Shown one piece after another: positions 1 through 64,000 of a stretch of 64,000 nucleotides of DNA. This DNA is from Naegleria gruberi (taxonomy: Eukaryota). The stretch lies in the NCBI GenBank assembly GCA_000004985.1, contig GG738929.1; one strand, written 5' to 3'. The notes below the pieces were generated by a model, which ran no database searches, was not told where the DNA came from, and saw nothing but the letters and a program-made list of their open reading frames with translations. Position numbers and translations under genes: made by a program. How positions within the stretch are numbered: the stretch's first letter is position 1; each line of letters starts with the position of its first letter.

Positions 1-98
1 AATCAGAGTTCAGTAAATGTTCNCACAATAAATTAAACAAATTTGATTAAAGTGACGTTTGTCTGTATATTAGTGAAAACCAATCTTAATATACGTAA

Positions 99-171
99 TC
101 CCCCTTAGCTCAGTCGGTAGAGCGTCAGACTGTTAATCTGCAGGTCGGTGGTTCGAGCCCACCAGGGGGAG
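99..171 (+). tRNA. tRNA-Asn (anticodon GUU)
   Basis: 73-nt cloverleaf. Acceptor 5' tccccct pairs perfectly with 3' aggggga. D-arm is gctcagtcggtagagc. Anticodon loop is cuGUUaa with GTT at 132-134. T-arm ggtggttcgagcccacc is identical to metazoan tRNA-Asn. No CCA is encoded and a T-run follows, as expected for a eukaryotic Pol III gene. There is one mismatch at the top of the anticodon stem. Confidence 0.8.
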
Positions 172-186
172 TAACTTTTACTTTTA
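172..186 (+). terminator. Pol III T-run terminator downstream of tRNA-Asn
   Basis: ttttacttttat lies immediately 3' of the discriminator base. Confidence 0.4.
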
Positions 187-288
187 TCCAACAGAAGATG
201 AAGATAAAGACATAACTGAATAAGAAATGTCATTCTTATGTGAATTTGACTGAGAGAAATAATTATTTTTTTATCAATGTACTATTAT

Positions 289-819
289 CTAAAGAGAATC
301 AGCAAGCATATCAAAATCGTCAATCTTTCTAATAGATTTGATTGTCTTATTCATCTTCTTCAACATGCTGAATGGCAACTTTAATCCCTCCATTTTGAAA
401 GAGGTTGGATTCTCAAAGATGTGTTTGTTGAGCTTTGTTATTAAATTCCACATATTCTTTCTAAAGGTGCTTCCCATTAATTTGGTATCTCTGATTATCA
501 TATCCTTAACACCTTCCTTGATGAGGGGTGTTACTTGTAAAATGTTCAATTTTCCACCCTTCTTGGCATGTTCCTTGAGGTATGGAACTACATTGTACAA
601 TACTTGCTTCAAATTCTTTGAAATTTCCTTTGTGGAATTACCAGATGATTGGAAGGAGATTAAAGTGATCATCTTGAGAGCTGGTTTCATTTCTTTTCTG
701 AGCTTTTTGTTGAGAACTCTGTGAGATGGTGACCACTTTCTCAATTTTCTTTCCAATGGCTTGGAAATAAACTCACGATCTTGATCCAATTTCTTCTTGA
801 TGGAGACGTCCTTGATCAT
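289..819 (-). CDS. 3' portion of a gene for a lysine/arginine-rich hypothetical protein; its 5' part is lost in the assembly gap
   Basis: The ORF is open from the gap edge at 836 down to a TAG stop at 289-291. The sequence is protein-like and very basic (KKKLDQDREFISKPLERKLRKWSPSHRVLNKKLRK...). I could not assign a family, though a nucleolar or ribosome-biogenesis protein is possible. The 'M' at 819 is only the first internal Met. Confidence 0.5.
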   Translation of the reverse strand: MIKDVSIKKKLDQDREFISKPLERKLRKWSPSHRVLNKKLRKEMKPALKMITLISFQSSGNSTKEISKNLKQVLYNVVPYLKEHAKKGGKLNILQVTPLIKEGVKDMIIRDTKLMGSTFRKNMWNLITKLNKHIFENPTSFKMEGLKLPFSMLKKMNKTIKSIRKIDDFDMLADSL

Positions 820-836
820 CTTGTGAACATCACGCC

Positions 837-3800
837 NNNNNNNNNNNNNNNNNNNNNNNNNNNNNNNNNNNNNNNNNNNNNNNNNNNNNNNNNNNNNNNN
901 NNNNNNNNNNNNNNNNNNNNNNNNNNNNNNNNNNNNNNNNNNNNNNNNNNNNNNNNNNNNNNNNNNNNNNNNNNNNNNNNNNNNNNNNNNNNNNNNNNNN
1001 NNNNNNNNNNNNNNNNNNNNNNNNNNNNNNNNNNNNNNNNNNNNNNNNNNNNNNNNNNNNNNNNNNNNNNNNNNNNNNNNNNNNNNNNNNNNNNNNNNNN
1101 NNNNNNNNNNNNNNNNNNNNNNNNNNNNNNNNNNNNNNNNNNNNNNNNNNNNNNNNNNNNNNNNNNNNNNNNNNNNNNNNNNNNNNNNNNNNNNNNNNNN
1201 NNNNNNNNNNNNNNNNNNNNNNNNNNNNNNNNNNNNNNNNNNNNNNNNNNNNNNNNNNNNNNNNNNNNNNNNNNNNNNNNNNNNNNNNNNNNNNNNNNNN
1301 NNNNNNNNNNNNNNNNNNNNNNNNNNNNNNNNNNNNNNNNNNNNNNNNNNNNNNNNNNNNNNNNNNNNNNNNNNNNNNNNNNNNNNNNNNNNNNNNNNNN
1401 NNNNNNNNNNNNNNNNNNNNNNNNNNNNNNNNNNNNNNNNNNNNNNNNNNNNNNNNNNNNNNNNNNNNNNNNNNNNNNNNNNNNNNNNNNNNNNNNNNNN
1501 NNNNNNNNNNNNNNNNNNNNNNNNNNNNNNNNNNNNNNNNNNNNNNNNNNNNNNNNNNNNNNNNNNNNNNNNNNNNNNNNNNNNNNNNNNNNNNNNNNNN
1601 NNNNNNNNNNNNNNNNNNNNNNNNNNNNNNNNNNNNNNNNNNNNNNNNNNNNNNNNNNNNNNNNNNNNNNNNNNNNNNNNNNNNNNNNNNNNNNNNNNNN
1701 NNNNNNNNNNNNNNNNNNNNNNNNNNNNNNNNNNNNNNNNNNNNNNNNNNNNNNNNNNNNNNNNNNNNNNNNNNNNNNNNNNNNNNNNNNNNNNNNNNNN
1801 NNNNNNNNNNNNNNNNNNNNNNNNNNNNNNNNNNNNNNNNNNNNNNNNNNNNNNNNNNNNNNNNNNNNNNNNNNNNNNNNNNNNNNNNNNNNNNNNNNNN
1901 NNNNNNNNNNNNNNNNNNNNNNNNNNNNNNNNNNNNNNNNNNNNNNNNNNNNNNNNNNNNNNNNNNNNNNNNNNNNNNNNNNNNNNNNNNNNNNNNNNNN
2001 NNNNNNNNNNNNNNNNNNNNNNNNNNNNNNNNNNNNNNNNNNNNNNNNNNNNNNNNNNNNNNNNNNNNNNNNNNNNNNNNNNNNNNNNNNNNNNNNNNNN
2101 NNNNNNNNNNNNNNNNNNNNNNNNNNNNNNNNNNNNNNNNNNNNNNNNNNNNNNNNNNNNNNNNNNNNNNNNNNNNNNNNNNNNNNNNNNNNNNNNNNNN
2201 NNNNNNNNNNNNNNNNNNNNNNNNNNNNNNNNNNNNNNNNNNNNNNNNNNNNNNNNNNNNNNNNNNNNNNNNNNNNNNNNNNNNNNNNNNNNNNNNNNNN
2301 NNNNNNNNNNNNNNNNNNNNNNNNNNNNNNNNNNNNNNNNNNNNNNNNNNNNNNNNNNNNNNNNNNNNNNNNNNNNNNNNNNNNNNNNNNNNNNNNNNNN
2401 NNNNNNNNNNNNNNNNNNNNNNNNNNNNNNNNNNNNNNNNNNNNNNNNNNNNNNNNNNNNNNNNNNNNNNNNNNNNNNNNNNNNNNNNNNNNNNNNNNNN
2501 NNNNNNNNNNNNNNNNNNNNNNNNNNNNNNNNNNNNNNNNNNNNNNNNNNNNNNNNNNNNNNNNNNNNNNNNNNNNNNNNNNNNNNNNNNNNNNNNNNNN
2601 NNNNNNNNNNNNNNNNNNNNNNNNNNNNNNNNNNNNNNNNNNNNNNNNNNNNNNNNNNNNNNNNNNNNNNNNNNNNNNNNNNNNNNNNNNNNNNNNNNNN
2701 NNNNNNNNNNNNNNNNNNNNNNNNNNNNNNNNNNNNNNNNNNNNNNNNNNNNNNNNNNNNNNNNNNNNNNNNNNNNNNNNNNNNNNNNNNNNNNNNNNNN
2801 NNNNNNNNNNNNNNNNNNNNNNNNNNNNNNNNNNNNNNNNNNNNNNNNNNNNNNNNNNNNNNNNNNNNNNNNNNNNNNNNNNNNNNNNNNNNNNNNNNNN
2901 NNNNNNNNNNNNNNNNNNNNNNNNNNNNNNNNNNNNNNNNNNNNNNNNNNNNNNNNNNNNNNNNNNNNNNNNNNNNNNNNNNNNNNNNNNNNNNNNNNNN
3001 NNNNNNNNNNNNNNNNNNNNNNNNNNNNNNNNNNNNNNNNNNNNNNNNNNNNNNNNNNNNNNNNNNNNNNNNNNNNNNNNNNNNNNNNNNNNNNNNNNNN
3101 NNNNNNNNNNNNNNNNNNNNNNNNNNNNNNNNNNNNNNNNNNNNNNNNNNNNNNNNNNNNNNNNNNNNNNNNNNNNNNNNNNNNNNNNNNNNNNNNNNNN
3201 NNNNNNNNNNNNNNNNNNNNNNNNNNNNNNNNNNNNNNNNNNNNNNNNNNNNNNNNNNNNNNNNNNNNNNNNNNNNNNNNNNNNNNNNNNNNNNNNNNNN
3301 NNNNNNNNNNNNNNNNNNNNNNNNNNNNNNNNNNNNNNNNNNNNNNNNNNNNNNNNNNNNNNNNNNNNNNNNNNNNNNNNNNNNNNNNNNNNNNNNNNNN
3401 NNNNNNNNNNNNNNNNNNNNNNNNNNNNNNNNNNNNNNNNNNNNNNNNNNNNNNNNNNNNNNNNNNNNNNNNNNNNNNNNNNNNNNNNNNNNNNNNNNNN
3501 NNNNNNNNNNNNNNNNNNNNNNNNNNNNNNNNNNNNNNNNNNNNNNNNNNNNNNNNNNNNNNNNNNNNNNNNNNNNNNNNNNNNNNNNNNNNNNNNNNNN
3601 NNNNNNNNNNNNNNNNNNNNNNNNNNNNNNNNNNNNNNNNNNNNNNNNNNNNNNNNNNNNNNNNNNNNNNNNNNNNNNNNNNNNNNNNNNNNNNNNNNNN
3701 NNNNNNNNNNNNNNNNNNNNNNNNNNNNNNNNNNNNNNNNNNNNNNNNNNNNNNNNNNNNNNNNNNNNNNNNNNNNNNNNNNNNNNNNNNNNNNNNNNNN

Positions 3801-6800
3801 NNNNNNNNNNNNNNNNNNNNNNNNNNNNNNNNNNNNNNNNNNNNNNNNNNNNNNNNNNNNNNNNNNNNNNNNNNNNNNNNNNNNNNNNNNNNNNNNNNNN
3901 NNNNNNNNNNNNNNNNNNNNNNNNNNNNNNNNNNNNNNNNNNNNNNNNNNNNNNNNNNNNNNNNNNNNNNNNNNNNNNNNNNNNNNNNNNNNNNNNNNNN
4001 NNNNNNNNNNNNNNNNNNNNNNNNNNNNNNNNNNNNNNNNNNNNNNNNNNNNNNNNNNNNNNNNNNNNNNNNNNNNNNNNNNNNNNNNNNNNNNNNNNNN
4101 NNNNNNNNNNNNNNNNNNNNNNNNNNNNNNNNNNNNNNNNNNNNNNNNNNNNNNNNNNNNNNNNNNNNNNNNNNNNNNNNNNNNNNNNNNNNNNNNNNNN
4201 NNNNNNNNNNNNNNNNNNNNNNNNNNNNNNNNNNNNNNNNNNNNNNNNNNNNNNNNNNNNNNNNNNNNNNNNNNNNNNNNNNNNNNNNNNNNNNNNNNNN
4301 NNNNNNNNNNNNNNNNNNNNNNNNNNNNNNNNNNNNNNNNNNNNNNNNNNNNNNNNNNNNNNNNNNNNNNNNNNNNNNNNNNNNNNNNNNNNNNNNNNNN
4401 NNNNNNNNNNNNNNNNNNNNNNNNNNNNNNNNNNNNNNNNNNNNNNNNNNNNNNNNNNNNNNNNNNNNNNNNNNNNNNNNNNNNNNNNNNNNNNNNNNNN
4501 NNNNNNNNNNNNNNNNNNNNNNNNNNNNNNNNNNNNNNNNNNNNNNNNNNNNNNNNNNNNNNNNNNNNNNNNNNNNNNNNNNNNNNNNNNNNNNNNNNNN
4601 NNNNNNNNNNNNNNNNNNNNNNNNNNNNNNNNNNNNNNNNNNNNNNNNNNNNNNNNNNNNNNNNNNNNNNNNNNNNNNNNNNNNNNNNNNNNNNNNNNNN
4701 NNNNNNNNNNNNNNNNNNNNNNNNNNNNNNNNNNNNNNNNNNNNNNNNNNNNNNNNNNNNNNNNNNNNNNNNNNNNNNNNNNNNNNNNNNNNNNNNNNNN
4801 NNNNNNNNNNNNNNNNNNNNNNNNNNNNNNNNNNNNNNNNNNNNNNNNNNNNNNNNNNNNNNNNNNNNNNNNNNNNNNNNNNNNNNNNNNNNNNNNNNNN
4901 NNNNNNNNNNNNNNNNNNNNNNNNNNNNNNNNNNNNNNNNNNNNNNNNNNNNNNNNNNNNNNNNNNNNNNNNNNNNNNNNNNNNNNNNNNNNNNNNNNNN
5001 NNNNNNNNNNNNNNNNNNNNNNNNNNNNNNNNNNNNNNNNNNNNNNNNNNNNNNNNNNNNNNNNNNNNNNNNNNNNNNNNNNNNNNNNNNNNNNNNNNNN
5101 NNNNNNNNNNNNNNNNNNNNNNNNNNNNNNNNNNNNNNNNNNNNNNNNNNNNNNNNNNNNNNNNNNNNNNNNNNNNNNNNNNNNNNNNNNNNNNNNNNNN
5201 NNNNNNNNNNNNNNNNNNNNNNNNNNNNNNNNNNNNNNNNNNNNNNNNNNNNNNNNNNNNNNNNNNNNNNNNNNNNNNNNNNNNNNNNNNNNNNNNNNNN
5301 NNNNNNNNNNNNNNNNNNNNNNNNNNNNNNNNNNNNNNNNNNNNNNNNNNNNNNNNNNNNNNNNNNNNNNNNNNNNNNNNNNNNNNNNNNNNNNNNNNNN
5401 NNNNNNNNNNNNNNNNNNNNNNNNNNNNNNNNNNNNNNNNNNNNNNNNNNNNNNNNNNNNNNNNNNNNNNNNNNNNNNNNNNNNNNNNNNNNNNNNNNNN
5501 NNNNNNNNNNNNNNNNNNNNNNNNNNNNNNNNNNNNNNNNNNNNNNNNNNNNNNNNNNNNNNNNNNNNNNNNNNNNNNNNNNNNNNNNNNNNNNNNNNNN
5601 NNNNNNNNNNNNNNNNNNNNNNNNNNNNNNNNNNNNNNNNNNNNNNNNNNNNNNNNNNNNNNNNNNNNNNNNNNNNNNNNNNNNNNNNNNNNNNNNNNNN
5701 NNNNNNNNNNNNNNNNNNNNNNNNNNNNNNNNNNNNNNNNNNNNNNNNNNNNNNNNNNNNNNNNNNNNNNNNNNNNNNNNNNNNNNNNNNNNNNNNNNNN
5801 NNNNNNNNNNNNNNNNNNNNNNNNNNNNNNNNNNNNNNNNNNNNNNNNNNNNNNNNNNNNNNNNNNNNNNNNNNNNNNNNNNNNNNNNNNNNNNNNNNNN
5901 NNNNNNNNNNNNNNNNNNNNNNNNNNNNNNNNNNNNNNNNNNNNNNNNNNNNNNNNNNNNNNNNNNNNNNNNNNNNNNNNNNNNNNNNNNNNNNNNNNNN
6001 NNNNNNNNNNNNNNNNNNNNNNNNNNNNNNNNNNNNNNNNNNNNNNNNNNNNNNNNNNNNNNNNNNNNNNNNNNNNNNNNNNNNNNNNNNNNNNNNNNNN
6101 NNNNNNNNNNNNNNNNNNNNNNNNNNNNNNNNNNNNNNNNNNNNNNNNNNNNNNNNNNNNNNNNNNNNNNNNNNNNNNNNNNNNNNNNNNNNNNNNNNNN
6201 NNNNNNNNNNNNNNNNNNNNNNNNNNNNNNNNNNNNNNNNNNNNNNNNNNNNNNNNNNNNNNNNNNNNNNNNNNNNNNNNNNNNNNNNNNNNNNNNNNNN
6301 NNNNNNNNNNNNNNNNNNNNNNNNNNNNNNNNNNNNNNNNNNNNNNNNNNNNNNNNNNNNNNNNNNNNNNNNNNNNNNNNNNNNNNNNNNNNNNNNNNNN
6401 NNNNNNNNNNNNNNNNNNNNNNNNNNNNNNNNNNNNNNNNNNNNNNNNNNNNNNNNNNNNNNNNNNNNNNNNNNNNNNNNNNNNNNNNNNNNNNNNNNNN
6501 NNNNNNNNNNNNNNNNNNNNNNNNNNNNNNNNNNNNNNNNNNNNNNNNNNNNNNNNNNNNNNNNNNNNNNNNNNNNNNNNNNNNNNNNNNNNNNNNNNNN
6601 NNNNNNNNNNNNNNNNNNNNNNNNNNNNNNNNNNNNNNNNNNNNNNNNNNNNNNNNNNNNNNNNNNNNNNNNNNNNNNNNNNNNNNNNNNNNNNNNNNNN
6701 NNNNNNNNNNNNNNNNNNNNNNNNNNNNNNNNNNNNNNNNNNNNNNNNNNNNNNNNNNNNNNNNNNNNNNNNNNNNNNNNNNNNNNNNNNNNNNNNNNNN

Positions 6801-9800
6801 NNNNNNNNNNNNNNNNNNNNNNNNNNNNNNNNNNNNNNNNNNNNNNNNNNNNNNNNNNNNNNNNNNNNNNNNNNNNNNNNNNNNNNNNNNNNNNNNNNNN
6901 NNNNNNNNNNNNNNNNNNNNNNNNNNNNNNNNNNNNNNNNNNNNNNNNNNNNNNNNNNNNNNNNNNNNNNNNNNNNNNNNNNNNNNNNNNNNNNNNNNNN
7001 NNNNNNNNNNNNNNNNNNNNNNNNNNNNNNNNNNNNNNNNNNNNNNNNNNNNNNNNNNNNNNNNNNNNNNNNNNNNNNNNNNNNNNNNNNNNNNNNNNNN
7101 NNNNNNNNNNNNNNNNNNNNNNNNNNNNNNNNNNNNNNNNNNNNNNNNNNNNNNNNNNNNNNNNNNNNNNNNNNNNNNNNNNNNNNNNNNNNNNNNNNNN
7201 NNNNNNNNNNNNNNNNNNNNNNNNNNNNNNNNNNNNNNNNNNNNNNNNNNNNNNNNNNNNNNNNNNNNNNNNNNNNNNNNNNNNNNNNNNNNNNNNNNNN
7301 NNNNNNNNNNNNNNNNNNNNNNNNNNNNNNNNNNNNNNNNNNNNNNNNNNNNNNNNNNNNNNNNNNNNNNNNNNNNNNNNNNNNNNNNNNNNNNNNNNNN
7401 NNNNNNNNNNNNNNNNNNNNNNNNNNNNNNNNNNNNNNNNNNNNNNNNNNNNNNNNNNNNNNNNNNNNNNNNNNNNNNNNNNNNNNNNNNNNNNNNNNNN
7501 NNNNNNNNNNNNNNNNNNNNNNNNNNNNNNNNNNNNNNNNNNNNNNNNNNNNNNNNNNNNNNNNNNNNNNNNNNNNNNNNNNNNNNNNNNNNNNNNNNNN
7601 NNNNNNNNNNNNNNNNNNNNNNNNNNNNNNNNNNNNNNNNNNNNNNNNNNNNNNNNNNNNNNNNNNNNNNNNNNNNNNNNNNNNNNNNNNNNNNNNNNNN
7701 NNNNNNNNNNNNNNNNNNNNNNNNNNNNNNNNNNNNNNNNNNNNNNNNNNNNNNNNNNNNNNNNNNNNNNNNNNNNNNNNNNNNNNNNNNNNNNNNNNNN
7801 NNNNNNNNNNNNNNNNNNNNNNNNNNNNNNNNNNNNNNNNNNNNNNNNNNNNNNNNNNNNNNNNNNNNNNNNNNNNNNNNNNNNNNNNNNNNNNNNNNNN
7901 NNNNNNNNNNNNNNNNNNNNNNNNNNNNNNNNNNNNNNNNNNNNNNNNNNNNNNNNNNNNNNNNNNNNNNNNNNNNNNNNNNNNNNNNNNNNNNNNNNNN
8001 NNNNNNNNNNNNNNNNNNNNNNNNNNNNNNNNNNNNNNNNNNNNNNNNNNNNNNNNNNNNNNNNNNNNNNNNNNNNNNNNNNNNNNNNNNNNNNNNNNNN
8101 NNNNNNNNNNNNNNNNNNNNNNNNNNNNNNNNNNNNNNNNNNNNNNNNNNNNNNNNNNNNNNNNNNNNNNNNNNNNNNNNNNNNNNNNNNNNNNNNNNNN
8201 NNNNNNNNNNNNNNNNNNNNNNNNNNNNNNNNNNNNNNNNNNNNNNNNNNNNNNNNNNNNNNNNNNNNNNNNNNNNNNNNNNNNNNNNNNNNNNNNNNNN
8301 NNNNNNNNNNNNNNNNNNNNNNNNNNNNNNNNNNNNNNNNNNNNNNNNNNNNNNNNNNNNNNNNNNNNNNNNNNNNNNNNNNNNNNNNNNNNNNNNNNNN
8401 NNNNNNNNNNNNNNNNNNNNNNNNNNNNNNNNNNNNNNNNNNNNNNNNNNNNNNNNNNNNNNNNNNNNNNNNNNNNNNNNNNNNNNNNNNNNNNNNNNNN
8501 NNNNNNNNNNNNNNNNNNNNNNNNNNNNNNNNNNNNNNNNNNNNNNNNNNNNNNNNNNNNNNNNNNNNNNNNNNNNNNNNNNNNNNNNNNNNNNNNNNNN
8601 NNNNNNNNNNNNNNNNNNNNNNNNNNNNNNNNNNNNNNNNNNNNNNNNNNNNNNNNNNNNNNNNNNNNNNNNNNNNNNNNNNNNNNNNNNNNNNNNNNNN
8701 NNNNNNNNNNNNNNNNNNNNNNNNNNNNNNNNNNNNNNNNNNNNNNNNNNNNNNNNNNNNNNNNNNNNNNNNNNNNNNNNNNNNNNNNNNNNNNNNNNNN
8801 NNNNNNNNNNNNNNNNNNNNNNNNNNNNNNNNNNNNNNNNNNNNNNNNNNNNNNNNNNNNNNNNNNNNNNNNNNNNNNNNNNNNNNNNNNNNNNNNNNNN
8901 NNNNNNNNNNNNNNNNNNNNNNNNNNNNNNNNNNNNNNNNNNNNNNNNNNNNNNNNNNNNNNNNNNNNNNNNNNNNNNNNNNNNNNNNNNNNNNNNNNNN
9001 NNNNNNNNNNNNNNNNNNNNNNNNNNNNNNNNNNNNNNNNNNNNNNNNNNNNNNNNNNNNNNNNNNNNNNNNNNNNNNNNNNNNNNNNNNNNNNNNNNNN
9101 NNNNNNNNNNNNNNNNNNNNNNNNNNNNNNNNNNNNNNNNNNNNNNNNNNNNNNNNNNNNNNNNNNNNNNNNNNNNNNNNNNNNNNNNNNNNNNNNNNNN
9201 NNNNNNNNNNNNNNNNNNNNNNNNNNNNNNNNNNNNNNNNNNNNNNNNNNNNNNNNNNNNNNNNNNNNNNNNNNNNNNNNNNNNNNNNNNNNNNNNNNNN
9301 NNNNNNNNNNNNNNNNNNNNNNNNNNNNNNNNNNNNNNNNNNNNNNNNNNNNNNNNNNNNNNNNNNNNNNNNNNNNNNNNNNNNNNNNNNNNNNNNNNNN
9401 NNNNNNNNNNNNNNNNNNNNNNNNNNNNNNNNNNNNNNNNNNNNNNNNNNNNNNNNNNNNNNNNNNNNNNNNNNNNNNNNNNNNNNNNNNNNNNNNNNNN
9501 NNNNNNNNNNNNNNNNNNNNNNNNNNNNNNNNNNNNNNNNNNNNNNNNNNNNNNNNNNNNNNNNNNNNNNNNNNNNNNNNNNNNNNNNNNNNNNNNNNNN
9601 NNNNNNNNNNNNNNNNNNNNNNNNNNNNNNNNNNNNNNNNNNNNNNNNNNNNNNNNNNNNNNNNNNNNNNNNNNNNNNNNNNNNNNNNNNNNNNNNNNNN
9701 NNNNNNNNNNNNNNNNNNNNNNNNNNNNNNNNNNNNNNNNNNNNNNNNNNNNNNNNNNNNNNNNNNNNNNNNNNNNNNNNNNNNNNNNNNNNNNNNNNNN

Positions 9801-12800
9801 NNNNNNNNNNNNNNNNNNNNNNNNNNNNNNNNNNNNNNNNNNNNNNNNNNNNNNNNNNNNNNNNNNNNNNNNNNNNNNNNNNNNNNNNNNNNNNNNNNNN
9901 NNNNNNNNNNNNNNNNNNNNNNNNNNNNNNNNNNNNNNNNNNNNNNNNNNNNNNNNNNNNNNNNNNNNNNNNNNNNNNNNNNNNNNNNNNNNNNNNNNNN
10001 NNNNNNNNNNNNNNNNNNNNNNNNNNNNNNNNNNNNNNNNNNNNNNNNNNNNNNNNNNNNNNNNNNNNNNNNNNNNNNNNNNNNNNNNNNNNNNNNNNNN
10101 NNNNNNNNNNNNNNNNNNNNNNNNNNNNNNNNNNNNNNNNNNNNNNNNNNNNNNNNNNNNNNNNNNNNNNNNNNNNNNNNNNNNNNNNNNNNNNNNNNNN
10201 NNNNNNNNNNNNNNNNNNNNNNNNNNNNNNNNNNNNNNNNNNNNNNNNNNNNNNNNNNNNNNNNNNNNNNNNNNNNNNNNNNNNNNNNNNNNNNNNNNNN
10301 NNNNNNNNNNNNNNNNNNNNNNNNNNNNNNNNNNNNNNNNNNNNNNNNNNNNNNNNNNNNNNNNNNNNNNNNNNNNNNNNNNNNNNNNNNNNNNNNNNNN
10401 NNNNNNNNNNNNNNNNNNNNNNNNNNNNNNNNNNNNNNNNNNNNNNNNNNNNNNNNNNNNNNNNNNNNNNNNNNNNNNNNNNNNNNNNNNNNNNNNNNNN
10501 NNNNNNNNNNNNNNNNNNNNNNNNNNNNNNNNNNNNNNNNNNNNNNNNNNNNNNNNNNNNNNNNNNNNNNNNNNNNNNNNNNNNNNNNNNNNNNNNNNNN
10601 NNNNNNNNNNNNNNNNNNNNNNNNNNNNNNNNNNNNNNNNNNNNNNNNNNNNNNNNNNNNNNNNNNNNNNNNNNNNNNNNNNNNNNNNNNNNNNNNNNNN
10701 NNNNNNNNNNNNNNNNNNNNNNNNNNNNNNNNNNNNNNNNNNNNNNNNNNNNNNNNNNNNNNNNNNNNNNNNNNNNNNNNNNNNNNNNNNNNNNNNNNNN
10801 NNNNNNNNNNNNNNNNNNNNNNNNNNNNNNNNNNNNNNNNNNNNNNNNNNNNNNNNNNNNNNNNNNNNNNNNNNNNNNNNNNNNNNNNNNNNNNNNNNNN
10901 NNNNNNNNNNNNNNNNNNNNNNNNNNNNNNNNNNNNNNNNNNNNNNNNNNNNNNNNNNNNNNNNNNNNNNNNNNNNNNNNNNNNNNNNNNNNNNNNNNNN
11001 NNNNNNNNNNNNNNNNNNNNNNNNNNNNNNNNNNNNNNNNNNNNNNNNNNNNNNNNNNNNNNNNNNNNNNNNNNNNNNNNNNNNNNNNNNNNNNNNNNNN
11101 NNNNNNNNNNNNNNNNNNNNNNNNNNNNNNNNNNNNNNNNNNNNNNNNNNNNNNNNNNNNNNNNNNNNNNNNNNNNNNNNNNNNNNNNNNNNNNNNNNNN
11201 NNNNNNNNNNNNNNNNNNNNNNNNNNNNNNNNNNNNNNNNNNNNNNNNNNNNNNNNNNNNNNNNNNNNNNNNNNNNNNNNNNNNNNNNNNNNNNNNNNNN
11301 NNNNNNNNNNNNNNNNNNNNNNNNNNNNNNNNNNNNNNNNNNNNNNNNNNNNNNNNNNNNNNNNNNNNNNNNNNNNNNNNNNNNNNNNNNNNNNNNNNNN
11401 NNNNNNNNNNNNNNNNNNNNNNNNNNNNNNNNNNNNNNNNNNNNNNNNNNNNNNNNNNNNNNNNNNNNNNNNNNNNNNNNNNNNNNNNNNNNNNNNNNNN
11501 NNNNNNNNNNNNNNNNNNNNNNNNNNNNNNNNNNNNNNNNNNNNNNNNNNNNNNNNNNNNNNNNNNNNNNNNNNNNNNNNNNNNNNNNNNNNNNNNNNNN
11601 NNNNNNNNNNNNNNNNNNNNNNNNNNNNNNNNNNNNNNNNNNNNNNNNNNNNNNNNNNNNNNNNNNNNNNNNNNNNNNNNNNNNNNNNNNNNNNNNNNNN
11701 NNNNNNNNNNNNNNNNNNNNNNNNNNNNNNNNNNNNNNNNNNNNNNNNNNNNNNNNNNNNNNNNNNNNNNNNNNNNNNNNNNNNNNNNNNNNNNNNNNNN
11801 NNNNNNNNNNNNNNNNNNNNNNNNNNNNNNNNNNNNNNNNNNNNNNNNNNNNNNNNNNNNNNNNNNNNNNNNNNNNNNNNNNNNNNNNNNNNNNNNNNNN
11901 NNNNNNNNNNNNNNNNNNNNNNNNNNNNNNNNNNNNNNNNNNNNNNNNNNNNNNNNNNNNNNNNNNNNNNNNNNNNNNNNNNNNNNNNNNNNNNNNNNNN
12001 NNNNNNNNNNNNNNNNNNNNNNNNNNNNNNNNNNNNNNNNNNNNNNNNNNNNNNNNNNNNNNNNNNNNNNNNNNNNNNNNNNNNNNNNNNNNNNNNNNNN
12101 NNNNNNNNNNNNNNNNNNNNNNNNNNNNNNNNNNNNNNNNNNNNNNNNNNNNNNNNNNNNNNNNNNNNNNNNNNNNNNNNNNNNNNNNNNNNNNNNNNNN
12201 NNNNNNNNNNNNNNNNNNNNNNNNNNNNNNNNNNNNNNNNNNNNNNNNNNNNNNNNNNNNNNNNNNNNNNNNNNNNNNNNNNNNNNNNNNNNNNNNNNNN
12301 NNNNNNNNNNNNNNNNNNNNNNNNNNNNNNNNNNNNNNNNNNNNNNNNNNNNNNNNNNNNNNNNNNNNNNNNNNNNNNNNNNNNNNNNNNNNNNNNNNNN
12401 NNNNNNNNNNNNNNNNNNNNNNNNNNNNNNNNNNNNNNNNNNNNNNNNNNNNNNNNNNNNNNNNNNNNNNNNNNNNNNNNNNNNNNNNNNNNNNNNNNNN
12501 NNNNNNNNNNNNNNNNNNNNNNNNNNNNNNNNNNNNNNNNNNNNNNNNNNNNNNNNNNNNNNNNNNNNNNNNNNNNNNNNNNNNNNNNNNNNNNNNNNNN
12601 NNNNNNNNNNNNNNNNNNNNNNNNNNNNNNNNNNNNNNNNNNNNNNNNNNNNNNNNNNNNNNNNNNNNNNNNNNNNNNNNNNNNNNNNNNNNNNNNNNNN
12701 NNNNNNNNNNNNNNNNNNNNNNNNNNNNNNNNNNNNNNNNNNNNNNNNNNNNNNNNNNNNNNNNNNNNNNNNNNNNNNNNNNNNNNNNNNNNNNNNNNNN

Positions 12801-15800
12801 NNNNNNNNNNNNNNNNNNNNNNNNNNNNNNNNNNNNNNNNNNNNNNNNNNNNNNNNNNNNNNNNNNNNNNNNNNNNNNNNNNNNNNNNNNNNNNNNNNNN
12901 NNNNNNNNNNNNNNNNNNNNNNNNNNNNNNNNNNNNNNNNNNNNNNNNNNNNNNNNNNNNNNNNNNNNNNNNNNNNNNNNNNNNNNNNNNNNNNNNNNNN
13001 NNNNNNNNNNNNNNNNNNNNNNNNNNNNNNNNNNNNNNNNNNNNNNNNNNNNNNNNNNNNNNNNNNNNNNNNNNNNNNNNNNNNNNNNNNNNNNNNNNNN
13101 NNNNNNNNNNNNNNNNNNNNNNNNNNNNNNNNNNNNNNNNNNNNNNNNNNNNNNNNNNNNNNNNNNNNNNNNNNNNNNNNNNNNNNNNNNNNNNNNNNNN
13201 NNNNNNNNNNNNNNNNNNNNNNNNNNNNNNNNNNNNNNNNNNNNNNNNNNNNNNNNNNNNNNNNNNNNNNNNNNNNNNNNNNNNNNNNNNNNNNNNNNNN
13301 NNNNNNNNNNNNNNNNNNNNNNNNNNNNNNNNNNNNNNNNNNNNNNNNNNNNNNNNNNNNNNNNNNNNNNNNNNNNNNNNNNNNNNNNNNNNNNNNNNNN
13401 NNNNNNNNNNNNNNNNNNNNNNNNNNNNNNNNNNNNNNNNNNNNNNNNNNNNNNNNNNNNNNNNNNNNNNNNNNNNNNNNNNNNNNNNNNNNNNNNNNNN
13501 NNNNNNNNNNNNNNNNNNNNNNNNNNNNNNNNNNNNNNNNNNNNNNNNNNNNNNNNNNNNNNNNNNNNNNNNNNNNNNNNNNNNNNNNNNNNNNNNNNNN
13601 NNNNNNNNNNNNNNNNNNNNNNNNNNNNNNNNNNNNNNNNNNNNNNNNNNNNNNNNNNNNNNNNNNNNNNNNNNNNNNNNNNNNNNNNNNNNNNNNNNNN
13701 NNNNNNNNNNNNNNNNNNNNNNNNNNNNNNNNNNNNNNNNNNNNNNNNNNNNNNNNNNNNNNNNNNNNNNNNNNNNNNNNNNNNNNNNNNNNNNNNNNNN
13801 NNNNNNNNNNNNNNNNNNNNNNNNNNNNNNNNNNNNNNNNNNNNNNNNNNNNNNNNNNNNNNNNNNNNNNNNNNNNNNNNNNNNNNNNNNNNNNNNNNNN
13901 NNNNNNNNNNNNNNNNNNNNNNNNNNNNNNNNNNNNNNNNNNNNNNNNNNNNNNNNNNNNNNNNNNNNNNNNNNNNNNNNNNNNNNNNNNNNNNNNNNNN
14001 NNNNNNNNNNNNNNNNNNNNNNNNNNNNNNNNNNNNNNNNNNNNNNNNNNNNNNNNNNNNNNNNNNNNNNNNNNNNNNNNNNNNNNNNNNNNNNNNNNNN
14101 NNNNNNNNNNNNNNNNNNNNNNNNNNNNNNNNNNNNNNNNNNNNNNNNNNNNNNNNNNNNNNNNNNNNNNNNNNNNNNNNNNNNNNNNNNNNNNNNNNNN
14201 NNNNNNNNNNNNNNNNNNNNNNNNNNNNNNNNNNNNNNNNNNNNNNNNNNNNNNNNNNNNNNNNNNNNNNNNNNNNNNNNNNNNNNNNNNNNNNNNNNNN
14301 NNNNNNNNNNNNNNNNNNNNNNNNNNNNNNNNNNNNNNNNNNNNNNNNNNNNNNNNNNNNNNNNNNNNNNNNNNNNNNNNNNNNNNNNNNNNNNNNNNNN
14401 NNNNNNNNNNNNNNNNNNNNNNNNNNNNNNNNNNNNNNNNNNNNNNNNNNNNNNNNNNNNNNNNNNNNNNNNNNNNNNNNNNNNNNNNNNNNNNNNNNNN
14501 NNNNNNNNNNNNNNNNNNNNNNNNNNNNNNNNNNNNNNNNNNNNNNNNNNNNNNNNNNNNNNNNNNNNNNNNNNNNNNNNNNNNNNNNNNNNNNNNNNNN
14601 NNNNNNNNNNNNNNNNNNNNNNNNNNNNNNNNNNNNNNNNNNNNNNNNNNNNNNNNNNNNNNNNNNNNNNNNNNNNNNNNNNNNNNNNNNNNNNNNNNNN
14701 NNNNNNNNNNNNNNNNNNNNNNNNNNNNNNNNNNNNNNNNNNNNNNNNNNNNNNNNNNNNNNNNNNNNNNNNNNNNNNNNNNNNNNNNNNNNNNNNNNNN
14801 NNNNNNNNNNNNNNNNNNNNNNNNNNNNNNNNNNNNNNNNNNNNNNNNNNNNNNNNNNNNNNNNNNNNNNNNNNNNNNNNNNNNNNNNNNNNNNNNNNNN
14901 NNNNNNNNNNNNNNNNNNNNNNNNNNNNNNNNNNNNNNNNNNNNNNNNNNNNNNNNNNNNNNNNNNNNNNNNNNNNNNNNNNNNNNNNNNNNNNNNNNNN
15001 NNNNNNNNNNNNNNNNNNNNNNNNNNNNNNNNNNNNNNNNNNNNNNNNNNNNNNNNNNNNNNNNNNNNNNNNNNNNNNNNNNNNNNNNNNNNNNNNNNNN
15101 NNNNNNNNNNNNNNNNNNNNNNNNNNNNNNNNNNNNNNNNNNNNNNNNNNNNNNNNNNNNNNNNNNNNNNNNNNNNNNNNNNNNNNNNNNNNNNNNNNNN
15201 NNNNNNNNNNNNNNNNNNNNNNNNNNNNNNNNNNNNNNNNNNNNNNNNNNNNNNNNNNNNNNNNNNNNNNNNNNNNNNNNNNNNNNNNNNNNNNNNNNNN
15301 NNNNNNNNNNNNNNNNNNNNNNNNNNNNNNNNNNNNNNNNNNNNNNNNNNNNNNNNNNNNNNNNNNNNNNNNNNNNNNNNNNNNNNNNNNNNNNNNNNNN
15401 NNNNNNNNNNNNNNNNNNNNNNNNNNNNNNNNNNNNNNNNNNNNNNNNNNNNNNNNNNNNNNNNNNNNNNNNNNNNNNNNNNNNNNNNNNNNNNNNNNNN
15501 NNNNNNNNNNNNNNNNNNNNNNNNNNNNNNNNNNNNNNNNNNNNNNNNNNNNNNNNNNNNNNNNNNNNNNNNNNNNNNNNNNNNNNNNNNNNNNNNNNNN
15601 NNNNNNNNNNNNNNNNNNNNNNNNNNNNNNNNNNNNNNNNNNNNNNNNNNNNNNNNNNNNNNNNNNNNNNNNNNNNNNNNNNNNNNNNNNNNNNNNNNNN
15701 NNNNNNNNNNNNNNNNNNNNNNNNNNNNNNNNNNNNNNNNNNNNNNNNNNNNNNNNNNNNNNNNNNNNNNNNNNNNNNNNNNNNNNNNNNNNNNNNNNNN

Positions 15801-18800
15801 NNNNNNNNNNNNNNNNNNNNNNNNNNNNNNNNNNNNNNNNNNNNNNNNNNNNNNNNNNNNNNNNNNNNNNNNNNNNNNNNNNNNNNNNNNNNNNNNNNNN
15901 NNNNNNNNNNNNNNNNNNNNNNNNNNNNNNNNNNNNNNNNNNNNNNNNNNNNNNNNNNNNNNNNNNNNNNNNNNNNNNNNNNNNNNNNNNNNNNNNNNNN
16001 NNNNNNNNNNNNNNNNNNNNNNNNNNNNNNNNNNNNNNNNNNNNNNNNNNNNNNNNNNNNNNNNNNNNNNNNNNNNNNNNNNNNNNNNNNNNNNNNNNNN
16101 NNNNNNNNNNNNNNNNNNNNNNNNNNNNNNNNNNNNNNNNNNNNNNNNNNNNNNNNNNNNNNNNNNNNNNNNNNNNNNNNNNNNNNNNNNNNNNNNNNNN
16201 NNNNNNNNNNNNNNNNNNNNNNNNNNNNNNNNNNNNNNNNNNNNNNNNNNNNNNNNNNNNNNNNNNNNNNNNNNNNNNNNNNNNNNNNNNNNNNNNNNNN
16301 NNNNNNNNNNNNNNNNNNNNNNNNNNNNNNNNNNNNNNNNNNNNNNNNNNNNNNNNNNNNNNNNNNNNNNNNNNNNNNNNNNNNNNNNNNNNNNNNNNNN
16401 NNNNNNNNNNNNNNNNNNNNNNNNNNNNNNNNNNNNNNNNNNNNNNNNNNNNNNNNNNNNNNNNNNNNNNNNNNNNNNNNNNNNNNNNNNNNNNNNNNNN
16501 NNNNNNNNNNNNNNNNNNNNNNNNNNNNNNNNNNNNNNNNNNNNNNNNNNNNNNNNNNNNNNNNNNNNNNNNNNNNNNNNNNNNNNNNNNNNNNNNNNNN
16601 NNNNNNNNNNNNNNNNNNNNNNNNNNNNNNNNNNNNNNNNNNNNNNNNNNNNNNNNNNNNNNNNNNNNNNNNNNNNNNNNNNNNNNNNNNNNNNNNNNNN
16701 NNNNNNNNNNNNNNNNNNNNNNNNNNNNNNNNNNNNNNNNNNNNNNNNNNNNNNNNNNNNNNNNNNNNNNNNNNNNNNNNNNNNNNNNNNNNNNNNNNNN
16801 NNNNNNNNNNNNNNNNNNNNNNNNNNNNNNNNNNNNNNNNNNNNNNNNNNNNNNNNNNNNNNNNNNNNNNNNNNNNNNNNNNNNNNNNNNNNNNNNNNNN
16901 NNNNNNNNNNNNNNNNNNNNNNNNNNNNNNNNNNNNNNNNNNNNNNNNNNNNNNNNNNNNNNNNNNNNNNNNNNNNNNNNNNNNNNNNNNNNNNNNNNNN
17001 NNNNNNNNNNNNNNNNNNNNNNNNNNNNNNNNNNNNNNNNNNNNNNNNNNNNNNNNNNNNNNNNNNNNNNNNNNNNNNNNNNNNNNNNNNNNNNNNNNNN
17101 NNNNNNNNNNNNNNNNNNNNNNNNNNNNNNNNNNNNNNNNNNNNNNNNNNNNNNNNNNNNNNNNNNNNNNNNNNNNNNNNNNNNNNNNNNNNNNNNNNNN
17201 NNNNNNNNNNNNNNNNNNNNNNNNNNNNNNNNNNNNNNNNNNNNNNNNNNNNNNNNNNNNNNNNNNNNNNNNNNNNNNNNNNNNNNNNNNNNNNNNNNNN
17301 NNNNNNNNNNNNNNNNNNNNNNNNNNNNNNNNNNNNNNNNNNNNNNNNNNNNNNNNNNNNNNNNNNNNNNNNNNNNNNNNNNNNNNNNNNNNNNNNNNNN
17401 NNNNNNNNNNNNNNNNNNNNNNNNNNNNNNNNNNNNNNNNNNNNNNNNNNNNNNNNNNNNNNNNNNNNNNNNNNNNNNNNNNNNNNNNNNNNNNNNNNNN
17501 NNNNNNNNNNNNNNNNNNNNNNNNNNNNNNNNNNNNNNNNNNNNNNNNNNNNNNNNNNNNNNNNNNNNNNNNNNNNNNNNNNNNNNNNNNNNNNNNNNNN
17601 NNNNNNNNNNNNNNNNNNNNNNNNNNNNNNNNNNNNNNNNNNNNNNNNNNNNNNNNNNNNNNNNNNNNNNNNNNNNNNNNNNNNNNNNNNNNNNNNNNNN
17701 NNNNNNNNNNNNNNNNNNNNNNNNNNNNNNNNNNNNNNNNNNNNNNNNNNNNNNNNNNNNNNNNNNNNNNNNNNNNNNNNNNNNNNNNNNNNNNNNNNNN
17801 NNNNNNNNNNNNNNNNNNNNNNNNNNNNNNNNNNNNNNNNNNNNNNNNNNNNNNNNNNNNNNNNNNNNNNNNNNNNNNNNNNNNNNNNNNNNNNNNNNNN
17901 NNNNNNNNNNNNNNNNNNNNNNNNNNNNNNNNNNNNNNNNNNNNNNNNNNNNNNNNNNNNNNNNNNNNNNNNNNNNNNNNNNNNNNNNNNNNNNNNNNNN
18001 NNNNNNNNNNNNNNNNNNNNNNNNNNNNNNNNNNNNNNNNNNNNNNNNNNNNNNNNNNNNNNNNNNNNNNNNNNNNNNNNNNNNNNNNNNNNNNNNNNNN
18101 NNNNNNNNNNNNNNNNNNNNNNNNNNNNNNNNNNNNNNNNNNNNNNNNNNNNNNNNNNNNNNNNNNNNNNNNNNNNNNNNNNNNNNNNNNNNNNNNNNNN
18201 NNNNNNNNNNNNNNNNNNNNNNNNNNNNNNNNNNNNNNNNNNNNNNNNNNNNNNNNNNNNNNNNNNNNNNNNNNNNNNNNNNNNNNNNNNNNNNNNNNNN
18301 NNNNNNNNNNNNNNNNNNNNNNNNNNNNNNNNNNNNNNNNNNNNNNNNNNNNNNNNNNNNNNNNNNNNNNNNNNNNNNNNNNNNNNNNNNNNNNNNNNNN
18401 NNNNNNNNNNNNNNNNNNNNNNNNNNNNNNNNNNNNNNNNNNNNNNNNNNNNNNNNNNNNNNNNNNNNNNNNNNNNNNNNNNNNNNNNNNNNNNNNNNNN
18501 NNNNNNNNNNNNNNNNNNNNNNNNNNNNNNNNNNNNNNNNNNNNNNNNNNNNNNNNNNNNNNNNNNNNNNNNNNNNNNNNNNNNNNNNNNNNNNNNNNNN
18601 NNNNNNNNNNNNNNNNNNNNNNNNNNNNNNNNNNNNNNNNNNNNNNNNNNNNNNNNNNNNNNNNNNNNNNNNNNNNNNNNNNNNNNNNNNNNNNNNNNNN
18701 NNNNNNNNNNNNNNNNNNNNNNNNNNNNNNNNNNNNNNNNNNNNNNNNNNNNNNNNNNNNNNNNNNNNNNNNNNNNNNNNNNNNNNNNNNNNNNNNNNNN

Positions 18801-21800
18801 NNNNNNNNNNNNNNNNNNNNNNNNNNNNNNNNNNNNNNNNNNNNNNNNNNNNNNNNNNNNNNNNNNNNNNNNNNNNNNNNNNNNNNNNNNNNNNNNNNNN
18901 NNNNNNNNNNNNNNNNNNNNNNNNNNNNNNNNNNNNNNNNNNNNNNNNNNNNNNNNNNNNNNNNNNNNNNNNNNNNNNNNNNNNNNNNNNNNNNNNNNNN
19001 NNNNNNNNNNNNNNNNNNNNNNNNNNNNNNNNNNNNNNNNNNNNNNNNNNNNNNNNNNNNNNNNNNNNNNNNNNNNNNNNNNNNNNNNNNNNNNNNNNNN
19101 NNNNNNNNNNNNNNNNNNNNNNNNNNNNNNNNNNNNNNNNNNNNNNNNNNNNNNNNNNNNNNNNNNNNNNNNNNNNNNNNNNNNNNNNNNNNNNNNNNNN
19201 NNNNNNNNNNNNNNNNNNNNNNNNNNNNNNNNNNNNNNNNNNNNNNNNNNNNNNNNNNNNNNNNNNNNNNNNNNNNNNNNNNNNNNNNNNNNNNNNNNNN
19301 NNNNNNNNNNNNNNNNNNNNNNNNNNNNNNNNNNNNNNNNNNNNNNNNNNNNNNNNNNNNNNNNNNNNNNNNNNNNNNNNNNNNNNNNNNNNNNNNNNNN
19401 NNNNNNNNNNNNNNNNNNNNNNNNNNNNNNNNNNNNNNNNNNNNNNNNNNNNNNNNNNNNNNNNNNNNNNNNNNNNNNNNNNNNNNNNNNNNNNNNNNNN
19501 NNNNNNNNNNNNNNNNNNNNNNNNNNNNNNNNNNNNNNNNNNNNNNNNNNNNNNNNNNNNNNNNNNNNNNNNNNNNNNNNNNNNNNNNNNNNNNNNNNNN
19601 NNNNNNNNNNNNNNNNNNNNNNNNNNNNNNNNNNNNNNNNNNNNNNNNNNNNNNNNNNNNNNNNNNNNNNNNNNNNNNNNNNNNNNNNNNNNNNNNNNNN
19701 NNNNNNNNNNNNNNNNNNNNNNNNNNNNNNNNNNNNNNNNNNNNNNNNNNNNNNNNNNNNNNNNNNNNNNNNNNNNNNNNNNNNNNNNNNNNNNNNNNNN
19801 NNNNNNNNNNNNNNNNNNNNNNNNNNNNNNNNNNNNNNNNNNNNNNNNNNNNNNNNNNNNNNNNNNNNNNNNNNNNNNNNNNNNNNNNNNNNNNNNNNNN
19901 NNNNNNNNNNNNNNNNNNNNNNNNNNNNNNNNNNNNNNNNNNNNNNNNNNNNNNNNNNNNNNNNNNNNNNNNNNNNNNNNNNNNNNNNNNNNNNNNNNNN
20001 NNNNNNNNNNNNNNNNNNNNNNNNNNNNNNNNNNNNNNNNNNNNNNNNNNNNNNNNNNNNNNNNNNNNNNNNNNNNNNNNNNNNNNNNNNNNNNNNNNNN
20101 NNNNNNNNNNNNNNNNNNNNNNNNNNNNNNNNNNNNNNNNNNNNNNNNNNNNNNNNNNNNNNNNNNNNNNNNNNNNNNNNNNNNNNNNNNNNNNNNNNNN
20201 NNNNNNNNNNNNNNNNNNNNNNNNNNNNNNNNNNNNNNNNNNNNNNNNNNNNNNNNNNNNNNNNNNNNNNNNNNNNNNNNNNNNNNNNNNNNNNNNNNNN
20301 NNNNNNNNNNNNNNNNNNNNNNNNNNNNNNNNNNNNNNNNNNNNNNNNNNNNNNNNNNNNNNNNNNNNNNNNNNNNNNNNNNNNNNNNNNNNNNNNNNNN
20401 NNNNNNNNNNNNNNNNNNNNNNNNNNNNNNNNNNNNNNNNNNNNNNNNNNNNNNNNNNNNNNNNNNNNNNNNNNNNNNNNNNNNNNNNNNNNNNNNNNNN
20501 NNNNNNNNNNNNNNNNNNNNNNNNNNNNNNNNNNNNNNNNNNNNNNNNNNNNNNNNNNNNNNNNNNNNNNNNNNNNNNNNNNNNNNNNNNNNNNNNNNNN
20601 NNNNNNNNNNNNNNNNNNNNNNNNNNNNNNNNNNNNNNNNNNNNNNNNNNNNNNNNNNNNNNNNNNNNNNNNNNNNNNNNNNNNNNNNNNNNNNNNNNNN
20701 NNNNNNNNNNNNNNNNNNNNNNNNNNNNNNNNNNNNNNNNNNNNNNNNNNNNNNNNNNNNNNNNNNNNNNNNNNNNNNNNNNNNNNNNNNNNNNNNNNNN
20801 NNNNNNNNNNNNNNNNNNNNNNNNNNNNNNNNNNNNNNNNNNNNNNNNNNNNNNNNNNNNNNNNNNNNNNNNNNNNNNNNNNNNNNNNNNNNNNNNNNNN
20901 NNNNNNNNNNNNNNNNNNNNNNNNNNNNNNNNNNNNNNNNNNNNNNNNNNNNNNNNNNNNNNNNNNNNNNNNNNNNNNNNNNNNNNNNNNNNNNNNNNNN
21001 NNNNNNNNNNNNNNNNNNNNNNNNNNNNNNNNNNNNNNNNNNNNNNNNNNNNNNNNNNNNNNNNNNNNNNNNNNNNNNNNNNNNNNNNNNNNNNNNNNNN
21101 NNNNNNNNNNNNNNNNNNNNNNNNNNNNNNNNNNNNNNNNNNNNNNNNNNNNNNNNNNNNNNNNNNNNNNNNNNNNNNNNNNNNNNNNNNNNNNNNNNNN
21201 NNNNNNNNNNNNNNNNNNNNNNNNNNNNNNNNNNNNNNNNNNNNNNNNNNNNNNNNNNNNNNNNNNNNNNNNNNNNNNNNNNNNNNNNNNNNNNNNNNNN
21301 NNNNNNNNNNNNNNNNNNNNNNNNNNNNNNNNNNNNNNNNNNNNNNNNNNNNNNNNNNNNNNNNNNNNNNNNNNNNNNNNNNNNNNNNNNNNNNNNNNNN
21401 NNNNNNNNNNNNNNNNNNNNNNNNNNNNNNNNNNNNNNNNNNNNNNNNNNNNNNNNNNNNNNNNNNNNNNNNNNNNNNNNNNNNNNNNNNNNNNNNNNNN
21501 NNNNNNNNNNNNNNNNNNNNNNNNNNNNNNNNNNNNNNNNNNNNNNNNNNNNNNNNNNNNNNNNNNNNNNNNNNNNNNNNNNNNNNNNNNNNNNNNNNNN
21601 NNNNNNNNNNNNNNNNNNNNNNNNNNNNNNNNNNNNNNNNNNNNNNNNNNNNNNNNNNNNNNNNNNNNNNNNNNNNNNNNNNNNNNNNNNNNNNNNNNNN
21701 NNNNNNNNNNNNNNNNNNNNNNNNNNNNNNNNNNNNNNNNNNNNNNNNNNNNNNNNNNNNNNNNNNNNNNNNNNNNNNNNNNNNNNNNNNNNNNNNNNNN

Positions 21801-24800
21801 NNNNNNNNNNNNNNNNNNNNNNNNNNNNNNNNNNNNNNNNNNNNNNNNNNNNNNNNNNNNNNNNNNNNNNNNNNNNNNNNNNNNNNNNNNNNNNNNNNNN
21901 NNNNNNNNNNNNNNNNNNNNNNNNNNNNNNNNNNNNNNNNNNNNNNNNNNNNNNNNNNNNNNNNNNNNNNNNNNNNNNNNNNNNNNNNNNNNNNNNNNNN
22001 NNNNNNNNNNNNNNNNNNNNNNNNNNNNNNNNNNNNNNNNNNNNNNNNNNNNNNNNNNNNNNNNNNNNNNNNNNNNNNNNNNNNNNNNNNNNNNNNNNNN
22101 NNNNNNNNNNNNNNNNNNNNNNNNNNNNNNNNNNNNNNNNNNNNNNNNNNNNNNNNNNNNNNNNNNNNNNNNNNNNNNNNNNNNNNNNNNNNNNNNNNNN
22201 NNNNNNNNNNNNNNNNNNNNNNNNNNNNNNNNNNNNNNNNNNNNNNNNNNNNNNNNNNNNNNNNNNNNNNNNNNNNNNNNNNNNNNNNNNNNNNNNNNNN
22301 NNNNNNNNNNNNNNNNNNNNNNNNNNNNNNNNNNNNNNNNNNNNNNNNNNNNNNNNNNNNNNNNNNNNNNNNNNNNNNNNNNNNNNNNNNNNNNNNNNNN
22401 NNNNNNNNNNNNNNNNNNNNNNNNNNNNNNNNNNNNNNNNNNNNNNNNNNNNNNNNNNNNNNNNNNNNNNNNNNNNNNNNNNNNNNNNNNNNNNNNNNNN
22501 NNNNNNNNNNNNNNNNNNNNNNNNNNNNNNNNNNNNNNNNNNNNNNNNNNNNNNNNNNNNNNNNNNNNNNNNNNNNNNNNNNNNNNNNNNNNNNNNNNNN
22601 NNNNNNNNNNNNNNNNNNNNNNNNNNNNNNNNNNNNNNNNNNNNNNNNNNNNNNNNNNNNNNNNNNNNNNNNNNNNNNNNNNNNNNNNNNNNNNNNNNNN
22701 NNNNNNNNNNNNNNNNNNNNNNNNNNNNNNNNNNNNNNNNNNNNNNNNNNNNNNNNNNNNNNNNNNNNNNNNNNNNNNNNNNNNNNNNNNNNNNNNNNNN
22801 NNNNNNNNNNNNNNNNNNNNNNNNNNNNNNNNNNNNNNNNNNNNNNNNNNNNNNNNNNNNNNNNNNNNNNNNNNNNNNNNNNNNNNNNNNNNNNNNNNNN
22901 NNNNNNNNNNNNNNNNNNNNNNNNNNNNNNNNNNNNNNNNNNNNNNNNNNNNNNNNNNNNNNNNNNNNNNNNNNNNNNNNNNNNNNNNNNNNNNNNNNNN
23001 NNNNNNNNNNNNNNNNNNNNNNNNNNNNNNNNNNNNNNNNNNNNNNNNNNNNNNNNNNNNNNNNNNNNNNNNNNNNNNNNNNNNNNNNNNNNNNNNNNNN
23101 NNNNNNNNNNNNNNNNNNNNNNNNNNNNNNNNNNNNNNNNNNNNNNNNNNNNNNNNNNNNNNNNNNNNNNNNNNNNNNNNNNNNNNNNNNNNNNNNNNNN
23201 NNNNNNNNNNNNNNNNNNNNNNNNNNNNNNNNNNNNNNNNNNNNNNNNNNNNNNNNNNNNNNNNNNNNNNNNNNNNNNNNNNNNNNNNNNNNNNNNNNNN
23301 NNNNNNNNNNNNNNNNNNNNNNNNNNNNNNNNNNNNNNNNNNNNNNNNNNNNNNNNNNNNNNNNNNNNNNNNNNNNNNNNNNNNNNNNNNNNNNNNNNNN
23401 NNNNNNNNNNNNNNNNNNNNNNNNNNNNNNNNNNNNNNNNNNNNNNNNNNNNNNNNNNNNNNNNNNNNNNNNNNNNNNNNNNNNNNNNNNNNNNNNNNNN
23501 NNNNNNNNNNNNNNNNNNNNNNNNNNNNNNNNNNNNNNNNNNNNNNNNNNNNNNNNNNNNNNNNNNNNNNNNNNNNNNNNNNNNNNNNNNNNNNNNNNNN
23601 NNNNNNNNNNNNNNNNNNNNNNNNNNNNNNNNNNNNNNNNNNNNNNNNNNNNNNNNNNNNNNNNNNNNNNNNNNNNNNNNNNNNNNNNNNNNNNNNNNNN
23701 NNNNNNNNNNNNNNNNNNNNNNNNNNNNNNNNNNNNNNNNNNNNNNNNNNNNNNNNNNNNNNNNNNNNNNNNNNNNNNNNNNNNNNNNNNNNNNNNNNNN
23801 NNNNNNNNNNNNNNNNNNNNNNNNNNNNNNNNNNNNNNNNNNNNNNNNNNNNNNNNNNNNNNNNNNNNNNNNNNNNNNNNNNNNNNNNNNNNNNNNNNNN
23901 NNNNNNNNNNNNNNNNNNNNNNNNNNNNNNNNNNNNNNNNNNNNNNNNNNNNNNNNNNNNNNNNNNNNNNNNNNNNNNNNNNNNNNNNNNNNNNNNNNNN
24001 NNNNNNNNNNNNNNNNNNNNNNNNNNNNNNNNNNNNNNNNNNNNNNNNNNNNNNNNNNNNNNNNNNNNNNNNNNNNNNNNNNNNNNNNNNNNNNNNNNNN
24101 NNNNNNNNNNNNNNNNNNNNNNNNNNNNNNNNNNNNNNNNNNNNNNNNNNNNNNNNNNNNNNNNNNNNNNNNNNNNNNNNNNNNNNNNNNNNNNNNNNNN
24201 NNNNNNNNNNNNNNNNNNNNNNNNNNNNNNNNNNNNNNNNNNNNNNNNNNNNNNNNNNNNNNNNNNNNNNNNNNNNNNNNNNNNNNNNNNNNNNNNNNNN
24301 NNNNNNNNNNNNNNNNNNNNNNNNNNNNNNNNNNNNNNNNNNNNNNNNNNNNNNNNNNNNNNNNNNNNNNNNNNNNNNNNNNNNNNNNNNNNNNNNNNNN
24401 NNNNNNNNNNNNNNNNNNNNNNNNNNNNNNNNNNNNNNNNNNNNNNNNNNNNNNNNNNNNNNNNNNNNNNNNNNNNNNNNNNNNNNNNNNNNNNNNNNNN
24501 NNNNNNNNNNNNNNNNNNNNNNNNNNNNNNNNNNNNNNNNNNNNNNNNNNNNNNNNNNNNNNNNNNNNNNNNNNNNNNNNNNNNNNNNNNNNNNNNNNNN
24601 NNNNNNNNNNNNNNNNNNNNNNNNNNNNNNNNNNNNNNNNNNNNNNNNNNNNNNNNNNNNNNNNNNNNNNNNNNNNNNNNNNNNNNNNNNNNNNNNNNNN
24701 NNNNNNNNNNNNNNNNNNNNNNNNNNNNNNNNNNNNNNNNNNNNNNNNNNNNNNNNNNNNNNNNNNNNNNNNNNNNNNNNNNNNNNNNNNNNNNNNNNNN

Positions 24801-27800
24801 NNNNNNNNNNNNNNNNNNNNNNNNNNNNNNNNNNNNNNNNNNNNNNNNNNNNNNNNNNNNNNNNNNNNNNNNNNNNNNNNNNNNNNNNNNNNNNNNNNNN
24901 NNNNNNNNNNNNNNNNNNNNNNNNNNNNNNNNNNNNNNNNNNNNNNNNNNNNNNNNNNNNNNNNNNNNNNNNNNNNNNNNNNNNNNNNNNNNNNNNNNNN
25001 NNNNNNNNNNNNNNNNNNNNNNNNNNNNNNNNNNNNNNNNNNNNNNNNNNNNNNNNNNNNNNNNNNNNNNNNNNNNNNNNNNNNNNNNNNNNNNNNNNNN
25101 NNNNNNNNNNNNNNNNNNNNNNNNNNNNNNNNNNNNNNNNNNNNNNNNNNNNNNNNNNNNNNNNNNNNNNNNNNNNNNNNNNNNNNNNNNNNNNNNNNNN
25201 NNNNNNNNNNNNNNNNNNNNNNNNNNNNNNNNNNNNNNNNNNNNNNNNNNNNNNNNNNNNNNNNNNNNNNNNNNNNNNNNNNNNNNNNNNNNNNNNNNNN
25301 NNNNNNNNNNNNNNNNNNNNNNNNNNNNNNNNNNNNNNNNNNNNNNNNNNNNNNNNNNNNNNNNNNNNNNNNNNNNNNNNNNNNNNNNNNNNNNNNNNNN
25401 NNNNNNNNNNNNNNNNNNNNNNNNNNNNNNNNNNNNNNNNNNNNNNNNNNNNNNNNNNNNNNNNNNNNNNNNNNNNNNNNNNNNNNNNNNNNNNNNNNNN
25501 NNNNNNNNNNNNNNNNNNNNNNNNNNNNNNNNNNNNNNNNNNNNNNNNNNNNNNNNNNNNNNNNNNNNNNNNNNNNNNNNNNNNNNNNNNNNNNNNNNNN
25601 NNNNNNNNNNNNNNNNNNNNNNNNNNNNNNNNNNNNNNNNNNNNNNNNNNNNNNNNNNNNNNNNNNNNNNNNNNNNNNNNNNNNNNNNNNNNNNNNNNNN
25701 NNNNNNNNNNNNNNNNNNNNNNNNNNNNNNNNNNNNNNNNNNNNNNNNNNNNNNNNNNNNNNNNNNNNNNNNNNNNNNNNNNNNNNNNNNNNNNNNNNNN
25801 NNNNNNNNNNNNNNNNNNNNNNNNNNNNNNNNNNNNNNNNNNNNNNNNNNNNNNNNNNNNNNNNNNNNNNNNNNNNNNNNNNNNNNNNNNNNNNNNNNNN
25901 NNNNNNNNNNNNNNNNNNNNNNNNNNNNNNNNNNNNNNNNNNNNNNNNNNNNNNNNNNNNNNNNNNNNNNNNNNNNNNNNNNNNNNNNNNNNNNNNNNNN
26001 NNNNNNNNNNNNNNNNNNNNNNNNNNNNNNNNNNNNNNNNNNNNNNNNNNNNNNNNNNNNNNNNNNNNNNNNNNNNNNNNNNNNNNNNNNNNNNNNNNNN
26101 NNNNNNNNNNNNNNNNNNNNNNNNNNNNNNNNNNNNNNNNNNNNNNNNNNNNNNNNNNNNNNNNNNNNNNNNNNNNNNNNNNNNNNNNNNNNNNNNNNNN
26201 NNNNNNNNNNNNNNNNNNNNNNNNNNNNNNNNNNNNNNNNNNNNNNNNNNNNNNNNNNNNNNNNNNNNNNNNNNNNNNNNNNNNNNNNNNNNNNNNNNNN
26301 NNNNNNNNNNNNNNNNNNNNNNNNNNNNNNNNNNNNNNNNNNNNNNNNNNNNNNNNNNNNNNNNNNNNNNNNNNNNNNNNNNNNNNNNNNNNNNNNNNNN
26401 NNNNNNNNNNNNNNNNNNNNNNNNNNNNNNNNNNNNNNNNNNNNNNNNNNNNNNNNNNNNNNNNNNNNNNNNNNNNNNNNNNNNNNNNNNNNNNNNNNNN
26501 NNNNNNNNNNNNNNNNNNNNNNNNNNNNNNNNNNNNNNNNNNNNNNNNNNNNNNNNNNNNNNNNNNNNNNNNNNNNNNNNNNNNNNNNNNNNNNNNNNNN
26601 NNNNNNNNNNNNNNNNNNNNNNNNNNNNNNNNNNNNNNNNNNNNNNNNNNNNNNNNNNNNNNNNNNNNNNNNNNNNNNNNNNNNNNNNNNNNNNNNNNNN
26701 NNNNNNNNNNNNNNNNNNNNNNNNNNNNNNNNNNNNNNNNNNNNNNNNNNNNNNNNNNNNNNNNNNNNNNNNNNNNNNNNNNNNNNNNNNNNNNNNNNNN
26801 NNNNNNNNNNNNNNNNNNNNNNNNNNNNNNNNNNNNNNNNNNNNNNNNNNNNNNNNNNNNNNNNNNNNNNNNNNNNNNNNNNNNNNNNNNNNNNNNNNNN
26901 NNNNNNNNNNNNNNNNNNNNNNNNNNNNNNNNNNNNNNNNNNNNNNNNNNNNNNNNNNNNNNNNNNNNNNNNNNNNNNNNNNNNNNNNNNNNNNNNNNNN
27001 NNNNNNNNNNNNNNNNNNNNNNNNNNNNNNNNNNNNNNNNNNNNNNNNNNNNNNNNNNNNNNNNNNNNNNNNNNNNNNNNNNNNNNNNNNNNNNNNNNNN
27101 NNNNNNNNNNNNNNNNNNNNNNNNNNNNNNNNNNNNNNNNNNNNNNNNNNNNNNNNNNNNNNNNNNNNNNNNNNNNNNNNNNNNNNNNNNNNNNNNNNNN
27201 NNNNNNNNNNNNNNNNNNNNNNNNNNNNNNNNNNNNNNNNNNNNNNNNNNNNNNNNNNNNNNNNNNNNNNNNNNNNNNNNNNNNNNNNNNNNNNNNNNNN
27301 NNNNNNNNNNNNNNNNNNNNNNNNNNNNNNNNNNNNNNNNNNNNNNNNNNNNNNNNNNNNNNNNNNNNNNNNNNNNNNNNNNNNNNNNNNNNNNNNNNNN
27401 NNNNNNNNNNNNNNNNNNNNNNNNNNNNNNNNNNNNNNNNNNNNNNNNNNNNNNNNNNNNNNNNNNNNNNNNNNNNNNNNNNNNNNNNNNNNNNNNNNNN
27501 NNNNNNNNNNNNNNNNNNNNNNNNNNNNNNNNNNNNNNNNNNNNNNNNNNNNNNNNNNNNNNNNNNNNNNNNNNNNNNNNNNNNNNNNNNNNNNNNNNNN
27601 NNNNNNNNNNNNNNNNNNNNNNNNNNNNNNNNNNNNNNNNNNNNNNNNNNNNNNNNNNNNNNNNNNNNNNNNNNNNNNNNNNNNNNNNNNNNNNNNNNNN
27701 NNNNNNNNNNNNNNNNNNNNNNNNNNNNNNNNNNNNNNNNNNNNNNNNNNNNNNNNNNNNNNNNNNNNNNNNNNNNNNNNNNNNNNNNNNNNNNNNNNNN

Positions 27801-28929
27801 NNNNNNNNNNNNNNNNNNNNNNNNNNNNNNNNNNNNNNNNNNNNNNNNNNNNNNNNNNNNNNNNNNNNNNNNNNNNNNNNNNNNNNNNNNNNNNNNNNNN
27901 NNNNNNNNNNNNNNNNNNNNNNNNNNNNNNNNNNNNNNNNNNNNNNNNNNNNNNNNNNNNNNNNNNNNNNNNNNNNNNNNNNNNNNNNNNNNNNNNNNNN
28001 NNNNNNNNNNNNNNNNNNNNNNNNNNNNNNNNNNNNNNNNNNNNNNNNNNNNNNNNNNNNNNNNNNNNNNNNNNNNNNNNNNNNNNNNNNNNNNNNNNNN
28101 NNNNNNNNNNNNNNNNNNNNNNNNNNNNNNNNNNNNNNNNNNNNNNNNNNNNNNNNNNNNNNNNNNNNNNNNNNNNNNNNNNNNNNNNNNNNNNNNNNNN
28201 NNNNNNNNNNNNNNNNNNNNNNNNNNNNNNNNNNNNNNNNNNNNNNNNNNNNNNNNNNNNNNNNNNNNNNNNNNNNNNNNNNNNNNNNNNNNNNNNNNNN
28301 NNNNNNNNNNNNNNNNNNNNNNNNNNNNNNNNNNNNNNNNNNNNNNNNNNNNNNNNNNNNNNNNNNNNNNNNNNNNNNNNNNNNNNNNNNNNNNNNNNNN
28401 NNNNNNNNNNNNNNNNNNNNNNNNNNNNNNNNNNNNNNNNNNNNNNNNNNNNNNNNNNNNNNNNNNNNNNNNNNNNNNNNNNNNNNNNNNNNNNNNNNNN
28501 NNNNNNNNNNNNNNNNNNNNNNNNNNNNNNNNNNNNNNNNNNNNNNNNNNNNNNNNNNNNNNNNNNNNNNNNNNNNNNNNNNNNNNNNNNNNNNNNNNNN
28601 NNNNNNNNNNNNNNNNNNNNNNNNNNNNNNNNNNNNNNNNNNNNNNNNNNNNNNNNNNNNNNNNNNNNNNNNNNNNNNNNNNNNNNNNNNNNNNNNNNNN
28701 NNNNNNNNNNNNNNNNNNNNNNNNNNNNNNNNNNNNNNNNNNNNNNNNNNNNNNNNNNNNNNNNNNNNNNNNNNNNNNNNNNNNNNNNNNNNNNNNNNNN
28801 NNNNNNNNNNNNNNNNNNNNNNNNNNNNNNNNNNNNNNNNNNNNNNNNNNNNNNNNNNNNNNNNNNNNNNNNNNNNNNNNNNNNNNNNNNNNNNNNNNNN
28901 NNNNNNNNNNNNNNNNNNNNNNNNNNNNN
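837..28929. other. Assembly gap, a run of about 28.1 kb of N
   Basis: Continuous n characters. The 9383-aa ORF spanning it in the track is an artefact. Confidence 0.99.
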
Positions 28930-29265
28930 TGAATGCTGCGGTTGCGTTTTTTTTCCTTGGGTGTATTTTTAGAAGTGAAATTGTGTTTCTTTCAAAGTCT
29001 AGTTGAATGTTTCACTTGGCGAAAGTTTAATAACATGGTTTTCAACTTTATTAAAACTTAAACAAATTTGAGATATTGAAATTAAACAGATGATGTTTGA
29101 CAACATATATTGGCTCAATTTCTTTGCAAGATGAAAAATCTCAATTTGAAAAAGAGTGCTTGTATTGGATAGAGTAATTCCAGATGGTCCTTTCCCATAT
29201 TCCCACAAATCACTGTAAAGCAAGGGTAGAAAGAAGAACCATTATTAGAGAATTTAAAGACAATA

Positions 29266-29868
29266 ATGTTATTTTTTTACACAATACTTTTTGAAATTTT
29301 AGATAAGCTTGATCCCAAACTTGCAGTTAACAACATTTTAATCAGATATATTCAATTAAGATTTGAGGAATTTCCAGAGATGACACTCTATTTTTGGCAT
29401 AAATTAAATAGATTGGAGAAAAGAGGTGAAGAATTATTTTCAGATGGTCAATATTCATTCTTGGAAACTGTTGAAGATCCCATTCTATTACATCCATTGT
29501 TTTTTCTGTTTTCACTTCTTGATATGAAGAATGATTCAAATCTTGCTCTTTCTAAAATTGGAAAGCATTGTGAATATTTGATGAAACAGAATTGTTTGAA
29601 CAGTGGAGAGACCTTTTTATCCATTGGAAAGTTAAGAAAGCTATGGGATGATTCAATTGAGGAAGCAATCGTTTTTAATATTGAACTCTTGTCATTTCCA
29701 AATATTATGCTAAATCATATTAGAAATCGAATGATTTCTGATCAGTCTGTTCGATTGTTACTCCGTGAATTTTCTATCATTGCTTCATTGTTACAAAGTG
29801 AGGAGTGGTTCTTTCAAACTGTAAAATTATCTTCTCTTTTATTTAATTGGTTTAAATATGGTATTTGA
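29266..29868 (+). CDS. Hypothetical protein (200 aa); possibly the terminal exon of a gene that begins in the gap
   Basis: ATG-initiated ORF with protein-like composition and no recognisable domain. A possible GTAAAG...TTTTAG intron just upstream could join it to sequence nearer the gap. Confidence 0.3.
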   Translation: MLFFYTILFEILDKLDPKLAVNNILIRYIQLRFEEFPEMTLYFWHKLNRLEKRGEELFSDGQYSFLETVEDPILLHPLFFLFSLLDMKNDSNLALSKIGKHCEYLMKQNCLNSGETFLSIGKLRKLWDDSIEEAIVFNIELLSFPNIMLNHIRNRMISDQSVRLLLREFSIIASLLQSEEWFFQTVKLSSLLFNWFKYGI

Positions 29869-30258
29869 TGGATTCAAAATATGATTAATTAAATTGAACA
29901 ATTCAAAGCAGAGCCATCTCTGAACCAATCAGTTTGCTAATAACTGAAAGTATGGTTGAGTTCAACATCGAATAATTGACTGTTTTGCTTCTTGAGGGTC
30001 ATTGTAACTGGCTTATCAATTTGGAATTGATCACCACTAATGTGCAAAGTGAGCTGGTCAACTCTGTCAAAATCCTTTTACTTTTTAACAATAAAACAAC
30101 CTATTCATCTATGCAAGCAAGTTACGTTGCATCCAAAACGTGATTATTGAAAATAAAAAGTTGAGTTTACAACAAAACGTATTTTTAGTTTTAGAATTCA
30201 ACAGGTTCAATAAATTCAAATAAAAATAGATTTACTTGTTTTAAACAAATTCAAAAAA

Positions 30259-30873
30259 ATGCAAACAATAAGACTCGTAATCGGCAGCTCATCTCTTGGT
30301 ACTTTTAACAATAATGGTACGAAATCTATTCGAAATCTTTCGCAAGATTTTAAATCTTCTGAAGGATTATTGGAAAGTTTCGAAACTTTGAAACAAGCTC
30401 TTGAAGTCTTTTTGAGAAATCAGATTTCAAATAATGTTGAAGATGAAAGATCTGATTTGAAAAATTTCAGAATCAGTTTTGTAATCAAATCAAAGTTTAA
30501 TAAAAAACCATCACCACTTCGAAACGAATCTGATTTTTCCCGTTTGGTTGAATTAGTGAAGAAAGTAGAGGAGGCACAAATGTTAGTAATTCGAATGGAT
30601 TTGAAAAAGAAAAATAAACTTATTCGAAACAAGAGAAACTTGGAAAAGGATGAAGAAATCGAAGCTAAAAAGAATCAAATAAAAAGTTTGCAAAATGAAA
30701 TTGAATCCAAACGACAAGAGCTGAAAAACTTAACTTTGGAATTGAAGGATCTTTACAATACTAAGAAATCTGAGGATCAACTGGTTGGATTGATGAATAA
30801 GATATCTCTCGATCAACCATCTAAACCATACAATTCCACACACAATTCGAAAAAGATAAAATATAAGAAATAA
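30259..30873 (+). CDS. Hypothetical coiled-coil protein (204 aa)
   Basis: ATG preceded by an A-rich context (aaaaaaATG). The K/E-rich heptad-like C-terminal half (EEIEAKKNQIKSLQNEIESKRQELKNLTLELKDL) suggests a coiled coil. TAA stop. Confidence 0.45.
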   Translation: MQTIRLVIGSSSLGTFNNNGTKSIRNLSQDFKSSEGLLESFETLKQALEVFLRNQISNNVEDERSDLKNFRISFVIKSKFNKKPSPLRNESDFSRLVELVKKVEEAQMLVIRMDLKKKNKLIRNKRNLEKDEEIEAKKNQIKSLQNEIESKRQELKNLTLELKDLYNTKKSEDQLVGLMNKISLDQPSKPYNSTHNSKKIKYKK

Positions 30874-31141
30874 AATTATTGATTTACATGAATTCTATAT
30901 TATGACTACACTTCAATTCTCTAAAAAGGTTGGTAGAATCTACAACATGAACAGTTCATATCCAATCGTGCTTGCTAATTGAGTATCTACTTGGGAGTTG
31001 GTTATTAATCTCTTGACTAGATGTGTATCTTTAGAATAAATATTANAACCATACTTTCCATCTTTCTGAATAGATTCATACTTGATAGCATATTCATCAC
31101 CAAGAATAGTTTCTGAGAGAGGCCTTTCACTTTCTATCTGG

Positions 31142-31725
31142 NNNNNNNNNNNNNNNNNNNNNNNNNNNNNNNNNNNNNNNNNNNNNNNNNNNNNNNNNNN
31201 NNNNNNNNNNNNNNNNNNNNNNNNNNNNNNNNNNNNNNNNNNNNNNNNNNNNNNNNNNNNNNNNNNNNNNNNNNNNNNNNNNNNNNNNNNNNNNNNNNNN
31301 NNNNNNNNNNNNNNNNNNNNNNNNNNNNNNNNNNNNNNNNNNNNNNNNNNNNNNNNNNNNNNNNNNNNNNNNNNNNNNNNNNNNNNNNNNNNNNNNNNNN
31401 NNNNNNNNNNNNNNNNNNNNNNNNNNNNNNNNNNNNNNNNNNNNNNNNNNNNNNNNNNNNNNNNNNNNNNNNNNNNNNNNNNNNNNNNNNNNNNNNNNNN
31501 NNNNNNNNNNNNNNNNNNNNNNNNNNNNNNNNNNNNNNNNNNNNNNNNNNNNNNNNNNNNNNNNNNNNNNNNNNNNNNNNNNNNNNNNNNNNNNNNNNNN
31601 NNNNNNNNNNNNNNNNNNNNNNNNNNNNNNNNNNNNNNNNNNNNNNNNNNNNNNNNNNNNNNNNNNNNNNNNNNNNNNNNNNNNNNNNNNNNNNNNNNNN
31701 NNNNNNNNNNNNNNNNNNNNNNNNN
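31142..31725. other. Assembly gap (584 N)
   Basis: Run of n characters. The + strand ORF 31082-31864 across it is an artefact. Confidence 0.99.
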
Positions 31726-32693
31726 TATGAAGATACTATGTTATAGCTGGATGGCTCTCCTTCAAAAATTCCTGTTCTCAATAGAGTATCTATTCTATTG
31801 TTTCCATTATCAGAACGATATTCCAGACACCACTTTACCAAGTCCAAATTTCCAATCCAAATAGCCAAGAATTGAAACGTAAATTCTGTTGAGAAAATTG
31901 GGATAAACTCCTCCCTTTCAAAATTCTTTCCTTTGGACAATTGATTCACGAATTTCATGCTTGTTACTTGTAATCCAATAGTATTTTCCAAAAAATCACA
32001 TACCCAAACAGCAGCATTGATTTCACTATTTAAATATTTGATTTTCATACCTGAAAGGTATTGCACAATCCAGATCAAGTATTGTCTCGGAATTAAACTA
32101 CTATTGAAATAGTCCACTTCAATCCAATGACTTACCAATGGTAGGGACATGTACTCATCATTGGCTAAAAACTCTGCTATATTCATATTAAAAACATCAC
32201 TCGGTTCAACAACCTTCTCAACATTTTGATTATCCCCAATAATTGATCCAATTAATTTCAACATGGGCTCAAATAATTTGTCAAACAAATACCTAATACA
32301 TGCCGATACTCTAACTGATCCAAAATATGAAAGATTATCCTCTCCGATGGCCAATCTAACAAGAAACTTTATAACCATATTGTCTGGAAATTCCACCAAT
32401 TGATCAATCCAACCCTTGGTAATTGTAATAAAATCATCCTGTTCAATTATTCCTGTATAACCACCTTGTGTTCTTGTACGCAATTCTAAATCATGAAGCC
32501 AAATATGTAATTCAAAACCAGCAGCTAATTGATTCCTCACCAAATGCTTCCAAAATACCTCCGTCTCAGTAATGTGGTAGAATGATGTACAAACCGATCG
32601 AAATTGGAAAATATTATTGTGAAGATGATACGGATCGTGACTGTATGAGGTGATGTGTAATAAAATTTCGGAAGGCAAATCAGTAAGGATCAT
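31726..32693 (-). CDS. F-box domain protein, N-terminal about 322 aa visible; the remainder runs into the 31142-31725 gap
   Basis: ATG at 32693. The N-terminus LTDLPSEILLHITSYSHDPYHL...FRSVCTSFYHI fits the F-box consensus (LPxEIL..I..YL ... VCK.W). The ORF is open to the gap edge. Confidence 0.55.
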
Positions 32694-33988
32694 CTGAATT
32701 TTTTTAATTATTTACAATTTTAAATGTGAAAAATGTTAGACAGGTGGTAGAGCATTAACAAGACTCCAAAAGATTAGAAGGAAACAATCGGTAAGTTTCG
32801 TTTAAGCCATCATCAGTTTCATCTAACTAAATTTATTGTAACACTGTAATGTCAATCATTAAGACTCCATTAATAGGTTTCTACCAGTTGGTAAATTAGG
32901 AACAACCATGTTGCTACTAGCAATTGAAATCTTGTCAAGTTCTGCTTGATAGGTATTTGCATAGGAACGTAAATTTGTGAACACAGTATCAAGGGTTGTT
33001 GTTGTCAATACTATATTATGCAGGTGGGGGTATGTTCAGTATTTTGTTGTTCTCAAAAGCCACAAAAAAAATTTACAAGTCCAATAAAAAACATATTTTG
33101 CAAATATCAGGTCTTTTACTTTGTGGAAGAACACAAAAAATGACAAATAAAACTCAATGGATGATACTCTCTTTTTATTCATCTTTTCGATTTGTTTTTA
33201 ATGAGAAAATTGATTTTGAGGTGTTTTGCAAGATTTATTCACTTATTTTACACCAACAACAAAACCAAAAATGCAATCAATAAAAAATATTGTGATTTTT
33301 TGGCAATCAATTTTTGGCTGGATTTTGTTCATGTTATTAAAGCTGTGCACTACTACATAAAATTGAGACCAGGTAGAAGTACACACAATACATCAAATCG
33401 TTCTAGTTGATCTCTAGAATTTGATTTTAGGTTGCGTGAGATTCTAGTATCTATAGTTTTGGAATTTGAATTGTTTTTAAGAAAAAAGAATCATCTTGGC
33501 CCAGTTTCTTGCTGAAGGTGAGTTTGGAAAACTGAGAGCAGTTGGATGAAGAGAGAATACACTAACATACGCAATACTGGGTCTAGTTTTCAAAAATCTT
33601 GTCGTCATGATTCTAGTATATCCCCTTTACATCGAACTCAACACTCGTATATGATTTTCTCAATATATACACAATAAAATCAATATGTCACAAGGCAATA
33701 ATATAGATGCACATAAATATTAGTAAATTTGAAATATTTACTGGTTTTTGTTGTTTATTGGTTGAGCTATTGAATTTTACCATTAATTTTCGCTAGCGGC
33801 AAGTCAACATTCCCCTCCCTTGATATTATTTGAGTTGAATAAATTCTGTAGTCACCTTACATGATTTAGCATAGACCATACGATTAGTTTTTTCTGTTCA
33901 TTTGCAGCCGGAATATCTTTTTTTATTATATTTTGAAAGGTTTGCTTTTGGAGCTGACACCCTAATATTAATCAACAACTCAATTTTC

Positions 33989-36900
33989 ATGAATAAGTCG
34001 TCATCTAAAAAAATGGAACAAGCCACCAGTTCTGAACCCACAGCAAACAAACAGTTTCGTGCTTACGTTACACAGCAAATATCTTCAATTCCAACAGCAT
34101 CACCAACATGTGCCAACTTTGCTGAACAACAAGATGTAGAAGAAGATCATGACTATCACACAAATGTCAACATTTATTGCCCTCATTGTAAATCATTTTT
34201 CTGTGAAAACTGTCATTCGTTATGTGTTTATTCTTCCTTGGAATCCAACAGTAAAATTCCCATGTCAAAAAAGAAAACAGTACAGGCCGAACATTTAAAA
34301 CATCAGTGGAATATCAATGAGGATTATCAACAAAATATCCAACAAGATGTGATGCAATTATTCATCGTTACGAACAATCTGGTTAGTATGATACAACGAT
34401 GGACAAATGACACAACTAACGTCAATCTACAGGACATTATTGACCAATACGAATTATTTAAAACAGCCACAAGCAAACATATCATCACTCCCTATTTCAA
34501 TAGAACATTTTTAGAACCGCTGACCCCTATTTGTGAAAAAATTTCTATTTTCCACAAAGCACAAGAACAGGTCAACAAATTCTCTGAAATGTTTAAAAAA
34601 TACAATAACAAAGCTCTTGATATAATGGATAGCTTTACTTTGGCTTCCACTGAAATGCGATCATTTTGTAAATCATACCTTAAGATTTCTAATGACAAAA
34701 TGGAGGAATATTTATCTCTAGCAAACACAGCAGAAAAGCTTAAATGGAATGCCATTAATTCCAAAAATCCAATGAAGTGTTGTGTTGTGGGAATTACTAA
34801 TTCTGGTAAAACTACTTTAATGAATGCAATTCTTGGAATGAACCTTTTGCCAAGTAAGGAAGGGAGATGTACAATTGCTAATACAGAATTAAGATATGCA
34901 GATTATGATAAACGTAAAATTGAAATCAAGGAAGAACATGGTACTTTCAACACACTTTCTCAATTTACTTCAGAGTATCTGATGCAACATGAATCAATTC
35001 CTGAAGAAGTTGTATCTACTTTTGGTGTTTCTGAAAAAACCAAATCAGAACAGAAGAAGGATAGAGAATCTCAAAAAACTATAAGAGTTCATTGGGATTC
35101 TCTCTTGTTAAAAACAGGAATAGCCTTTAGTGATACACCTGGATATGATGATATTTATGAAGAGGAAGTTTTATTCAACACTTACAAAAGACAATCAAAG
35201 AAAAAAGCTTTGCCTAAAAATGTAATGGTCAACCCTCAAACATTAGAATTTATTCAAGAATCTGAACTTGTTATTCTAGTAGTTGATATTAATCACACAT
35301 ATACTTCCAAAGATGCTGTTCTAAACTTGTTGGACATTGATGAATTAAAAGGCAAACAAATCATGGTTGTGATGAATAAGTGTAACATGTTTGGAAGTAT
35401 TGGAAAACGTGAAGACAGAGGTTGGGAAAGTTTCATTCACTATTGTGAAGAATATGAAAATACAAAAACTGCATCATCACCTCCATTATTATTACAATTT
35501 TACAAAATGGTAAACAATACTCATGAAAAAGCTAGAACAACATTTGAAGCATGTCTGCTTAATCATATTGATATGATGAGTACAAAAGGTATTTCTGTAA
35601 ACCAAATATATCCATTATCTGCTATGGAATCCCTTTGTTGTAAAGTAGAAGGAACTGAATTGGATTTGCCGTTCACTCTATTTGAAAAAGCACTATTTAA
35701 TATTATGGAAGATATTACAAAGAAGCGTATGTCTAATTTTGCTTCTGTTGCACACTTTTCAGTCAATACATTCCTGAGATCAACTTTGCTATGCAAAAAT
35801 TGGCATGTAAAGATGTATCAAATGCAACTCGAAAAGAAAAAACAACTGGAGGACATATCAAGTCTTGTTGAAAAGTTCAGAGAACGAATTCAACAAATTA
35901 TTCAAGATTTAAGGCAGGACATTATTGAAGTTTTTGAGAGAACATCGAGTCAAAGTAGTTCCAAGAAAATTGAAGAAGCCATGCATATTATTCACACAAA
36001 AGTTTCTGTTGAATTTAAAGAATTCTTGAAGGAACGTATTGCACAAGATCCCAAGTTATCTGTTTCAGATTGGGCCTACATAATTTCCATAACAATATTT
36101 GCAATTCCTATTTCAATAATTTTGCTTGGTATTGCGGTTCTATTAGTCCCAGTGTTGATGCCTATCATGTTTCCATATGTAATGGTAAAAACAATTTTGG
36201 ACATGGTAACAGATTTAAAAAAGAAAAAGAAGAGCAATATTATTGATGAACTAGTTTATAAAAGTGAGAGAATTCAAGTAAGTGAGGAAGAATCAGATAG
36301 TGCTGAAAACGATACTGATGACGTTCCAGAAGTACTCTCCACAACATTATTGGCTCTTGATTCACAAAATCTAGATGTAAATCAAGTCATCCAAAAGATA
36401 ATGCAGAGTTATCCTGATATGTTTTGTCTAGAAATTGAAAAGCATCTAATATCTAAAGTTGAAAATGAGTACAACGACAAACTGAAAACATTTAACTTTG
36501 TACTTTGTAAAGATGGGAAAGAATTAGCATTTTTTAATGCCTGGAAAGAGTTTCAAAAAGATCAGAATGGATGTGAACAGCTTTACAATTACTATTGCAA
36601 GACTTCATCTTTGTTTTTTGATATTAACACAAAATTTTCACTTTCAAATTTGAAATCTTTTGAATTTTGTGGACACGGAGCATTTGGTAAAACCTATCGT
36701 TTAAATAATATTACTGCAATCAAGTATATTTCTACAATTAAGCTTGCTGAACATATTTTAGATAGAGAACTATTTTATAATTCACAACTTTCACATGCAC
36801 ATATTGTTAAAAGCATGCTAATTAAAAAGGAAGAAACTGAAAACGCTTTAAACGGTTACATTTATCAAGAGTATCTCCCACAAACTCTTTCACAATGGGC

Positions 36901-37483
36901 TCTGAACAAACCAATTAACTATAAGAAAGCTCTTAGATATGCTTGTGAAATAGCACTTGGTATGAAATATATTCAATCTTGTAATATCATGCATAGAGAT
37001 TTAGACAAGTCAAACATTATGATTGACAAATTTGATCATATCAAAATTATTGATCTAGGTGTAGCAAAAGAAATGGTTGATAATGCACACACAGCAAATC
37101 AAGGAAAATATAAAACAATGGCACCAGAAGTAAAACGCTCTGGATCTGACTTTGCAATTTATGATTTTAGATGTGACGTTTATTCCTTCGGAATAGTGGT
37201 TAAAGAATTGCTTGATGGTTATGACAGTAGTGAAATTTCATTATTATTAGAGAGATGTTTGGAGAAAGATTTTAAGAATAGAATTGGTGATTGGAATGAA
37301 ATAATATTTACTTTATATAAGAGTTATGAGATGTATGAATTAGATGTGGAACCAACTGAATATTCTAACCAATTGAAAATTGAGGTACAGGAAGTTCAAG
37401 AAGAATCACAAATTGATATTGAGGTATTGAAAAAGGAATTGAAAGATAAGAAAATCATACCAAAAAATTGCATTGTGCAATAA
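33989..37483 (+). CDS. Multidomain protein: C4-type zinc finger, dynamin-superfamily-like GTPase, coiled coil, hydrophobic hairpin (about 38 aa), Ser/Thr protein kinase
   Basis: The likely true start is ATG at 33989 (MNKSSSKKMEQ...); the 29 codons upstream in the track ORF are low-complexity. Zinc-finger-like motif: CPHCKSFFCENCHSLC. GTPase: P-loop VVGITNSGKTTLMNAILGMNLLPSKEGRCT (dynamin/mitofusin-like G1 and switch I), G3 DTPG, G4 NKCN. Hydrophobic hairpin: WAYIISITIFAIPISIILLGIAVLLVPVLMPIMFPYVMV. Kinase: GHGAFGKTY glycine loop, AIK lysine, HRDLDKSN catalytic loop, DLG, APE, DVYSFG. Single uninterrupted ORF of 1164 aa. Confidence 0.75.
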   Translation: MNKSSSKKMEQATSSEPTANKQFRAYVTQQISSIPTASPTCANFAEQQDVEEDHDYHTNVNIYCPHCKSFFCENCHSLCVYSSLESNSKIPMSKKKTVQAEHLKHQWNINEDYQQNIQQDVMQLFIVTNNLVSMIQRWTNDTTNVNLQDIIDQYELFKTATSKHIITPYFNRTFLEPLTPICEKISIFHKAQEQVNKFSEMFKKYNNKALDIMDSFTLASTEMRSFCKSYLKISNDKMEEYLSLANTAEKLKWNAINSKNPMKCCVVGITNSGKTTLMNAILGMNLLPSKEGRCTIANTELRYADYDKRKIEIKEEHGTFNTLSQFTSEYLMQHESIPEEVVSTFGVSEKTKSEQKKDRESQKTIRVHWDSLLLKTGIAFSDTPGYDDIYEEEVLFNTYKRQSKKKALPKNVMVNPQTLEFIQESELVILVVDINHTYTSKDAVLNLLDIDELKGKQIMVVMNKCNMFGSIGKREDRGWESFIHYCEEYENTKTASSPPLLLQFYKMVNNTHEKARTTFEACLLNHIDMMSTKGISVNQIYPLSAMESLCCKVEGTELDLPFTLFEKALFNIMEDITKKRMSNFASVAHFSVNTFLRSTLLCKNWHVKMYQMQLEKKKQLEDISSLVEKFRERIQQIIQDLRQDIIEVFERTSSQSSSKKIEEAMHIIHTKVSVEFKEFLKERIAQDPKLSVSDWAYIISITIFAIPISIILLGIAVLLVPVLMPIMFPYVMVKTILDMVTDLKKKKKSNIIDELVYKSERIQVSEEESDSAENDTDDVPEVLSTTLLALDSQNLDVNQVIQKIMQSYPDMFCLEIEKHLISKVENEYNDKLKTFNFVLCKDGKELAFFNAWKEFQKDQNGCEQLYNYYCKTSSLFFDINTKFSLSNLKSFEFCGHGAFGKTYRLNNITAIKYISTIKLAEHILDRELFYNSQLSHAHIVKSMLIKKEETENALNGYIYQEYLPQTLSQWALNKPINYKKALRYACEIALGMKYIQSCNIMHRDLDKSNIMIDKFDHIKIIDLGVAKEMVDNAHTANQGKYKTMAPEVKRSGSDFAIYDFRCDVYSFGIVVKELLDGYDSSEISLLLERCLEKDFKNRIGDWNEIIFTLYKSYEMYELDVEPTEYSNQLKIEVQEVQEESQIDIEVLKKELKDKKIIPKNCIVQ

Positions 37484-40400
37484 TTATAAAAATTGTTCCA
37501 ACGAATTGTTTATTACAAAAAAAATGAAAGAAATCATAACCATTGTCCATTCATATTGGCTATTTGACTCTTTCATGCTTCTATCAAGCCATTATCACCA
37601 ACAAATCCCTTTTCTTTAGATCCAGCCACTGGAATGAATTGATTAGTTTTTGGGTGATCCTTCTAATTCGAATATTATTTGTTGTAAGGTTGCTTTAAAA
37701 CTATTCGCTCCTCAGTTTCATGATTCCATCATGTTGGGGAATGTCATGTCTTTGCTAAATTCAAATCATCTGGAAATACTTCAACATTTGACTCAAGTTT
37801 GTATTGTTATAACAATACAGATTGTGAAAATGTTGTGGTGGTGTTGAACTTTCCTATCCAAATAGTGGTCCATCGTATGTTAAATATACCAACCAGACAT
37901 GTCTTCCACAATGTTCCAAAGCTATAAACGTGTCCAAAGTGTTCTCAGAAAAAAGATGCTACCTTCTGTACTTGTACCAGATTGTTTAATCAATGATGAT
38001 TGTATTGAAAGTGGTTCATCATAGGGTAGAAGTGAATGTATCAATCAAGTTTGTTCTGTTAAAACTTGTGCATCCAATAGTGATCGTTACAGCTGATTGT
38101 TGAACAAATTCTTCATTTTCTGAATAAATCAATTGATTTCCATATTCTCCCAAGTGGATATCAGTGTATAATATTTTTGTGGATGTTCTAGAAATATGTT
38201 ATCACATCCTAACAAGATCAAGAAGTCAGATAATGATGGAGGATATGAGGAAGTGTTTAATCTTAAGCTTGGAGAGTGATGTGTCTTATAGTTTGATTTC
38301 AATTTTTAAAACTGTATTTCTTCAGTGAACATACACTGAATTTGACCAACAGCAAGTGGAATCAATTAAATAATTTCGTTCATCAGAGTCATGTATTTAG
38401 GATGATATTTGTCATATCTGTCCACAAAGAATTTGGTAACATTTTCATTGGAAAATGAGGCAGCAATTGGAGAGTTACATGAAAGAATTTCAATTCACCT
38501 CTCTTTGTGATAGATTCTAAATTTTGAACCTTTTCAATATAAATATCCATCAAGAGAGCTAGCAAAATACAGAATGCCATGATATTGAGAATGAGAATAG
38601 TCACAACTAGACATTTAGTGTTGGACATAGAAACTGAACCACAACATGTATTCACCTCAATACCTCCAATTCCATCTCGCATTGGAACGCTTTATAATAG
38701 GTTATTGTTGCTGCGGGATTCGAAGAATGAGTAGGTGAAAAGGATGATGCTTTGGAAATTCTTGTTAATATCCATAAAAAGGAGGATTATAACTCTGGCT
38801 TATTCGAACTGAAGTTGAGAAAGGATACTCAAACCAATGACGAAGCAAAACATTGGCTTGTTTGATTCTCATTTGTTGTGTTGTTTGATGGTCTTGCCAG
38901 TTGTTAGTTCATTGGTGGCCTCGTTCAATAGAGAAAAGCAAGAACGTTGGCAAATTGGAAGAGCTAAAGTAATTGTCTGAATGATACAATGGCAGATCTA
39001 AAACTTAAGGAACTTTTCAAAAAGTTTAGTATAGAGAACTTCCTCATCTATATGCAGAATATATGCAATATTGTATTGGAAAGAGAATGACATTTCACCA
39101 ACTCCACTTAAAATGATATCTCCTGAGTGTACTGCTTGATGTTGAAATGAAGCTTAGTGTAATTCAGGTGGTTGAGCATATCACAGAGACAAAATAAATC
39201 TTAATCTTACAACAATACTAGTAACTGGTTTGTGTTAAATGTTGGTATAAAGGTAGAATTAATTGTTTTTAGGATTGATTGGAGATATTTCACTTTGACT
39301 GGTAGATTTTGGAATGAGATAATCTTGTTTGTACAGTAATGTTTACGTGGTGCTGTTTTAATATCTTCATCATAGTAACAAAAACATTTACCAGTAGCTA
39401 AATTTGAAGGTTCCAACATTTTGGAACAATTATGTTTCAAGCTAACATCATTATTGGATTTGTGCCATAATTGTAGGTTGAAACTTTTCCCAAACTACTC
39501 TTGATGGTTGGTGGAGTAATTTAATAACAATATCAACAACAACCTTGAAACAACAATCCAATAACAATTATTACGATTTTCACGAATAGATTCAAAAATG
39601 TTTAAACCTAGAGTGTCGAGTAATCACATATGGACTCTTACCGGTGAACTCTCATCATAATCTTCTTACAATAAATGTAAGGTTTGGTGATGTTGTGAAT
39701 GATGTTTCGTAGTTGTGTTGATGTGGTTGATGTAGTTGGTCTCATCATATTTTTGAATAAGAGGTTGCTGGTATTTTTTTTTAAAATAATAAAATAAATA
39801 ATTAAAATTGAACTAAAGAACTTTCAAATCCATTGATTCAGAGGAACACCAAGGGGAGAGTGAAGTAATATTGAGTGTAATTTTCTAATCAACCACCTTC
39901 TGGTTATTATATTTAAGAAATGCTGTTTGTTGCAATTCTTTGGTCTGCACCGATTTCTTCGTACGTTCAATACAGTTCCTAATTTATAAATTCCTAATTT
40001 ATTTAATTCCTTAAAAATAATTTGCGAATGTATCCAATAAAATATAAGTTTTCGTAATTGTATCGAAAGTTGCATTGTGCTATATCCTGGAGCAAGGACT
40101 TTAAATTCATTTGCTTATCTCTATGATGCAAAGTATTTTTAACAAAAAATGTATTACAACGAAGGTTTATTTTCTGACACAACGAAATCATGATTTCAAC
40201 CTCTTGATTTTTGCAGGTGTCCTTATTACATAAATTAACACGATTTGAGAATAGGTATTTTTCTATTTTTACTCATATCTCAAGAACGAAAGTTAGCCAT
40301 TCACTTCTCACCTCATGATGACATTAACAAGGGAAGGTTTTAAAGGTTTCGTATTTTCAAATGTTGGAGTTTATGTAATTTTAGAGGATTTGAGGATAAC

Positions 40401-41112
40401 TACTTCACAAAATCGAATAATTACAAGATGATTAACATATCAACGAGTGTTATAATGTGTTCCAATCGATAAATATTTTAAAAACATTGTCTTCGGCTCT
40501 GAGAGTACCCATTAGCTTAAATTATATATAACAAGAAGCACTCTCTTAAATTTTAATCAATATTAATAAAATTCATGTGTTGTTAGAACTGTTACTGATT
40601 GTGTGAATCATAATGTTGTGTATTTATTTTAAAAACATATATCAACTTGGAACCGTTCAGTGAAATCTCAACATTTACGCCTGGCCAATACCAACTTTCC
40701 GCCCTGGGAACACCTCAACAGTGTTAGTCTTGTTATTAATTGTGAATCCTTTTGTTAGCAAAATATCGTTCTCTTTTTTCAATTCTTCTGCAAATAGAGT
40801 TATTTCTTTCTCTTCTCCCTCCCATATTGCTAATGGTGTTGTTATCTTTCTTAACTGACCACTCCCAAAAAAATTTACTATTAATAACTGTCATAACCAG
40901 ATTGTTAAATTTGTTTTTGAAGCAGCATCTAAATTAAGACAAATAATAAAATCAGAAATGTCATTTACAAATTTTGAACAATGACAACATTCTTTAGACT
41001 TGGCATTTGATTCTCATGCTCAATCATCCATATTTGGTGGACTTATCACCAATATCCTCCCTTACATCTATCTCACAATGTTTATGTTTCTTACAATAAT
41101 GTTATTACATAG

Positions 41113-43141
41113 TTGTATACATGGCTGGTTCAGTTAAAATCCCAACTAATCCCCTCGCAACAATTTTCCTTTTACGAAAAAGGAACAATGCTGATTCCTC
41201 ACGAAAAGAAAGAAGTTGCACTCAACCTTATTCAAGATTTTCTCCAATCTCGAAAATTCGTTCGAATCAAACTGGTAGCTCAATTTATAGGAAAGCTGGA
41301 ATTCGCCTCTTTAGCAGAACAATACATAATGCCTCTGTTAAACAGATTACGAGTTTCAGTAGTAGGATGGTCAGTCTTTATGCTCATCAACAGAGGCCCC
41401 ATGACGGACCTAATAAGATTAAAGTCCATCATTTCAAACTCAAAAGGTTCTCTCCTAGATCTAAATCAACCTTTCCCAATTATAATCAATTCAGATGCTT
41501 CTCCTCAAGGATAAGGTGTCCACTCCTCAAACACTGTTATTATAGGAAGATTTCACACCCACGATCATATCAATTCGAAAGAAATGATGGCAATTCTTCA
41601 ATTCTTCATCGAAGCAAAATCACAAAAGCTCTTCCCAAGAGGAACCTATTTCGAGATAAGGTGGACAATTCAACTGCCTTCTCATACATAAGAAAAGGAT
41701 ATGGAACTTTCGAACACCTCGCTCAAATAGCAAGAAAAATTTGGAAAATTCTAATAGAATGTTGCTGGAGAATTGCAAAAGTAATTTACATTCCCTCAGA
41801 GAAAAATTCAATTGCAAACAAATTAAGCCTTTTAAGCGATTGGAAATCATCACCAGAATTGATAAATATGGTAGAAAAAGAATTCGGAAACCACACCATA
41901 GACAGATTTGCAACATCAGAGTCAGCAACAACGATCCATTTCAACTCTTTGTTAGAAAACGATGCGTTTCAAGAACTTTGGGAACAAAACTCAATCAATT
42001 ATTGTGTTCCTCCAATAGGTCTAATCCCACAAGCTCTATTTCACTTGATCCGATCAAAGGCCATAGGAACATTCGTAGTTCCTTATTGGCCAACAGCTTA
42101 CTGGTTCCCGATCTTGCTAAAGATATCTTTAGAACAGATACGTGTTCCGCTCCAATGGCTTATAACAGAGCATTACAACGAACTGCACAAACAATCAGAC
42201 AATATTTCGTTCATGGCGGTCAAAGTGAATGGAATGCTCAACTTTCAATGAGATGTCAGGCTTTATCTACTGCTCTTGCAGAATCGACAAAGTATTCAGA
42301 ATTTTCTTATTTCTGTCTACTCCATAATTTAGACAAATCAGATGTTAGAGCCCCAGAATTATTCGCTTGCTATCTTGCGGTTCACAAGAAGCTCTACAGA
42401 TTGAATAGTTTGAAACCTACGTTGGATTTCTATTCAAATTTGGAAGGATGGTCCGTAAATTATTCTAATCAATTCTTTAGAATCAAACAAGGTTTGAATA
42501 AGTTTTATTCACGAGCCGATATTGTTAAACATAAGAGAAGTGGAATCTCTGCTCTCAATGTCAAGCAATTCATTGATAGGATCTCTATTAAAGACCCTTA
42601 TCTTCACATGTTGTCTTGTGCCATACTTTCCGTTGGCATTAGATTATTAGCAAGACCTGGTCAACTGGCTAATTTATCATGGTCTTGTGTTAAACTTGAT
42701 ACTCCTTTTATCGGTTGGGTTACTTTTGATCTTTCTGGTCACAAAACAGACCAATTATCTGACATGAAGAAACTCCTATTGAACCATAAAGAGGAAATAA
42801 GAAATACTGTCCAGTTTATAACCTTAGAAGATATGGATTATGTTAAACATATTAAGGAAGACGATTCTCCATTATTTTCGTTACTGTTTGATGAATATTT
42901 CACTCCTACTCAAATTTCTAATATTATTTCAAGCCCCATGAGCTCTATTGGTGTTCAAAACACTTCAGGCCATAGCCTTCGTATAAGTGCAGCTACTAAG
43001 CTGGCTTCTAAGGGTGTGTCTCAATCTATGATTGAGACAGCTGGTAATTGGGTGCCTAATTCAAAAATTAGATTGAGATATCAACGTAGAATTGGCCTAG
43101 CTACTCATGGTTTAACTACTTCTATTATGAGAACTGATTAA
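41113..43141 (+). mobile_element. Remnant (3' half) of a DIRS-like tyrosine-recombinase retrotransposon: RNase H and YR domains spread over three reading frames, so a pseudogene
   Basis: In frame 1 the ORF ends ...IIINSDASPQG (RNase H DAS motif). In frame 3 it continues ...VDNSTAFSYIRKG...IPSEKNSIANKLS (RNase H TDN / IPGxxNxxAD.LS motifs). In frame 2 there is a C-terminal tyrosine recombinase: GIRLLARPGQLANLS (Arg box), GHKTD (Lys), HSLRISAATKLASKG (H-x-x-R), GNW, RLRY (nucleophile Tyr). At least two frameshifts separate these pieces, and no RT or gag ORF is detectable upstream. Confidence 0.6.
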
Positions 43142-43222
43142 ATATATACTTTTATTATTTTCTAGGGACTAATCCATTTGTCTTAATTTAATATTTTATT
43201 ATTTTGTGGTTTTAAAAACATT

Positions 43223-43875
43223 TATATATTGCGTAACCGCTCCAAGTAATTTTTACACACAATGAATTTTTTATAGATTTTGAGCAAATAAAGTCTTGAA
43301 AATAGTTGATAAGGTAGAAAACTTCTATCACCCTGTGTGTTAAGGCAACGTAGTATTTTACTGTCATATACCTAGGATTCTCCAAAAATCCAATACTTAT
43401 TTATTTTTAATACAGGGCATAATATGACAGTAAAACAACCATATTCGAGAGTAGTTGTGATAAGAACTCTTTCATGAATAAAAAAGTACCTGTAAAAAAT
43501 TGTAAAGTCCTGTAAAATAATTACAATTGGTGGTTTTTCACAAGTAAAAAAATGCCTTAACACCTACACCAGCACTAAGGTTTTAATAAATTCCAACTTG
43601 TAAATTTTTTCCAAGTCCAAATTGTGTTTCATACGACTAAGCGCATGTCTTGTCCACATTGACAAGCACAATTCAACAACAATAAACAATAAATTATTTA
43701 TTTATTAATTATTAGTAATTATTATTATCAGGTGATAACAATCTAGGCAGGCAGGAAGGTTTGATTGATGGCCTTATCAACAACTGTAACGACTGCCGTA
43801 ATAAAATGGTGAATAAGTAAATTCCAAAAACGATCAATGAATGTAAAAATCACTGGACCGGTTACGCAATATATA
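43223..43875. repeat. Nested inverted repeats forming a roughly 650-bp foldback module 3' of the YR element
   Basis: Outer inverted repeat: tatatattgcgtaaccg (43223-43239) against cggttacgcaatatata (43859-43875), 17/17 and extendable to about 30 nt imperfectly. Middle: gtgttaaggc (about 43337-43346) against gccttaacac (43554-43563). Inner: ttttactgtcatat (43356-43369) against atatgacagtaaaa (43422-43435). Confidence 0.7.
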
Positions 43876-43901
43876 CATCCGAAAAGGGGTCAAACTAAAT
43901 C

Positions 43902-43951
43902 NNNNNNNNNNNNNNNNNNNNNNNNNNNNNNNNNNNNNNNNNNNNNNNNNN
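43902..43951. other. Assembly gap (50 N)
   Basis: Run of n characters. Confidence 0.99.
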
Positions 43952-44009
43952 ACAAAGCAGAAGTTTGCCGATTCGTTCATAAGATTTAATTGAAAGACTT
44001 CATGTTAAT

Positions 44010-45029
44010 TTATCGATCTTTATGCTTTTCAAGATAGGCATTGGAAATTGCTTTGAAACTAAATTTACCATCCAATCTCTTGAATACTAAACCTTCTCTT
44101 TTGACATTCTTGTTCAAAGATGGCCCATCAGCCATTGCCAAAATCTGCTCTGCTGTATGATTCAATTCCAAATCATCCAAAATTGGGACATGTTTGACAG
44201 TGAATCCGTTATCATTCAATTGCTTCACCAATGATTGTCGTTCAATTGGTGTCAAATACTGAGCCTTATCAATATCATAAATATCAAACAAGTAAAAATC
44301 TTGACCTTTCAATTTTTCCAAATTTCCTTGAATTGATTCTCCAATAATTTCACCTTGTAGGGCCAAATTTCTATTTAAAAATTGTAATCCTTCAATCATT
44401 TTGTTTCTCCTAGCAGCATGCCATTGTGCATTAGTTGCAGTTTCTCTCAATTCCCAATTTCTTCCACATACACCAATATGGTCATCTTTCCTATATACAG
44501 TCATTGATGAGCCATCCAATTTCACAGTCACTTCAAATTTTTGACCCTTATTTTCTTCAATTTGTGGAATTAAGTTTTGTACACGTTCCTGATCTGTCTT
44601 ACTAATAAAAGTTGGAAATTCACCCAAAATTTCACCAGAAAGATTAGTGGAAATTGGTGGTTCCCACTTTGTAATTCCTAGAATTTCTGTAACATCATCA
44701 CCCACTTGATTGGAAGCCAATTCTGGGAATCTATCCATTGGCAAGAACAACCCTTGGCTCAATTGACCTCTCAACCTAGCAGTACGAAGACGAGTACCTC
44801 TTTGACCTTCATAATCAATAACTTGTTTTGAAAGCATTGGATACCTATCATTATCTTCCTTTATAAAACTATCAATTTCAAAATAGACTCCCCTATCACC
44901 TTGTTTAAATTCTCCCTTCTTGATCACACAAGTCCAACCATCAACATGGCAACATTCAATAGCTTCTGCACCTGCAATAGGAGTAATTTCTCCTGCAGTA
45001 CGAATAGTAGCAAGTTTACGTACACCCAT
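44010..45029 (-). CDS. ATP-dependent RNA ligase, Rnl5 / DraRnl-like family (339 aa); probable orthologue of Naegleria gruberi NgrRnl
   Basis: ATG at 45029-45027; the track start at 45053 is a TTG. Covalent nucleotidyltransferase motif I KLDGSS, with Lys at residue 170 counted from the ATG. Motif IV/V-like EGLVFKR. A distinct N-terminal domain precedes the NTase domain. Length and active-site lysine position match what I recall for NgrRnl (339 aa, K170). Intronless. Confidence 0.8.
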   Translation of the reverse strand: MGVRKLATIRTAGEITPIAGAEAIECCHVDGWTCVIKKGEFKQGDRGVYFEIDSFIKEDNDRYPMLSKQVIDYEGQRGTRLRTARLRGQLSQGLFLPMDRFPELASNQVGDDVTEILGITKWEPPISTNLSGEILGEFPTFISKTDQERVQNLIPQIEENKGQKFEVTVKLDGSSMTVYRKDDHIGVCGRNWELRETATNAQWHAARRNKMIEGLQFLNRNLALQGEIIGESIQGNLEKLKGQDFYLFDIYDIDKAQYLTPIERQSLVKQLNDNGFTVKHVPILDDLELNHTAEQILAMADGPSLNKNVKREGLVFKRLDGKFSFKAISNAYLEKHKDR

Positions 45030-45288
45030 AGTGTTATTATTATTATTTAACAATTATTAAAATAAATAATATTATTGGATAATATTATCTCCGGTCTCTT
45101 AGAGTTTTTAAAAGCAAATTGAAAATAAATTCCTTCTTGCTGATGGATTTTTTTTTAAGTTTGAAAATAAAAATGTTCCAAGTTCTCCTGAAATCAGTTA
45201 AATTGAATTTGTGTTTCTCCTTGAAATTGCACTGTAGCTCTAAGAGAGCATATATTACAATGTTAATGTGAGTTCATCAATATATTCT

Positions 45289-46668
45289 TTATTCTTTCTT
45301 TGATTCATCGAAACGAATTTGTGAAATAGTGCACTCGTAGGTATCCTTATTGATTTGGGATTTTGTTGAGGTTTCATAGGAGAGAAACCAAAAGTTTCTT
45401 CCAAAAGTTGTTGTAAGGTTGACGATTCTTGTGAGTGTGGTATCTTCTTTTTGATAGCTAATTTCAAATTCATAAAATAATCTGGATCCAGAAATATTGG
45501 TTGTTGAAACAGTTAGTGATGGATTGAATCTTTCACGTTTCTTGACAGGACTAATAATCATGACATTCTTAAGTGTGGAAGTGAGATGATTTAAATGTTG
45601 ATTTGAAAGATCTTCTAATGATTTGAATTGATCATTGGTAATTTGTTCCACAATAATTTGATCAATAGCTGATTTTTTGATATGAACTGGAGAATAGAGA
45701 TAGCTCAATTCAGAATAGTCCTTTTCCTGATAGACCCAACCAAATGGGTGTCTCAACCACAGAGAATCAGCAATGTCACAGTATAGAGAGGTGAATAGAG
45801 TGGATTCTTTTGGAGGCATTGATTTGAAAACACATTCTTCCAATGATGACTCATAAGGACTAGCACAATTAGACAAGTAAGAATAGGTCAGTATGGAATT
45901 GTGTCCAATTAAAATTGCATACATCTTTCCAGTAACAGCCACCTTTAGCTCCTTTCCCTTATTCTTCAAAGTAATAAATCCTGTAAATCCATTCAACATT
46001 TCAAATGACTTGGAATTATTGTTAATTGTCTTCCATGAAGACCCCTTCTTGAACTTTGTCATGGTTGATTCCAAATGAGTTTCGCATGCTTCCCTCACAT
46101 CAGTTGCCTCCGTTCCAGAGTAGGTTATGAGCTCCACTCTAATTCTATCAACAAATGCTGGATTTTCCAAGAAAGTTTCCAAAGGAGTAACAATATCCAA
46201 CAAGTGATCTTCCAATTTAAACTCAGTCCAACGATCCTTATTACTTAATTGTCTTGGAGATGCATTCTTTGATAGTGTCTTATCTACTTCAATTCCAATC
46301 TCAGTTCTTGACATTGGATATTTAATAATTCCTAACAGCCATGAATTTCTAGTACATTTAAAGAATACTTCTCTATCTTTAAATGAGCTAGGAATGGAAG
46401 TTTTTTGAATGTTTGGTCTAGGATAACATTTCAATGTACAAGAAATGAGTAAAAATCCTTTTTCTATATTTTGTAAAGGCAATTCCATAATTTCTCCATT
46501 GAAATTTGAAATTTCACTCAATTTGAGAATATAATCACCTTCAAAGTCATCGGAAATCATATCTTTATCCATTACTCTAAAATTAATACCTTCATTTGAA
46601 TTTTCAATTAGTGGAATTTGTATTGTTTCATTCCAAATTGGATCAAGAGTTTTTGGTTTGACTTTTGA
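45289..46668 (-). CDS. C2-domain protein, exon 2 (459 codons plus stop)
   Basis: This is the frame of track ORF 45289-46572, extended upstream to the acceptor at 46668 with no stop. It carries the second half of the C2 domain followed by a roughly 400-aa region with no recognised domain. Confidence 0.6.
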   Translation of the reverse strand, partial: SKVKPKTLDPIWNETIQIPLIENSNEGINFRVMDKDMISDDFEGDYILKLSEISNFNGEIMELPLQNIEKGFLLISCTLKCYPRPNIQKTSIPSSFKDREVFFKCTRNSWLLGIIKYPMSRTEIGIEVDKTLSKNASPRQLSNKDRWTEFKLEDHLLDIVTPLETFLENPAFVDRIRVELITYSGTEATDVREACETHLESTMTKFKKGSSWKTINNNSKSFEMLNGFTGFITLKNKGKELKVAVTGKMYAILIGHNSILTYSYLSNCASPYESSLEECVFKSMPPKESTLFTSLYCDIADSLWLRHPFGWVYQEKDYSELSYLYSPVHIKKSAIDQIIVEQITNDQFKSLEDLSNQHLNHLTSTLKNVMIISPVKKRERFNPSLTVSTTNISGSRLFYEFEISYQKEDTTLTRIVNLTTTFGRNFWFLSYETSTKSQINKDTYECTISQIRFDESKKE

Positions 46669-46705
46669 CTTGTGGGAAAAACCAGGATATGTTGTTAAAA
46701 CATAC
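46669..46705 (-). other. Spliceosomal intron (37 nt) in the C2-domain gene
   Basis: gtatgttttaacaacatatcctggtttttcccacaag. GTATGT donor and CAG-type acceptor. Removing it eliminates the in-frame TGA and fuses the two ORFs in frame, restoring the C2 fold. Confidence 0.6.
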
Positions 46706-46879
46706 TGTAAAAGTGTTATTACGAATAAGAAAATTTAAAGTAAAACCCACTGGATCAGAGAGATTATTTCTATCTTTCGGAACTAGATCTTTGGCACCCA
46801 TCAAGGTTATTGTGAGAACATCTTGAAGATTTAAAAAATCGCCAAATACTTTGGTAAGACTTGGTGATGATGGTTCCAT
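46706..46879 (-). CDS. C2-domain protein, exon 1 (58 codons)
   Basis: ATG at 46879. The exon ends ...NNTFT with a complete codon, immediately followed by GTATGT. Joined to exon 2, the product is a canonical C2 domain (LTITLMGAKDLVPKDRNNLSDPVGFT...SKVKPKTLDPIWNETIQIPL...INFRVMDKDMISDDFEGDYIL). Confidence 0.6.
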
Positions 46880-47203
46880 AGTAGTGGTGGTTTAGTAGTG
46901 AATCGGTTGGATGAATTTTTTTCTTGAAAGTTTCGAATACATAATACATTAGAATGGTGATGAAGAAGGGCGCTTTTAGAACATTAAAGAACAGAACAAG
47001 TAAGATCTTAACAACAATCAATTTCTGGCATATTCACCATTCAGTGTCAGAAAACGTGTTGTCAACAATTCAACATTCGATTGGTACTCACTGGTGGAAG
47101 TCTGTTATACAACCATTAATGTCTATCAACGACAAAAAACAACCTTATTATCTTTGATTTTAAAATCTTTCAAAATAGCATTCGTAAATATATTTATTTA
47201 CAA

Positions 47204-48550
47204 TTAAATTTTACGCTTTTTTGTTTTTTGTTTGGTTTGTTTTTCTACGGCAGTAGAAATCATTTCTTCACTTTCTTGTTTCCATTTTTCGGCAAGATCA
47301 TAGTACTTTTGTTTTTCTTCCTTCTTGGCTTTCTTCCATGATGAAGCAACCATTCTACTAACTTCGTTTGGAGCCAAATCTGGATTTTCTTCCTTGAAAA
47401 TTGAATATTTTTCTTTACAATAGATATTGTAGGCATTAAGAGGTTTCTTTACAATTGGCTGAGCCTGTCTTGCCATTTCAATATAAGGTTGTTTCTCATC
47501 TTCTGGCATTGCTTTCCATTTTTGCCCGATTAACTTGGTAATTTGTTTCTTATCAATATTTGGATACATTTCTTGGAATGAAGGGAATACGCTTTTAACA
47601 AAGCTATTATACCCACTCAGAGGTTTCTTCACTCTGTTAGCAGTTACATTCTTGTCCAACTCTTTGAGTGATTCTTCATTGATTTGCTCATCTTCGGATT
47701 CTTCTTTATCCTTAGGAGGAACGAGTGGTTGCTCAACCTTATTGTTAATATTTGTTTCATCAACTCCAATGATGGATTCACTTTCAGAAAGCAAATTCCT
47801 TGAATCGCTAGGTGTTCCACCACTATAGCTTGAAGAAGCAACAACTTGTTGGAGCATTTCCCTTTGAGAAGCAAGAGCCAATTCAATATAATGTTGTTTC
47901 TCAGAATCATGCAATAATTGCCATTGAGCCCACACAAAAATTCTCATTTGGCTTTTTTCTTCCTCTTGTTGGAAGAAATCATTTGCACTTGGGAAGTTTT
48001 GGAATTGTTCGGCAAAATACCATTCAAATCCCATTTGAGATTGCTCCTCCGAGAATTTAGTATTAATTGGTTCATGTTGAGGCTCTAGCAATCCATGAGC
48101 ATCATGGCCTCCCAATAAGTCGTGAATATTGATTGAGTTCATGAGGTTATGATCTTGAGGAAGAGTATTATTAACTGTATCATTAGTTTGTGTTTGATCA
48201 TCCTCTTCCTCTTCCTCTTCATAGAATTGGTGTTCATCTTCTCCATTGAGAATCACTTCTCCCTCGTCTCCCTCTGGTTTTGGCATGCTTAAGCCATATT
48301 GAGCTAGTCTGGCACGATCATTAATTGAAATTAAAAAGTTGCCATCTCTATCTTTCTTAAAGAGACCAGATTTGATATATTTACGTTTCTTCTTAAGACC
48401 CTTCTTATTTTTCTTAGGATCGTAAGCTTTGTGAGGTTGTGGAGAGTTCTTCTCCTCCTCTTTGTCTGCATCTAGTTGATGGTTAGAATAGAGAAGCATA
48501 GTATCAACAGGTGGCAAATGTTGTTCATCACTTGATAATAAACTCTCCAA
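47204..48550 (-). CDS. Protein with two tandem HMG boxes (C-terminal part; acidic/Q-rich linker upstream)
   Basis: HMG box 1: KKPLSGYNSFVKSVFPSFQEMYPNIDKKQITKLIGQKWKAMPEDEKQPYIEMARQ. HMG box 2: KKPLNAYNIYCKEKYSIFKEENPDLAPNEVSRMVASSWKKAKKEEKQKYYDLAEKWKQE. The first codon in the track is TTG, not ATG. The frame is open upstream to about 48645, so the real start is almost certainly the ATG at 49395 of the overlapping ORF. Confidence 0.6.
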   Translation of the reverse strand: MESLLSSDEQHLPPVDTMLLYSNHQLDADKEEEKNSPQPHKAYDPKKNKKGLKKKRKYIKSGLFKKDRDGNFLISINDRARLAQYGLSMPKPEGDEGEVILNGEDEHQFYEEEEEEDDQTQTNDTVNNTLPQDHNLMNSINIHDLLGGHDAHGLLEPQHEPINTKFSEEQSQMGFEWYFAEQFQNFPSANDFFQQEEEKSQMRIFVWAQWQLLHDSEKQHYIELALASQREMLQQVVASSSYSGGTPSDSRNLLSESESIIGVDETNINNKVEQPLVPPKDKEESEDEQINEESLKELDKNVTANRVKKPLSGYNSFVKSVFPSFQEMYPNIDKKQITKLIGQKWKAMPEDEKQPYIEMARQAQPIVKKPLNAYNIYCKEKYSIFKEENPDLAPNEVSRMVASSWKKAKKEEKQKYYDLAEKWKQESEEMISTAVEKQTKQKTKKRKI

Positions 48551-49395
48551 GAAGGATTGTTGATTGTCGTTACCAGAGGTTGTTGAAACATTGCTTGGTT
48601 GTTGTTGCTGTGTTGAGGTAGATCTGAAGGAGACAAAAAGACAGCACTATTATCTTGTTGAAAATTAGAATCTGTGACAAGTCCCATTTGATCGTTATTT
48701 GTCTTGTAGAGGTTTTGTTGAAGATTATGGAGAATTGGCCTAATATAAAGCTCATAGAGAGGTTCAGGAATTGCAACCGAAGTCATTCCCGTTGGCTGAA
48801 TATTTGGATTGAATAATCCTGCAGGATTGGCATTACTAGCACTTGGAGAATTACTATTGATAAGAAGTGGAGGTTGTGAATGATGTTGTGGCGTACCAAT
48901 GGAAGAAGGAGAATTTGATACCATTTGTTGGGCATTTACTTGTTGAGAGTAGAGGGAGTGGAGGTTTTGTTGTTCCATCATCATTCTCTGATATTGATAA
49001 TAATTGTGAAGGAAGGCTGAAAATAATTGTTCTTGGAGTAACAATTGTTCGTAAAGTGAGTTATTACCCATAAGAGCATTTTGATTAGGAGGAAGAGAGG
49101 TATTGCTACTTGTGGCAGTAGCATTGGTTTGTGGGGATGTAGTTGACGGTTGTAGTGTGTTAGAGGCTATTTGGGAAAAGAATGGATGTTGATTCATCAT
49201 TGGAATGGTGGGAGTAATGTTGGAAGAGATTGTTGGAGAAGACTTATTGCCACCACCATTATTATTATTGGAGGAGGCTGTAGGAAGGGTGTTATTGAAT
49301 GAATTATTAATCATAATGTTGTAGGGATGGTTTGGAGGTAGTTGTTGAGTGGTGGTTGGTTGGAATGTATTATTATTCTTGTTATTCACAGACAT
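48472..49395 (-). CDS. Q/N/S-rich low-complexity protein; probably the N-terminal part of the HMG-box gene below, separated by a frame change
   Basis: ATG at 49395. Roughly 300 aa rich in N, Q, S, T and P. Its last 25 codons look non-native. The downstream HMG-box frame is open across the 48472-48645 overlap. Confidence 0.5.
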   Translation of the reverse strand: MSVNNKNNNTFQPTTTQQLPPNHPYNIMINNSFNNTLPTASSNNNNGGGNKSSPTISSNITPTIPMMNQHPFFSQIASNTLQPSTTSPQTNATATSSNTSLPPNQNALMGNNSLYEQLLLQEQLFSAFLHNYYQYQRMMMEQQNLHSLYSQQVNAQQMVSNSPSSIGTPQHHSQPPLLINSNSPSASNANPAGLFNPNIQPTGMTSVAIPEPLYELYIRPILHNLQQNLYKTNNDQMGLVTDSNFQQDNSAVFLSPSDLPQHSNNNQAMFQQPLVTTINNPSWRVYYQVMNNICHLLILCFSILTIN

Positions 49396-50351
49396 GTCCG
49401 AGATTGTTCTGATACAATGGAGTGAACCTAGTTAGTCAATAAATAAATATGTTATTTGTGATGGTGTTGTTGTTTGATTTGGATTCGTTTAATCAAAAGA
49501 GAAAATACTTGTGTTCGAAATTTTTCTCTCTCTGATAGGCTATTAATAGTAAGAGAATTTGTATTGATTAGAACCAATTTCAATGAAAATAGGAAATAAT
49601 AGCAGCACAGTTGTTATGTTTTGATAATCAAGCACAACAGCTTGTTTCTATCAGAGGGTGTGGGTGGTACAGTGTAGACTCCTTTTTTTAATAACCACCA
49701 TCTTTTAACGCGAAAATGTCTCCGGTCAAAAAGTGGTGAAATCATTAAGAATCAATACTTGTTGAGAATTAAAGCCTAAAAGATCTCATTTGCAAGCACA
49801 GCTATGTAGAGAAGTTAATGGGAAAATTTGGTTATGTGCACCTTCAAGAAGAAAATGTTCTGTTTTACAAGAAGCCTTGTTGGTACCAAATTTCCTTTGT
49901 TACCACCTTGCCAGCTGACAAAGTGAACGAAAAGCTGCAAAGCACAAAATTTGAGATTATCTTTGACTACGGTGAAAAATTTGTTTGGTAATACTTCTCG
50001 GAAGAGAATTTAATTTCATATTATAAATTTTAAATAAATTAGAATTGATGGAAATTAGTGTGGACCATTGGAAATTGAAATAACACTGTAAGTGGGTACT
50101 CAATTCTTTAATTAATATCATAAAGAAGTGCATTTACCAAATCTCTGTTTTCACTTCTCTTTCCCTCCCATCTGACTACAGTTATCCATTTAAATTTTAT
50201 TTAGAGAGCAAGAAGATAATAATATTTATATTTCATTACATACTCCGGAATGAAAGCACTAATAACTCCATACAATGATTCTCAATTCCATTGACATCAT
50301 TATCAAGGAGTGTAATTGCATTCCAAATCACCGGTCTTGTGATGGTAAACA

Positions 50352-52349
50352 ATGGAATGCATTAAAAAAATTGACCACTTCACATCTCACTCTTCATGCA
50401 GAATGCTTTCTGAGAACCAACTCGTAGAAGAATCAACCTTCATGACAATGGAAGTTCCGGCCATTCGTGAGCACTATTATTTTGTTCAGGAACATTGTCA
50501 ACAAACAATGGCCAAATTAAAGGAGAACGGAGTTGTTACTGGAGCAGATTGGATTGAATATCTTGCTAGAACATATTCCGATAAGTTGGCAATTCAAACA
50601 GTTCATAAACCAATAGATACTCAACCTGTAATTACCTATGAAAAGATGAATCAAATGGCAAATCAACTTGCTTATTATTTGATTAATGGTGAAATTGACA
50701 ATTTAAAATACTACAATGTGAAAAATAGTGGACTATCTAATCACATCATGACACAGGGTGATGTTGTTTGTTTGCTGATGGAAAATAATGAAAATTTTAT
50801 TCCTACTTGGGGTGGGTTAAATAAGTTGGGATTAACCATTGCTTGTATCAATACGTATTTGACACCAGATAGAATGAAACATGCTATTGAATTATCTGGA
50901 GCTAAATCCATTTTCCTCTCCAGAAAAATGTTACCACTCTTTGAGAAAGCAAGAAATGAAGAACAAGAATTTGAAATTTCAATTAGAAAAGCATCAATCA
51001 GAGATTTTAAAGTGTTTATTGTGGAAGATATTATTAAATATGAGAATTGTAACACTTTGGAAAATCCAAATTCAACAATTTATAGAGGTGATATCACGGG
51101 AGAGGATGCACTTCTCTATATTTACACTTCAGGAACAACAGGAAAGAGTAAATGTGCCAGATTTTCCAATAGAAGATTTATTGGAGCTGGTGTGACGTGG
51201 TCAGTGCAAATGGATTTGGTCAAAGATGACAAGTATTATATTGCACTTCCATTATATCATGGAAATGGTGGTGTGGTTGCTGTATCAGCAATCATGTTGG
51301 TCGGAGGAACAGCAGTTTTGAGAGAAAAGTTCTCTGCCAGTAATTTCTTGAACGATATTCGTACTTTTGGTTGTACAGCTACTATTTATATTGGTGAATT
51401 GTGGAGATACCTTTACAACACACCAGAAAAAGAAGACGATGCTCAAAATCCTCTCAGAGTTGCAGCTGGAAATGGGTTGAGAAAAGATATCTGGAATAGG
51501 GTAATGAAAAGATTTGGAATTAAGAAAATAGTGGAACACTACGGGCAAACAGAAATGTTGAGTGCCCACCCAATGATAAATTCATACAATAAGGTGGGAT
51601 CTTGCGGTTTCATTCCATTTGATTTGTGGACTAATCAAAAGAAGGAAGTTTTGTTAACATACGATTTTGAAACTGATTCTGTTAAAAGAGACCCAGTTAC
51701 TGGATTTTGCGAAATTGCAGGTCCAGGAGTTGCAGGAGAGGATGTCACAAGGATTTCGGAATTGTACAAAGCTTATAATAATCATGAGGACAATTTGAAA
51801 AAGGTTTATAGAGATGTTTTCGAGAAGGGAGACATGTGGTACAGAAGTGGAGATTTACTCAAATTCGATAATGATGGATTCTTCTATTTTGTTGATAGAT
51901 TGGGAGAATCATATAGATGGAAAGGTGAAAATGTGTCAACAGGAGAGGTCAGTGAGGCCATAACAAAAGCTCTCGACAAGCACAATATTGGCCTAAAGGA
52001 GGCTAATGTGTATGGTATTGAAATACCTCATTGCGAAGGAAGAGCAGGAATGGCTCGTTTGCTTATTGAGAATAGTTCTGAAGAATTGGACACTAAATTT
52101 TTATTAACCGAATTGAAGAAACATCTTCCACATTATGCCATTCCAATATTCCTTAGAATTAGTAAGGTAGAATCAGAGAAGACCAGCACTTTCAAATTCA
52201 TCAAGAATCAATACCAAGCTGAAGCATATCACCCAGACAAGGTTGGTCAAGACCAAATTCTCATGTTGGATGTATCAACAAAGGACTCTTACATTCCAAT
52301 TACAGAAGAAATTGTCAAACAATTATCTTCTGGAAATGTGAGATTGTAA
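50352..52349 (+). CDS. Very-long-chain acyl-CoA synthetase / fatty-acid transport protein (FATP, SLC27-like), AMP-binding superfamily
   Basis: ATG at 50352 (an alternative start is MTMEVP... about 30 codons in). Motif I YTSGTTGKSK. Motif II YGQTE. FATP/ACSVL signature MWYRSGDLLKFDNDGFFYFVDRLGESYRWKGENVSTGEV. 665 aa, intronless. Confidence 0.85.
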   Translation: MECIKKIDHFTSHSSCRMLSENQLVEESTFMTMEVPAIREHYYFVQEHCQQTMAKLKENGVVTGADWIEYLARTYSDKLAIQTVHKPIDTQPVITYEKMNQMANQLAYYLINGEIDNLKYYNVKNSGLSNHIMTQGDVVCLLMENNENFIPTWGGLNKLGLTIACINTYLTPDRMKHAIELSGAKSIFLSRKMLPLFEKARNEEQEFEISIRKASIRDFKVFIVEDIIKYENCNTLENPNSTIYRGDITGEDALLYIYTSGTTGKSKCARFSNRRFIGAGVTWSVQMDLVKDDKYYIALPLYHGNGGVVAVSAIMLVGGTAVLREKFSASNFLNDIRTFGCTATIYIGELWRYLYNTPEKEDDAQNPLRVAAGNGLRKDIWNRVMKRFGIKKIVEHYGQTEMLSAHPMINSYNKVGSCGFIPFDLWTNQKKEVLLTYDFETDSVKRDPVTGFCEIAGPGVAGEDVTRISELYKAYNNHEDNLKKVYRDVFEKGDMWYRSGDLLKFDNDGFFYFVDRLGESYRWKGENVSTGEVSEAITKALDKHNIGLKEANVYGIEIPHCEGRAGMARLLIENSSEELDTKFLLTELKKHLPHYAIPIFLRISKVESEKTSTFKFIKNQYQAEAYHPDKVGQDQILMLDVSTKDSYIPITEEIVKQLSSGNVRL

Positions 52350-52412
52350 TAAATCTCGATTTATCTAATATTTCATTAAGGTAGTGTGCCTTAATTTAAA
52401 ACACAAAAAAAG

Positions 52413-53570
52413 ATGCCCTTTAATAACACCTACACTCCTCAAACTGATAATAACAACCATATGGTGGCACCACTTCCTTCCGATTCAGAGTTGATATATA
52501 TCAGCAATGAAGCAACAACAAATAATACTGATATTTACATTAGCTATAATCCAAGTAGCTATCAAGAGCAACCTCCTCCTTCCTTTAGTACAGCCTTAAA
52601 TGATCCCTCCGAATCACAACCATCAGCAGCTATTTTCTATCAAACACAAGTAAACAGCAGCTACGGCAATATGGAAGATAGTAGTAGTGCAATAGTTTAT
52701 AATCAAGCTTACCCATCTCTTCCTGTATTAATATCAGAAAATGAAGAAATATCAAATTCAACAAAGGTTCAACCTATTATTATTAATCTTAAACAAGATC
52801 CAAGCATAATTCCATCACATAGTAATGTTACTGTTTGTGATAATACAACCCCTTACCAAGTAGTTGTTGATCATTCTGCAATTAATATGAACATTAATTC
52901 CTATGTACCAGCCTCAAATCCAACAAGCAGTAATAACAATTCTCATTTTGGTGGACCTTTGATGAAGTTGGTCGATTTTCTAATGTTTGTAAGAACTTTA
53001 AGGTCCTCTGACTTTAATAGACATAAGAGAAATGGACAGCAACTTATCAACATAACTTTACTATCGACATTCATTGGTGTTGGCACCCTTATTGCATGTG
53101 CAGTTTTATTTGGAATAGCTAATGGAGATATTGTTATGATTAATGATGACACAGCTGTATCTTATATTCATAAAGGATGCTGTGACATTACCAAACATAC
53201 GTGTGATGGGACTGGCTATTGTAATTTAATTATAGCATTTCCTCCTCTCAATGCAGAATTTGCTAAGGATAATTCACATGGATATAATATTAATTGTAAG
53301 AGTTTTGATTCTTTGAAGAAAAAAACCTTGACATTCTCTCAACAATTAACATATCCAACAGCTGACATGACTTGGCACGATATTGATTGTTACACGAATA
53401 AGGAAGAAACAATAGCTAGGATTGAGACACCTTTTAGTGAACTCTATGCCTCCTATAGAGTTGGAGGGACAATTTGTGCTTGTATTGGAGGGACATCGAC
53501 TGCATTAGCAATGTCCATGATTTTCTTAATGTGTAAAACAATAATTAATAAGTATAAAAGTTCTTACTAG
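52413..53570 (+). CDS. Hypothetical membrane protein (385 aa); S/T/N-rich N-terminus, two predicted TM segments, Cys-rich loop
   Basis: ATG at 52413. Hydrophobic segments ITLLSTFIGVGTLIACAVLFGIA and GGTICACIGGTSTALAMSMIFLMC. The loop between them has 8 Cys (CCDITKHTCDGTGYCN...). No assignable family. Confidence 0.5.
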   Translation: MPFNNTYTPQTDNNNHMVAPLPSDSELIYISNEATTNNTDIYISYNPSSYQEQPPPSFSTALNDPSESQPSAAIFYQTQVNSSYGNMEDSSSAIVYNQAYPSLPVLISENEEISNSTKVQPIIINLKQDPSIIPSHSNVTVCDNTTPYQVVVDHSAINMNINSYVPASNPTSSNNNSHFGGPLMKLVDFLMFVRTLRSSDFNRHKRNGQQLINITLLSTFIGVGTLIACAVLFGIANGDIVMINDDTAVSYIHKGCCDITKHTCDGTGYCNLIIAFPPLNAEFAKDNSHGYNINCKSFDSLKKKTLTFSQQLTYPTADMTWHDIDCYTNKEETIARIETPFSELYASYRVGGTICACIGGTSTALAMSMIFLMCKTIINKYKSSY

Positions 53571-53624
53571 TGAAGATTCGTTGGTGGTTAACTGATATTA
53601 AAATATTTTCATAATGAATAAGAT

Positions 53625-53696
53625 TCCCGTGTAGTCCAATGGCTAGGATACCTGGCTTTCACCCAGGAGGTCCGGGTTCAATTCCCGGCATGGGAG
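53625..53696 (+). tRNA. tRNA-Glu (anticodon UUC)
   Basis: 72 nt. Acceptor tcccgtg pairs with catggga (one G-U). D-arm gtccaatggctaggat. Anticodon loop cuUUCac with TTC at 53658-53660. T-arm ccgggttcaattcccgg. Overall very close to metazoan tRNA-Glu-TTC. T-runs follow at 53702-53711. Confidence 0.85.
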
Positions 53697-53796
53697 AATC
53701 ATTTTGCTTTTATCAATTTTCTAATTTATACAAAGAGAAAAGGATTCAGTATTTTCTGTTTGCAACCTAGTTGTTAAATATTTTAGTATCATAATC

Positions 53797-53914
53797 GGCT
53801 ACGGCCATATCACGATGAATGCACCTCATCCCGTCCGATTTGAGAAGTTAAGCATCGTCGAGCCACATCAGTACTGAGGTTGGAGACAACTTGGGAACCT
53901 GTGGTGCTGTAGTC
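53797..53914 (+). rRNA. 5S ribosomal RNA gene (118 nt)
   Basis: ggctacggccatatcacgatgaatgcacctcatcccgtccgatttgagaagttaagcatcgtcgagcc...ggttggagacaacttgggaacctgtggtgctgtagtc aligns along its whole length with the eukaryotic 5S consensus (GCCUACGGCCAUACCAC...AAGCUAAGCAG...GGGAAUACCGGGUGCUGUAGGC). The helix I ends pair. A ttttt Pol III terminator follows. Confidence 0.85.
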
Positions 53915-53919
53915 TTTTT
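53915..53919 (+). terminator. Pol III T-run terminator of the 5S gene
   Basis: ttttt lies directly after the 5S 3' end. Confidence 0.5.
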
Positions 53920-54178
53920 ATTTTCCTTATTATCTGTGTTTTTTATTTATTGTTGTGCATTGATGAGAGGAAATGTGTGTTGGTCAATTTGAGAGTTTTC
54001 AAAAGTGGTTCGAATCAAAAGTTCCTTTACAGTTTGTTTCAATTCCAAATGTTTCTATTATTTAACAGAGCGAGAAATCAGATGAATACTCACAGGAAAA
54101 AATTGAGAAGAAGGGCAACAACCACTTTGATTATTTCTTAATATAATTATATGTGAAGAAAACTCACTTTCAAAAAAA

Positions 54179-55613
54179 ATGATCAAACGAAGCAGACAAG
54201 ATTTTGAAAATCCATTAATTTCGGAGGAACTACTCATGATCAATAATAATAACATGGAAGAGAAAGCAAAAAAGAAAAAAGTTGTACAAGAAATATTTTC
54301 AGATGACGTTTGCTTTGAAATAATTTCCATGATTGATTCGTGGTTTATTTTGAATAATTGTTCCTTGATTTCAAAACAATTCTTTAATGTGATCAAGGAA
54401 CGTTCAAAACTTGTTATTCAATTTAAAAAAAAATTTACAGAGAAAAGAATTGAATTATTAATGAAAAGTCAATTTATGAATAGTATTGTTAACGTTAAAT
54501 TTTCGAGAAAGTTGCTTGACTCTATAGAACAAGCCAAATTCATAAATGAAATGAAGCAATTAACATCACTTGATATTGGTGGAAATCAAATTGGTGCTGA
54601 AGGAGCCAAATTTATAAGTGAAGTGAAACAATTAACATCACTTAATATATCTTACAATCAAATTGGTGCTAAAGGAGTCAAATTCATAATTGAAATGAAA
54701 CAATTAAAATCACTTAACATTATTGGAAATCAAATTGGTGCTGAAGGAGTCAAATTGATAAGTGAAATGAAACAATTAGCATCGCTTAATATTGGTGGAA
54801 ATCAAATTGGAGATGAAGGGGTCAAATTCATACTTGAAATGAAACAATTAACATCACTTAATATTTGTCTCAATCGAATTGGTGCTGAAGGAGCCAAACT
54901 CATAAGTGAAATGAAACAATTAACATCACTTGATATTTGTTACAATCGAATTGGTACTGAAGGAGTCAAATTTATACGTGAAATGAAACAATTAAAATCA
55001 CTTAATATTAGTGGAAATCAAATTGGTGATGAAGAAGCCAAATTCATAAGTGAAATGAAACAATTAACTTCACTTAATACTTATAAAATCAAATTGGTGA
55101 TGAAGAAGCCAAATTCATAAGTGAAATGAAACAATTAACATCACTTAATATTTATAAAAATCAAATTGGAGATGAAGGAGTCAAATTCATAAGTGAAATG
55201 AAACAATTAACATCACTTAATATTTTTACAATCAAATTGGTGATGAAGGGGTCAAATTCATAAGTGAAATGAAACAATTAACATCACTTAATATATCTTA
55301 CAATCAAATTGGTGATGAAGGAGTCAAATTCATAAGTGAAATCAAACAATTAAAATCACTTGATATTTATAACAATCAAATTGGTGATGAAGGAGCCAAA
55401 CTCATTAGTGAAATGAAACAATTAACAGCACTTAATATTTATAACAATCAAATTGGCGATGAAGGAGCCAAATTCATAAGTGAAATGAAACAATTAACAG
55501 CACTTAATATTTATAGCAATCGAATTGGTACTGAAGGAGTCAAATTGCTAAGCGAAATGAAACAATTAACAGCACTTGTTATTAATAACCAACAGATGAA
55601 ATCTATTAATTAA
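54179..55613 (+). CDS. F-box-like / RNI-type leucine-rich-repeat protein; the coding frame is broken by two -1 shifts (about 55085 and about 55225), so either a pseudogene or a repeat-collapse error
   Basis: ATG at 54179. N-terminal F-box-like motif IFSDDVCFEIISMIDSWFILNNCSLISKQFFNVIKE. Then at least 15 copies of a 24-aa LRR: L(T/K)SL(N/D)I..NQIG(A/D)EG(A/V)KFISEMKQ. The track splits it into 54179-55120 and 55269-55613. Between them the 72-bp units read tataaaatcaaattgg and atatttttacaatc in place of tataacaatcaaattgg and atatttataacaatc, each one base short. Confidence 0.55.
54530..55610 (+). repeat. Tandem array of about 15 near-identical 72-bp units (the coding LRR repeats)
   Basis: The unit aatcaaattggtgatgaaggagycaaattcataagtgaaatgaaacaattaacatcacttaatatttayaac recurs head-to-tail with few substitutions. 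Confidence 0.8.
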
Positions 55614-56155
55614 AATCCAAAAAAAAGGATTTGGCATTACAAACGAAGAGAGGAGATTGGCTACCTGGTATCCAGAACGAAAGGTCTCAACACATTATTC
55701 CTATTGCATTAATTTTGCTAGAATGTATTTTAAAGGTCCAATTTCAATGAAGAGTTACTGAAATCATCAGATTGGACAGTTAAGATTGTGATTGTCGGTG
55801 GAATAAAGAAGAAAAAGATTTTACGCGTATGGGCTGTACTTTGATGATTCTTCGAGTGATTTCACATACTGAAGCTACCAAACTTTCACAACATCACCTA
55901 TATACTATTACTAGTGATTTTTGTTTGTGGATTATCATCAAACAACTCTCCAAAAAGCAAATCTTAGATAAAATTGAATCATAGAAAGTAAATTGTTGAA
56001 ACATTAGCCAACTAGAATTATTCCACCATTAGAGACAACTGAAGGAGAATCTGTTCCCTGAAAATAGTTACAGAACAGAATACTCCAAACAAGGAGGTTA
56101 TCTCAATCCAACCAATATTTCAAACAATTATTACAGATAATAAGGAAAATAAAAA

Positions 56156-56273
56156 GACTACAGCACCACAGGTTCCCAAGTTGTCTCCAACCTCAGTACT
56201 GATGTGGCTCGACGATGCTTAACTTCTCAAATCGGACGGGATGAGGTGCATTCATCGTGATATGGCCGTAGCC
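56156..56273 (-). rRNA. 5S ribosomal RNA gene, second copy, inverted relative to the first
   Basis: Its reverse complement is identical over all 118 nt to the copy at 53797-53914. The identity extends about 20 nt 3' of the gene (tctttttattttccttattatctgt) and then stops. A T-run terminator lies on the minus strand at 56151-56155. Confidence 0.85.
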
Positions 56274-57065
56274 ATTCATAATAATTTGGATATAAATCAA
56301 ATTTATACCAATTTTTTTAATCTCTATTCCTTACTTTGTGAAAAATCCTTTTCTTGACTCCCTGTTCCACTCGCTTCTCTAAAGAATTTGGTATCTTAAA
56401 CAATTTCAATATTTGAAGACTCAAATTCGAAAGGATAAATAGCTATCACCCATCAAGCTCTTAAACAACAACTTGCTGAACCAGCAACAATCAGATTAGC
56501 TTCCTTTGTCTATTTAAAATAAATGAAACCAAGTAGTTACATCAATAATATGAAATTAGTTTTCTTTCTATTAACATTTCATGGTTGTTTGAATTGCTAA
56601 AATGTATCGTAAAAATTTTATGTTTCCAGAATTAATATACCGAAGCGATTTTATTAAGAAAACTAAATTGCTATTACCACAAAGTCTACCAAATATTTCC
56701 TCTATCCAATTAAATATTTAGGCATATTGTTCACCCCACAGTTTCTAAATATTAATATTGAGGGTAACAGTTGTTCATTCAAGTTGAGATTCGAATAAGT
56801 TTTTAAGCTGATACTTCGGAATTGATGTTGCTTCATCTGTCTTAAGGTCTAAGAATGTGGAATATATTTGGATGAGATTAAATTCCTATTAAATTCCTAT
56901 CTGGAGAGCAAACTCAAAAACCAGAATCTTGCAGCTTGTGAATTTCATTACGAATTATGACAATTGGAAAATAGACTATTTCCCCAGCACCAACTAACTT
57001 TGCCGAATAGAGATCGTTCTAAGTATTATCGTGTTGCTCTGTTTCCCTATGTTAAAGAATAAATA

Positions 57066-57611
57066 TTACTGTTGGAAATATTTTTTGATCTTTTTCAGAT
57101 CATTAAAGATTTCTGAAAACTTTGGTCTGCCACTTGGATCTTGAGACCAACATTTTTCCATCAAGCTTACAAACAACTCTACACCATCAAGTATTTGTTT
57201 CTTTTGTTCATCTGAAAGGTTTGTATAATTATTAAAAAGATAAATATCCGCCCATTGTGATAGCTCATTCCTGTTTTCAAAAGGGACAAGTGGTCTTAAA
57301 CCTTCCTTTGCCACCTTGAAAATAATATTTAATCCATTATTACTGTTATTCAATCCAAAATTCCATGATTTTCCATTTGAAAAGAAATGAATTTTTTTTG
57401 AATCCTCATTCAAATATGGGTTTTCCTCAAAGAATAATTCATACATTATTATGGAAAATGAAAAAACATCTATTTTTGTGAGTAAATCTCTATCCTCAAA
57501 GCTGTCTTGAGCTTCTCCTAAAGATACCTCTGGAGCCATGTAAAAAAGAGTGCCCAATGTCATTGTAAATATAGACTGTTTCATTGAATTAGTGGAAACG
57601 ATTTTGGAAAG
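57066..57611 (-). CDS. Receptor-like protein kinase, exon 2: kinase C-lobe (subdomains VIII-XI)
   Basis: GTLFYMAPE, DVFSFSIIMYEL, CWSQDPSGRPKFSEI. TAA stop at 57066-57068. Confidence 0.75.
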   Translation of the reverse strand, partial: LSKIVSTNSMKQSIFTMTLGTLFYMAPEVSLGEAQDSFEDRDLLTKIDVFSFSIIMYELFFEENPYLNEDSKKIHFFSNGKSWNFGLNNSNNGLNIIFKVAKEGLRPLVPFENRNELSQWADIYLFNNYTNLSDEQKKQILDGVELFVSLMEKCWSQDPSGRPKFSEIFNDLKKIKKYFQQ

Positions 57612-57657
57612 CTGTTTAAATTCAAAATATTAGTTCTTCAATACTAAAATAACATAC
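57612..57657 (-). other. Spliceosomal intron (46 nt) inside the kinase domain
   Basis: gtatgttattttagtattgaagaactaatattttgaatttaaacag. GTATGT donor, ACTAAT branch-like element, CAG acceptor. Removing it joins ...KVCDFG to LSKIVSTNSMKQSIFTMTLGTLFYMAPE in frame, restoring kinase subdomains VII-VIII. Confidence 0.7.
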
Positions 57658-60600
57658 ACCAAAATCACAAACTTTTGCCTGTCCTGTCGCATTAATGAGA
57701 ACATTTGCTGGCTTTAAATCTCTGAGTAAATTATCAATTAATAAAACAATTGATACAGTAAAAACTAACCTATGAATTAATTTTGGTTTCAATCCATGTA
57801 AATATTTCATACCTGAGGAAATGTCCAATAATATTTGAGCTTTTTGTGAAAGTGTCAGAAAATCTTTTCCACTTCTACAGTCATTGATAATCTTCTCTAA
57901 ACTTCCTCTTTCGCAATATTCTACAACCATGAATCTCTTTGACTCGGTTATACATACTCCGTAGAAAGTGACAATATATGGATTTCTTAAATTTACAAGC
58001 AATGAAACCTCCCTTTCAAAATCCTCTCCATTAGTTTCATTTTCCTCTGATTTTTGATGGAACGACTTGATAGCTACATTGGTAGTCTCCCAACATTTTG
58101 CTAAAAATATGGAACCATAAGCTCCCTCTCCAATTTTCTTTTCTATTTTCAAGTCATCTGAATTAATGAGAAAGTTCATTGACTTTTTGTTCTTTATGAT
58201 TGAATCTTTTGGATCGTAATTGATTCCATAATTTTTGTGAAATTCAGACTTTAAAAGTCTTTTTTCAATATCCTCTTCAGCTTTTTCAAGCTTTTTTAAT
58301 TTTTTAAGTTTGTCCTTAATTTTCCACAATTTCCTAAAAGCAAAAGTTATTAATAATCCAATTATTATACCAGATATAAGAGCTAACAATACACCAACCA
58401 CCGACGTTGATATGAGAACCTCCATAGGAAATGAAGGAGCACACACACCTTCTTGAAGGGAATATCCATGAGGACATGGTGTAATTATCACAGTAATTGG
58501 TATAGATCTGGAAGTAATTTTCAGTAGTATTGGAAACTTGGATTCACTAGGTTGAGATGGTGCCTCAGAAAATGAAATATTGATACCATTATCTATGATA
58601 CTGTAGTCACATTTTGGTATATAGAGAGATGAATTTGAGATAGGTTCTATATCCTCTCTGAAAATATTTACCAAATTTCCATAATAATCTGCTGATTTCA
58701 AAATTTCAATTTTAGCATATTGACCTAAATGCAAATTAAGTGTGGCTGAATTATTAGTAGCAACCAAGTATTTTCCATCAATTCCAAAGTAGGTAGTTTG
58801 AATAGCATAAATAAATTGTATAGAAGATGCCATGTTATCTCCATAAAAACCAGCAGAATTATTTTTCAAATCTGTACCATCGAAATAACCATTTATAGAA
58901 AACACGCCTCCGCCAGCTATCTTTGCATGATTTCCCTCAATGAAACTCTTGGCATCTACAAGCTTTCTATTATCGTTGCTTGTGAATACAGCTCCTCCCC
59001 AAACAGCATAATTTCCTGTCGCGTTCACATTGTAAAATGTAATTATGCTCCTGAGTGAGATAGCGCCTCCAGATCCCTCACACGAGTAGAATCCTTTACA
59101 GTAGCTTTTATCAATATTAGGGTAATGGTTGATTCCATTGTCTCTAAATACTGAATAGGTAATTTGTGAGTGAGAATAATCATTTGAATTTGGGAAAACA
59201 CTGACCATAGCCACAGCCCCTCCTGATATTGTAGCTACATTCGAGACGAATGTTGAACGATCTATAGATAACATTGTTGAATCAGAAACTGCAACAGCTC
59301 CACCACTTCCATTCACAGCACTGTTACTGTCAAATATAGAATCCGCAACCACAAAGAATTCAGAGTCAACAAATACCGATCCTCCATTATCATTTGATAT
59401 CTGGTTGTCTAAAAATCTGGAATTACCAATTTTTGCACTTGAAGCGTCAATTAAATGTACAACTCCACCAATATTACCTGTTGACTCACATTCATCCATT
59501 ACAAACTCATTAACTCGTTCTACGAAAAGTATCCGTGTTTTAGCAGCATTTCCAATTATTTTGACTCTTGATATTGATACGTCGGATGTGTACTTTAGAG
59601 AAATCCAACCTCTACTTAGATTTAACGCCTGACAGTTATCCAATATTATGTTTAAAATCATTTCTGCATAAATTAAAAATGGTTTTTTACCTATAAGTAG
59701 TTCACCGTTTTCTCTTGAAGAAATGAATTTAGAGCCACTAATGTCTGTTTTCTGTATTGAGCTAAGCTTTAGAATACTGATGGAAGGATTACTATCAATA
59801 AATACTAGATTATTCATTTGTAAATGGTCAACATTTAAAATAGTCCAAATGGTACTAGGAGGATCGTTTCCATTTAAAATCATACTATTTAATATTTTCA
59901 CATTTGTCACTATATTGATAGATCCAGAAAGACCTTTCAGATATGATTGATCTATTATAACTCCGCTAGCATATTTTATATAAAAAAGACATGATATCAA
60001 TGTAGAATTATAGACATGTAGTTTTTGTGAAGTAATTCCCACGTTGGTAAGATGGGAGTTTGTCACAAAATTAAGATCCGCTGTTAATGATTGTAGGGAA
60101 AGCTTGTGAAAATTTGTTAAAGATATTAAGTTTAAATTAAATTCACCATCAGTAGAAAATAGAATAGCATTAATATCAGGGCATTTGTAAGTGAATATTC
60201 GATTTCCAAATGATTTAAACTCCAGTTGAATGGCCACATTGTTGGAAATTACTGCAAAGTTTGACTTGAAAAACAAATCTAATCCGCAATTTTCAACCAA
60301 ATTCTTATCAAAATCATCAAGTATAAATATATTGGCTGTAAAAACCATTTTCAACTTGTTCGTAACTAATTCATTCCAATTTAACAAAATTTCATTTTCA
60401 ATTATTGGTTTCAAAACATATCGAAATGCTAATTTGGGATTATTACACGGAATATCCATCTGTAAACCACATTTGAAGGGTGGATTTAAAAAAGATGAAT
60501 TTAAATATATCGTAGTATTATACTCCTTTTCCGGCTTGTTGTTTGATCCTATTGTTTTTAATTCTCCTCCTCCACCTCCGAATAAAACATCAGTGTTTTC

Positions 60601-60687
60601 CATCGTGTCCACCAATTGTAATTTTAAATAAATCATCAAAATGATGAAAATAAAATTCGATAAATATGAAGAGATACTTTGAGGCAT
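57658..60687 (-). CDS. Receptor-like protein kinase, exon 1: signal peptide, Pmp-type (GGA[IV]/FxxN) parallel beta-helix ectodomain, TM segment, and the kinase N-lobe up to DFG
   Basis: ATG at 60687, hydrophobic N-terminus. At least 7 GGAV/GGAI/GGSV/GGGV tetrapeptides together with FxxN motifs (FLDN, FDSN, FVSN, FRDN), as in chlamydial polymorphic membrane protein repeats. TM segment VVGVLLALISGIIIGLLITFAF. Kinase: IGEGAYGSIF, VAIK, HRDLKPANVLIN, KVCDFG. The exon ends at GGT and is followed by GTATGT. Confidence 0.75.
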
Positions 60688-61488
60688 TTTTTTAAAGATT
60701 TTTATTTTCGTTACATTTTGAAAATTGATTCATTTTTGTATTGATTTAATATTGGAGCTCTTTTCATTGTTCTGTTAAATCATGGAATGCTTGAAAATTA
60801 CCTTGAAATGTTAGAGTGCAATTCAAATTCTTGTTGTTCTCAAACAATTAACTAATATCAACCCAATTTAGAATACTACACCAGCTTGGAATCGTTCTTC
60901 CATCAATGTGCCATCAGGAAGCTCGAATAATTTTCCAGATTTGATCTTGACCACCTGTGAACAATGCATAATCCAATGTGACATGTTGGGTTGAGACTAT
61001 CTAGACGATTTTTCTGTTAATATGAGTTAACCTTCTCTCAACAAATACACAGAATAGTACTGTAGTATGGGTAATAATTTGTGAACATCAATTAGTACAT
61101 CGGAAAATAGTATATCTTTTTGGGTTTTTAGTTTAGCTAATTTATCAACTAAATGAACACACAATGAAGATTGACAAAATTATTAAATTCAGCATTCGCA
61201 TGTATTTAAAACTTTCTATTTAAATTGAATTAAATATTTTAAATATTCAACATTGTGGAACGAGGAGCAAGACAGAAAGTCAAAGATCGACTTTGAACGA
61301 ATCTCTGCTGTTGTTGCTTTGATGCCTCTGGCTTGCTCTTGAAAATTAATAGGTCCTGGGTATGTTGTTCGAGTCAAACTCCACCCAAAATCTATTCACA
61401 ATAATTTTCCCCAACTTAGTATTGAAATTGTAAACTGACAAACCAACCAAAATTTTTGGATTGACAAGATTAAAAAATCTAGAAAAAA

Positions 61489-63732
61489 ATGAACCCCAAG
61501 CCGACTCTATTTCTCGTTTTTCTTCTTTTCGTTAATCTATTGTCTTGCGTATTTGGACAGACCACCACCTACAATATTACTACTATTGCTGGTGGTGGCA
61601 CAGGAGAAGGCGGTCCAGCAAGTACTGCCTTTTTATATACGCCAAACAGTGTGGCATTTGGTCTGAAAGGCGAATTGTACATTGCCGACGATTATAGAAT
61701 TCGTAAAATAGAGAATAATACCATTACAACTATAGTAGGGAGTGCCAGTAAGGGCTTTAGTGGAGATGGTGGGCTCTCCACTCTGGCTAAGGTGCAAAAT
61801 CCAACTGGCATCGTTGTTGGCACTAGAGGTGAGATTCTTTTTGTGGATTCTGATAGAATTAGAAAGATAGAGAATGGTATTATTACAACCATTGCTGGTA
61901 CTGGTGATTCAAGATTTGGTGGAGATGGTGATTTAGCAACGAAGGCACAACTAAATTCTCCTAGAGGTATCGCGATTAGTTCAACAGGTGAAATTTATAT
62001 TGCTGACACTTATAACCATAGAATTCGTAGAATTGCATTGAATGGTACCATTAATACTGTAGCAGGTACTGGTGATTCAAGATTTGGTGGAGATGGTGAT
62101 TTAGCAACGAAGGCGCAACTAAATTATCCTATGGGTATCGCGATTAGTTCAACAGGTGAAATTTATATTGCTGACACTTTTAACGAAAGAATTCGTAGAA
62201 TTGCATTGAATGGTACCATTAATACTATAGCAGGTACTGGTGTCTTAGGACTTAGTGGAGATGGTGATTTAGCAACGAAGGCACAACTAAACACTCCTAG
62301 AGGAATCGCGATTAGTTCAACAGGTGAAATTTATTTTGCTGACACCAGTAACCAAAGAATTCGTAGAATTGCATTGAATGGTATCATTGATACTATAGCA
62401 GGTACTGGTGATCCAAGATTTGGTGGAGATGGTGATTTAGCAACGAAGGCACAACTAAATTCTCCTAGAGGTATCGCGATTAGTTCAACAGGTGAAATTT
62501 ATATTGCTGACACTTATAACCAAAGAATTCGTAGAATTGCATTGAATACTAATATTTCAACCTTTGCCGGTAGTGGGTTTGGATATAGTGGATATGTTGG
62601 AGATGGTGGTTTATCTACTGATGCCCTATTGAATACACCCTTATCTGTAGCTTGTAGTTCAAATGGGGAAATTTATATTGCTGACACTTATAACCATAGA
62701 ATTCGCAAAATTTCACTTAATAATACCATTACAACAATTGCTGGTACTGGAGACAGTGGGTTTAGTGGTGATGGTGGTTTGGCTATCAATGCAAGATTAA
62801 GTTCACCTGCAGATATTGTTGTTAATTCAAATGGTGTAATTTACTTTTCTGATTACGATAATAACAGAATTCGTAAAATAGCATCTAATGGTATTATTAC
62901 AACCGTTGTAGGATCAGGTGTAATTGGAAGTGGGGGCGATGGTGGTTTAGCTATTAATGCCCAACTTAATCGACCTTATGGAATTACATTTAATTCAAAT
63001 GCAGAAATGTACATTGTAGAAAGAATGGGTAGCAGAATTCGTAAAGTTGGTGTAAATGGTATTATAACAACCGTTGCTGGAAGTGATATAGCAAGTGGGG
63101 GAACAACCAGCGTTGGTAGTTTGGCAACTAAAACTGTACTGAATGCACCTTCAAAAATTGTCATTAACTCTAACAATGAGATAATCTTTTCAGACTCGTT
63201 ACACGGTAGAGTTCTTAAAATTGGTTTAGATGGTATTATTAGTGGAGTTGGAAATAGTTTTCGTATGCCCATTGGTATAGCAATAGGTTCAGATGGTGAA
63301 ATGTATATTGCTGATACGAGCATTTTTGCAATACTTAAAATTGACAAGAAAGGAGTGCTTTCAACTATTGTAACTGGATTGGAATCTCCACGTGGCATTA
63401 CATTAGATTCAAAGGGTAATATTTATGTCACAGATTTATATGTTATACATAAAATAACACCAGGTCAACAACCATCTCCCTATAAATCCACTCAACCTGA
63501 TACTTCAATGAAACCAACTCAGCCTGATACTTCAATGAAACCAACTCCTGGAATATCAAGCAAACCAACTCCTGGAATATCAAGCAAACCAACCCCAGGT
63601 CTCTCATTAAAACCAGCCCAGTCAATGAATGTTCCTACACCAAAAAATAGTGAAAGAGTTTCAGAAGCTCTTTCAGTTGTATCTGGTTGGCTTTTTACTT
63701 TTATAATCTTTATTTCAGTTTTCCAATTTTAG
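61489..63732 (+). CDS. Secreted/surface NHL-repeat beta-propeller protein (747 aa): signal peptide, about 13 NHL blades, Thr/Pro-rich stalk, C-terminal hydrophobic (GPI-signal-like) tail
   Basis: N-terminus MNPKPTLFLVFLLFVNLLSCVFG. Recurrent NHL-type units (...IYIADTYNHRIRRI..NG.I.T.AGTG..GFSGDGG.A..A.L..P.GIA....G.). C-terminal KPTQPDTSM x2 and KPTPGISS x2 mini-repeats. Terminal ALSVVSGWLFTFIIFISVFQF. Confidence 0.8.
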   Translation: MNPKPTLFLVFLLFVNLLSCVFGQTTTYNITTIAGGGTGEGGPASTAFLYTPNSVAFGLKGELYIADDYRIRKIENNTITTIVGSASKGFSGDGGLSTLAKVQNPTGIVVGTRGEILFVDSDRIRKIENGIITTIAGTGDSRFGGDGDLATKAQLNSPRGIAISSTGEIYIADTYNHRIRRIALNGTINTVAGTGDSRFGGDGDLATKAQLNYPMGIAISSTGEIYIADTFNERIRRIALNGTINTIAGTGVLGLSGDGDLATKAQLNTPRGIAISSTGEIYFADTSNQRIRRIALNGIIDTIAGTGDPRFGGDGDLATKAQLNSPRGIAISSTGEIYIADTYNQRIRRIALNTNISTFAGSGFGYSGYVGDGGLSTDALLNTPLSVACSSNGEIYIADTYNHRIRKISLNNTITTIAGTGDSGFSGDGGLAINARLSSPADIVVNSNGVIYFSDYDNNRIRKIASNGIITTVVGSGVIGSGGDGGLAINAQLNRPYGITFNSNAEMYIVERMGSRIRKVGVNGIITTVAGSDIASGGTTSVGSLATKTVLNAPSKIVINSNNEIIFSDSLHGRVLKIGLDGIISGVGNSFRMPIGIAIGSDGEMYIADTSIFAILKIDKKGVLSTIVTGLESPRGITLDSKGNIYVTDLYVIHKITPGQQPSPYKSTQPDTSMKPTQPDTSMKPTPGISSKPTPGISSKPTPGLSLKPAQSMNVPTPKNSERVSEALSVVSGWLFTFIIFISVFQF
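61894..62566 (+). repeat. Four tandem, over 90% identical 168-bp (56-codon) intragenic repeats, each encoding one NHL blade
   Basis: The units start at about 61897, 62065, 62233 and 62401 (ggtactggtgat... the period is exactly 168 nt). The flanking blades of the same gene are much more divergent. Confidence 0.8.
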
Positions 63733-64000
63733 AATTAAATAAAACAGTGACGACTATTGGTACATTAAGACCATCCTCTACCATAATTCATTATTTCTTG
63801 ATTCTCTTTTGTTTCAAATGGTAATGAAGTGTTTTGGTTTTTTTTTGGTAATAGTATTCACTAATTCCATTGCATTTTCGTATGATGTTACCACCCCATA
63901 CAGTGTCTCTTCTTATTACTCTCTAAAGATTTGACCCTTTGCTTCACTATCAAAATTTATAGAGGGCTTTGTTACCTCAATATATCCCAAAGCAAGTTTA

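What the first reader, a model, noticed from the sequence alone, without database searches (positions are those of the whole stretch)
33989..37483. A dynamin-like membrane GTPase fused to a protein kinase in one ORF
A single 1164-aa ORF contains four parts in order. First, a Cys4 zinc-finger-like motif. Second, a GTPase whose G1/switch I (GITNSGKTTLMNAILGMNLLPSKEGRCT), G3 (DTPG) and G4 (NKCN) look like dynamin-superfamily membrane-remodelling GTPases (mitofusin, atlastin, BDLP). Third, a roughly 38-residue hydrophobic hairpin like that of mitofusins and atlastins. Fourth, a complete Ser/Thr kinase domain (GxGxxG, AIK, HRD, DLG, APE). ROCO/LRRK proteins join a Ras-like Roc GTPase to a kinase, but I do not know of a described dynamin-like GTPase plus TM hairpin plus kinase arrangement. 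The hairpin would put both enzymatic domains on the same side of a membrane, which suggests GTP-gated kinase signalling at an organelle or the plasma membrane.
Basis: partly seen in the sequence, partly recalled or inferred. Interest (0 to 1): 0.6.

Follow-up and report, generated by a model that had tools for sequence, protein, structure and literature searches.

The report
Membrane-anchored dynamin-like GTPase fused to kinase
A single Naegleria gruberi gene joins a bacterial-dynamin/mitofusin-type membrane GTPase, a hydrophobic membrane hairpin and a protein kinase; this domain combination appears in no paper we could search, and no close relative turned up in any database searched.

Summary
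Window 33989-37483 (+) is one uninterrupted 1164-codon ORF, identical to the uncharacterised N. gruberi protein XP_002669235 / NAEGRDRAFT_82185.

- **Membrane segment:** The 39-residue uncharged run (aa 695-733) sits where the BDLP membrane paddle sits.
- **Kinase:** The C-terminal domain has every catalytic motif and looks TK/TKL-like.

- The G4 motif is NKCN, so the guanine-specifying Asp is Asn.
- The kinase lacks about 29 residues around helix alphaG.
- No profile supports the Cys cluster as a zinc finger.
- The protein ends in a CaaX box (CIVQ) after a Lys-rich stretch. That would be a second, cytosolic membrane anchor, and it favours the hairpin topology.

The gene is an orphan: no close relative was found among 1.84 billion representative proteins, viral contigs or metagenomes. 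The domain order is not unique, however. A protist transcript (dynamin-like + pseudokinase + patatin) and a mussel protein (dynamin-like + kinase) share it.

Function is only inferred. I rate this a new variant of known kinds, of moderate interest.

The parts
33989..37483 (+). Whole ORF, 1164 aa plus stop. Equals N. gruberi XP_002669235.1 / NAEGRDRAFT_82185; the NCBI model starts at Met9, position 34013.
34148..34225 (+). Cys/His cluster aa 54-79 (H54, H57, C64, H66, C67, C72, C75, H76, C79). Possible small metal-binding module, unverified.
   Evidence: Sequence. Only sub-threshold IBR and nanos hits, E 0.19-0.52.
34319..34729 (+). N-terminal helical region aa 111-247, four long predicted helices before the G domain. 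Possibly part of a neck bundle as in BDLP and mitofusin (inferred).
   Evidence: Secondary structure of both AF2 models; pLDDT 54-82 for aa 100-200.
34772..35413 (+). Dynamin-type G domain aa 262-475, with a long insert between switch I and G3.
34790..34816 (+). G1 / P-loop GITNSGKTT, aa 268-276.
   Evidence: G and K are invariant in alignment A4.
34871..34873 (+). Switch-I Thr295 within LLPSKEGRCT.
   Evidence: Invariant column T196 of A4, which is aa 295.
35132..35143 (+). G3 DTPG, aa 382-385.
35375..35386 (+). G4 NKCN, aa 463-466. The Asp of (N/T)KxD is replaced by Asn466.
   Evidence: Aligned with NKWD, SKLD, NAWD and NKID in relatives.
35414..36070 (+). Helical trunk/stalk region aa 476-694.
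   Evidence: Predicted long helices at low confidence. The PDB profile alignment to Campylobacter DLP1 extends into this region.
36071..36202 (+). Hydrophobic hairpin or paddle aa 695-738, WAYIISITIFAIPISIILLGIAVLLVPVLMPIMFPYVMVKTIL.
   Evidence: It falls in the same alignment columns as the BDLP paddle and the hydrophobic segment of P0038. The distance from the P-loop is conserved: 427 aa here versus 452-475 in bacterial DLPs.
36218..36232 (+). Polybasic KKKKK aa 744-748, directly after the hairpin.
36233..36640 (+). Acidic linker plus predicted helices aa 749-884. Candidate return helices, analogous to mitofusin HR2 (inferred).
   Evidence: Secondary structure (pLDDT below 50); no Pfam hit.
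36641..37318 (+). Protein kinase domain aa 885-1110. Carries GHGAFG, K912, the alphaC Glu, HRDLDKSN, DLG, APE, DVYSFG and the subdomain-XI Arg. Lacks about 29 aa around alphaG.
   Evidence: Pfam Pkinase 92 bits. PDB matches are TK/TKL and PknB-like kinases at about 1e-14. Gap shown.
37319..37468 (+). C-terminal tail aa 1111-1160, acidic and then Lys-rich (KKELKDKKIIPKN).
   Evidence: no Pfam hit.
37469..37483 (+). CaaX box Cys1161-Ile-Val-Gln plus the TAA stop. Predicted prenylation (farnesyl-type) site.
   Evidence: Sequence. Chance expectation for a strict CaaX at a C-terminus of this composition is about 5e-4. The modification itself was not tested.

Best explanation
This is a real, single-exon N. 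gruberi gene for a membrane-anchored dynamin-like protein of the BDLP/mitofusin class, with a TK/TKL-like protein kinase fused to its C-terminus.

**Shown**
- One ORF.
- A dynamin-type G domain.
- A strongly hydrophobic 39-44 residue segment at the position of the BDLP paddle.
- A kinase domain that keeps all catalytic residues.
- A C-terminal CaaX box.

**Inferred topology**
- The hydrophobic segment inserts as a hairpin.
- The G domain, stalk and kinase all face the cytosol.
- The kinase is held flat on the same membrane between the hairpin with its KKKKK stretch and a prenylated, Lys-rich C-terminus.

**Inferred mechanism**
- In BDLP and mitofusin, nucleotide binding drives G-G dimerisation and an open/closed stalk movement.
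- The kinase follows the helices that would fold back toward the G domain. That movement would bring two kinase domains together, or release one from the stalk.
- Kinase output would then report or control membrane tethering or remodelling.
- The reverse is equally allowed: the built-in kinase phosphorylates and tunes the dynamin-like part.
For: - **ORF and identity:**
- **Dynamin family from sequence:** Pfam Dynamin_N 63 bits with no Roc, Ras or GBP hit at E<=1. All 52 remote hits from an exhaustive search are Dynamin_N proteins, and the ones looked up by name are bacterial dynamin family proteins.
- **Dynamin family from profiles:** hhalign 99.3% to BDLPs. PDB profile search gives BDLP 1.9e-19, Campylobacter DLP1 9.8e-14, MFN1/2 about 1e-13 and Fzo1 3e-10.
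- **Hairpin:**, and it shares alignment columns with the BDLP paddle.
- **Cytosolic C-terminal side:** KKKKK after the hairpin and a CaaX box at the end.
- **Kinase:**
- **Native origin:** base composition and GC3 match neighbouring genes.
- **Fusion is real:** the same domain order occurs in two unrelated eukaryotic sequences, one of them transcript-like.
Against: - No orthologue or paralogue exists to show that selection maintains the fusion.
- No expression data were available.
- The G4 Asp is Asn, so guanine-nucleotide binding may be weak or altered.
- The kinase lacks the alphaG region and has an odd catalytic loop (HRDLDKSN), so it could have low activity or be a pseudokinase.
- The structure model is poor outside the G domain (mean pLDDT 53, below 50 from aa 700 on). 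The stalk, hairpin geometry and return helices are therefore not established.
- The model's alignment consisted of dynamin-like proteins, which could bias the fold searches.
Confidence: 0.5

Rival explanations
1. It is an ordinary ROCO/LRRK-type protein, a Ras-like Roc GTPase plus kinase, misread as dynamin-like.
Against: - No Roc, COR, Ras, LRR or ankyrin Pfam hit at E<=1.
- Dynamin_N scores above its cut-off.
- All 52 remote homologues are Dynamin_N proteins.
- No Roc, LRRK or Ras chain appears among the 60 shown PDB profile hits.
- The insert between switch I and G3, and the hydrophobic paddle, are BDLP/mitofusin features.
Confidence: 0.02
2. It is a conflict or immunity-type dynamin-like protein. 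Here the GTPase recognises or coats a foreign or damaged membrane, as GBP, IRG and Mx do and as bacterial DynA and Leo do. The C-terminal domain is then an effector or alarm module rather than a housekeeping regulator.
For: - The gene is a lineage-specific orphan, as is typical of fast-evolving defence genes.
- The nearest same-order protein, P0038, carries a pseudokinase plus a patatin phospholipase. The patatin matches CBASS-type phospholipase effectors at 1.4e-42.
- The other analogue comes from a bivalve.
- There are weak matches to the Leo bacterial dynamins of PADLOC.
Against: - The PADLOC kinase and Leo hits are generic family similarity.
- There is no genomic clustering, no paralogue expansion in the window and no induction data.
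- A permanently anchored hairpin plus CaaX differs from recruited soluble GBP/Mx-type proteins.
Confidence: 0.15
3. It is a decaying or non-enzymatic lineage-specific fusion. One or both domains would be pseudoenzymes acting only as a membrane scaffold, or the gene would be barely functional.
For: - G4 Asp is replaced by Asn.
- The kinase is missing about 29 residues around alphaG and has the non-canonical loop HRDLDKSN.
- No orthologue was found anywhere.
- The analogue P0038 has a clear pseudokinase, HRGL with no Gly loop.
Against: - A 3.5-kb ORF intact in 32% GC DNA has a chance probability of about 1e-40.
- The P-loop, switch-I Thr and DTPG are all intact.
- The kinase Lys, Glu, HRD Asp, Asn, DLG Asp, APE and subdomain-XI Arg are all intact.
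- The CaaX box and polybasic stretches are retained.
Confidence: 0.2
4. It is a gene-model artefact: two adjacent genes, a dynamin-like protein and a kinase, that only appear joined.
For: No transcript evidence could be examined. Residues 741-884 match no profile.
Against: - There is no stop codon anywhere in 1164 codons, including the 144-residue linker.
- The NCBI model is the same single exon.
- The transcript-like contig of P0038 carries dynamin-like domain, kinase and patatin on one message with UTRs.
Confidence: 0.03

Closest known systems
Bacterial dynamin-like protein BDLP (Nostoc punctiforme, PDB 2J68/2J69/2W6D) and relatives (Campylobacter DLP1/2, SynDLP, IniA)
   Same: - It is the best sequence, profile and fold match for the G domain.
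- The switch-I motif LLPS...CT is the same.
- There is an insert between switch I and G3.
- A helical region follows the G domain.
- A hydrophobic membrane-inserting segment sits 400-475 residues after the P-loop.
   Different: - This protein is eukaryotic.
- It has a 260-residue N-terminal extension with a Cys cluster.
- Its hydrophobic segment is far more hydrophobic, rich in Ile/Leu/Val/Phe rather than Gly/Ala.
- Its G4 is NKCN.
- It adds a C-terminal kinase and a CaaX box.
- Similarity beyond the G domain is not statistically established.
Mitofusins / Fzo1
   Same: - A membrane-anchoring hydrophobic hairpin leaves both ends in the cytosol, followed by helices (HR2). This comparison rests on textbook knowledge.
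   Different: - There is no Fzo_mitofusin Pfam hit, so it is not an orthologue.
- No kinase or CaaX is known in mitofusins.
- Its organelle is unknown.
ROCO proteins (LRRK1/2, Dictyostelium Roco kinases)
   Same: The logic is the same: a GTPase and a TKL-like kinase in one chain. The kinase is proposed to be controlled by nucleotide-dependent dimerisation of the G domain.
   Different: - The GTPase belongs to a different superfamily branch, dynamin-type rather than Roc.
- There is no COR domain and no LRR or ankyrin repeats.
- This protein is integral to the membrane rather than recruited.
Unnamed eukaryotic proteins found here: P0038 (transcript-like contig, JGI sample 3300016959) and P0062 (Sinanodonta woodiana ACJMK2_016777)
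   Same: - Both have Dynamin_N followed by about 450-500 helical residues and then a kinase-fold domain.
- Their G domains are 27-29% identical to this one (E 6e-11 and 2e-8).
- P0038 has a weak hydrophobic segment in the same alignment columns, ending V.KTI[LF] like ours.
   Different: - P0038 has a pseudokinase plus a patatin phospholipase and no strong transmembrane segment.
- P0062 has a full-length, active-looking kinase and no hydrophobic segment.
- Neither has a CaaX box.
- Both keep the G4 Asp.
- The kinase domains are not specifically related to ours, so independent fusions are possible.
Human DSTYK (RIPK5) - a lead only
   Same: The layout is similar: a long N-terminal region followed by a C-terminal kinase.
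   Different: - The alignment is statistically insignificant (2.4 and -2.8 bits).
- The sequence came from memory.
- No paper links DSTYK to dynamin.
- The AlphaFold-database fold search that could test this was unavailable.

Membership tests
Dynamin superfamily (Pfam Dynamin_N, PF00350) | Large G domain scoring above the curated family threshold. | tested here: met
   63.2 bits against a cut-off of 27, aa 265-464 covering profile positions 2-167 of 168. hhalign 99.3%. PDB profile search gives BDLP at 1.9e-19.
Dynamin superfamily (Pfam Dynamin_N, PF00350) | G1 GxxxxGK[ST], switch-I Thr and G3 DxxG. | tested here: met
   GITNSGKT at 268, T295, DTPG at 382. All are invariant columns in A4.
Dynamin superfamily (Pfam Dynamin_N, PF00350) | G4 (N/T)KxD with the guanine-specifying Asp. 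| tested here: not met
   The motif is NKCN at aa 463-466, with Asn466 in place of Asp. Relatives have NKWD, SKLD, NAWD or NKID.
Dynamin superfamily (Pfam Dynamin_N, PF00350) | Helical stalk or bundle after the G domain. | tested here: inconclusive
   Long helices are predicted for aa 478-690 but pLDDT is mostly below 60. Only the Campylobacter DLP1 profile alignment runs past the G domain.
Dynamin superfamily (Pfam Dynamin_N, PF00350) | Nucleotide-dependent G-domain dimerisation and stimulated GTP hydrolysis. | not testable with these tools
   Needs biochemistry.
BDLP/mitofusin clade of membrane-anchored dynamin-like proteins | Hydrophobic paddle or transmembrane hairpin inside the helical region, with helices after it. 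| tested here: met
   There is a 39-residue uncharged run at aa 695-733, 427 residues after the P-loop. The distance is 452-475 in bacterial DLPs, and the run falls in the same alignment columns. Helices are predicted after it.
Mitofusin/Fzo orthologue | Fzo_mitofusin C-terminal domain, and closest similarity to mitofusins. | tested here: not met
   No Fzo_mitofusin hit at E<=1. The best hits are bacterial dynamin family proteins.
ROCO (Roc-COR-kinase) | Roc domain (PF08477) followed by a COR domain. | tested here: not met
   [not shown]
Atlastin/GBP branch | GBP-type G domain (PF02263) with an RD-type G4. | tested here: not met
   [not shown]
Eukaryotic protein kinase superfamily | Pkinase profile above threshold, plus catalytic Lys, alphaC Glu, HRD Asp, catalytic-loop Asn and DFG Asp. 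| tested here: met
   Pkinase 92 bits against a cut-off of 31.7. K912, the Glu of LDRELF, D1004, N1009, D1022 (as DLG), APE at 1045 and the subdomain-XI Arg are all present.
Eukaryotic protein kinase superfamily | Complete C-lobe, helices alphaF through alphaI. | tested here: not met
   There is a gap of about 29 residues between alphaF and alphaH relative to a PknB-like kinase. Pfam and PDB alignments stop at profile position 193 of 263, which is query residues 195-209 of 284.
Eukaryotic protein kinase superfamily | Ser/Thr versus Tyr specificity, and phosphotransfer activity. | not testable with these tools
   HRDLDKSN fits neither consensus. The best PDB matches mix TK (Lck, Src, EGFR), TKL (ZAK) and bacterial PknB-type kinases.
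CaaX-prenylated proteins | C-terminal Cys-aliphatic-aliphatic-X. | tested here: met
   The protein ends CIVQ-stop, with a chance expectation of about 5e-4. Prenylation itself is not testable here.

The most novel reading that the evidence does not exclude
Dynamin-like proteins with a C-terminal kinase-fold domain form a recurrent but unrecognised class of eukaryotic signalling machines, seen here in Naegleria, a marine protist and a bivalve. In this class the nucleotide-driven dimerisation or stalk movement of a membrane-remodelling GTPase is read out directly as phosphorylation. That would make it a membrane-integral counterpart of ROCO proteins, possibly used in membrane-contact sensing or cell-autonomous defence. 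In Naegleria the Asn at G4 might additionally mean the switch runs on a nucleotide other than GTP.
Probability: 0.2. Interest if true: 0.7.

Novelty: new variant of a known kind. Interest (0 to 1): 0.5.

Why it matters
Dynamin-superfamily proteins are known as mechanochemical membrane remodellers, and kinases normally regulate them in trans. A protein that links a BDLP/mitofusin-type GTPase covalently to a kinase on the same membrane face would be a natural experiment. It could show how G-domain dimerisation and stalk movement couple to an enzymatic output, which is the same open question as in LRRK2 but on a different GTPase scaffold.

It also adds a BDLP-like protein to a discoban lineage. 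No mitofusin has been identified in the discoban Andalucia (PMC7050145).

The practical limit is that the gene is an orphan, so any function must be found experimentally in Naegleria.

Tried and rejected
- **Single-sequence AlphaFold2 of the full protein:** mean pLDDT 36, unusable.
- **AlphaFold2 with a 14-sequence alignment of aa 100-880:** only the G domain reached moderate confidence. I did not use it for hairpin geometry or stalk packing.
- **afdb50 fold search:** the library was unavailable. The DSTYK idea and a search for eukaryotic structural analogues could therefore not be run.
- **Word-indexed homologue search of the full protein:** only itself plus weak bacterial kinases.
- **Exhaustive phmmer of aa 1-880 against 1.84 billion representatives:** only itself below 1e-10.
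- **Profile search with alignment A2:** only bacterial dynamins.
- **Viral contig scan:** nothing.
- **BFVD fold search:** giant-virus dynamins at the same generic level as any dynamin-like protein, so no sign of viral origin.
- **Metagenome scan:** only 22-36% identical G-domain matches.
- **Second kinase ORF in the window (57622-60687, minus strand):** not a paralogue.
- **Literature:** ten searches found no paper on a dynamin-kinase fusion, on this accession, or on DSTYK as dynamin-like.
- **PADLOC hits:** judged to be generic kinase and dynamin similarity, not evidence of a defence system.
- **Recent horizontal transfer or contamination:** rejected, because GC and GC3 match neighbouring genes.
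- **TSKD at about aa 440 as an alternative G4:** rejected, because it aligns to the region after strand beta4, not to G4.

Full report
**1. What is there**

The window is Naegleria gruberi DNA at about 32% GC, with large N gaps. From the ATG at 33989 to the TAA at 37481-37483 runs one open reading frame of 1164 codons on the + strand. With the local base composition, a stop-free run of that length has a probability of about 1e-40.

The product is 100% identical to the database protein XP_002669235.1 / EFC36491.1 / UniProt D2W2Z3 / NAEGRDRAFT_82185. That entry is annotated only as 'predicted/uncharacterized protein', and its single-exon model starts at Met9 of this ORF. GC and GC3 of the ORF, and of each of its domains, match neighbouring genes, so nothing suggests contamination or recent transfer.

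**2. The GTPase is dynamin-type, not Roc/Ras**

- **Pfam.** Dynamin_N covers aa 265-464 at 63.2 bits (cut-off 27), spanning almost the whole profile. With the E-value limit at 1 there is no Roc, Ras, COR, LRR, GBP or Fzo_mitofusin hit.
- **Single sequence against PDB.** The best hit is Nostoc BDLP at 8e-7, followed by mitofusin-1.
- **Exhaustive search.** A phmmer run of aa 1-880 against 1.84 billion representative proteins gave only the protein itself below 1e-10.
- **Remote hits.** The same search gave 52 weak hits confined to the G1-G3 region. All 52 are Dynamin_N proteins. The ones looked up by name are bacterial 'dynamin family proteins'.
- **Profile comparisons.** A three-sequence profile matches Nostoc-type BDLPs by hhalign at 99.3% probability, E 7e-21.
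- **Profile against PDB.** The same profile hits BDLP at 1.9e-19 and Campylobacter DLP1 at 9.8e-14, with an alignment that runs into the stalk. It hits MFN1/2 at about 1e-13 and Fzo1 at 3e-10. No Roc or LRRK chain is listed.
- **Structure model.** An AlphaFold2 model of aa 100-880 from a 14-sequence alignment is only moderately confident in the G domain and poor elsewhere (mean pLDDT 53).
- **Foldseek on that model.** The top hits are mitofusin-1 and BDLP at about 1e-10.
- **Caveat on the model.** The alignment used to build it consisted of dynamin-like proteins, so the fold result is supportive rather than independent.

**3. Motif detail**

G1 (GITNSGKT, 268), the switch-I Thr (T295, in the BDLP-type motif LLPS...CT) and G3 (DTPG, 382) are intact and fall in invariant alignment columns.

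G4 is NKCN (463-466). The Asn and Lys align with the NKWD, SKLD, NAWD and NKID of relatives, but the final Asp is Asn. From established work on Ras D119N and EF-Tu D138N (my knowledge, not tested here), this change lowers guanine affinity and can switch specificity to xanthine nucleotides. 'GTP-gated' is therefore an open question.

**4. The hydrophobic segment**

Residues W695-V733 form a 39-residue run with no charged or strongly polar residue. Its maximum Kyte-Doolittle 19-mer score is 2.86, and summed Hessa-scale values are negative for 19-mers starting at 695-710. It is the only such segment in the protein.

It lies 427 residues after the P-loop. The corresponding distance is 475 in Nostoc-type BDLPs, 452 in a Desulfovibrionaceae DLP and 459 in P0038. 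MAFFT places it in the same columns as the BDLP paddle sequence.

The run is too long for one membrane span and about right for a tight hairpin. Several features make a single-pass topology implausible:
- There is no N-terminal signal peptide.
- KKKKK follows the segment directly.
- Both flanking enzymes need cytosolic nucleotides.

The protein ends ...KKELKDKKIIPKN-CIVQ-stop, a canonical CaaX box after a Lys-rich stretch. The chance expectation is about 5e-4. Prenylation is a cytosolic modification, so this places the kinase side in the cytosol and suggests a second membrane attachment. All of this is inference from sequence, and I could run no dedicated topology predictor.

**5. The kinase**

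Pkinase scores 92 bits over aa 893-1077. Present are GHGAFG, K912 (in AIK), the alphaC Glu, HRD (D1004), N1009, DLG, APE, DVYSFG and the subdomain-XI Arg.

The closest solved kinases are a mix of TK (Lck, Src, EGFR), TKL (ZAK) and bacterial PknB-type, at about 1e-14. The catalytic loop HRDLDKSN fits neither the Ser/Thr nor the Tyr consensus.

Alignments stop after alphaF. Alignment with a PknB-like kinase shows a gap of about 29 residues where alphaG should be. The domain is probably catalytic, but it is not 'complete' and its specificity is unknown.

**6. Other parts**

- **Cys/His cluster.** The cluster at aa 54-79 gets only sub-threshold IBR and nanos hits (E 0.19-0.52).
- **N-terminal helices.** Residues 111-247 are predicted as long helices.
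- **Linker.** Residues 749-884 are an acidic linker plus helices with no profile match.

By analogy with BDLP and mitofusin, these helices could form the neck bundle and the return (HR2-like) helices. This is not shown.

**7. Distribution**

No orthologue or paralogue was found in any of these searches:
- the 5.8-billion-cluster word search;
- the exhaustive representative search;
- a profile search;
- viral contigs;
- metagenome contigs, which gave only 22-36% identical G-domain matches.

The other kinase ORF in the window is unrelated.

The domain order does recur:
- **P0038.** This 1534-aa product sits on a transcript-like 4.9-kb contig with UTR-like ends. It has Dynamin_N (275-465), a weak hydrophobic segment (738-756), a pseudokinase (HRGL, 962-1200) and a patatin phospholipase.
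- **P0062.** This protein from the mussel Sinanodonta woodiana has Dynamin_N (132-288) and a full kinase (725-989) with no hydrophobic segment.

Their G domains are 27-29% identical to the Naegleria one. The kinase domains are not specifically related, so independent fusions are possible.

No paper in the searchable library describes any of these proteins or this accession.

**8. How it most likely works**

- **Shown:** the domain inventory and its order.
- **Inferred:** a hairpin-anchored, cytosol-facing dynamin-like protein. Its kinase is pinned to the same membrane between the hairpin with its polybasic stretch and a prenylated polybasic C-terminus.
- **Proposed:** nucleotide-driven G-G dimerisation or stalk opening, as established for BDLP and mitofusins, changes kinase proximity or accessibility.

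In that scheme, phosphorylation would report or control tethering and remodelling. The converse, with the kinase regulating the dynamin-like part in cis, is equally allowed.

Confidence by level:
- about 0.9 that the architecture is real and dynamin-type;
- about 0.6-0.7 for the hairpin, same-side topology;
- about 0.3 for the gating mechanism itself.

Rivals:
- a conflict or immunity-type dynamin-like protein, supported mainly by orphan status and by the patatin effector of P0038;
- a partly pseudo-enzymatic scaffold, suggested by the G4 Asn and the alphaG deletion;
- ROCO, rejected;
- a gene-model artefact, very unlikely.

**9. Verdict**

The functional reading remains hypothetical and needs the corrections above. 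This is a new variant built from two well-known families. It is present but unannotated in public databases, and it has two newly noticed analogues. Interest is moderate at 0.5. The architecture is unusual and mechanistically suggestive, but it occurs in an orphan gene of an organism with abundant lineage-specific multidomain kinases, and I have no functional or conservation evidence.

Noticed in passing
window 37469-37483: The target protein ends in a CaaX box (Cys-Ile-Val-Gln-stop) preceded by KKELKDKKIIPKN.
   Followed up: partly
window 35375-35386: The G4 motif of the GTPase is NKCN. The guanine-specifying Asp is Asn, whereas all close analogues keep Asp. Nucleotide specificity may be altered.
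   Followed up: partly
L001 175-4779 (protein P0038, JGI sample 3300016959): A transcript-like eukaryotic contig encodes Dynamin_N, a pseudokinase and a patatin phospholipase in one 1534-aa protein. The patatin matches CBASS-type phospholipase effectors at 1.4e-42.
   Followed up: partly
protein P0062 (Sinanodonta woodiana ACJMK2_016777): A mussel protein with Dynamin_N (132-288) followed by a full, active-looking kinase (725-989). This is an animal example of the same domain order. A remembered human DSTYK sequence aligns weakly, and not significantly, at its P-loop.
   Followed up: partly
window 41113-43141 (+): Overlapping ORFs carry an RNase-H-like DASPQG motif, a weak Dam-like methyltransferase hit and a weak tyrosine-recombinase hit. 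This looks like a degraded DIRS-type retrotransposon. The 3.6 kb between it and the target gene has no ORF over 100 aa.
   Followed up: no
window 44010-45053 (-): An ORF with RNA_ligase (4e-31) plus the phage-type PHA02142 OB-fold domain (2e-29), which is a virus- or phage-style RNA ligase in a eukaryotic genome.
   Followed up: no
window 57622-60687 (-): A second large ORF (1021 aa) has a C-terminal kinase whose catalytic loop is interrupted by an in-frame, intron-like insert (HR...DLKPAN). Its N-terminal part is unrelated to the target.
   Followed up: partly
window 837-28929, 31142-31725, 43902-43951: Runs of N (assembly gaps) occupy 28 kb of the window. The ORF at 31134-32693 (-) with an F-box-like N-terminus runs into one of them.
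   Followed up: no

What the first reader, a model, noticed from the sequence alone, without database searches (positions are those of the whole stretch)
41113..43141. Frameshifted DIRS-like tyrosine-recombinase retroelement remnant
RNase H motifs (DAS..., ...TDN-like VDNSTAFSYIRKG, IPSEKNSIANKLS) and a full tyrosine-recombinase catalytic set (R...K...HxxR...W...Y in GIRLLARPG / GHKTD / HSLRISAATKLASKG / GNW / RLRY) lie in three different frames in the order RNase H then YR. That order is diagnostic of DIRS/Ngaro-type retrotransposons rather than integrase-bearing LTR elements. No RT or gag is recognisable in the 3 kb upstream, so the copy is 5'-degraded or truncated. YR retroelements are sparsely catalogued outside a few lineages, so this copy, and any intact relatives elsewhere in the genome, are worth characterising.
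Basis: partly seen in the sequence, partly recalled or inferred. Interest (0 to 1): 0.5.

Follow-up and report, generated by a model that had tools for sequence, protein, structure and literature searches.

The report
Dead DIRS-type retrotransposon fragment in Naegleria
This is a broken, 5'-truncated copy of a tyrosine-recombinase (DIRS-type) retrotransposon in the amoeba Naegleria gruberi, a kind of mobile element already reported from this species, so it is real but ordinary.

Summary
Window 41122-43141 (+) encodes the C-terminal two thirds of a DIRS-type pol: the tail of RT, RNase H and a Dam/PCIF1-like "MT" domain. A tyrosine recombinase (YR) follows it. tblastn E-values reach 1e-78 and 1e-87 against intact relatives that carry RVT_1. 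The host is Naegleria gruberi, because the neighbouring ORF is the NgrRnl RNA ligase.

A copy with intact gag and pol from the same family (L010, identical over 200 aa to an N. gruberi predicted protein) is 97% identical in DNA. Homology to it stops sharply at 41122, so gag and the RT core are absent.

The pol-to-YR switch is the native ATGA stop/start overlap, which four relatives share. Real lesions are:
- the 5' truncation;
- a TAA stop at 41512;
- a 1-nt deletion near 41660;
- a compensating frameshift pair in the YR (about 42764 and 42841);
- several in-frame deletions.

Substitutions are spread evenly over codon positions, which fits neutral decay.

The MT-like domain places the element in the DIRS1/PAT group, not Ngaro or VIPER. 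The termini could not be defined, so DIRS1-like versus PAT-like stays open. DIRS1-like elements in N. gruberi were published in 2011. Interest is low.

The parts
41122..41511 (+). pol remnant, frame 3: tail of the RT domain (after YxDD), the connection region and the start of RNase H, including the DAS motif at 41494-41502. The 5' breakpoint lies at 41121/41122.
   Evidence: Aligns to L002 pol residues 277 onward. DNA homology to the intact same-family copy L010 begins exactly here, at L010 position 1738. It carries in-frame deletions of 3, 18, 9 and 18 nt relative to L010.
41512..41514 (+). Premature TAA stop inside the RNase H DAS..G(Y)G motif.
   Evidence: L010 has GYG where the window has G*G.
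41515..41661 (+). RNase H continues in frame 3 (INSKEMMAI, with the catalytic E region). It ends at a 1-nt deletion at about 41659-41662.
   Evidence: Frameshift-aware alignment. A 1-nt deletion relative to L010 at window ~41659.
41661..42251 (+). pol remnant, frame 2: RNase H C-terminus (VDN..., IPSEKNSIANKLS with D-to-N at the ADxLSR aspartate), then the methyltransferase-like domain (IDRFATSES, NYCVPPIGL, VVPYWPTAYW). The pol stop TGA is at 42249-42251.
   Evidence: tblastn to P0001 residues 383-596, 59% identity, E = 9.5e-78. Pfam Dam PF05869 E = 1.6e-4 at conceptual-protein residues 217-276 (my conversion: window 41838-42017), below the gathering score. The same Dam match recurs in relatives.
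42248..43141 (+). Tyrosine recombinase ORF, frame 1. Its ATG at 42248 overlaps the pol stop (ATGA). The catalytic R (42641-42661), K (42734-42751), HxxR (42968-42997), W (43040-43051) and Y (43070-43090) are all present. The ORF is damaged by a frameshift pair.
   Evidence: 50% identity to P0003 and related YRs over the full length, E = 1e-87. Pfam Phage_integrase E = 6e-5. The family profile matches the Cre H289-Y324 region at E = 0.002. The same ATGA overlap is seen in L002, L003, L005 and L010.
42764..42841 (+). Stretch of the YR read out of its ancestral frame: a +2 shift at ~42764, a stop at 42787 in the ancestral frame, and a +1 shift at ~42841. The shifts sum to 3 nt, so the visible ORF stays open.
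   Evidence: Frameshift-aware alignment to P0003 and P0004 recovers ETPIEP*RGNKKYCPVYNLRRY against the consensus DPTPIEPYKGDKKYCPSFILKRY.
42288..42293 (+). Site of an 18-nt in-frame deletion near the YR N-terminus (STVKKYSSTYSEF becomes STKYSEF).
   Evidence: Alignment to L010 and P0002.
43142..43901 (+). 3' flank up to the assembly gap. The true 3' end of the element is undefined. The flank contains a 46-nt inverted pair, 43220-43265 and 43834-43878, that may or may not belong to the element.
   Evidence: establish the repeat. No similarity to the contig ends of relatives.

Best explanation
Window 41122-43141 is a dead, 5'-truncated copy of a DIRS-order (tyrosine-recombinase) retrotransposon of Naegleria gruberi. 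It belongs to the branch whose pol carries RT, RNase H and a Dam/PCIF1-like methyltransferase-like domain, that is, the DIRS1/PAT group.

How the parent element is built (shown): it is about 4.1-4.3 kb and encodes gag, pol (RT/RH/MT) and a YR whose ATG overlaps the pol stop codon as ATGA.

The ATGA overlap suggests that YR translation is coupled to pol termination; this is also inferred.

State of this copy (shown): it lacks gag and the RT fingers and palm. It also has a premature stop, a 1-nt frameshift in RNase H, a D-to-N change at an RNase H aspartate, in-frame deletions, and about 26 out-of-frame codons in the YR. It therefore cannot make RT or a normal YR and is decaying neutrally.

How the 5' part was lost is unknown. 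A later deletion or rearrangement is the likeliest cause.
For: Host: ORF 44010-45053(-) is NgrRnl, PDB 5cot, E = 1e-231.

Homology: pol remnant to P0001 at 9.5e-78 and 1.1e-41; YR to P0003-P0005 at 1e-87 to 1e-94.

Architecture in intact relatives:
- L002: pol 668 aa with RVT_1, then a 302-aa YR.
- L005 and L006: gag, pol, YR.
- L010: gag, pol, and the start of the YR.

Domains:
- RVT_1 at 1e-19 to 1e-24.
- Dam at 7e-6 to 6e-4, always at the same position.
- Phage_integrase up to 2.7e-11.
- Many more distant relatives are precomputed as RVT_1 + PF05869.
- The family pol profile matches Ty3 RT/RNase H (4ol8) over profile positions 50-483 at E = 3e-47.
- The YR profile matches the Cre catalytic C-terminus.

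Same-family copy L010:
- 97.0% nt identity over 1616 aligned bases.
- Its YR-frame translation is 200/200 identical to the N. gruberi predicted protein P0002.
- Homology ends sharply at 41122.

No RT core or gag: the pol HMM hits only 41100-42248 (HMM positions 253-643). The gag HMM hits nothing across 28930-64000. tblastn at E up to 100 gives only noise upstream.

Lesions.

Neutral decay: differences by codon position are 10/11/13; dN/dS is 0.72 for pol and 0.45 for the YR.

Literature: DIRS1-like elements in N. gruberi, all corrupted by frameshifts or indels (PMC3266345).
Against: - Pfam matches of the window copy itself are all below gathering scores (Dam 21.8 vs 28.1 bits; Phage_integrase 23.3 vs 27.1; RVT_3 13 vs 21.6). 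Domain calls therefore rest on close relatives and profiles, not on the remnant alone.
- Terminal repeats, which define DIRS1-like versus PAT-like, could not be identified for this family.
- Five of the six indels relative to L010 are multiples of three. That is unexpected under pure neutral decay and suggests part of the divergence predates inactivation.
- The YR ORF is still open for 466 codons.
Confidence: 0.93

Rival explanations
1. The YR part is a host gene domesticated from the element (an exapted recombinase or DNA-binding protein), kept open by selection while the rest decays.
For: ORF 41741-43141 is open for 466 codons and all five catalytic-motif residues are present. dN/dS for the YR N-terminus is 0.45, below 1.
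Against: - About 26 codons between the K and HxxR motifs are read out of the ancestral frame, replacing a conserved block (PIEP...KYCP); the ancestral frame holds a stop.
- An 18-nt deletion lies near the N-terminus.
- Only 8 substitutions underlie the dN/dS value.
- The copy is only 3% diverged from a transposon copy.
- No distinct orthologue turned up: every other hit is 50% identical or less, and those whose contigs were fetched lie directly behind a pol (P0003/L003, P0004/L002, the P0007-type YR in L005).
Confidence: 0.03
2. The element is of the Ngaro or VIPER type (YR retrotransposons without a methyltransferase-like domain).
For: The RT/RH-then-YR order with little ORF overlap resembles Ngaro. 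Piednoel et al. state that Ngaro and VIPER do not usually have ORF overlaps.
Against: About 170 conserved residues lie between RNase H and the pol stop. They match Pfam Dam in the window and in every close relative tested. More distant relatives are RVT_1 + PF05869, and some also match PF12237 PCIF1_WW. Ngaro and VIPER lack this domain (PMC3266345).
Confidence: 0.02
3. A Crypton-type DNA transposon (YR only) lies by chance next to an unrelated RNase H-bearing retroelement fragment.
For: None beyond the fact that Cryptons also encode a YR.
Against: pol and YR share the same ATGA junction in the window and in four independent intact relatives with RVT_1. One contiguous 1.6-kb DNA alignment to L010 spans the junction.
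Confidence: 0.01
4. The apparent 5' truncation is an assembly artefact, and the gag/RT part exists at this locus in the real genome.
For: The scaffold has large gaps (837-28929, 31142-31725, 43902-43951).
Against: No N run lies near 41122. The nearest upstream gap is about 9.4 kb away. Between them lie a 3.6-kb ORF (33902-37483) and 3.6 kb of anonymous sequence.
Confidence: 0.02

Closest known systems
DIRS1-like retrotransposons (DIRS order; reference element DIRS-1 of Dictyostelium discoideum), including the N. gruberi sequences listed by Piednoel et al. 2011
   Same: gag, RT/RH/MT pol and YR. Catalytic domains run in the order RT, MT, YR. The RT/RH is closest to Ty3/gypsy. There is no DDE integrase. 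The host species has already been reported to carry such elements, all corrupted by frameshifts or indels.
   Different: ITRs and internal complementary regions, the defining termini, could not be shown. The pol/YR overlap is only 4 nt rather than long. Related Naegleria-type elements are small (a 4,097-bp unit in L006), which is near the bottom of the sizes visible in Piednoel's Table 3 (3,974-6,283 bp), and that unit has no inverted repeats.
PAT-like elements (PAT of Panagrellus redivivus, kangaroo, TOC)
   Same: Also carry the MT-like domain and a YR downstream of pol. They are bounded by split direct repeats, which would collapse into a circular assembly as seen for relative L006.
   Different: No split direct repeats were demonstrated. 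Piednoel et al. assigned the N. gruberi sequences to DIRS1-like rather than PAT by TBLASTX E-value differences.
Ngaro / VIPER YR retrotransposons
   Same: RT/RH followed by a YR, with few ORF overlaps.
   Different: They lack the methyltransferase-like domain that is present here.
Crypton DNA transposons
   Same: They encode a related eukaryotic tyrosine recombinase.
   Different: They have no RT/RH. Here the YR is fused by an ATGA overlap to a pol ORF.

Membership tests
DIRS order (YR-encoding retrotransposons) | RT/RNase H pol and a tyrosine recombinase encoded by one element, co-oriented | tested here: met
   The window has RH, MT and YR contiguous. The intact relatives L002, L005, L006 and L010 have RVT_1 pol plus a YR on one contig.
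DIRS order (YR-encoding retrotransposons) | No DDE (rve) integrase | tested here: met
   Pfam scans of the window's conceptual proteins and of relatives list no rve. The recombinase matches Phage_integrase and Cre.
DIRS order (YR-encoding retrotransposons) | YR catalytic residues R...K...HxxR...W/H...Y | tested here: met
   ARPG, HKTD, GHSLRI, GNW and RY are conserved across 8 family members and present in the window. Function in this copy is probably lost because of the out-of-frame block.
DIRS1-like + PAT-like group | Methyltransferase-like (Dam/PCIF1-like) domain C-terminal to RNase H | tested here: met
   Pfam Dam at E = 1.6e-4 in the window and 7e-6 to 6e-4 in P0009, P0010 and P0013, at the same position. 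All are below the gathering score but recur. More distant relatives are precomputed as RVT_1 + PF05869.
DIRS1-like superfamily | Inverted terminal repeats plus two internal complementary regions upstream of the right ITR | tested here: inconclusive
   The 5' end is missing and the 3' end is undefined. A 46-nt inverted pair at 43220-43265 / 43834-43878 has ICR-like arm size and position, but its 568-nt spacer exceeds reported ITR lengths (66-316 bp). The N. fowleri copy L009 has a marginal ~35-nt inverted pair flanking it. Relative L006 shows no inverted repeats.
PAT-like superfamily | Split direct repeats (A1 ... B1 A2 B2) | tested here: inconclusive
   No direct repeats were found around the window copy or around L009. 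The circular assembly of L006-L008 is compatible with split direct repeats, tandem copies or circles.
Ngaro / VIPER | Absence of the MT domain | tested here: not met
   The MT-like domain is present.
Crypton | YR-only DNA transposon without RT/RH | tested here: not met
   The YR ATG overlaps the pol stop. A contiguous DNA alignment to L010 crosses the junction.
Ty3/gypsy LTR retrotransposons | LTRs, aspartic protease and rve integrase | tested here: not met
   The RT/RH is related (Ty3 4ol8, E = 3e-47), but there is no rve, no protease match and no flanking direct repeats.

The most novel reading that the evidence does not exclude
The Naegleria-type elements to which this remnant belongs could form a distinct compact lineage of the DIRS order. 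Its features would be a size of about 4.1-4.3 kb, an ATGA-coupled pol/YR, and no long ITRs. Such elements might persist as circles or tandem or split-repeat units, as the 4,097-bp circular assembly of relatives L006-L008 hints. In that case the 46-nt inverted pair downstream of the YR in the window would be its ICR/terminus structure. This would blur the DIRS1/PAT distinction, which rests on termini.
Probability: 0.12. Interest if true: 0.4.

Novelty: already known. Interest (0 to 1): 0.14.

Why it matters
It matters little on its own. The fragment is a pseudogenised transposon piece, useful mainly for repeat annotation of the N. gruberi genome. It should be masked rather than called as a gene; a sister copy was annotated as a "predicted protein" (P0002).

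Two minor points of value:
- A same-family copy with intact gag and pol exists (L010). It could seed a proper consensus for a family that the 2011 survey could not place in its phylogeny.
- The conserved ATGA pol/YR junction and the circularly assembling relatives give a starting point for defining the termini of heterolobosean DIRS elements.

Tried and rejected
- RT or gag upstream. tblastn with P0001, the L002 pol and the L001 gag against 37000-41700 at E up to 100 and word size 2 gave only noise. Family pol and gag HMMs against the six-frame translation of 28930-64000 hit nothing outside 41100-42248. Pfam on the ten longest stop-free stretches of 37484-41121 gave nothing credible. Rfam and TRF gave nothing relevant.
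- Terminal repeats. The repeat finder on 36500-47000 found no flanking direct or inverted repeats bracketing the element. Contig ends and junctions of relatives against the 3' flank gave only 8-17-nt noise. A search for a second hairpin (rICR against the right terminus) in the N. fowleri copy was not above shuffles.
- The metagenome scan for longer contigs returned a single 1,745-bp locus.
- The N. gruberi loci of P0002, P0006 and P0008 could not be fetched, because no gene with those exact products is on record.
- The supplements of Piednoel 2011 hold no N. gruberi coordinates or reference sequences, so no DIRS1-versus-PAT phylogeny with named references could be built.
- The run accession ERR1078381 is not mentioned in the paper library.
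- Self-comparison of the upstream 3.6 kb and the 3' flank against the whole window found only the 46-nt inverted pair and a small palindrome at 37782-37835.

Full report
**Source and setting.** The window is low-GC (about 33%) eukaryotic DNA with large assembly gaps (N runs at 837-28929, 31142-31725 and 43902-43951). The ORF at 44010-45053(-) matches the crystallised Naegleria gruberi RNA ligase NgrRnl over its whole length (5cot, E = 1e-231). The host is therefore N. gruberi. Upstream of the finding lies a 1,193-aa ORF (33902-37483) with dynamin-like GTPase and protein kinase domains. After it come 3.6 kb (37484-41121) without ORFs longer than 100 aa.

**Checking the observation.** Homology is overwhelming:
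- The pol-like part matches the 596-aa protein P0001 (Pfam RVT_1) at E = 9.5e-78 (residues 383-596) and 1.1e-41 (residues 204-400).
- The recombinase part matches the 302-353-aa proteins P0003-P0005 at 1e-87 to 1e-94.

**What intact relatives look like.** Contigs carrying these relatives show one architecture:
- L001 has a 368-aa gag-like ORF, then pol.
- L002 has a 668-aa pol, then a 302-aa YR.
- L005 and L006 have gag, pol and YR.
- L010 has gag, pol and the start of the YR.

Pfam gives RVT_1 (1e-19 to 1e-24). It also gives a recurrent sub-threshold Dam (PF05869) match in the C-terminal third of pol (7e-6 to 6e-4), and Phage_integrase for the YRs (up to 2.7e-11). More distant homologues are precomputed as RVT_1 + PF05869, and a few also match PCIF1_WW. 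That fits the published view that the DIRS1 MT domain is PCIF1-derived and probably inactive (PMC4738411). A profile of the family matches Ty3 RT/RNase H (4ol8) across profile positions 50-483 at E = 3e-47. This establishes the RNase H assignment by profile search. The YR profile matches the catalytic C-terminus of Cre (H289-Y324 region, E = 0.002).

In the window itself, Pfam gives Dam at 1.6e-4 (conceptual-protein residues 217-276; my conversion: window 41838-42017), RVT_3 at 0.096 and Phage_integrase at 6e-5. All three are below the gathering scores, so the domain calls lean on the relatives.

**A same-family copy.** L010 is a Logan contig from run ERR1078381. It carries a 353-aa gag, an intact 626-aa pol (P0011) and the first 169 codons of the YR. 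Its YR-frame translation is 200/200 identical to the N. gruberi predicted protein P0002, so it represents another N. gruberi copy. It aligns to window 41122-42737 with 97.0% identity over 1616 ungapped positions. Homology stops abruptly at window 41122, which corresponds to L010 position 1738. L010 positions 1-1737 (gag and the RT core through YIDD) have no counterpart anywhere in the sequenced part of the window. The break lies inside the RVT_1 domain: L002 pol residue 277, where RVT_1 spans 135-299.

**Lesions.** A frameshift-aware alignment and the DNA alignment to L010 give these:
- 5' truncation at 41122.
- In-frame deletions of 3, 18, 9 and 18 nt between 41135 and 41352.
- A TAA stop at 41512-41514, replacing the Y of DASPQGYG.
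- A 1-nt deletion at about 41659-41662. This is the only true frameshift in pol.
- D-to-N at the ADxLSR aspartate (IANKLS).
- An 18-nt deletion at about 42288-42293.
- In the YR, a +2 shift at about 42764 and a +1 shift at about 42841, with a stop at 42787 in the ancestral frame. About 26 codons between the K and HxxR motifs are misread, although the ORF stays open.

The change from the pol frame to the YR frame is not a lesion. The pol TGA (42249-42251) overlaps the YR ATG (42248-42250) as ATGA. L002, L003, L005 and L010 have the same 4-nt overlap.

Substitutions relative to L010 fall evenly on codon positions (10/11/13). dN/dS is 0.72 in pol and 0.45 in the YR N-terminus, the latter from 8 changes. 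This is as expected for a copy drifting without selection. Five of the six indels relative to L010 are multiples of three, so some divergence may predate inactivation.

**Classification.**
- RT/RH plus YR with no rve integrase places the element in the DIRS order.
- The MT-like domain excludes Ngaro and VIPER and leaves DIRS1-like or PAT-like, following the definitions in PMC3266345.
- The two differ in their termini: ITRs plus internal complementary regions for DIRS1-like, split direct repeats for PAT-like.
- I could not define termini for this family. The 5' end is missing here, L010 is cut at both ends, and the N. gruberi paralogue loci could not be fetched.

Hints point both ways:
- A 46-nt inverted pair (43220-43265 / 43834-43878, 85% complementary, never seen in 100 shuffles) starts 79 nt after the YR stop. 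Its arm size is ICR-like, but the 568-nt spacer is longer than any ITR reported.
- The N. fowleri copy L009 is flanked by a marginal ~35-nt inverted pair.
- The more distant relatives L006-L008 are exact circular permutations of a 4,097-bp unit without inverted repeats. That topology suits split direct repeats, tandem copies or circles.

**Mechanism.** For the parent element, I infer the standard DIRS cycle from the literature: transcription, reverse transcription, formation of a circular DNA, and YR-mediated recombination into the genome without target-site duplication. The conserved ATGA overlap suggests termination-reinitiation coupling of the YR to pol, which is inference. The copy in the window is non-functional, which is shown by the lesions. 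The cause of its 5' loss is unknown. A later deletion or rearrangement is the simplest reading, because YR elements are not expected to truncate the way LINEs do.

**Novelty.** Piednoel et al. 2011 screened the JGI N. gruberi genome. They reported 7 DIRS1-like sequences in 6 families, too corrupted for their phylogeny and assigned by TBLASTX. The N. lovaniensis genome paper lists 89 DIRS matches. The kind of element and its presence in this genus are therefore published. This copy lacks the RT core that their pipeline required, so it may not have been counted, but that does not make it new in kind.

**Verdict.** The finding is real and correctly interpreted, but it is an ordinary transposon pseudogene.

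Noticed in passing
window 43220-43265 and 43834-43878: A 46-nt inverted repeat pair, about 85% complementary and 568 nt apart, begins 79 nt after the YR stop and ends 23 nt before a 50-N gap. It is the only such pair in the window and is absent from 100 shuffles. It could be a DIRS1-type rICR/right terminus or a MITE-like unit.
   Followed up: partly
L006:1-4127, L007, L008 (Logan ERR2815209, ERR2815274, ERR2815266): Three contigs from three runs are 100% identical circular permutations of one 4,097-bp gag-pol-YR unit (pol about 47% identical to P0001). L006 has 30-nt identical ends. No inverted repeats of 18 nt or more were found in L006 or L007. Only about 137 nt separate the YR stop from the gag ATG. 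The unit could be a circle, a tandem array or a collapsed split direct repeat.
   Followed up: partly
window 42248-42251; L002:2813-2816; L003:1798-1801; L005:3061-3064; L010:2913-2916: The pol stop codon and the YR start codon overlap as ATGA in the window and in four relatives whose pols are 55-93% identical to it. This suggests conserved translational coupling.
   Followed up: partly
L009:8440-12667 (Naegleria fowleri VFQX01000017.1): A genomic N. fowleri copy has gag 8695-9801, pol 10001-11833 and a YR remnant 11834-12460. It is flanked by a ~35-nt inverted pair (8440-8474 / 12636-12667; score 38 against a shuffle maximum of 35).
   Followed up: partly
window 37484-41121: 3.6 kb with no ORF over 100 aa and no Pfam, Rfam, tandem-repeat or intra-window similarity, in a locus otherwise filled by long ORFs. 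It contains a small palindrome at 37782-37835. Its nature is unknown.
   Followed up: partly
window 33902-37483 (+): A 1,193-aa uninterrupted ORF combines a dynamin-family GTPase domain (residues 294-493) with a C-terminal protein kinase domain (residues 922-1106).
   Followed up: no
window 44010-45053 (-) and 45289-46572 (-): The NgrRnl RNA ligase gene (PDB 5cot) lies immediately downstream of the remnant. The next ORF (427 aa) has no Pfam match.
   Followed up: no
window 837-28929: A 28-kb run of N occupies nearly half of the window, so only 28930-64000 and 1-836 could be examined.
   Followed up: no

What the first reader, a model, noticed from the sequence alone, without database searches (positions are those of the whole stretch)
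53625..56273. Pol III gene cluster: tRNA-Glu plus two identical 5S rRNA genes in inverted orientation, bracketing a repeat-built F-box/LRR gene
tRNA-Glu(UUC) sits 100 bp upstream of a 5S gene (53797-53914). A second 5S copy, 118/118 identical, lies 2.2 kb away on the opposite strand (56156-56273). Identity extends only about 20 nt past the terminator, so the duplicated unit is essentially the 5S gene itself. The F-box/LRR gene with its 72-bp tandem array lies between them. A perfect inverted pair of Pol III genes could be (i) a product of recent gene conversion among dispersed 5S copies, (ii) a substrate for inversion of the intervening segment, or (iii) a pair of tDNA/5S-type chromatin boundary elements insulating the repeat-rich gene. 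The third role is established for Pol III genes in yeast.
Basis: partly seen in the sequence, partly recalled or inferred. Interest (0 to 1): 0.5.

Follow-up and report, generated by a model that had tools for sequence, protein, structure and literature searches.

The report
Two dispersed Naegleria 5S rRNA genes
The tRNA-Glu gene and the two identical, oppositely oriented 5S rRNA genes are real, but they are ordinary, already catalogued members of the roughly 270-copy scattered 5S gene family of the amoeba Naegleria gruberi, where 5S neighbours about one gene apart are common.

Summary
tRNA-Glu(UUC) lies at 53624-53697 (+). Full-length 5S rRNA genes lie at 53797-53915 (+) and 56155-56273 (-), 119/119 identical and convergent. 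The perfect block is 141 nt: the gene plus a 22-nt 3' trailer.

The window is Naegleria gruberi JGI scaffold_85. Both genes are already listed in Table S1 of PMC3369914, which gives 279 putative 5S genes. From that table, 264 full-length copies lie on 113 scaffolds. Neighbour gaps of 1.5-3 kb occur 20 times, against 2.5-4.3 expected. So this pair is one of many 5S pairs about one gene apart.

The gene between them is an F-box-like/LRR paralog with two 1-bp frameshifts and no matching annotated protein, so it is probably a pseudogene.

The tRNA-to-5S spacer is 99 nt with five T4 runs, so this is not a Yarrowia-type dicistronic unit.

The 22-nt trailer is absent from 5S copies of three Naegleria relatives. 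That suggests the two copies are sisters from a short-range duplication.

Nothing supports an insulator or inversion role. Verdict: ordinary and already known; low interest.

The parts
53624..53697 (+). tRNA-Glu(UUC) gene. It is an independent Pol III unit, followed by T4 runs at 53702-53705, 53708-53711 and 53717-53720.
   Evidence: ARAGORN; Rfam RF00005 at 67 bits; T-runs.
53698..53796 (+). 99-nt spacer between tRNA-Glu and 5S copy A. It contains five T4 runs and an AT-rich, TATA-like stretch (TTAAATATTTTAG) about 10-25 nt upstream of the 5S start.
   Evidence: Sequence read directly.
53797..53915 (+). 5S rRNA gene copy A. This is R33418, scaffold_85:53800-53916, in PMC3369914 Table S1.
   Evidence: Rfam RF00001 at 105.4 bits, full length; Table S1.
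53916..53937 (+). 22-nt 3' trailer of copy A (TTTTATTTTCCTTATTATCTGT). It holds the T5/T4 terminator runs and is identical to the trailer of copy B.
   Evidence: Pairwise comparison; pattern search.
54179..55613 (+). F-box-like/LRR gene (RI-type 24-residue repeats). It is disrupted by two 1-bp deletions, so the frame runs 0 to 2 to 1. It is unannotated and probably a pseudogene.
   Evidence: ORFs 54179-55120 and 55269-55613 lie in different frames. Repeat spacing is 72 nt except for two 71-nt units. Pfam LRR_6/LRR_8 hits. The best N. gruberi protein is only 66% identical. F-box-like hits in 8 of 11 paralog N-termini, and FBXO42 is the top PDB hit at E=0.005.
54535..55589 (+). 72-bp tandem array, 14.7 copies, encoding the LRR units.
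   Evidence: Tandem Repeats Finder.
56133..56154 (-). 22-nt 3' trailer of copy B, identical to that of copy A.
56155..56273 (-). 5S rRNA gene copy B. This is R33417, scaffold_85:56154-56270, in PMC3369914 Table S1. It has its own unrelated AT-rich upstream region (TTTATATCC) about 15-25 nt upstream of the 5S start.
   Evidence: Rfam RF00001 at 105.4 bits; Table S1; upstream sequence.

Best explanation
These are two ordinary, probably functional members of the dispersed 5S rRNA multigene family of Naegleria gruberi, which has about 264 full-length copies.

Each copy is a self-contained Pol III unit. It has an internal promoter inside the 119-nt gene, its own non-homologous AT-rich/TATA-like upstream region, and a T5-A-T4 terminator.

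The two copies occupy consecutive intergenic spacers on either side of a decaying F-box-like/LRR paralog. Copy A also happens to lie 99 nt downstream of an independent tRNA-Glu gene.

Identity of the gene body reflects family-wide conservation. The additional 22-nt identical trailer marks the two as sister copies from a short-range duplicative event. The mechanism is unknown, and the duplicated unit runs from +1 to +141.

This fits the genome-wide excess of 5S neighbours about one gene-length apart. The inverted orientation has no demonstrated function.

What is shown: gene identity, coordinates, family size, the spacing excess, and the frameshifts.

What is inferred: that both copies are functional, that they are sister copies, and that new copies arise by local dispersal.
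For: - Rfam gives full-length 105.4-bit matches for both copies.
- The source organism is N. gruberi, from a 100% match to its acyl-CoA synthetase on a 189,881-bp scaffold.
- Both genes are listed in PMC3369914 Table S1, at scaffold_85:53800 and 56154.
- There are 264 full-length copies on 113 scaffolds. Twenty adjacent gaps of 1.5-3 kb are seen, against 2.5 (Poisson) or 4.3 (permutation mean; maximum 14 in 5,000 runs). Only 1 gap is under 1.5 kb. 56 of 264 copies have a neighbour within 5 kb.
- The identical block has sharp edges and is 141 nt long.
- The trailer is not shared by 5S copies of a 1-mismatch environmental relative (L006), N. lovaniensis (L019) or N. fowleri (L020). Their flanks diverge right after the T-run.
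- The upstream regions of A and B are unrelated, but both are AT-rich/TATA-like. PMC3369914 reports an internal control region and a TATA box for N. gruberi 5S genes.
- The flanking genes (membrane protein, LRR, kinase) belong to unrelated Pfam families, so there is no sign of a larger segmental duplication.
Against: - Orientation and flanks of the other roughly 28 close pairs could not be read. The N. gruberi assembly is not in the positional index. Whether the trailer is specific to this pair or shared by a subfamily within N. gruberi is therefore untested.
- No target-site duplication or A-rich tail marks an insertion event, so the duplication mechanism is unsupported.
- A 5' boundary exactly at +1 is not what an ordinary DNA-level duplication predicts.
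- Expression of either copy is not shown.
Confidence: 0.75

Rival explanations
1. Coincidental neighbours. The two copies are not sisters, and the 22-nt trailer is a feature shared by a large N. gruberi 5S subfamily, for example an extended terminator region. The pair is then simply two family members that landed in adjacent intergenic spacers.
For: About 160 of the 279 catalogued hits share the same similarity class as these two (my hand tally). The first 10 nt of the trailer are terminator T-runs. In another protist with dispersed 5S genes, a short 3' motif (TTTTACT) is shared across several copies.
Against: Three Naegleria-type copies outside N. gruberi have locus-specific sequence right after the T-run. 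In the other protist the shared flank is only about 7 nt, not 22. The genome-wide excess of 1.5-3 kb neighbours argues that proximity is not chance.
Confidence: 0.2
2. Chromatin bracket. The tRNA-Glu gene and the two convergent 5S genes recruit TFIIIC/TFIIIB and act as paired boundary elements that insulate the repeat-rich LRR gene from its neighbours.
For: tDNA and TFIIIC-site insulator activity is described in reviews (PMC11346459). TFIIIB and TFIIIC subunits are reported in N. gruberi (PMC3369914). The excess of 5S pairs one gene apart could reflect bracketing of single genes.
Against: There are no chromatin or occupancy data. The bracketed gene is frameshifted and unannotated, so there is little to protect. 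In the papers read, the insulator role is described for tDNAs, not 5S genes, and has been challenged even for tDNAs. Three LRR-homolog loci from relatives (26.8 kb) carry no 5S or tRNA gene. The N. lovaniensis 5S copy is solitary within 10 kb on each side. The one-gene spacing is equally explained by a compact genome in which intergenic spacers are the only permissive sites.
Confidence: 0.06
3. Invertible segment. The 141-bp perfect inverted repeats mediate homologous recombination that flips the 2.2-kb LRR segment, so both orientations exist in the population.
For: Perfect 141-bp inverted arms lie 2,195 nt apart.
Against: Only one orientation is present in the assembly. From general knowledge, the arms are short for efficient mitotic recombination. 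About 264 equally good ectopic partners exist elsewhere. No recombinase or regulatory logic is associated with the segment, and flipping a pseudogene would have no obvious consequence.
Confidence: 0.05
4. Dicistronic tRNA-5S unit. Copy A is co-transcribed with tRNA-Glu from the tRNA promoter, as in Yarrowia lipolytica. This would be a TFIIIA-independent route, fitting the reported failure to find TFIIIA in N. gruberi.
For: The two genes have the same orientation and the tRNA is upstream. In Yarrowia, tRNA-Glu is one of the leader tRNAs (PMC2566860). TFIIIA was not found in N. gruberi (PMC3369914).
Against: The spacer is 99 nt with five T4 runs, three of them within 24 nt of the tRNA end, against 4-7 nt and no terminator in Yarrowia. 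Copy B and the relatives' copies have no leader tRNA. Copy A has its own TATA-like element.
Confidence: 0.04
5. Assembly artefact. One 5S copy or the inverted arrangement is a mis-join in the draft assembly.
For: This is a draft scaffold with large gaps elsewhere, including 28 kb of N at 837-28929. The region contains a 1-kb internal repeat array.
Against: No N run lies between 43952 and 64000. Each copy sits in unique, unrelated flanks that continue into intact neighbouring genes. I infer that a 141-bp repeat is shorter than a read from this draft assembly. Twenty similarly spaced pairs occur on other scaffolds.
Confidence: 0.03

Closest known systems
Dispersed 5S rRNA gene families: Neurospora crassa, Schizosaccharomyces pombe (about 30 copies), Yarrowia lipolytica (108-109 copies)
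   Same: There are many near-identical 5S genes scattered singly through the genome and not linked to the rDNA unit. Each has unrelated flanks and is transcribed independently by Pol III (PMC2566860 Table 1 and text; references in PMC1635290). N. gruberi fits this, with 264 full-length copies on 113 scaffolds.
   Different: N. gruberi shows a marked excess of copies 1.5-3 kb apart. I did not find this described for N. gruberi in the papers I searched. The published table instead labels the family 'tandem'.
The N. gruberi 5S gene catalogue in PMC3369914 (PLoS One 2012;7:e36878), Table S1
   Same: It contains these exact two genes, R33418 at scaffold_85:53800-53916 and R33417 at 56154-56270. The paper reports an internal control region, a TATA box, no rDNA linkage, and TFIIIB/TFIIIC present.
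   Different: The table gives no strand, flank or spacing analysis.
Yarrowia lipolytica dicistronic tRNA-5S genes (PMC2566860)
   Same: A tRNA gene, including tRNA-Glu, lies directly upstream of a 5S gene in the same orientation, in a genome with dispersed 5S genes.
   Different: The spacer there is 4-7 nt with no terminator and the unit is transcribed as one RNA. Here the spacer is 99 nt with five T4 runs and a separate TATA-like element. It is linked, not fused.
tDNA / TFIIIC chromatin insulators in yeasts and mammals
   Same: These are Pol III genes flanking a Pol II gene, and TFIIIC subunits are reported in N. gruberi.
   Different: No occupancy, chromatin-state or barrier data exist here. 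In the papers read, the evidence concerns tDNAs and extra-TFIIIC sites rather than 5S genes.
5S-bearing retroelements (Cassandra TRIMs)
   Same: These are 5S-derived sequence duplicated at both ends of a short segment (bioRxiv 10.1101/2023.07.14.548913, abstract seen).
   Different: Cassandra carries 5S-related sequence inside its long terminal repeats, which by definition are in direct orientation. Here the copies are full-length bona fide genes in inverted orientation, the shared unit is only 141 nt, and there are no target-site duplications.

Membership tests
Eukaryotic 5S rRNA gene (Rfam RF00001) | Covariance-model score above the gathering threshold over the full model | tested here: met
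   Both copies score 105.4 bits against 38, over model positions 1-120 of 120.
Eukaryotic 5S rRNA gene (Rfam RF00001) | Pol III terminator (T-run) directly 3' of the gene | tested here: met
   T5 then T4 within 10 nt of the 3' end in both copies.
Eukaryotic 5S rRNA gene (Rfam RF00001) | Secondary structure maintained by compensatory change in relatives | tested here: met
   CCAC/GTGG in N. gruberi corresponds to CTGC/GCAG in N. lovaniensis and N. fowleri. I judged these segments complementary by eye; no covariation statistic was run.
Eukaryotic 5S rRNA gene (Rfam RF00001) | Transcription and incorporation into ribosomes | not testable with these tools
   No expression data are available.
Dispersed 5S multigene family | Many copies on many chromosomes or scaffolds, not in head-to-tail arrays | tested here: met
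   264 full-length copies on 113 scaffolds. The smallest gap is 1,104 nt, and at most 3 copies lie within 6 kb.
Dispersed 5S multigene family | Flanking sequences unrelated between copies | tested here: inconclusive
   The upstream flanks of A and B are unrelated (15/40), but 22 nt downstream are identical. Other N. gruberi copies could not be read.
Yarrowia-type dicistronic tRNA-5S gene | tRNA and 5S separated by a few nucleotides (4-7 nt) with no terminator between them | tested here: not met
   The spacer is 99 nt with five T4 runs, against 4-7 nt.
tDNA/TFIIIC chromatin boundary | TFIIIC/Pol III occupancy and a chromatin-state transition or barrier activity at the element | not testable with these tools
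   This needs ChIP or reporter assays. Only indirect, negative hints exist: the enclosed gene is a pseudogene, and there is no 5S near LRR homologs in relatives.
Invertible DNA segment | Inverted repeats flanking the segment | tested here: met
   141-bp perfect arms with a 2,195-nt spacer.
Invertible DNA segment | Both orientations present in the population | not testable with these tools
   Only a single assembly is available, with no reads.
F-box/LRR (FBXL-like) protein gene | Leucine-rich repeats | tested here: met
   LRR_6 at E=8e-34 and LRR_8 at E=4e-24.
F-box/LRR (FBXL-like) protein gene | N-terminal F-box domain | tested here: inconclusive
   The window copy gives no Pfam hit even at E<=10. 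However, 8 of 11 aligned paralog N-termini hit F-box-like/F-box (best E=1.7e-5), and the family profile hits the FBXO42 F-box (E=0.005).
F-box/LRR (FBXL-like) protein gene | Intact open reading frame | tested here: not met
   Two 71-nt units among the 72-nt repeats shift the frame twice. No identical annotated protein exists.
5S-derived retroelement (Cassandra TRIM or similar) | Target-site duplications, a tail, or LTR context around the 5S-related unit | tested here: not met
   The longest flank repeats are 5-7 nt, with P=0.22-0.90 against shuffles. There is no A-rich tail.

The most novel reading that the evidence does not exclude
N. gruberi 5S genes may spread by a short-range copying process whose unit starts exactly at the transcription start (+1 to about +141). 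That process would seed new copies into the next intergenic spacer and produce a genome-wide architecture of 5S pairs or triplets that each bracket a single gene. If these pairs turn out to be preferentially convergent, they could also act as TFIIIC-based brackets. Either result would be a new mode of 5S family dynamics in a compact protist genome.
Probability: 0.12. Interest if true: 0.55.

Novelty: already known. Interest (0 to 1): 0.18.

Why it matters
For this locus, little is at stake. It is a routine piece of a published dispersed 5S family, next to a decaying member of a large LRR family.

The only point with wider value comes from re-analysing published coordinates. Naegleria 5S genes are not tandem but dispersed, with a roughly 5- to 8-fold excess of neighbours about one gene apart. 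If that were followed up on the full assembly (orientation, trailers, enclosed genes), it could show how dispersed Pol III gene families spread and stay homogeneous in compact genomes.

Tried and rejected
1. Retrieving other N. gruberi 5S loci. The look-up of encoding contigs on N. gruberi proteins P0001 and P0121 returned 'not on record', so orientation and flanks of the other close pairs could not be read.

2. Inferring strand from the RNA_ID numbering in Table S1. I rejected this because the two window genes lie on opposite strands yet fall in the same ID series.

3. Metagenome scan with a 23-nt 5S pattern. Of the 14 contigs, only one (L006) is Naegleria-like. The rest belong to another protist with 26-37 mismatches in the gene. 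The viral-contig scan gave 0 hits.

4. Synteny. The N. fowleri ortholog locus of the neighbouring acyl-CoA synthetase (L001) has different neighbours and no 5S or tRNA gene, so it says nothing about the age of the pair.

5. LRR-5S association. Three LRR-homolog loci from N. fowleri and environmental relatives have no 5S or tRNA gene.

6. Fishing for ORFs that overlap 5S genes, using a concatenated six-frame peptide. This gave one N. lovaniensis and one N. fowleri 5S locus. That was useful for the trailer comparison but too few for pair statistics.

7. Target-site duplications around each unit or around the composite: none above chance.

8. Extra ncRNAs between the copies: none in Rfam E-value mode.

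9. Literature search for Naegleria-specific descriptions of 5S organisation beyond PMC3369914: none found.
Full report
**Observation**

The features are all present.
- ARAGORN finds tRNA-Glu(UUC) at 53624-53697 on the + strand, and Rfam confirms it at 67 bits.
- Rfam RF00001 matches 53797-53915 (+) and 56155-56273 (-). Each match scores 105.4 bits against a gathering score of 38 and covers the whole model.
- A base-by-base comparison shows one perfect block of 141 nt, 53797-53937 against 56273-56133. It runs from the first base of the 5S RNA to 22 nt past the gene. Identity falls to 15/40, which is background for this AT-rich DNA, immediately outside both ends.
- The 23-mer that overlaps the trailer occurs nowhere else in the window, and none is expected by chance.
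- The two genes are convergent, with 2,195 nt between the identical blocks.
- Tandem Repeats Finder reports the 72-bp array at 54535-55589, with 14.7 copies.
- No N run lies between 43952 and 64000, so the locus sits in contiguous sequence.

**Source organism and prior knowledge**

The neighbouring 665-aa ORF is 100% identical to the Naegleria gruberi very-long-chain acyl-CoA synthetase, which lies on a 189,881-bp scaffold.

A 2012 paper (PMC3369914) searched the JGI Naegr1 assembly and reported 279 putative 5S genes. It describes them as not linked to the rDNA, with an internal control region and a TATA box. TFIIIB and TFIIIC subunits were found, and TFIIIA was not.

Its Table S1 lists scaffold_85:53800-53916 and scaffold_85:56154-56270. 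These are the two genes of this finding, so the window is the first 64 kb of scaffold_85 and both genes are already catalogued.

**Genome-wide map**

I transcribed Table S1 and analysed the spacing.
- 264 entries are full length (at least 110 nt) and lie on 113 scaffolds.
- Among 151 same-scaffold neighbour gaps, none is below 1 kb.
- Twenty gaps fall between 1.5 and 3 kb, where a Poisson model for a 41-Mb genome expects about 2.5.
- I also ran a deliberately conservative permutation. It keeps each scaffold's copy number and uses the largest observed coordinate as the scaffold length. It gives a mean of 4.3 and a maximum of 14 in 5,000 runs.
- Gaps under 1.5 kb are depleted: 1 observed against 4.5 expected.
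- 56 of 264 copies have a neighbour within 5 kb. Triplets occur on scaffolds 12, 41, 43 and 7.
- The 2,354-nt gap on scaffold_85 sits in the middle of this class.

The pair is therefore one instance of a recurrent arrangement, not a singular structure. The preferred spacing equals about one gene in this compact genome. In the window, ORFs follow each other with spacers of 53-800 nt.

The paper's Table 1 calls the family 'tandem', but its own coordinates describe a dispersed family with small one-gene-spaced clusters.

**The gene between the copies**

- The ORF list shows two pieces in different frames, 54179-55120 and 55269-55613.
- Anchoring on a conserved motif of each repeat gives spacings of 72 nt, except for two 71-nt units (55058 to 55129, and 55201 to 55272). 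That means two 1-bp deletions. The LRR reading continues seamlessly in frame 2 and then frame 1.
- No N. gruberi protein in the 5.8-billion-sequence collection is identical to it. The best is a paralog on another scaffold at 66% identity. So the gene was not modelled and is probably a young pseudogene, although two sequencing errors cannot be excluded.
- Pfam finds strong LRR_6/LRR_8 matches but no F-box in this copy, even at E<=10.
- The aligned N-termini of the window copy and ten N. gruberi paralogs share a conserved motif. Eight of the 11 hit Pfam F-box-like/F-box (best E=1.7e-5). The family profile's top PDB hit is the F-box of FBXO42 (E=0.005).

'F-box/LRR' is therefore right for the family and unproven for this decayed copy.

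**Is the tRNA-5S linkage a fused unit?**

In Yarrowia lipolytica, 48 of 108 dispersed 5S genes are transcribed as tRNA-5S fusions. The spacers are 4-7 nt, and tRNA-Glu is among the leader tRNAs (PMC2566860).

Here the spacer is 99 nt and contains five T4 runs. Three of them lie within 24 nt of the tRNA end. The 5S gene also has its own TATA-like stretch. Copy B and the 5S genes of relatives have no leader tRNA.

The defining feature of the Yarrowia type is not met. The two genes are linked, not fused.

**What the 22-nt trailer means**

Gene-body identity needs no special explanation. By my hand tally of Table S1, about 160 of the 279 entries share the same similarity value and length as these two.

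The trailer is more informative. A close environmental relative (L006, 1 mismatch in 119 nt) has a flank that diverges right after its first T-run.

To get more Naegleria copies, I searched for called ORFs that run into 5S genes. I retrieved a N. lovaniensis locus (L019) and a N. fowleri contig (L020).
- Their 5S genes are identical to each other over the 115 nt present in both.
- They differ from N. gruberi at 5 positions, including the compensatory change CCAC/GTGG to CTGC/GCAG.
- Their 3' flanks share only TTTTTG.
- The N. lovaniensis copy is solitary within 10 kb on each side.

In a different protist with dispersed 5S genes, several copies share only about 7 nt (TTTTACT) after the gene.

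A 22-nt identical trailer is therefore longer than any family-wide flank seen in relatives. I read it as a mark of direct common descent of the two copies.

I could not test this inside N. gruberi, because its assembly is not in the positional index.

Gene conversion alone would not create identity in a flank that has no homology beyond it. No target-site duplication or tail marks an insertion. The upstream boundary lies exactly at +1. The mechanism of the duplication therefore remains open.

- Gene conversion. It may contribute to family homogeneity, but it is not needed for, and does not explain, what is specific to this pair.
- Inversion. It is physically possible with 141-bp arms. It is untested, there is no supporting feature, and it would only flip a pseudogene.
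- Boundary role. It rests on analogy. [quoted passage not shown] For 5S genes, the S. pombe paper I checked reports Fft3 binding and nuclear-envelope association, not insulation (PMC4370569). Three LRR-homolog loci in relatives carry no Pol III genes.

The spacing excess could be read as bracketing. It is equally explained if intergenic spacers are the only permissive sites and new copies arise locally.

**Verdict**

It consists of two catalogued members of a known dispersed 5S family, an independent tRNA-Glu gene, and a decaying F-box-like/LRR paralog.

The one modestly new point is genome-level: an excess of 5S neighbours one gene apart, plus a sharply bounded 141-nt shared unit. The decisive analysis is strand and flank for all ~264 copies. 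It is simple but needs the full assembly.

Interest is low (0.18). About 12% probability remains that the pairs reflect a distinctive copying mechanism or a bracket architecture.

Noticed in passing
PMC3369914 Table 1 versus its Table S1 (N. gruberi genome-wide): The paper scores N. gruberi 5S genes as 'tandem arrangement: yes'. Its own coordinates show no two copies closer than 1.1 kb, at most 3 copies within 6 kb, and 113 scaffolds occupied. That is a dispersed family with an excess of 1.5-3 kb neighbours (20 observed against 2.5-4.3 expected).
   Followed up: yes
window 41121-45053: Three adjacent ORFs may mark a mobile or virus-derived island. 41121-42251 has a weak, sub-threshold Dam-like methyltransferase hit. 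41741-43141 has a weak, sub-threshold tyrosine-recombinase (Phage_integrase) hit. 44010-45053 (-) has strong RNA_ligase and PHA02142 OB-fold hits. A 50-nt N run at 43902-43951 lies between them.
   Followed up: no
window 837-28929, 31142-31725, 43902-43951: The window has large assembly gaps: 28,093 N, 584 N and 50 N. The mechanical '9383-aa ORF' at 781-28932 is an artefact of the N run.
   Followed up: yes
window 99-171: A second Pol III gene, tRNA-Asn(GUU), lies at the scaffold start. No 5S gene is found in the 665 nt that follow before the gap.
   Followed up: partly
window 61489-63732 (repeats 61872-62750): A 747-aa ORF encodes an NHL / teneurin-NHL beta-propeller protein (PF25021 at E=5e-89). 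It is built from 168/336-bp tandem DNA repeats, so it is a second repeat-built gene in the window.
   Followed up: partly
window 57066-60687 (-), intron about 57611-57656: A transmembrane protein-kinase gene is split just after the DFG motif by a short intron of about 46 nt, GTATGT...AG. The two ORFs 57622-60687 and 57066-57584 are one gene.
   Followed up: partly
window 31134-32693 (-): A 519-aa ORF has a significant F-box-like domain (PF12937 at E=4.5e-8), so F-box proteins recur in the window.
   Followed up: no
L019 10001-10933, with 5S at 10102-10220 (-) (N. lovaniensis PYSW02000026.1): The annotated N. lovaniensis gene model C9374_006095 (Kelch-repeat protein) overlaps a full-length 5S rRNA gene on the opposite strand. 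The 5' part of the model is probably wrong. An N10 run lies 20 nt upstream of that 5S gene.
   Followed up: partly
L019 and L020 compared with window 53797-53915: The N. lovaniensis and N. fowleri 5S genes are identical to each other over the shared 115 nt. They differ from N. gruberi at 5 positions, including the compensatory double change CCAC/GTGG to CTGC/GCAG. The N. fowleri contig ends inside the 5S gene, as expected for a repeat that breaks short-read assemblies.
   Followed up: yes
L002-L005, L007-L011, L013, L014 (VFQM/VFQO metagenome contigs): A different, unidentified protist (26-30 mismatches to the Naegleria 5S, contigs of 33-38% GC) also has dispersed single 5S genes in unrelated flanks. 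Several copies share only a short TTTTACT motif after the gene.
   Followed up: partly
L001 (N. fowleri VFQX01000068.1, ortholog of window 50352-52349): Gene order around the acyl-CoA synthetase ortholog is not conserved between N. gruberi and N. fowleri, and the N. fowleri locus has no 5S or tRNA gene within 10 kb on each side.
   Followed up: yes

What the first reader, a model, noticed from the sequence alone, without database searches (positions are those of the whole stretch)
57066..60687. Receptor-like kinase whose ectodomain is built from chlamydial-Pmp-type beta-helix repeats; its kinase domain is split by a 46-nt intron
The predicted extracellular region carries at least 7 GGA[IV]/GGSV tetrapeptides alternating with FxxN motifs. 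That is the signature of polymorphic-membrane-protein (Pmp) parallel beta-helix repeats, best known from bacterial adhesins and autotransporters. It is followed by one TM helix and a canonical kinase. A 46-nt GTATGT...CAG intron (57612-57657) lies precisely between DFG and the activation loop. Without removing it the kinase is truncated by a stop. A bacterial-adhesin-like fold used as a sensor domain on a eukaryotic kinase is uncommon and may reflect domain acquisition.
Basis: partly seen in the sequence, partly recalled or inferred. Interest (0 to 1): 0.5.

Follow-up and report, generated by a model that had tools for sequence, protein, structure and literature searches.

The report
Naegleria receptor kinase with beta-helix ectodomain
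This is a real gene of the amoeba Naegleria gruberi for a membrane receptor kinase whose outer part is a Pmp-type beta-helix, a domain combination not found in the papers searched but a modest variation on the lineage-specific receptor kinases common in protists.

Summary
On the minus strand, 57066-60687 encodes a 1175-aa type I membrane protein. It has an N-terminal hydrophobic leader, a ~730-aa ectodomain, one TM helix (res 757-785) and a complete TKL-type kinase (Pkinase E=6e-51). The 46-nt intron at 57612-57657, directly after DFG, is correct. A N. gruberi paralogue has an intron at the same site and phase.

The strict GGA[IV]/GGSV count is 5, not 7; two variants (GGVV, GGGV) bring it to 7. 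Shuffles give a mean of 0.15.

The window is from Naegleria gruberi. Full-length relatives were found only in N. gruberi, N. lovaniensis and N. fowleri, plus two metagenome sequences, one of them kinase-less.

The protein has no autotransporter barrel, so it is not a chlamydial Pmp. No donor for a domain transfer is identifiable. Ligand sensing is inferred, not shown. It is a new variant of a known kind, of moderate interest.

The parts
57770..60687 (-). Coding exon 1 (res 1-972 plus the first two bases, AG, of Arg973 in HRD)
   Evidence: ORF and sequence. The splice model gives a 3528-nt CDS with no internal stop.
57722..57769 (-). Intron A: 48 nt, GTTAGT...CTCAG, in frame and stop-free, phase 2 inside the Arg codon of HRD.
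   Evidence: Homologues read IHRDLKPAN straight through. The N. gruberi paralogue has a 50-nt intron at the same site and phase (L004 4064-4113).
57658..57721 (-). Coding exon 2 (last base of Arg973, then DLKPANVLINATGQAKVCDFG)
57612..57657 (-). Intron B: 46 nt, GTATGT...AAACAG, phase 0 directly after DFG. Contains the in-frame TGA at 57622-57624 and an ACTAAT branch-point-like site.
   Evidence: Homologues read VCDFGLS(K/R) without interruption.
57066..57611 (-). Coding exon 3 (activation loop to C-terminus, res 995-1175, plus stop TAA 57066-57068)
60607..60687 (-). N-terminal hydrophobic leader (res 1-27, h-region FIFIILMIYL); probable signal peptide
   Evidence: Kyte-Doolittle mean 2.6 over res 9-23. 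Homologues also start with a hydrophobic leader. No SignalP was run.
59503..60606 (-). N-terminal cap and degenerate beta-helix coils (res 28-395), with family-invariant Cys81, Cys134 and Cys169
   Evidence: AF2 model, pLDDT about 45-75 up to model res ~255 and higher beyond. Invariant columns. No Pfam hit.
58828..59502 (-). Pmp-type repeat core (res 396-620): 7-8 rungs, each with an FxxN or N-x-A motif followed by a GG[ASGV][IV] motif
   Evidence: Motif positions. Invariant F/N/A/GGA columns in the family. Pfam Chlam_PMP 20.5-22.2 bits. pLDDT mostly 85-98.
58432..58827 (-). Membrane-proximal all-beta stalk (res 621-752), Ig-like sandwich, ending in the conserved C-P-x-G-Y...C...FP
58333..58419 (-). 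Single transmembrane helix (res 757-785)
   Evidence: Highest hydrophobicity in the protein. Helix in the AF2 model.
58168..58332 (-). Lys/Glu-rich juxtamembrane segment (res 786-840; KLKKLEKAEEDIEKRLL, conserved in the family)
   Evidence: Consensus of alignment A2. A helical or coiled-coil character is inferred, not computed.
57102..58149 (-). Protein kinase domain (res 847-1164; spans both introns), TKL-like, with a family-conserved insert of about 70 aa before subdomain XI
   Evidence: Pkinase E=6e-51. Best solved relatives are CTR1 4.4e-34, TNNI3K, TAK1, Roco4, CERK1 and RIPKs.

Best explanation
The locus is a functional, twice-spliced Naegleria gruberi gene for a single-pass type I receptor kinase.

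Shown or predicted from the sequence:
- an N-terminal leader;
- an ectodomain predicted to be one long right-handed parallel beta-helix, whose central 7-8 rungs keep the FxxN / GGA[IV] signature of Pmp-type repeats;
- an Ig-like stalk, one TM helix and a charged juxtamembrane segment;
- a TKL-group Ser/Thr-type kinase with all catalytic motifs intact.

It belongs to a small family seen so far only in Naegleria. In that family the kinase is conserved (about 49-60% identity) and the ectodomain evolves fast (about 28-30%).

Inferred mechanism:
- In Pmp-type helices the FxxN/GGA motifs are buried and structural, and variable loops form the exposed surface (PMC10715098). The helix would therefore act as a rigid binding platform for an extracellular ligand.
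- The ligand is most plausibly a glycan or a surface component of bacterial prey or substrate.
- Occupancy or clustering would bring the cytoplasmic kinases together, leading to activation-loop phosphorylation and TKL/MAP3K-like downstream signalling.
- Because intron A is in frame and stop-free, retaining it would give a full-length protein with a disrupted catalytic loop. This is possible but speculative.
For: Gene model. Both introns have GT...AG ends, and splicing restores a continuous kinase.

Splice support from homologues:
- N. lovaniensis, N. fowleri and N. gruberi proteins read ...IHRDLKPAN...VCDFGLS... without interruption.
- The paralogue has an intron at the same HRD site and phase, and that intron contains stops.

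Organism: a neighbouring ORF is 100% identical to the PDB 5COT Naegleria gruberi RNA ligase.

Topology: TM at res 757-785, N-terminal hydrophobic leader, 10 NxS/T sequons and 12 Cys in the ectodomain.

Pmp-type repeats:
- Motif excess over shuffles.
- Pfam 20.5-22.2 bits on fragments.
- All 5 first-search hits carry PF02415.
- 906 representatives at E<=1e-3, most listed ones matching res ~397-615 in several stretches.
- 4 of 6 family members hit Chlam_PMP (1.6e-12) and Beta_helix (1.6e-16).
- Invariant F/N/A/GGA columns across the family.

Fold:
- AF2 mean pLDDT 76, pTM 0.73, repeat core mostly 85-98.
- The stalk is Ig-like.

Kinase: Pkinase 6e-51; closest solved kinases are TKL members.

Family and evolutionary rates.
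Against: - No transcript evidence was available, so both splice events rest on homology and consensus signals.
- Pfam does not report Chlam_PMP on the full-length protein.
- The Foldseek matches to PDB are weak (E 7e-4 and worse, TM 0.14-0.3).
- AlphaFold2 can produce confident but unrealistic beta-solenoids for repeat sequences (bioRxiv 10.1101/2024.10.30.621056), and the alignment had only 6 rows.
- Nothing here identifies a ligand, shows surface localisation or shows kinase activity.
- Intron B is not shared by the paralogue or by the N. lovaniensis genes, whose single intron lies at YYM|APE.
Confidence: 0.75

Rival explanations
1. Adhesion molecule rather than a soluble-ligand sensor. The beta-helix mainly sticks the amoeba to substrate or prey, as reported for trichomonad Pmp-like proteins. 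The kinase reports or regulates adhesion or phagocytosis.
Against: There are no binding or localisation data. This overlaps the main model rather than excluding it. The fast-evolving ectodomain with a conserved kinase fits either reading.
Confidence: 0.25
2. Enzyme-linked kinase. The beta-helix is a catalytically active glycoside hydrolase, lyase or epimerase acting on extracellular polysaccharide.
Against: Sequence identity to those enzymes is only 8-12%, and no Pfam glycosidase or lyase family was hit. The sequence-level relatives are Pmp-type repeat proteins, whose conserved residues are described as buried structural motifs (PMC10715098). No conserved acidic catalytic cluster was looked for or found.
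Confidence: 0.08
3. Broken gene. The 46-nt stretch is not spliced, so the locus gives a kinase truncated after DFG (a decaying pseudogene) and perhaps a separate small downstream product.
For: There are no transcript data. Intron B is not found at this site in the paralogue or in the N. lovaniensis genes.
Against: The ends are exact GTATGT...CAG. Its size (46 nt) is in the same class as the paralogue's 50- and 53-nt introns. Removal restores the frame exactly at DFG|LSK, as in every homologue. The downstream exon keeps APE, subdomains IX-XI and the family-specific insert, with no stops over 181 codons.
Confidence: 0.04
4. Recent horizontal acquisition. The ectodomain was captured from a bacterial (for example chlamydial or other amoeba-associated) Pmp gene and fused to a resident kinase.
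For: Pmp-type repeats are most abundant in bacteria and archaea among the hits. Naegleria feeds on bacteria.
Against: The whole ectodomain (cap, helix, stalk) is shared by N. gruberi, N. lovaniensis and N. fowleri at only about 28-30% identity, so it is old in the genus. GC content (0.32-0.33) matches its neighbours. The nearest non-Naegleria hits are a mixture of bacteria, archaea and green, brown and xanthophyte algae, with no single close donor: identity is no more than about 36% over about 90 aa. There is no autotransporter remnant. An ancient transfer remains possible.
Confidence: 0.1

Closest known systems
Trichomonad Pmp-like surface proteins (Handrich et al. 2019, PMC6701047)
   Same: Eukaryotic type I membrane proteins. 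The extracellular part carries repeated FxxN / GGA[ILV] motifs. They lack the chlamydial middle and autotransporter domains and are anchored by one C-terminal TM helix.
   Different: The trichomonad proteins have only a short cytoplasmic tail with endocytic motifs and a conserved ATPITK motif. The Naegleria protein has a 390-aa cytoplasmic part with a complete kinase, plus an Ig-like stalk. Direct sequence relatedness between the two was not tested here.
Chlamydial polymorphic membrane proteins (type V autotransporters; PF02415 + Pmp middle region + PF03797; PMC10715098, PMC11166332)
   Same: Paired FxxN and GGA[ILV] motifs about 25-30 residues apart, forming rungs of a right-handed beta-helix. 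The conserved residues are structural and the loops are variable.
   Different: No autotransporter beta-barrel and no Pmp middle domain. The protein is eukaryotic, has introns, is anchored by a TM helix and is coupled to a kinase. Only 7-8 recognisable rungs, against 9-25 in Pmps.
Dictyostelium TKL-group receptor kinases (GDT and DRK families; Goldberg et al. 2006, PMC1420674)
   Same: Signal peptide, lineage-specific ectodomain, single TM helix and C-terminal TKL kinase, in a free-living amoeboid protist that lacks classical receptor tyrosine kinases.
   Different: A different supergroup (Amoebozoa versus Heterolobosea). The GDT ectodomain was defined there by an in-house HMM and is not described as Pmp or beta-helix. 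Homology of the ectodomains could not be tested here.
Protist and plant transmembrane kinases in general (oomycete TKL-TMKs, Entamoeba TMKs, plant RLK/Pelle; PMC10463195, PMC3019232)
   Same: A modular design: a variable sensor ectodomain recombined with a conserved Ser/Thr/Tyr-kinase-superfamily domain. About 40% of protist TMK non-kinase domains have no Pfam annotation (PMC10463195).
   Different: The ectodomains reported there are LRR, Cys-rich, GPCR-type and others. No beta-helix or Pmp ectodomain is mentioned in the texts searched. This kinase is closest to CTR1/TAK1/TNNI3K-type TKLs rather than to RLK/Pelle.

Membership tests
Proteins with Pmp-type repeats (Pfam PF02415 Chlam_PMP) | Repeated, paired FxxN and GGA[ILV] tetrapeptides with a period of about 25-30 residues | tested here: met
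   Five strict GGA[IV]/GGSV motifs plus GGVV and GGGV. Each is preceded by FxxN or N-x-A, with spacings of 27, 27, 27, 51, 24 and 28 residues. Shuffles gave mean 0.15 and maximum 3. The columns are invariant across the family.
Proteins with Pmp-type repeats (Pfam PF02415 Chlam_PMP) | Score at or above Pfam's gathering threshold (20.6 bits) for PF02415 | tested here: inconclusive
   No hit on the full-length protein or the whole ectodomain. A 272-aa fragment scores 20.5 bits and a 63-aa fragment 22.2 bits. Four of six family ectodomains hit it, best E=1.6e-12.
Right-handed parallel beta-helix (pectin-lyase-like) fold | Three-stranded right-handed beta-helix of stacked coils | tested here: met
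Chlamydial Pmp autotransporters (type Va secretion) | C-terminal autotransporter beta-barrel (PF03797) and Pmp middle domain | tested here: not met
   Neither family was reported by Pfam on the protein, its fragments or its relatives. The C-terminal part is a TM helix plus a kinase.
Eukaryotic protein kinase, TKL group | Complete ePK catalytic core: GxGxxG, VAIK Lys, alphaC Glu, HRD, DFG, APE | tested here: met
   GEGAYG, VAIK, FEREV, HRDLKPAN, DFG and YMAPE are present after splicing. Pkinase E=6e-51 over profile positions 2-259 of 263.
Eukaryotic protein kinase, TKL group | Closest similarity to TKL families (MLK/Raf-like/TAK1/LRRK-ROCO/RIPK/IRAK) | tested here: met
   The best solved relatives are CTR1 4.4e-34, TNNI3K, TAK1 1.4e-31, Roco4, CERK1 and RIPK1/2/4. 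No formal kinome phylogeny was made.
Tyrosine kinase group (the public name of the paralogue is 'tyrosine kinase') | Catalytic loop HRDLAARN / HRDLRAAN and the TK-specific P+1 loop | tested here: not met
   The catalytic loop is HRDLKPAN, the Ser/Thr and TKL type, in this protein and in all family members. The motif rule is established knowledge of kinase classification.
Plant RLK/Pelle (IRAK) receptor kinases | Kinase domain belonging to the RLK/Pelle-IRAK clade | tested here: inconclusive
   CERK1 and LysM-RLK kinases match at 6e-26 to 3e-24. This is weaker than CTR1, TAK1 and TNNI3K at about 1e-31 to 4e-34. No tree was built.
Dictyostelium GDT receptor kinases | Shared 'gdt' extracellular domain | not tested
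Only the overall architecture is alike (PMC1420674).

The most novel reading that the evidence does not exclude
Naegleria may have built a genus- or Heterolobosea-specific class of receptor kinases by joining a Pmp-type beta-helix (otherwise known from adhesins of bacteria, archaea and trichomonads) to a TKL kinase. The class would be used to recognise surface glycans of bacterial prey or of host tissue. The member in the pathogen N. fowleri (FDP41_010393) would then be a candidate contact sensor. The in-frame intron in the HRD codon could allow a regulated kinase-dead isoform.
Probability: 0.2. Interest if true: 0.6.

Novelty: new variant of a known kind. Interest (0 to 1): 0.38.

Why it matters
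- Receptor kinases with lineage-specific ectodomains are how many protists sense their surroundings, yet about 40% of protist transmembrane-kinase ectodomains have no annotation (PMC10463195). This finding gives one such family a fold and a repeat type.
- It also shows a Pmp-type beta-helix wired directly to a kinase. That combination was absent from all 279 repeat relatives fetched here apart from the Naegleria ones, and from the papers searched.
- A family member exists in the brain-eating amoeba N. fowleri, so a surface beta-helix receptor kinase is a reasonable candidate for contact sensing and possibly an antigen.
- Practically, the work corrects the gene model here (two introns).
- It also exposes a chimeric public model of the paralogue.
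- The claim is modest. The parts are all known, function is inferred, and the family is small.

Tried and rejected
- Word-indexed protein searches. The ectodomain alone returned only 5 distant repeat proteins and none of the true family. The full-length family profile was swamped by repetitive Pmp proteins and did not even return its own members. Only the ectodomain family profile added one member, P0158. The exhaustive HMMER search found the rest of the family.
- Exact look-ups of window-encoded proteins (NHL protein, LRR protein, RNA ligase with two start choices) found nothing on record. I therefore could not see how, or whether, this locus is annotated publicly. The protein itself is not in the collections searched: the best hit is 27% identical.
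- The afdb50 fold library was not available. The predicted fold could not be compared with Dictyostelium GDT or other eukaryotic models.
- A PDB sequence search with the ectodomain profile gave only chance TM-helix matches.
- Literature searches for Naegleria with polymorphic membrane protein, and for receptor kinase with beta-helix, gave nothing relevant. The protist TMK survey holds no supplementary text.
- Rejected, membership in chlamydial Pmp autotransporters: no barrel and no middle domain.
- Rejected, 'tyrosine kinase': the catalytic loop is HRDLKPAN.
- Rejected, conserved intron positions across the genus: the N. lovaniensis genes have one intron at a different site.
Full report
**Source organism.** The window is AT-rich (GC about 0.32-0.35 where sequenced). 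It has a 28-kb run of N at 837-28929. The ORF at 44010-45053 (-) is 100% identical over 340 residues to PDB 5COT, 'Naegleria gruberi RNA ligase'. The window is therefore Naegleria gruberi nuclear DNA. The neighbouring ORFs look like ordinary eukaryotic genes: an AMP-binding enzyme, an HMG-box protein, an LRR protein and an NHL-repeat surface protein.

**Checking the observation: the first intron.** On the minus strand, ORF 57622-60687 (1021 aa) ends at TGA 57624-57622. ORF 57066-57584 lies downstream in another frame. The sequence reads GAT TTT GGT | GTATGTTATTTTAGTATTGAAGAACTAATATTTTGAATTTAAACAG | CTT TCC AAA. This is a 46-nt GT...AG intron at 57612-57657, directly after DFG. Its removal gives VCDFG|LSKIVSTNSMKQSIFTMTLGTLFYMAPE.

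The long ORF reads ...KLIHR LVFTVSIVLLIDNLL RDLKPAN.... The DNA is CAT AG | GTTAGT...TTTACTCAG | A GAT TTA AAG. This is a 48-nt GT...AG intron at 57722-57769, in frame and free of stops, sitting inside the Arg codon of HRD. The spliced CDS (60687-57770, 57721-57658, 57611-57066) encodes 1175 aa.

**Splice support from relatives.** There were no transcript data. Homologues from N. lovaniensis, N. fowleri and N. gruberi read ...(I/V)HRDLKPAN(I/V)(L/I)...KVCDFGLS(K/R)... without interruption. The N. gruberi paralogue was read on a near-identical metagenome contig, L004. It has a 50-nt intron (GTAAGT...TTAG) at exactly the same site and phase as intron A, and that intron contains stops. It has a 53-nt intron after ILIDVA and none after DFG. 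The two N. lovaniensis genes have a single intron elsewhere, at YYM|APE, of 72 and 79 nt. Intron A is therefore shared within N. gruberi. Intron B is specific to this gene among those examined.

**Anatomy of the protein.**
- Residues 1-27 are a hydrophobic leader.
- Residues 757-785 are the only strong TM segment.
- The ectodomain has 10 NxS/T sequons and 12 cysteines.
- Residues 847-1164 match Pkinase at E=6e-51 over almost the whole profile. All catalytic motifs are present.
- The nearest solved kinases are TKL members: CTR1 4.4e-34, then TNNI3K, TAK1, Roco4, CERK1 and RIPKs.
- The catalytic loop HRDLKPAN is the Ser/Thr and TKL type, so the public name 'tyrosine kinase' for the paralogue is not supported.

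**Is the ectodomain Pmp-type? Evidence from this protein alone.** The strict pattern GGA[IV]/GGSV occurs 5 times. The variants GGVV407 and GGGV592 bring it to 7. Each is preceded by FxxN or N-x-A about 7-10 residues earlier, and the period is about 27 residues. Shuffling the ectodomain 5000 times never gave more than 3. Pfam is borderline. It reports nothing on the full-length protein or the whole ectodomain. It gives 20.5 bits on a 272-aa fragment and 22.2 bits on a 63-aa fragment, against a 20.6-bit cut-off.

**Is the ectodomain Pmp-type? Evidence from relatives.**
- All five hits of the first search carry PF02415.
- The exhaustive search of 1.84 billion representatives gave 906 hits at E<=1e-3. 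Most of the 150 listed match only residues ~370-590 of the query, in several stretches each.
- Five hits cover the whole ectodomain. They were identified as N. lovaniensis C9374_004390, N. fowleri FDP41_010393, a metagenome-derived representative whose cluster includes N. gruberi XP_002681770, and two unnamed metagenome proteins.
- In the six-sequence alignment the F, N, A and GGA columns are invariant.
- Four of the six members hit Chlam_PMP (best 1.6e-12) and Beta_helix (1.6e-16).

[quoted passage not shown] Similar motifs occur in bacteria, archaea and Trichomonas. Trichomonad Pmp-like proteins lack the middle and autotransporter domains and end in a TM helix with a short tail (PMC6701047). 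The Naegleria protein likewise has no autotransporter barrel or middle domain. It therefore contains Pmp-type repeats but is not a member of the chlamydial Pmp family.

**How unusual is the fusion?** Among the 279 repeat relatives fetched, only the Naegleria proteins contain a kinase domain (phmmer). One relative from a metagenome, P0008, has the same ectodomain and TM helix but only a 22-residue tail, and the next gene lies on the other strand. Kinase-less versions therefore exist. Receptor kinases that join a TKL kinase to a lineage-specific ectodomain are well known in Dictyostelium (PMC1420674), oomycetes (PMC3019232) and protists in general (PMC10463195). None of the texts searched mentions a beta-helix or Pmp ectodomain. 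Nothing was found linking Naegleria with Pmp repeats.

**Evolution.** The kinase domain is 49-60% identical to its relatives and the ectodomain 27-30%. This is the usual pattern for receptors. The two N. lovaniensis genes are 88.6% identical recent duplicates. The closest non-Naegleria repeat proteins are a mix: a Clostridia MAG, Methanofollis, Methanobrevibacter, Kiritimatiellales, and the algae Caulerpa, Bryopsis, Pleodorina, Heterococcus and Hapterophycus. No donor can be named. The gene has host-like GC content and spliceosomal introns. An ancient transfer cannot be excluded, and a recent one is unlikely.

**Most likely mechanism (inferred).** The protein is a type I receptor whose rigid beta-helix presents variable loops to bind an extracellular ligand. 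Ligand-driven clustering would activate the TKL kinase. The ligand is probably a glycan or a prey or substrate surface component. Rival readings are a primarily adhesive role, an enzymatic ectodomain, a broken gene, and recent horizontal acquisition. Each is weighed in its own entry.

**Verdict.** Corrections: two introns rather than one; 5 strict plus 2 variant motifs; borderline Pfam support on the protein itself; 'chlamydial' applies to the motif only. This is a new variant of a known kind, of moderate interest.

Noticed in passing
L004 1192-4699 (ENA metagenome contig near-identical to N. gruberi XP_002681770 / D2V2B3): The public 2154-aa N. gruberi model named 'tyrosine kinase' looks like a chimera. 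It lacks the N-terminus and leaves the kinase after '...PFTTRIQL' to join an unrelated downstream gene. Re-modelling with two introns (53 and 50 nt) gives an 1134-aa protein of the same architecture, ending '...LLTINELLS*'.
   Followed up: partly
window 33902-37483 (+): [quoted passage not shown] There is a hydrophobic stretch between them. This is an unusual pairing.
   Followed up: no
window 44010-45029 (-): This is the gene for the structurally characterised Naegleria gruberi RNA ligase (PDB 5COT), 100% identical. It identifies the organism.
   Followed up: yes
window 837-28929, 31142-31725, 43902-43951: These are assembly gaps (runs of N). The first covers 28 kb, almost half of the window.
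   Followed up: no
window 41121-43141 (+): Two overlapping ORFs. The second has a weak tyrosine-recombinase match (Phage_integrase 1.4e-4). This may be a DIRS-like retroelement or another recombinase-bearing mobile element next to an assembly gap.
   Followed up: no
window 61489-63732 (+): This gene is the divergent neighbour of the receptor kinase, with about 800 bp between the two start codons. It encodes a 747-aa NHL / teneurin-NHL beta-propeller repeat protein (TEN_NHL 4.8e-89). It has an N-terminal leader, a Pro/Thr/Ser-rich repeat stalk and a C-terminal hydrophobic tail, so it is another probable surface protein.
   Followed up: no
L001 3001-6676 and L002 3001-6648 (N. lovaniensis PYSW02000061.1 and PYSW02000020.1): Two 88.6%-identical copies of the family lie on different contigs. 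Each has a single intron (79 and 72 nt, GTAAGT...ATAG) at YYM|APE. That position differs from both introns of the N. gruberi gene, so intron positions have turned over within the family.
   Followed up: partly
L003 2977-5319 (JGI metagenome 3300002220): A 780-aa relative with the same ectodomain, stalk and TM helix but only a 22-residue cytoplasmic tail. It is a kinase-less, receptor-like-protein version of the family, from an unidentified eukaryote.
   Followed up: partly
window 57066-60687: The protein encoded here is absent from both large protein collections searched (best hit 27% identical), although its N. gruberi paralogue is present. Exact look-ups of three other proteins of this window also found nothing. 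Whether the locus is annotated publicly could not be established.
   Followed up: partly
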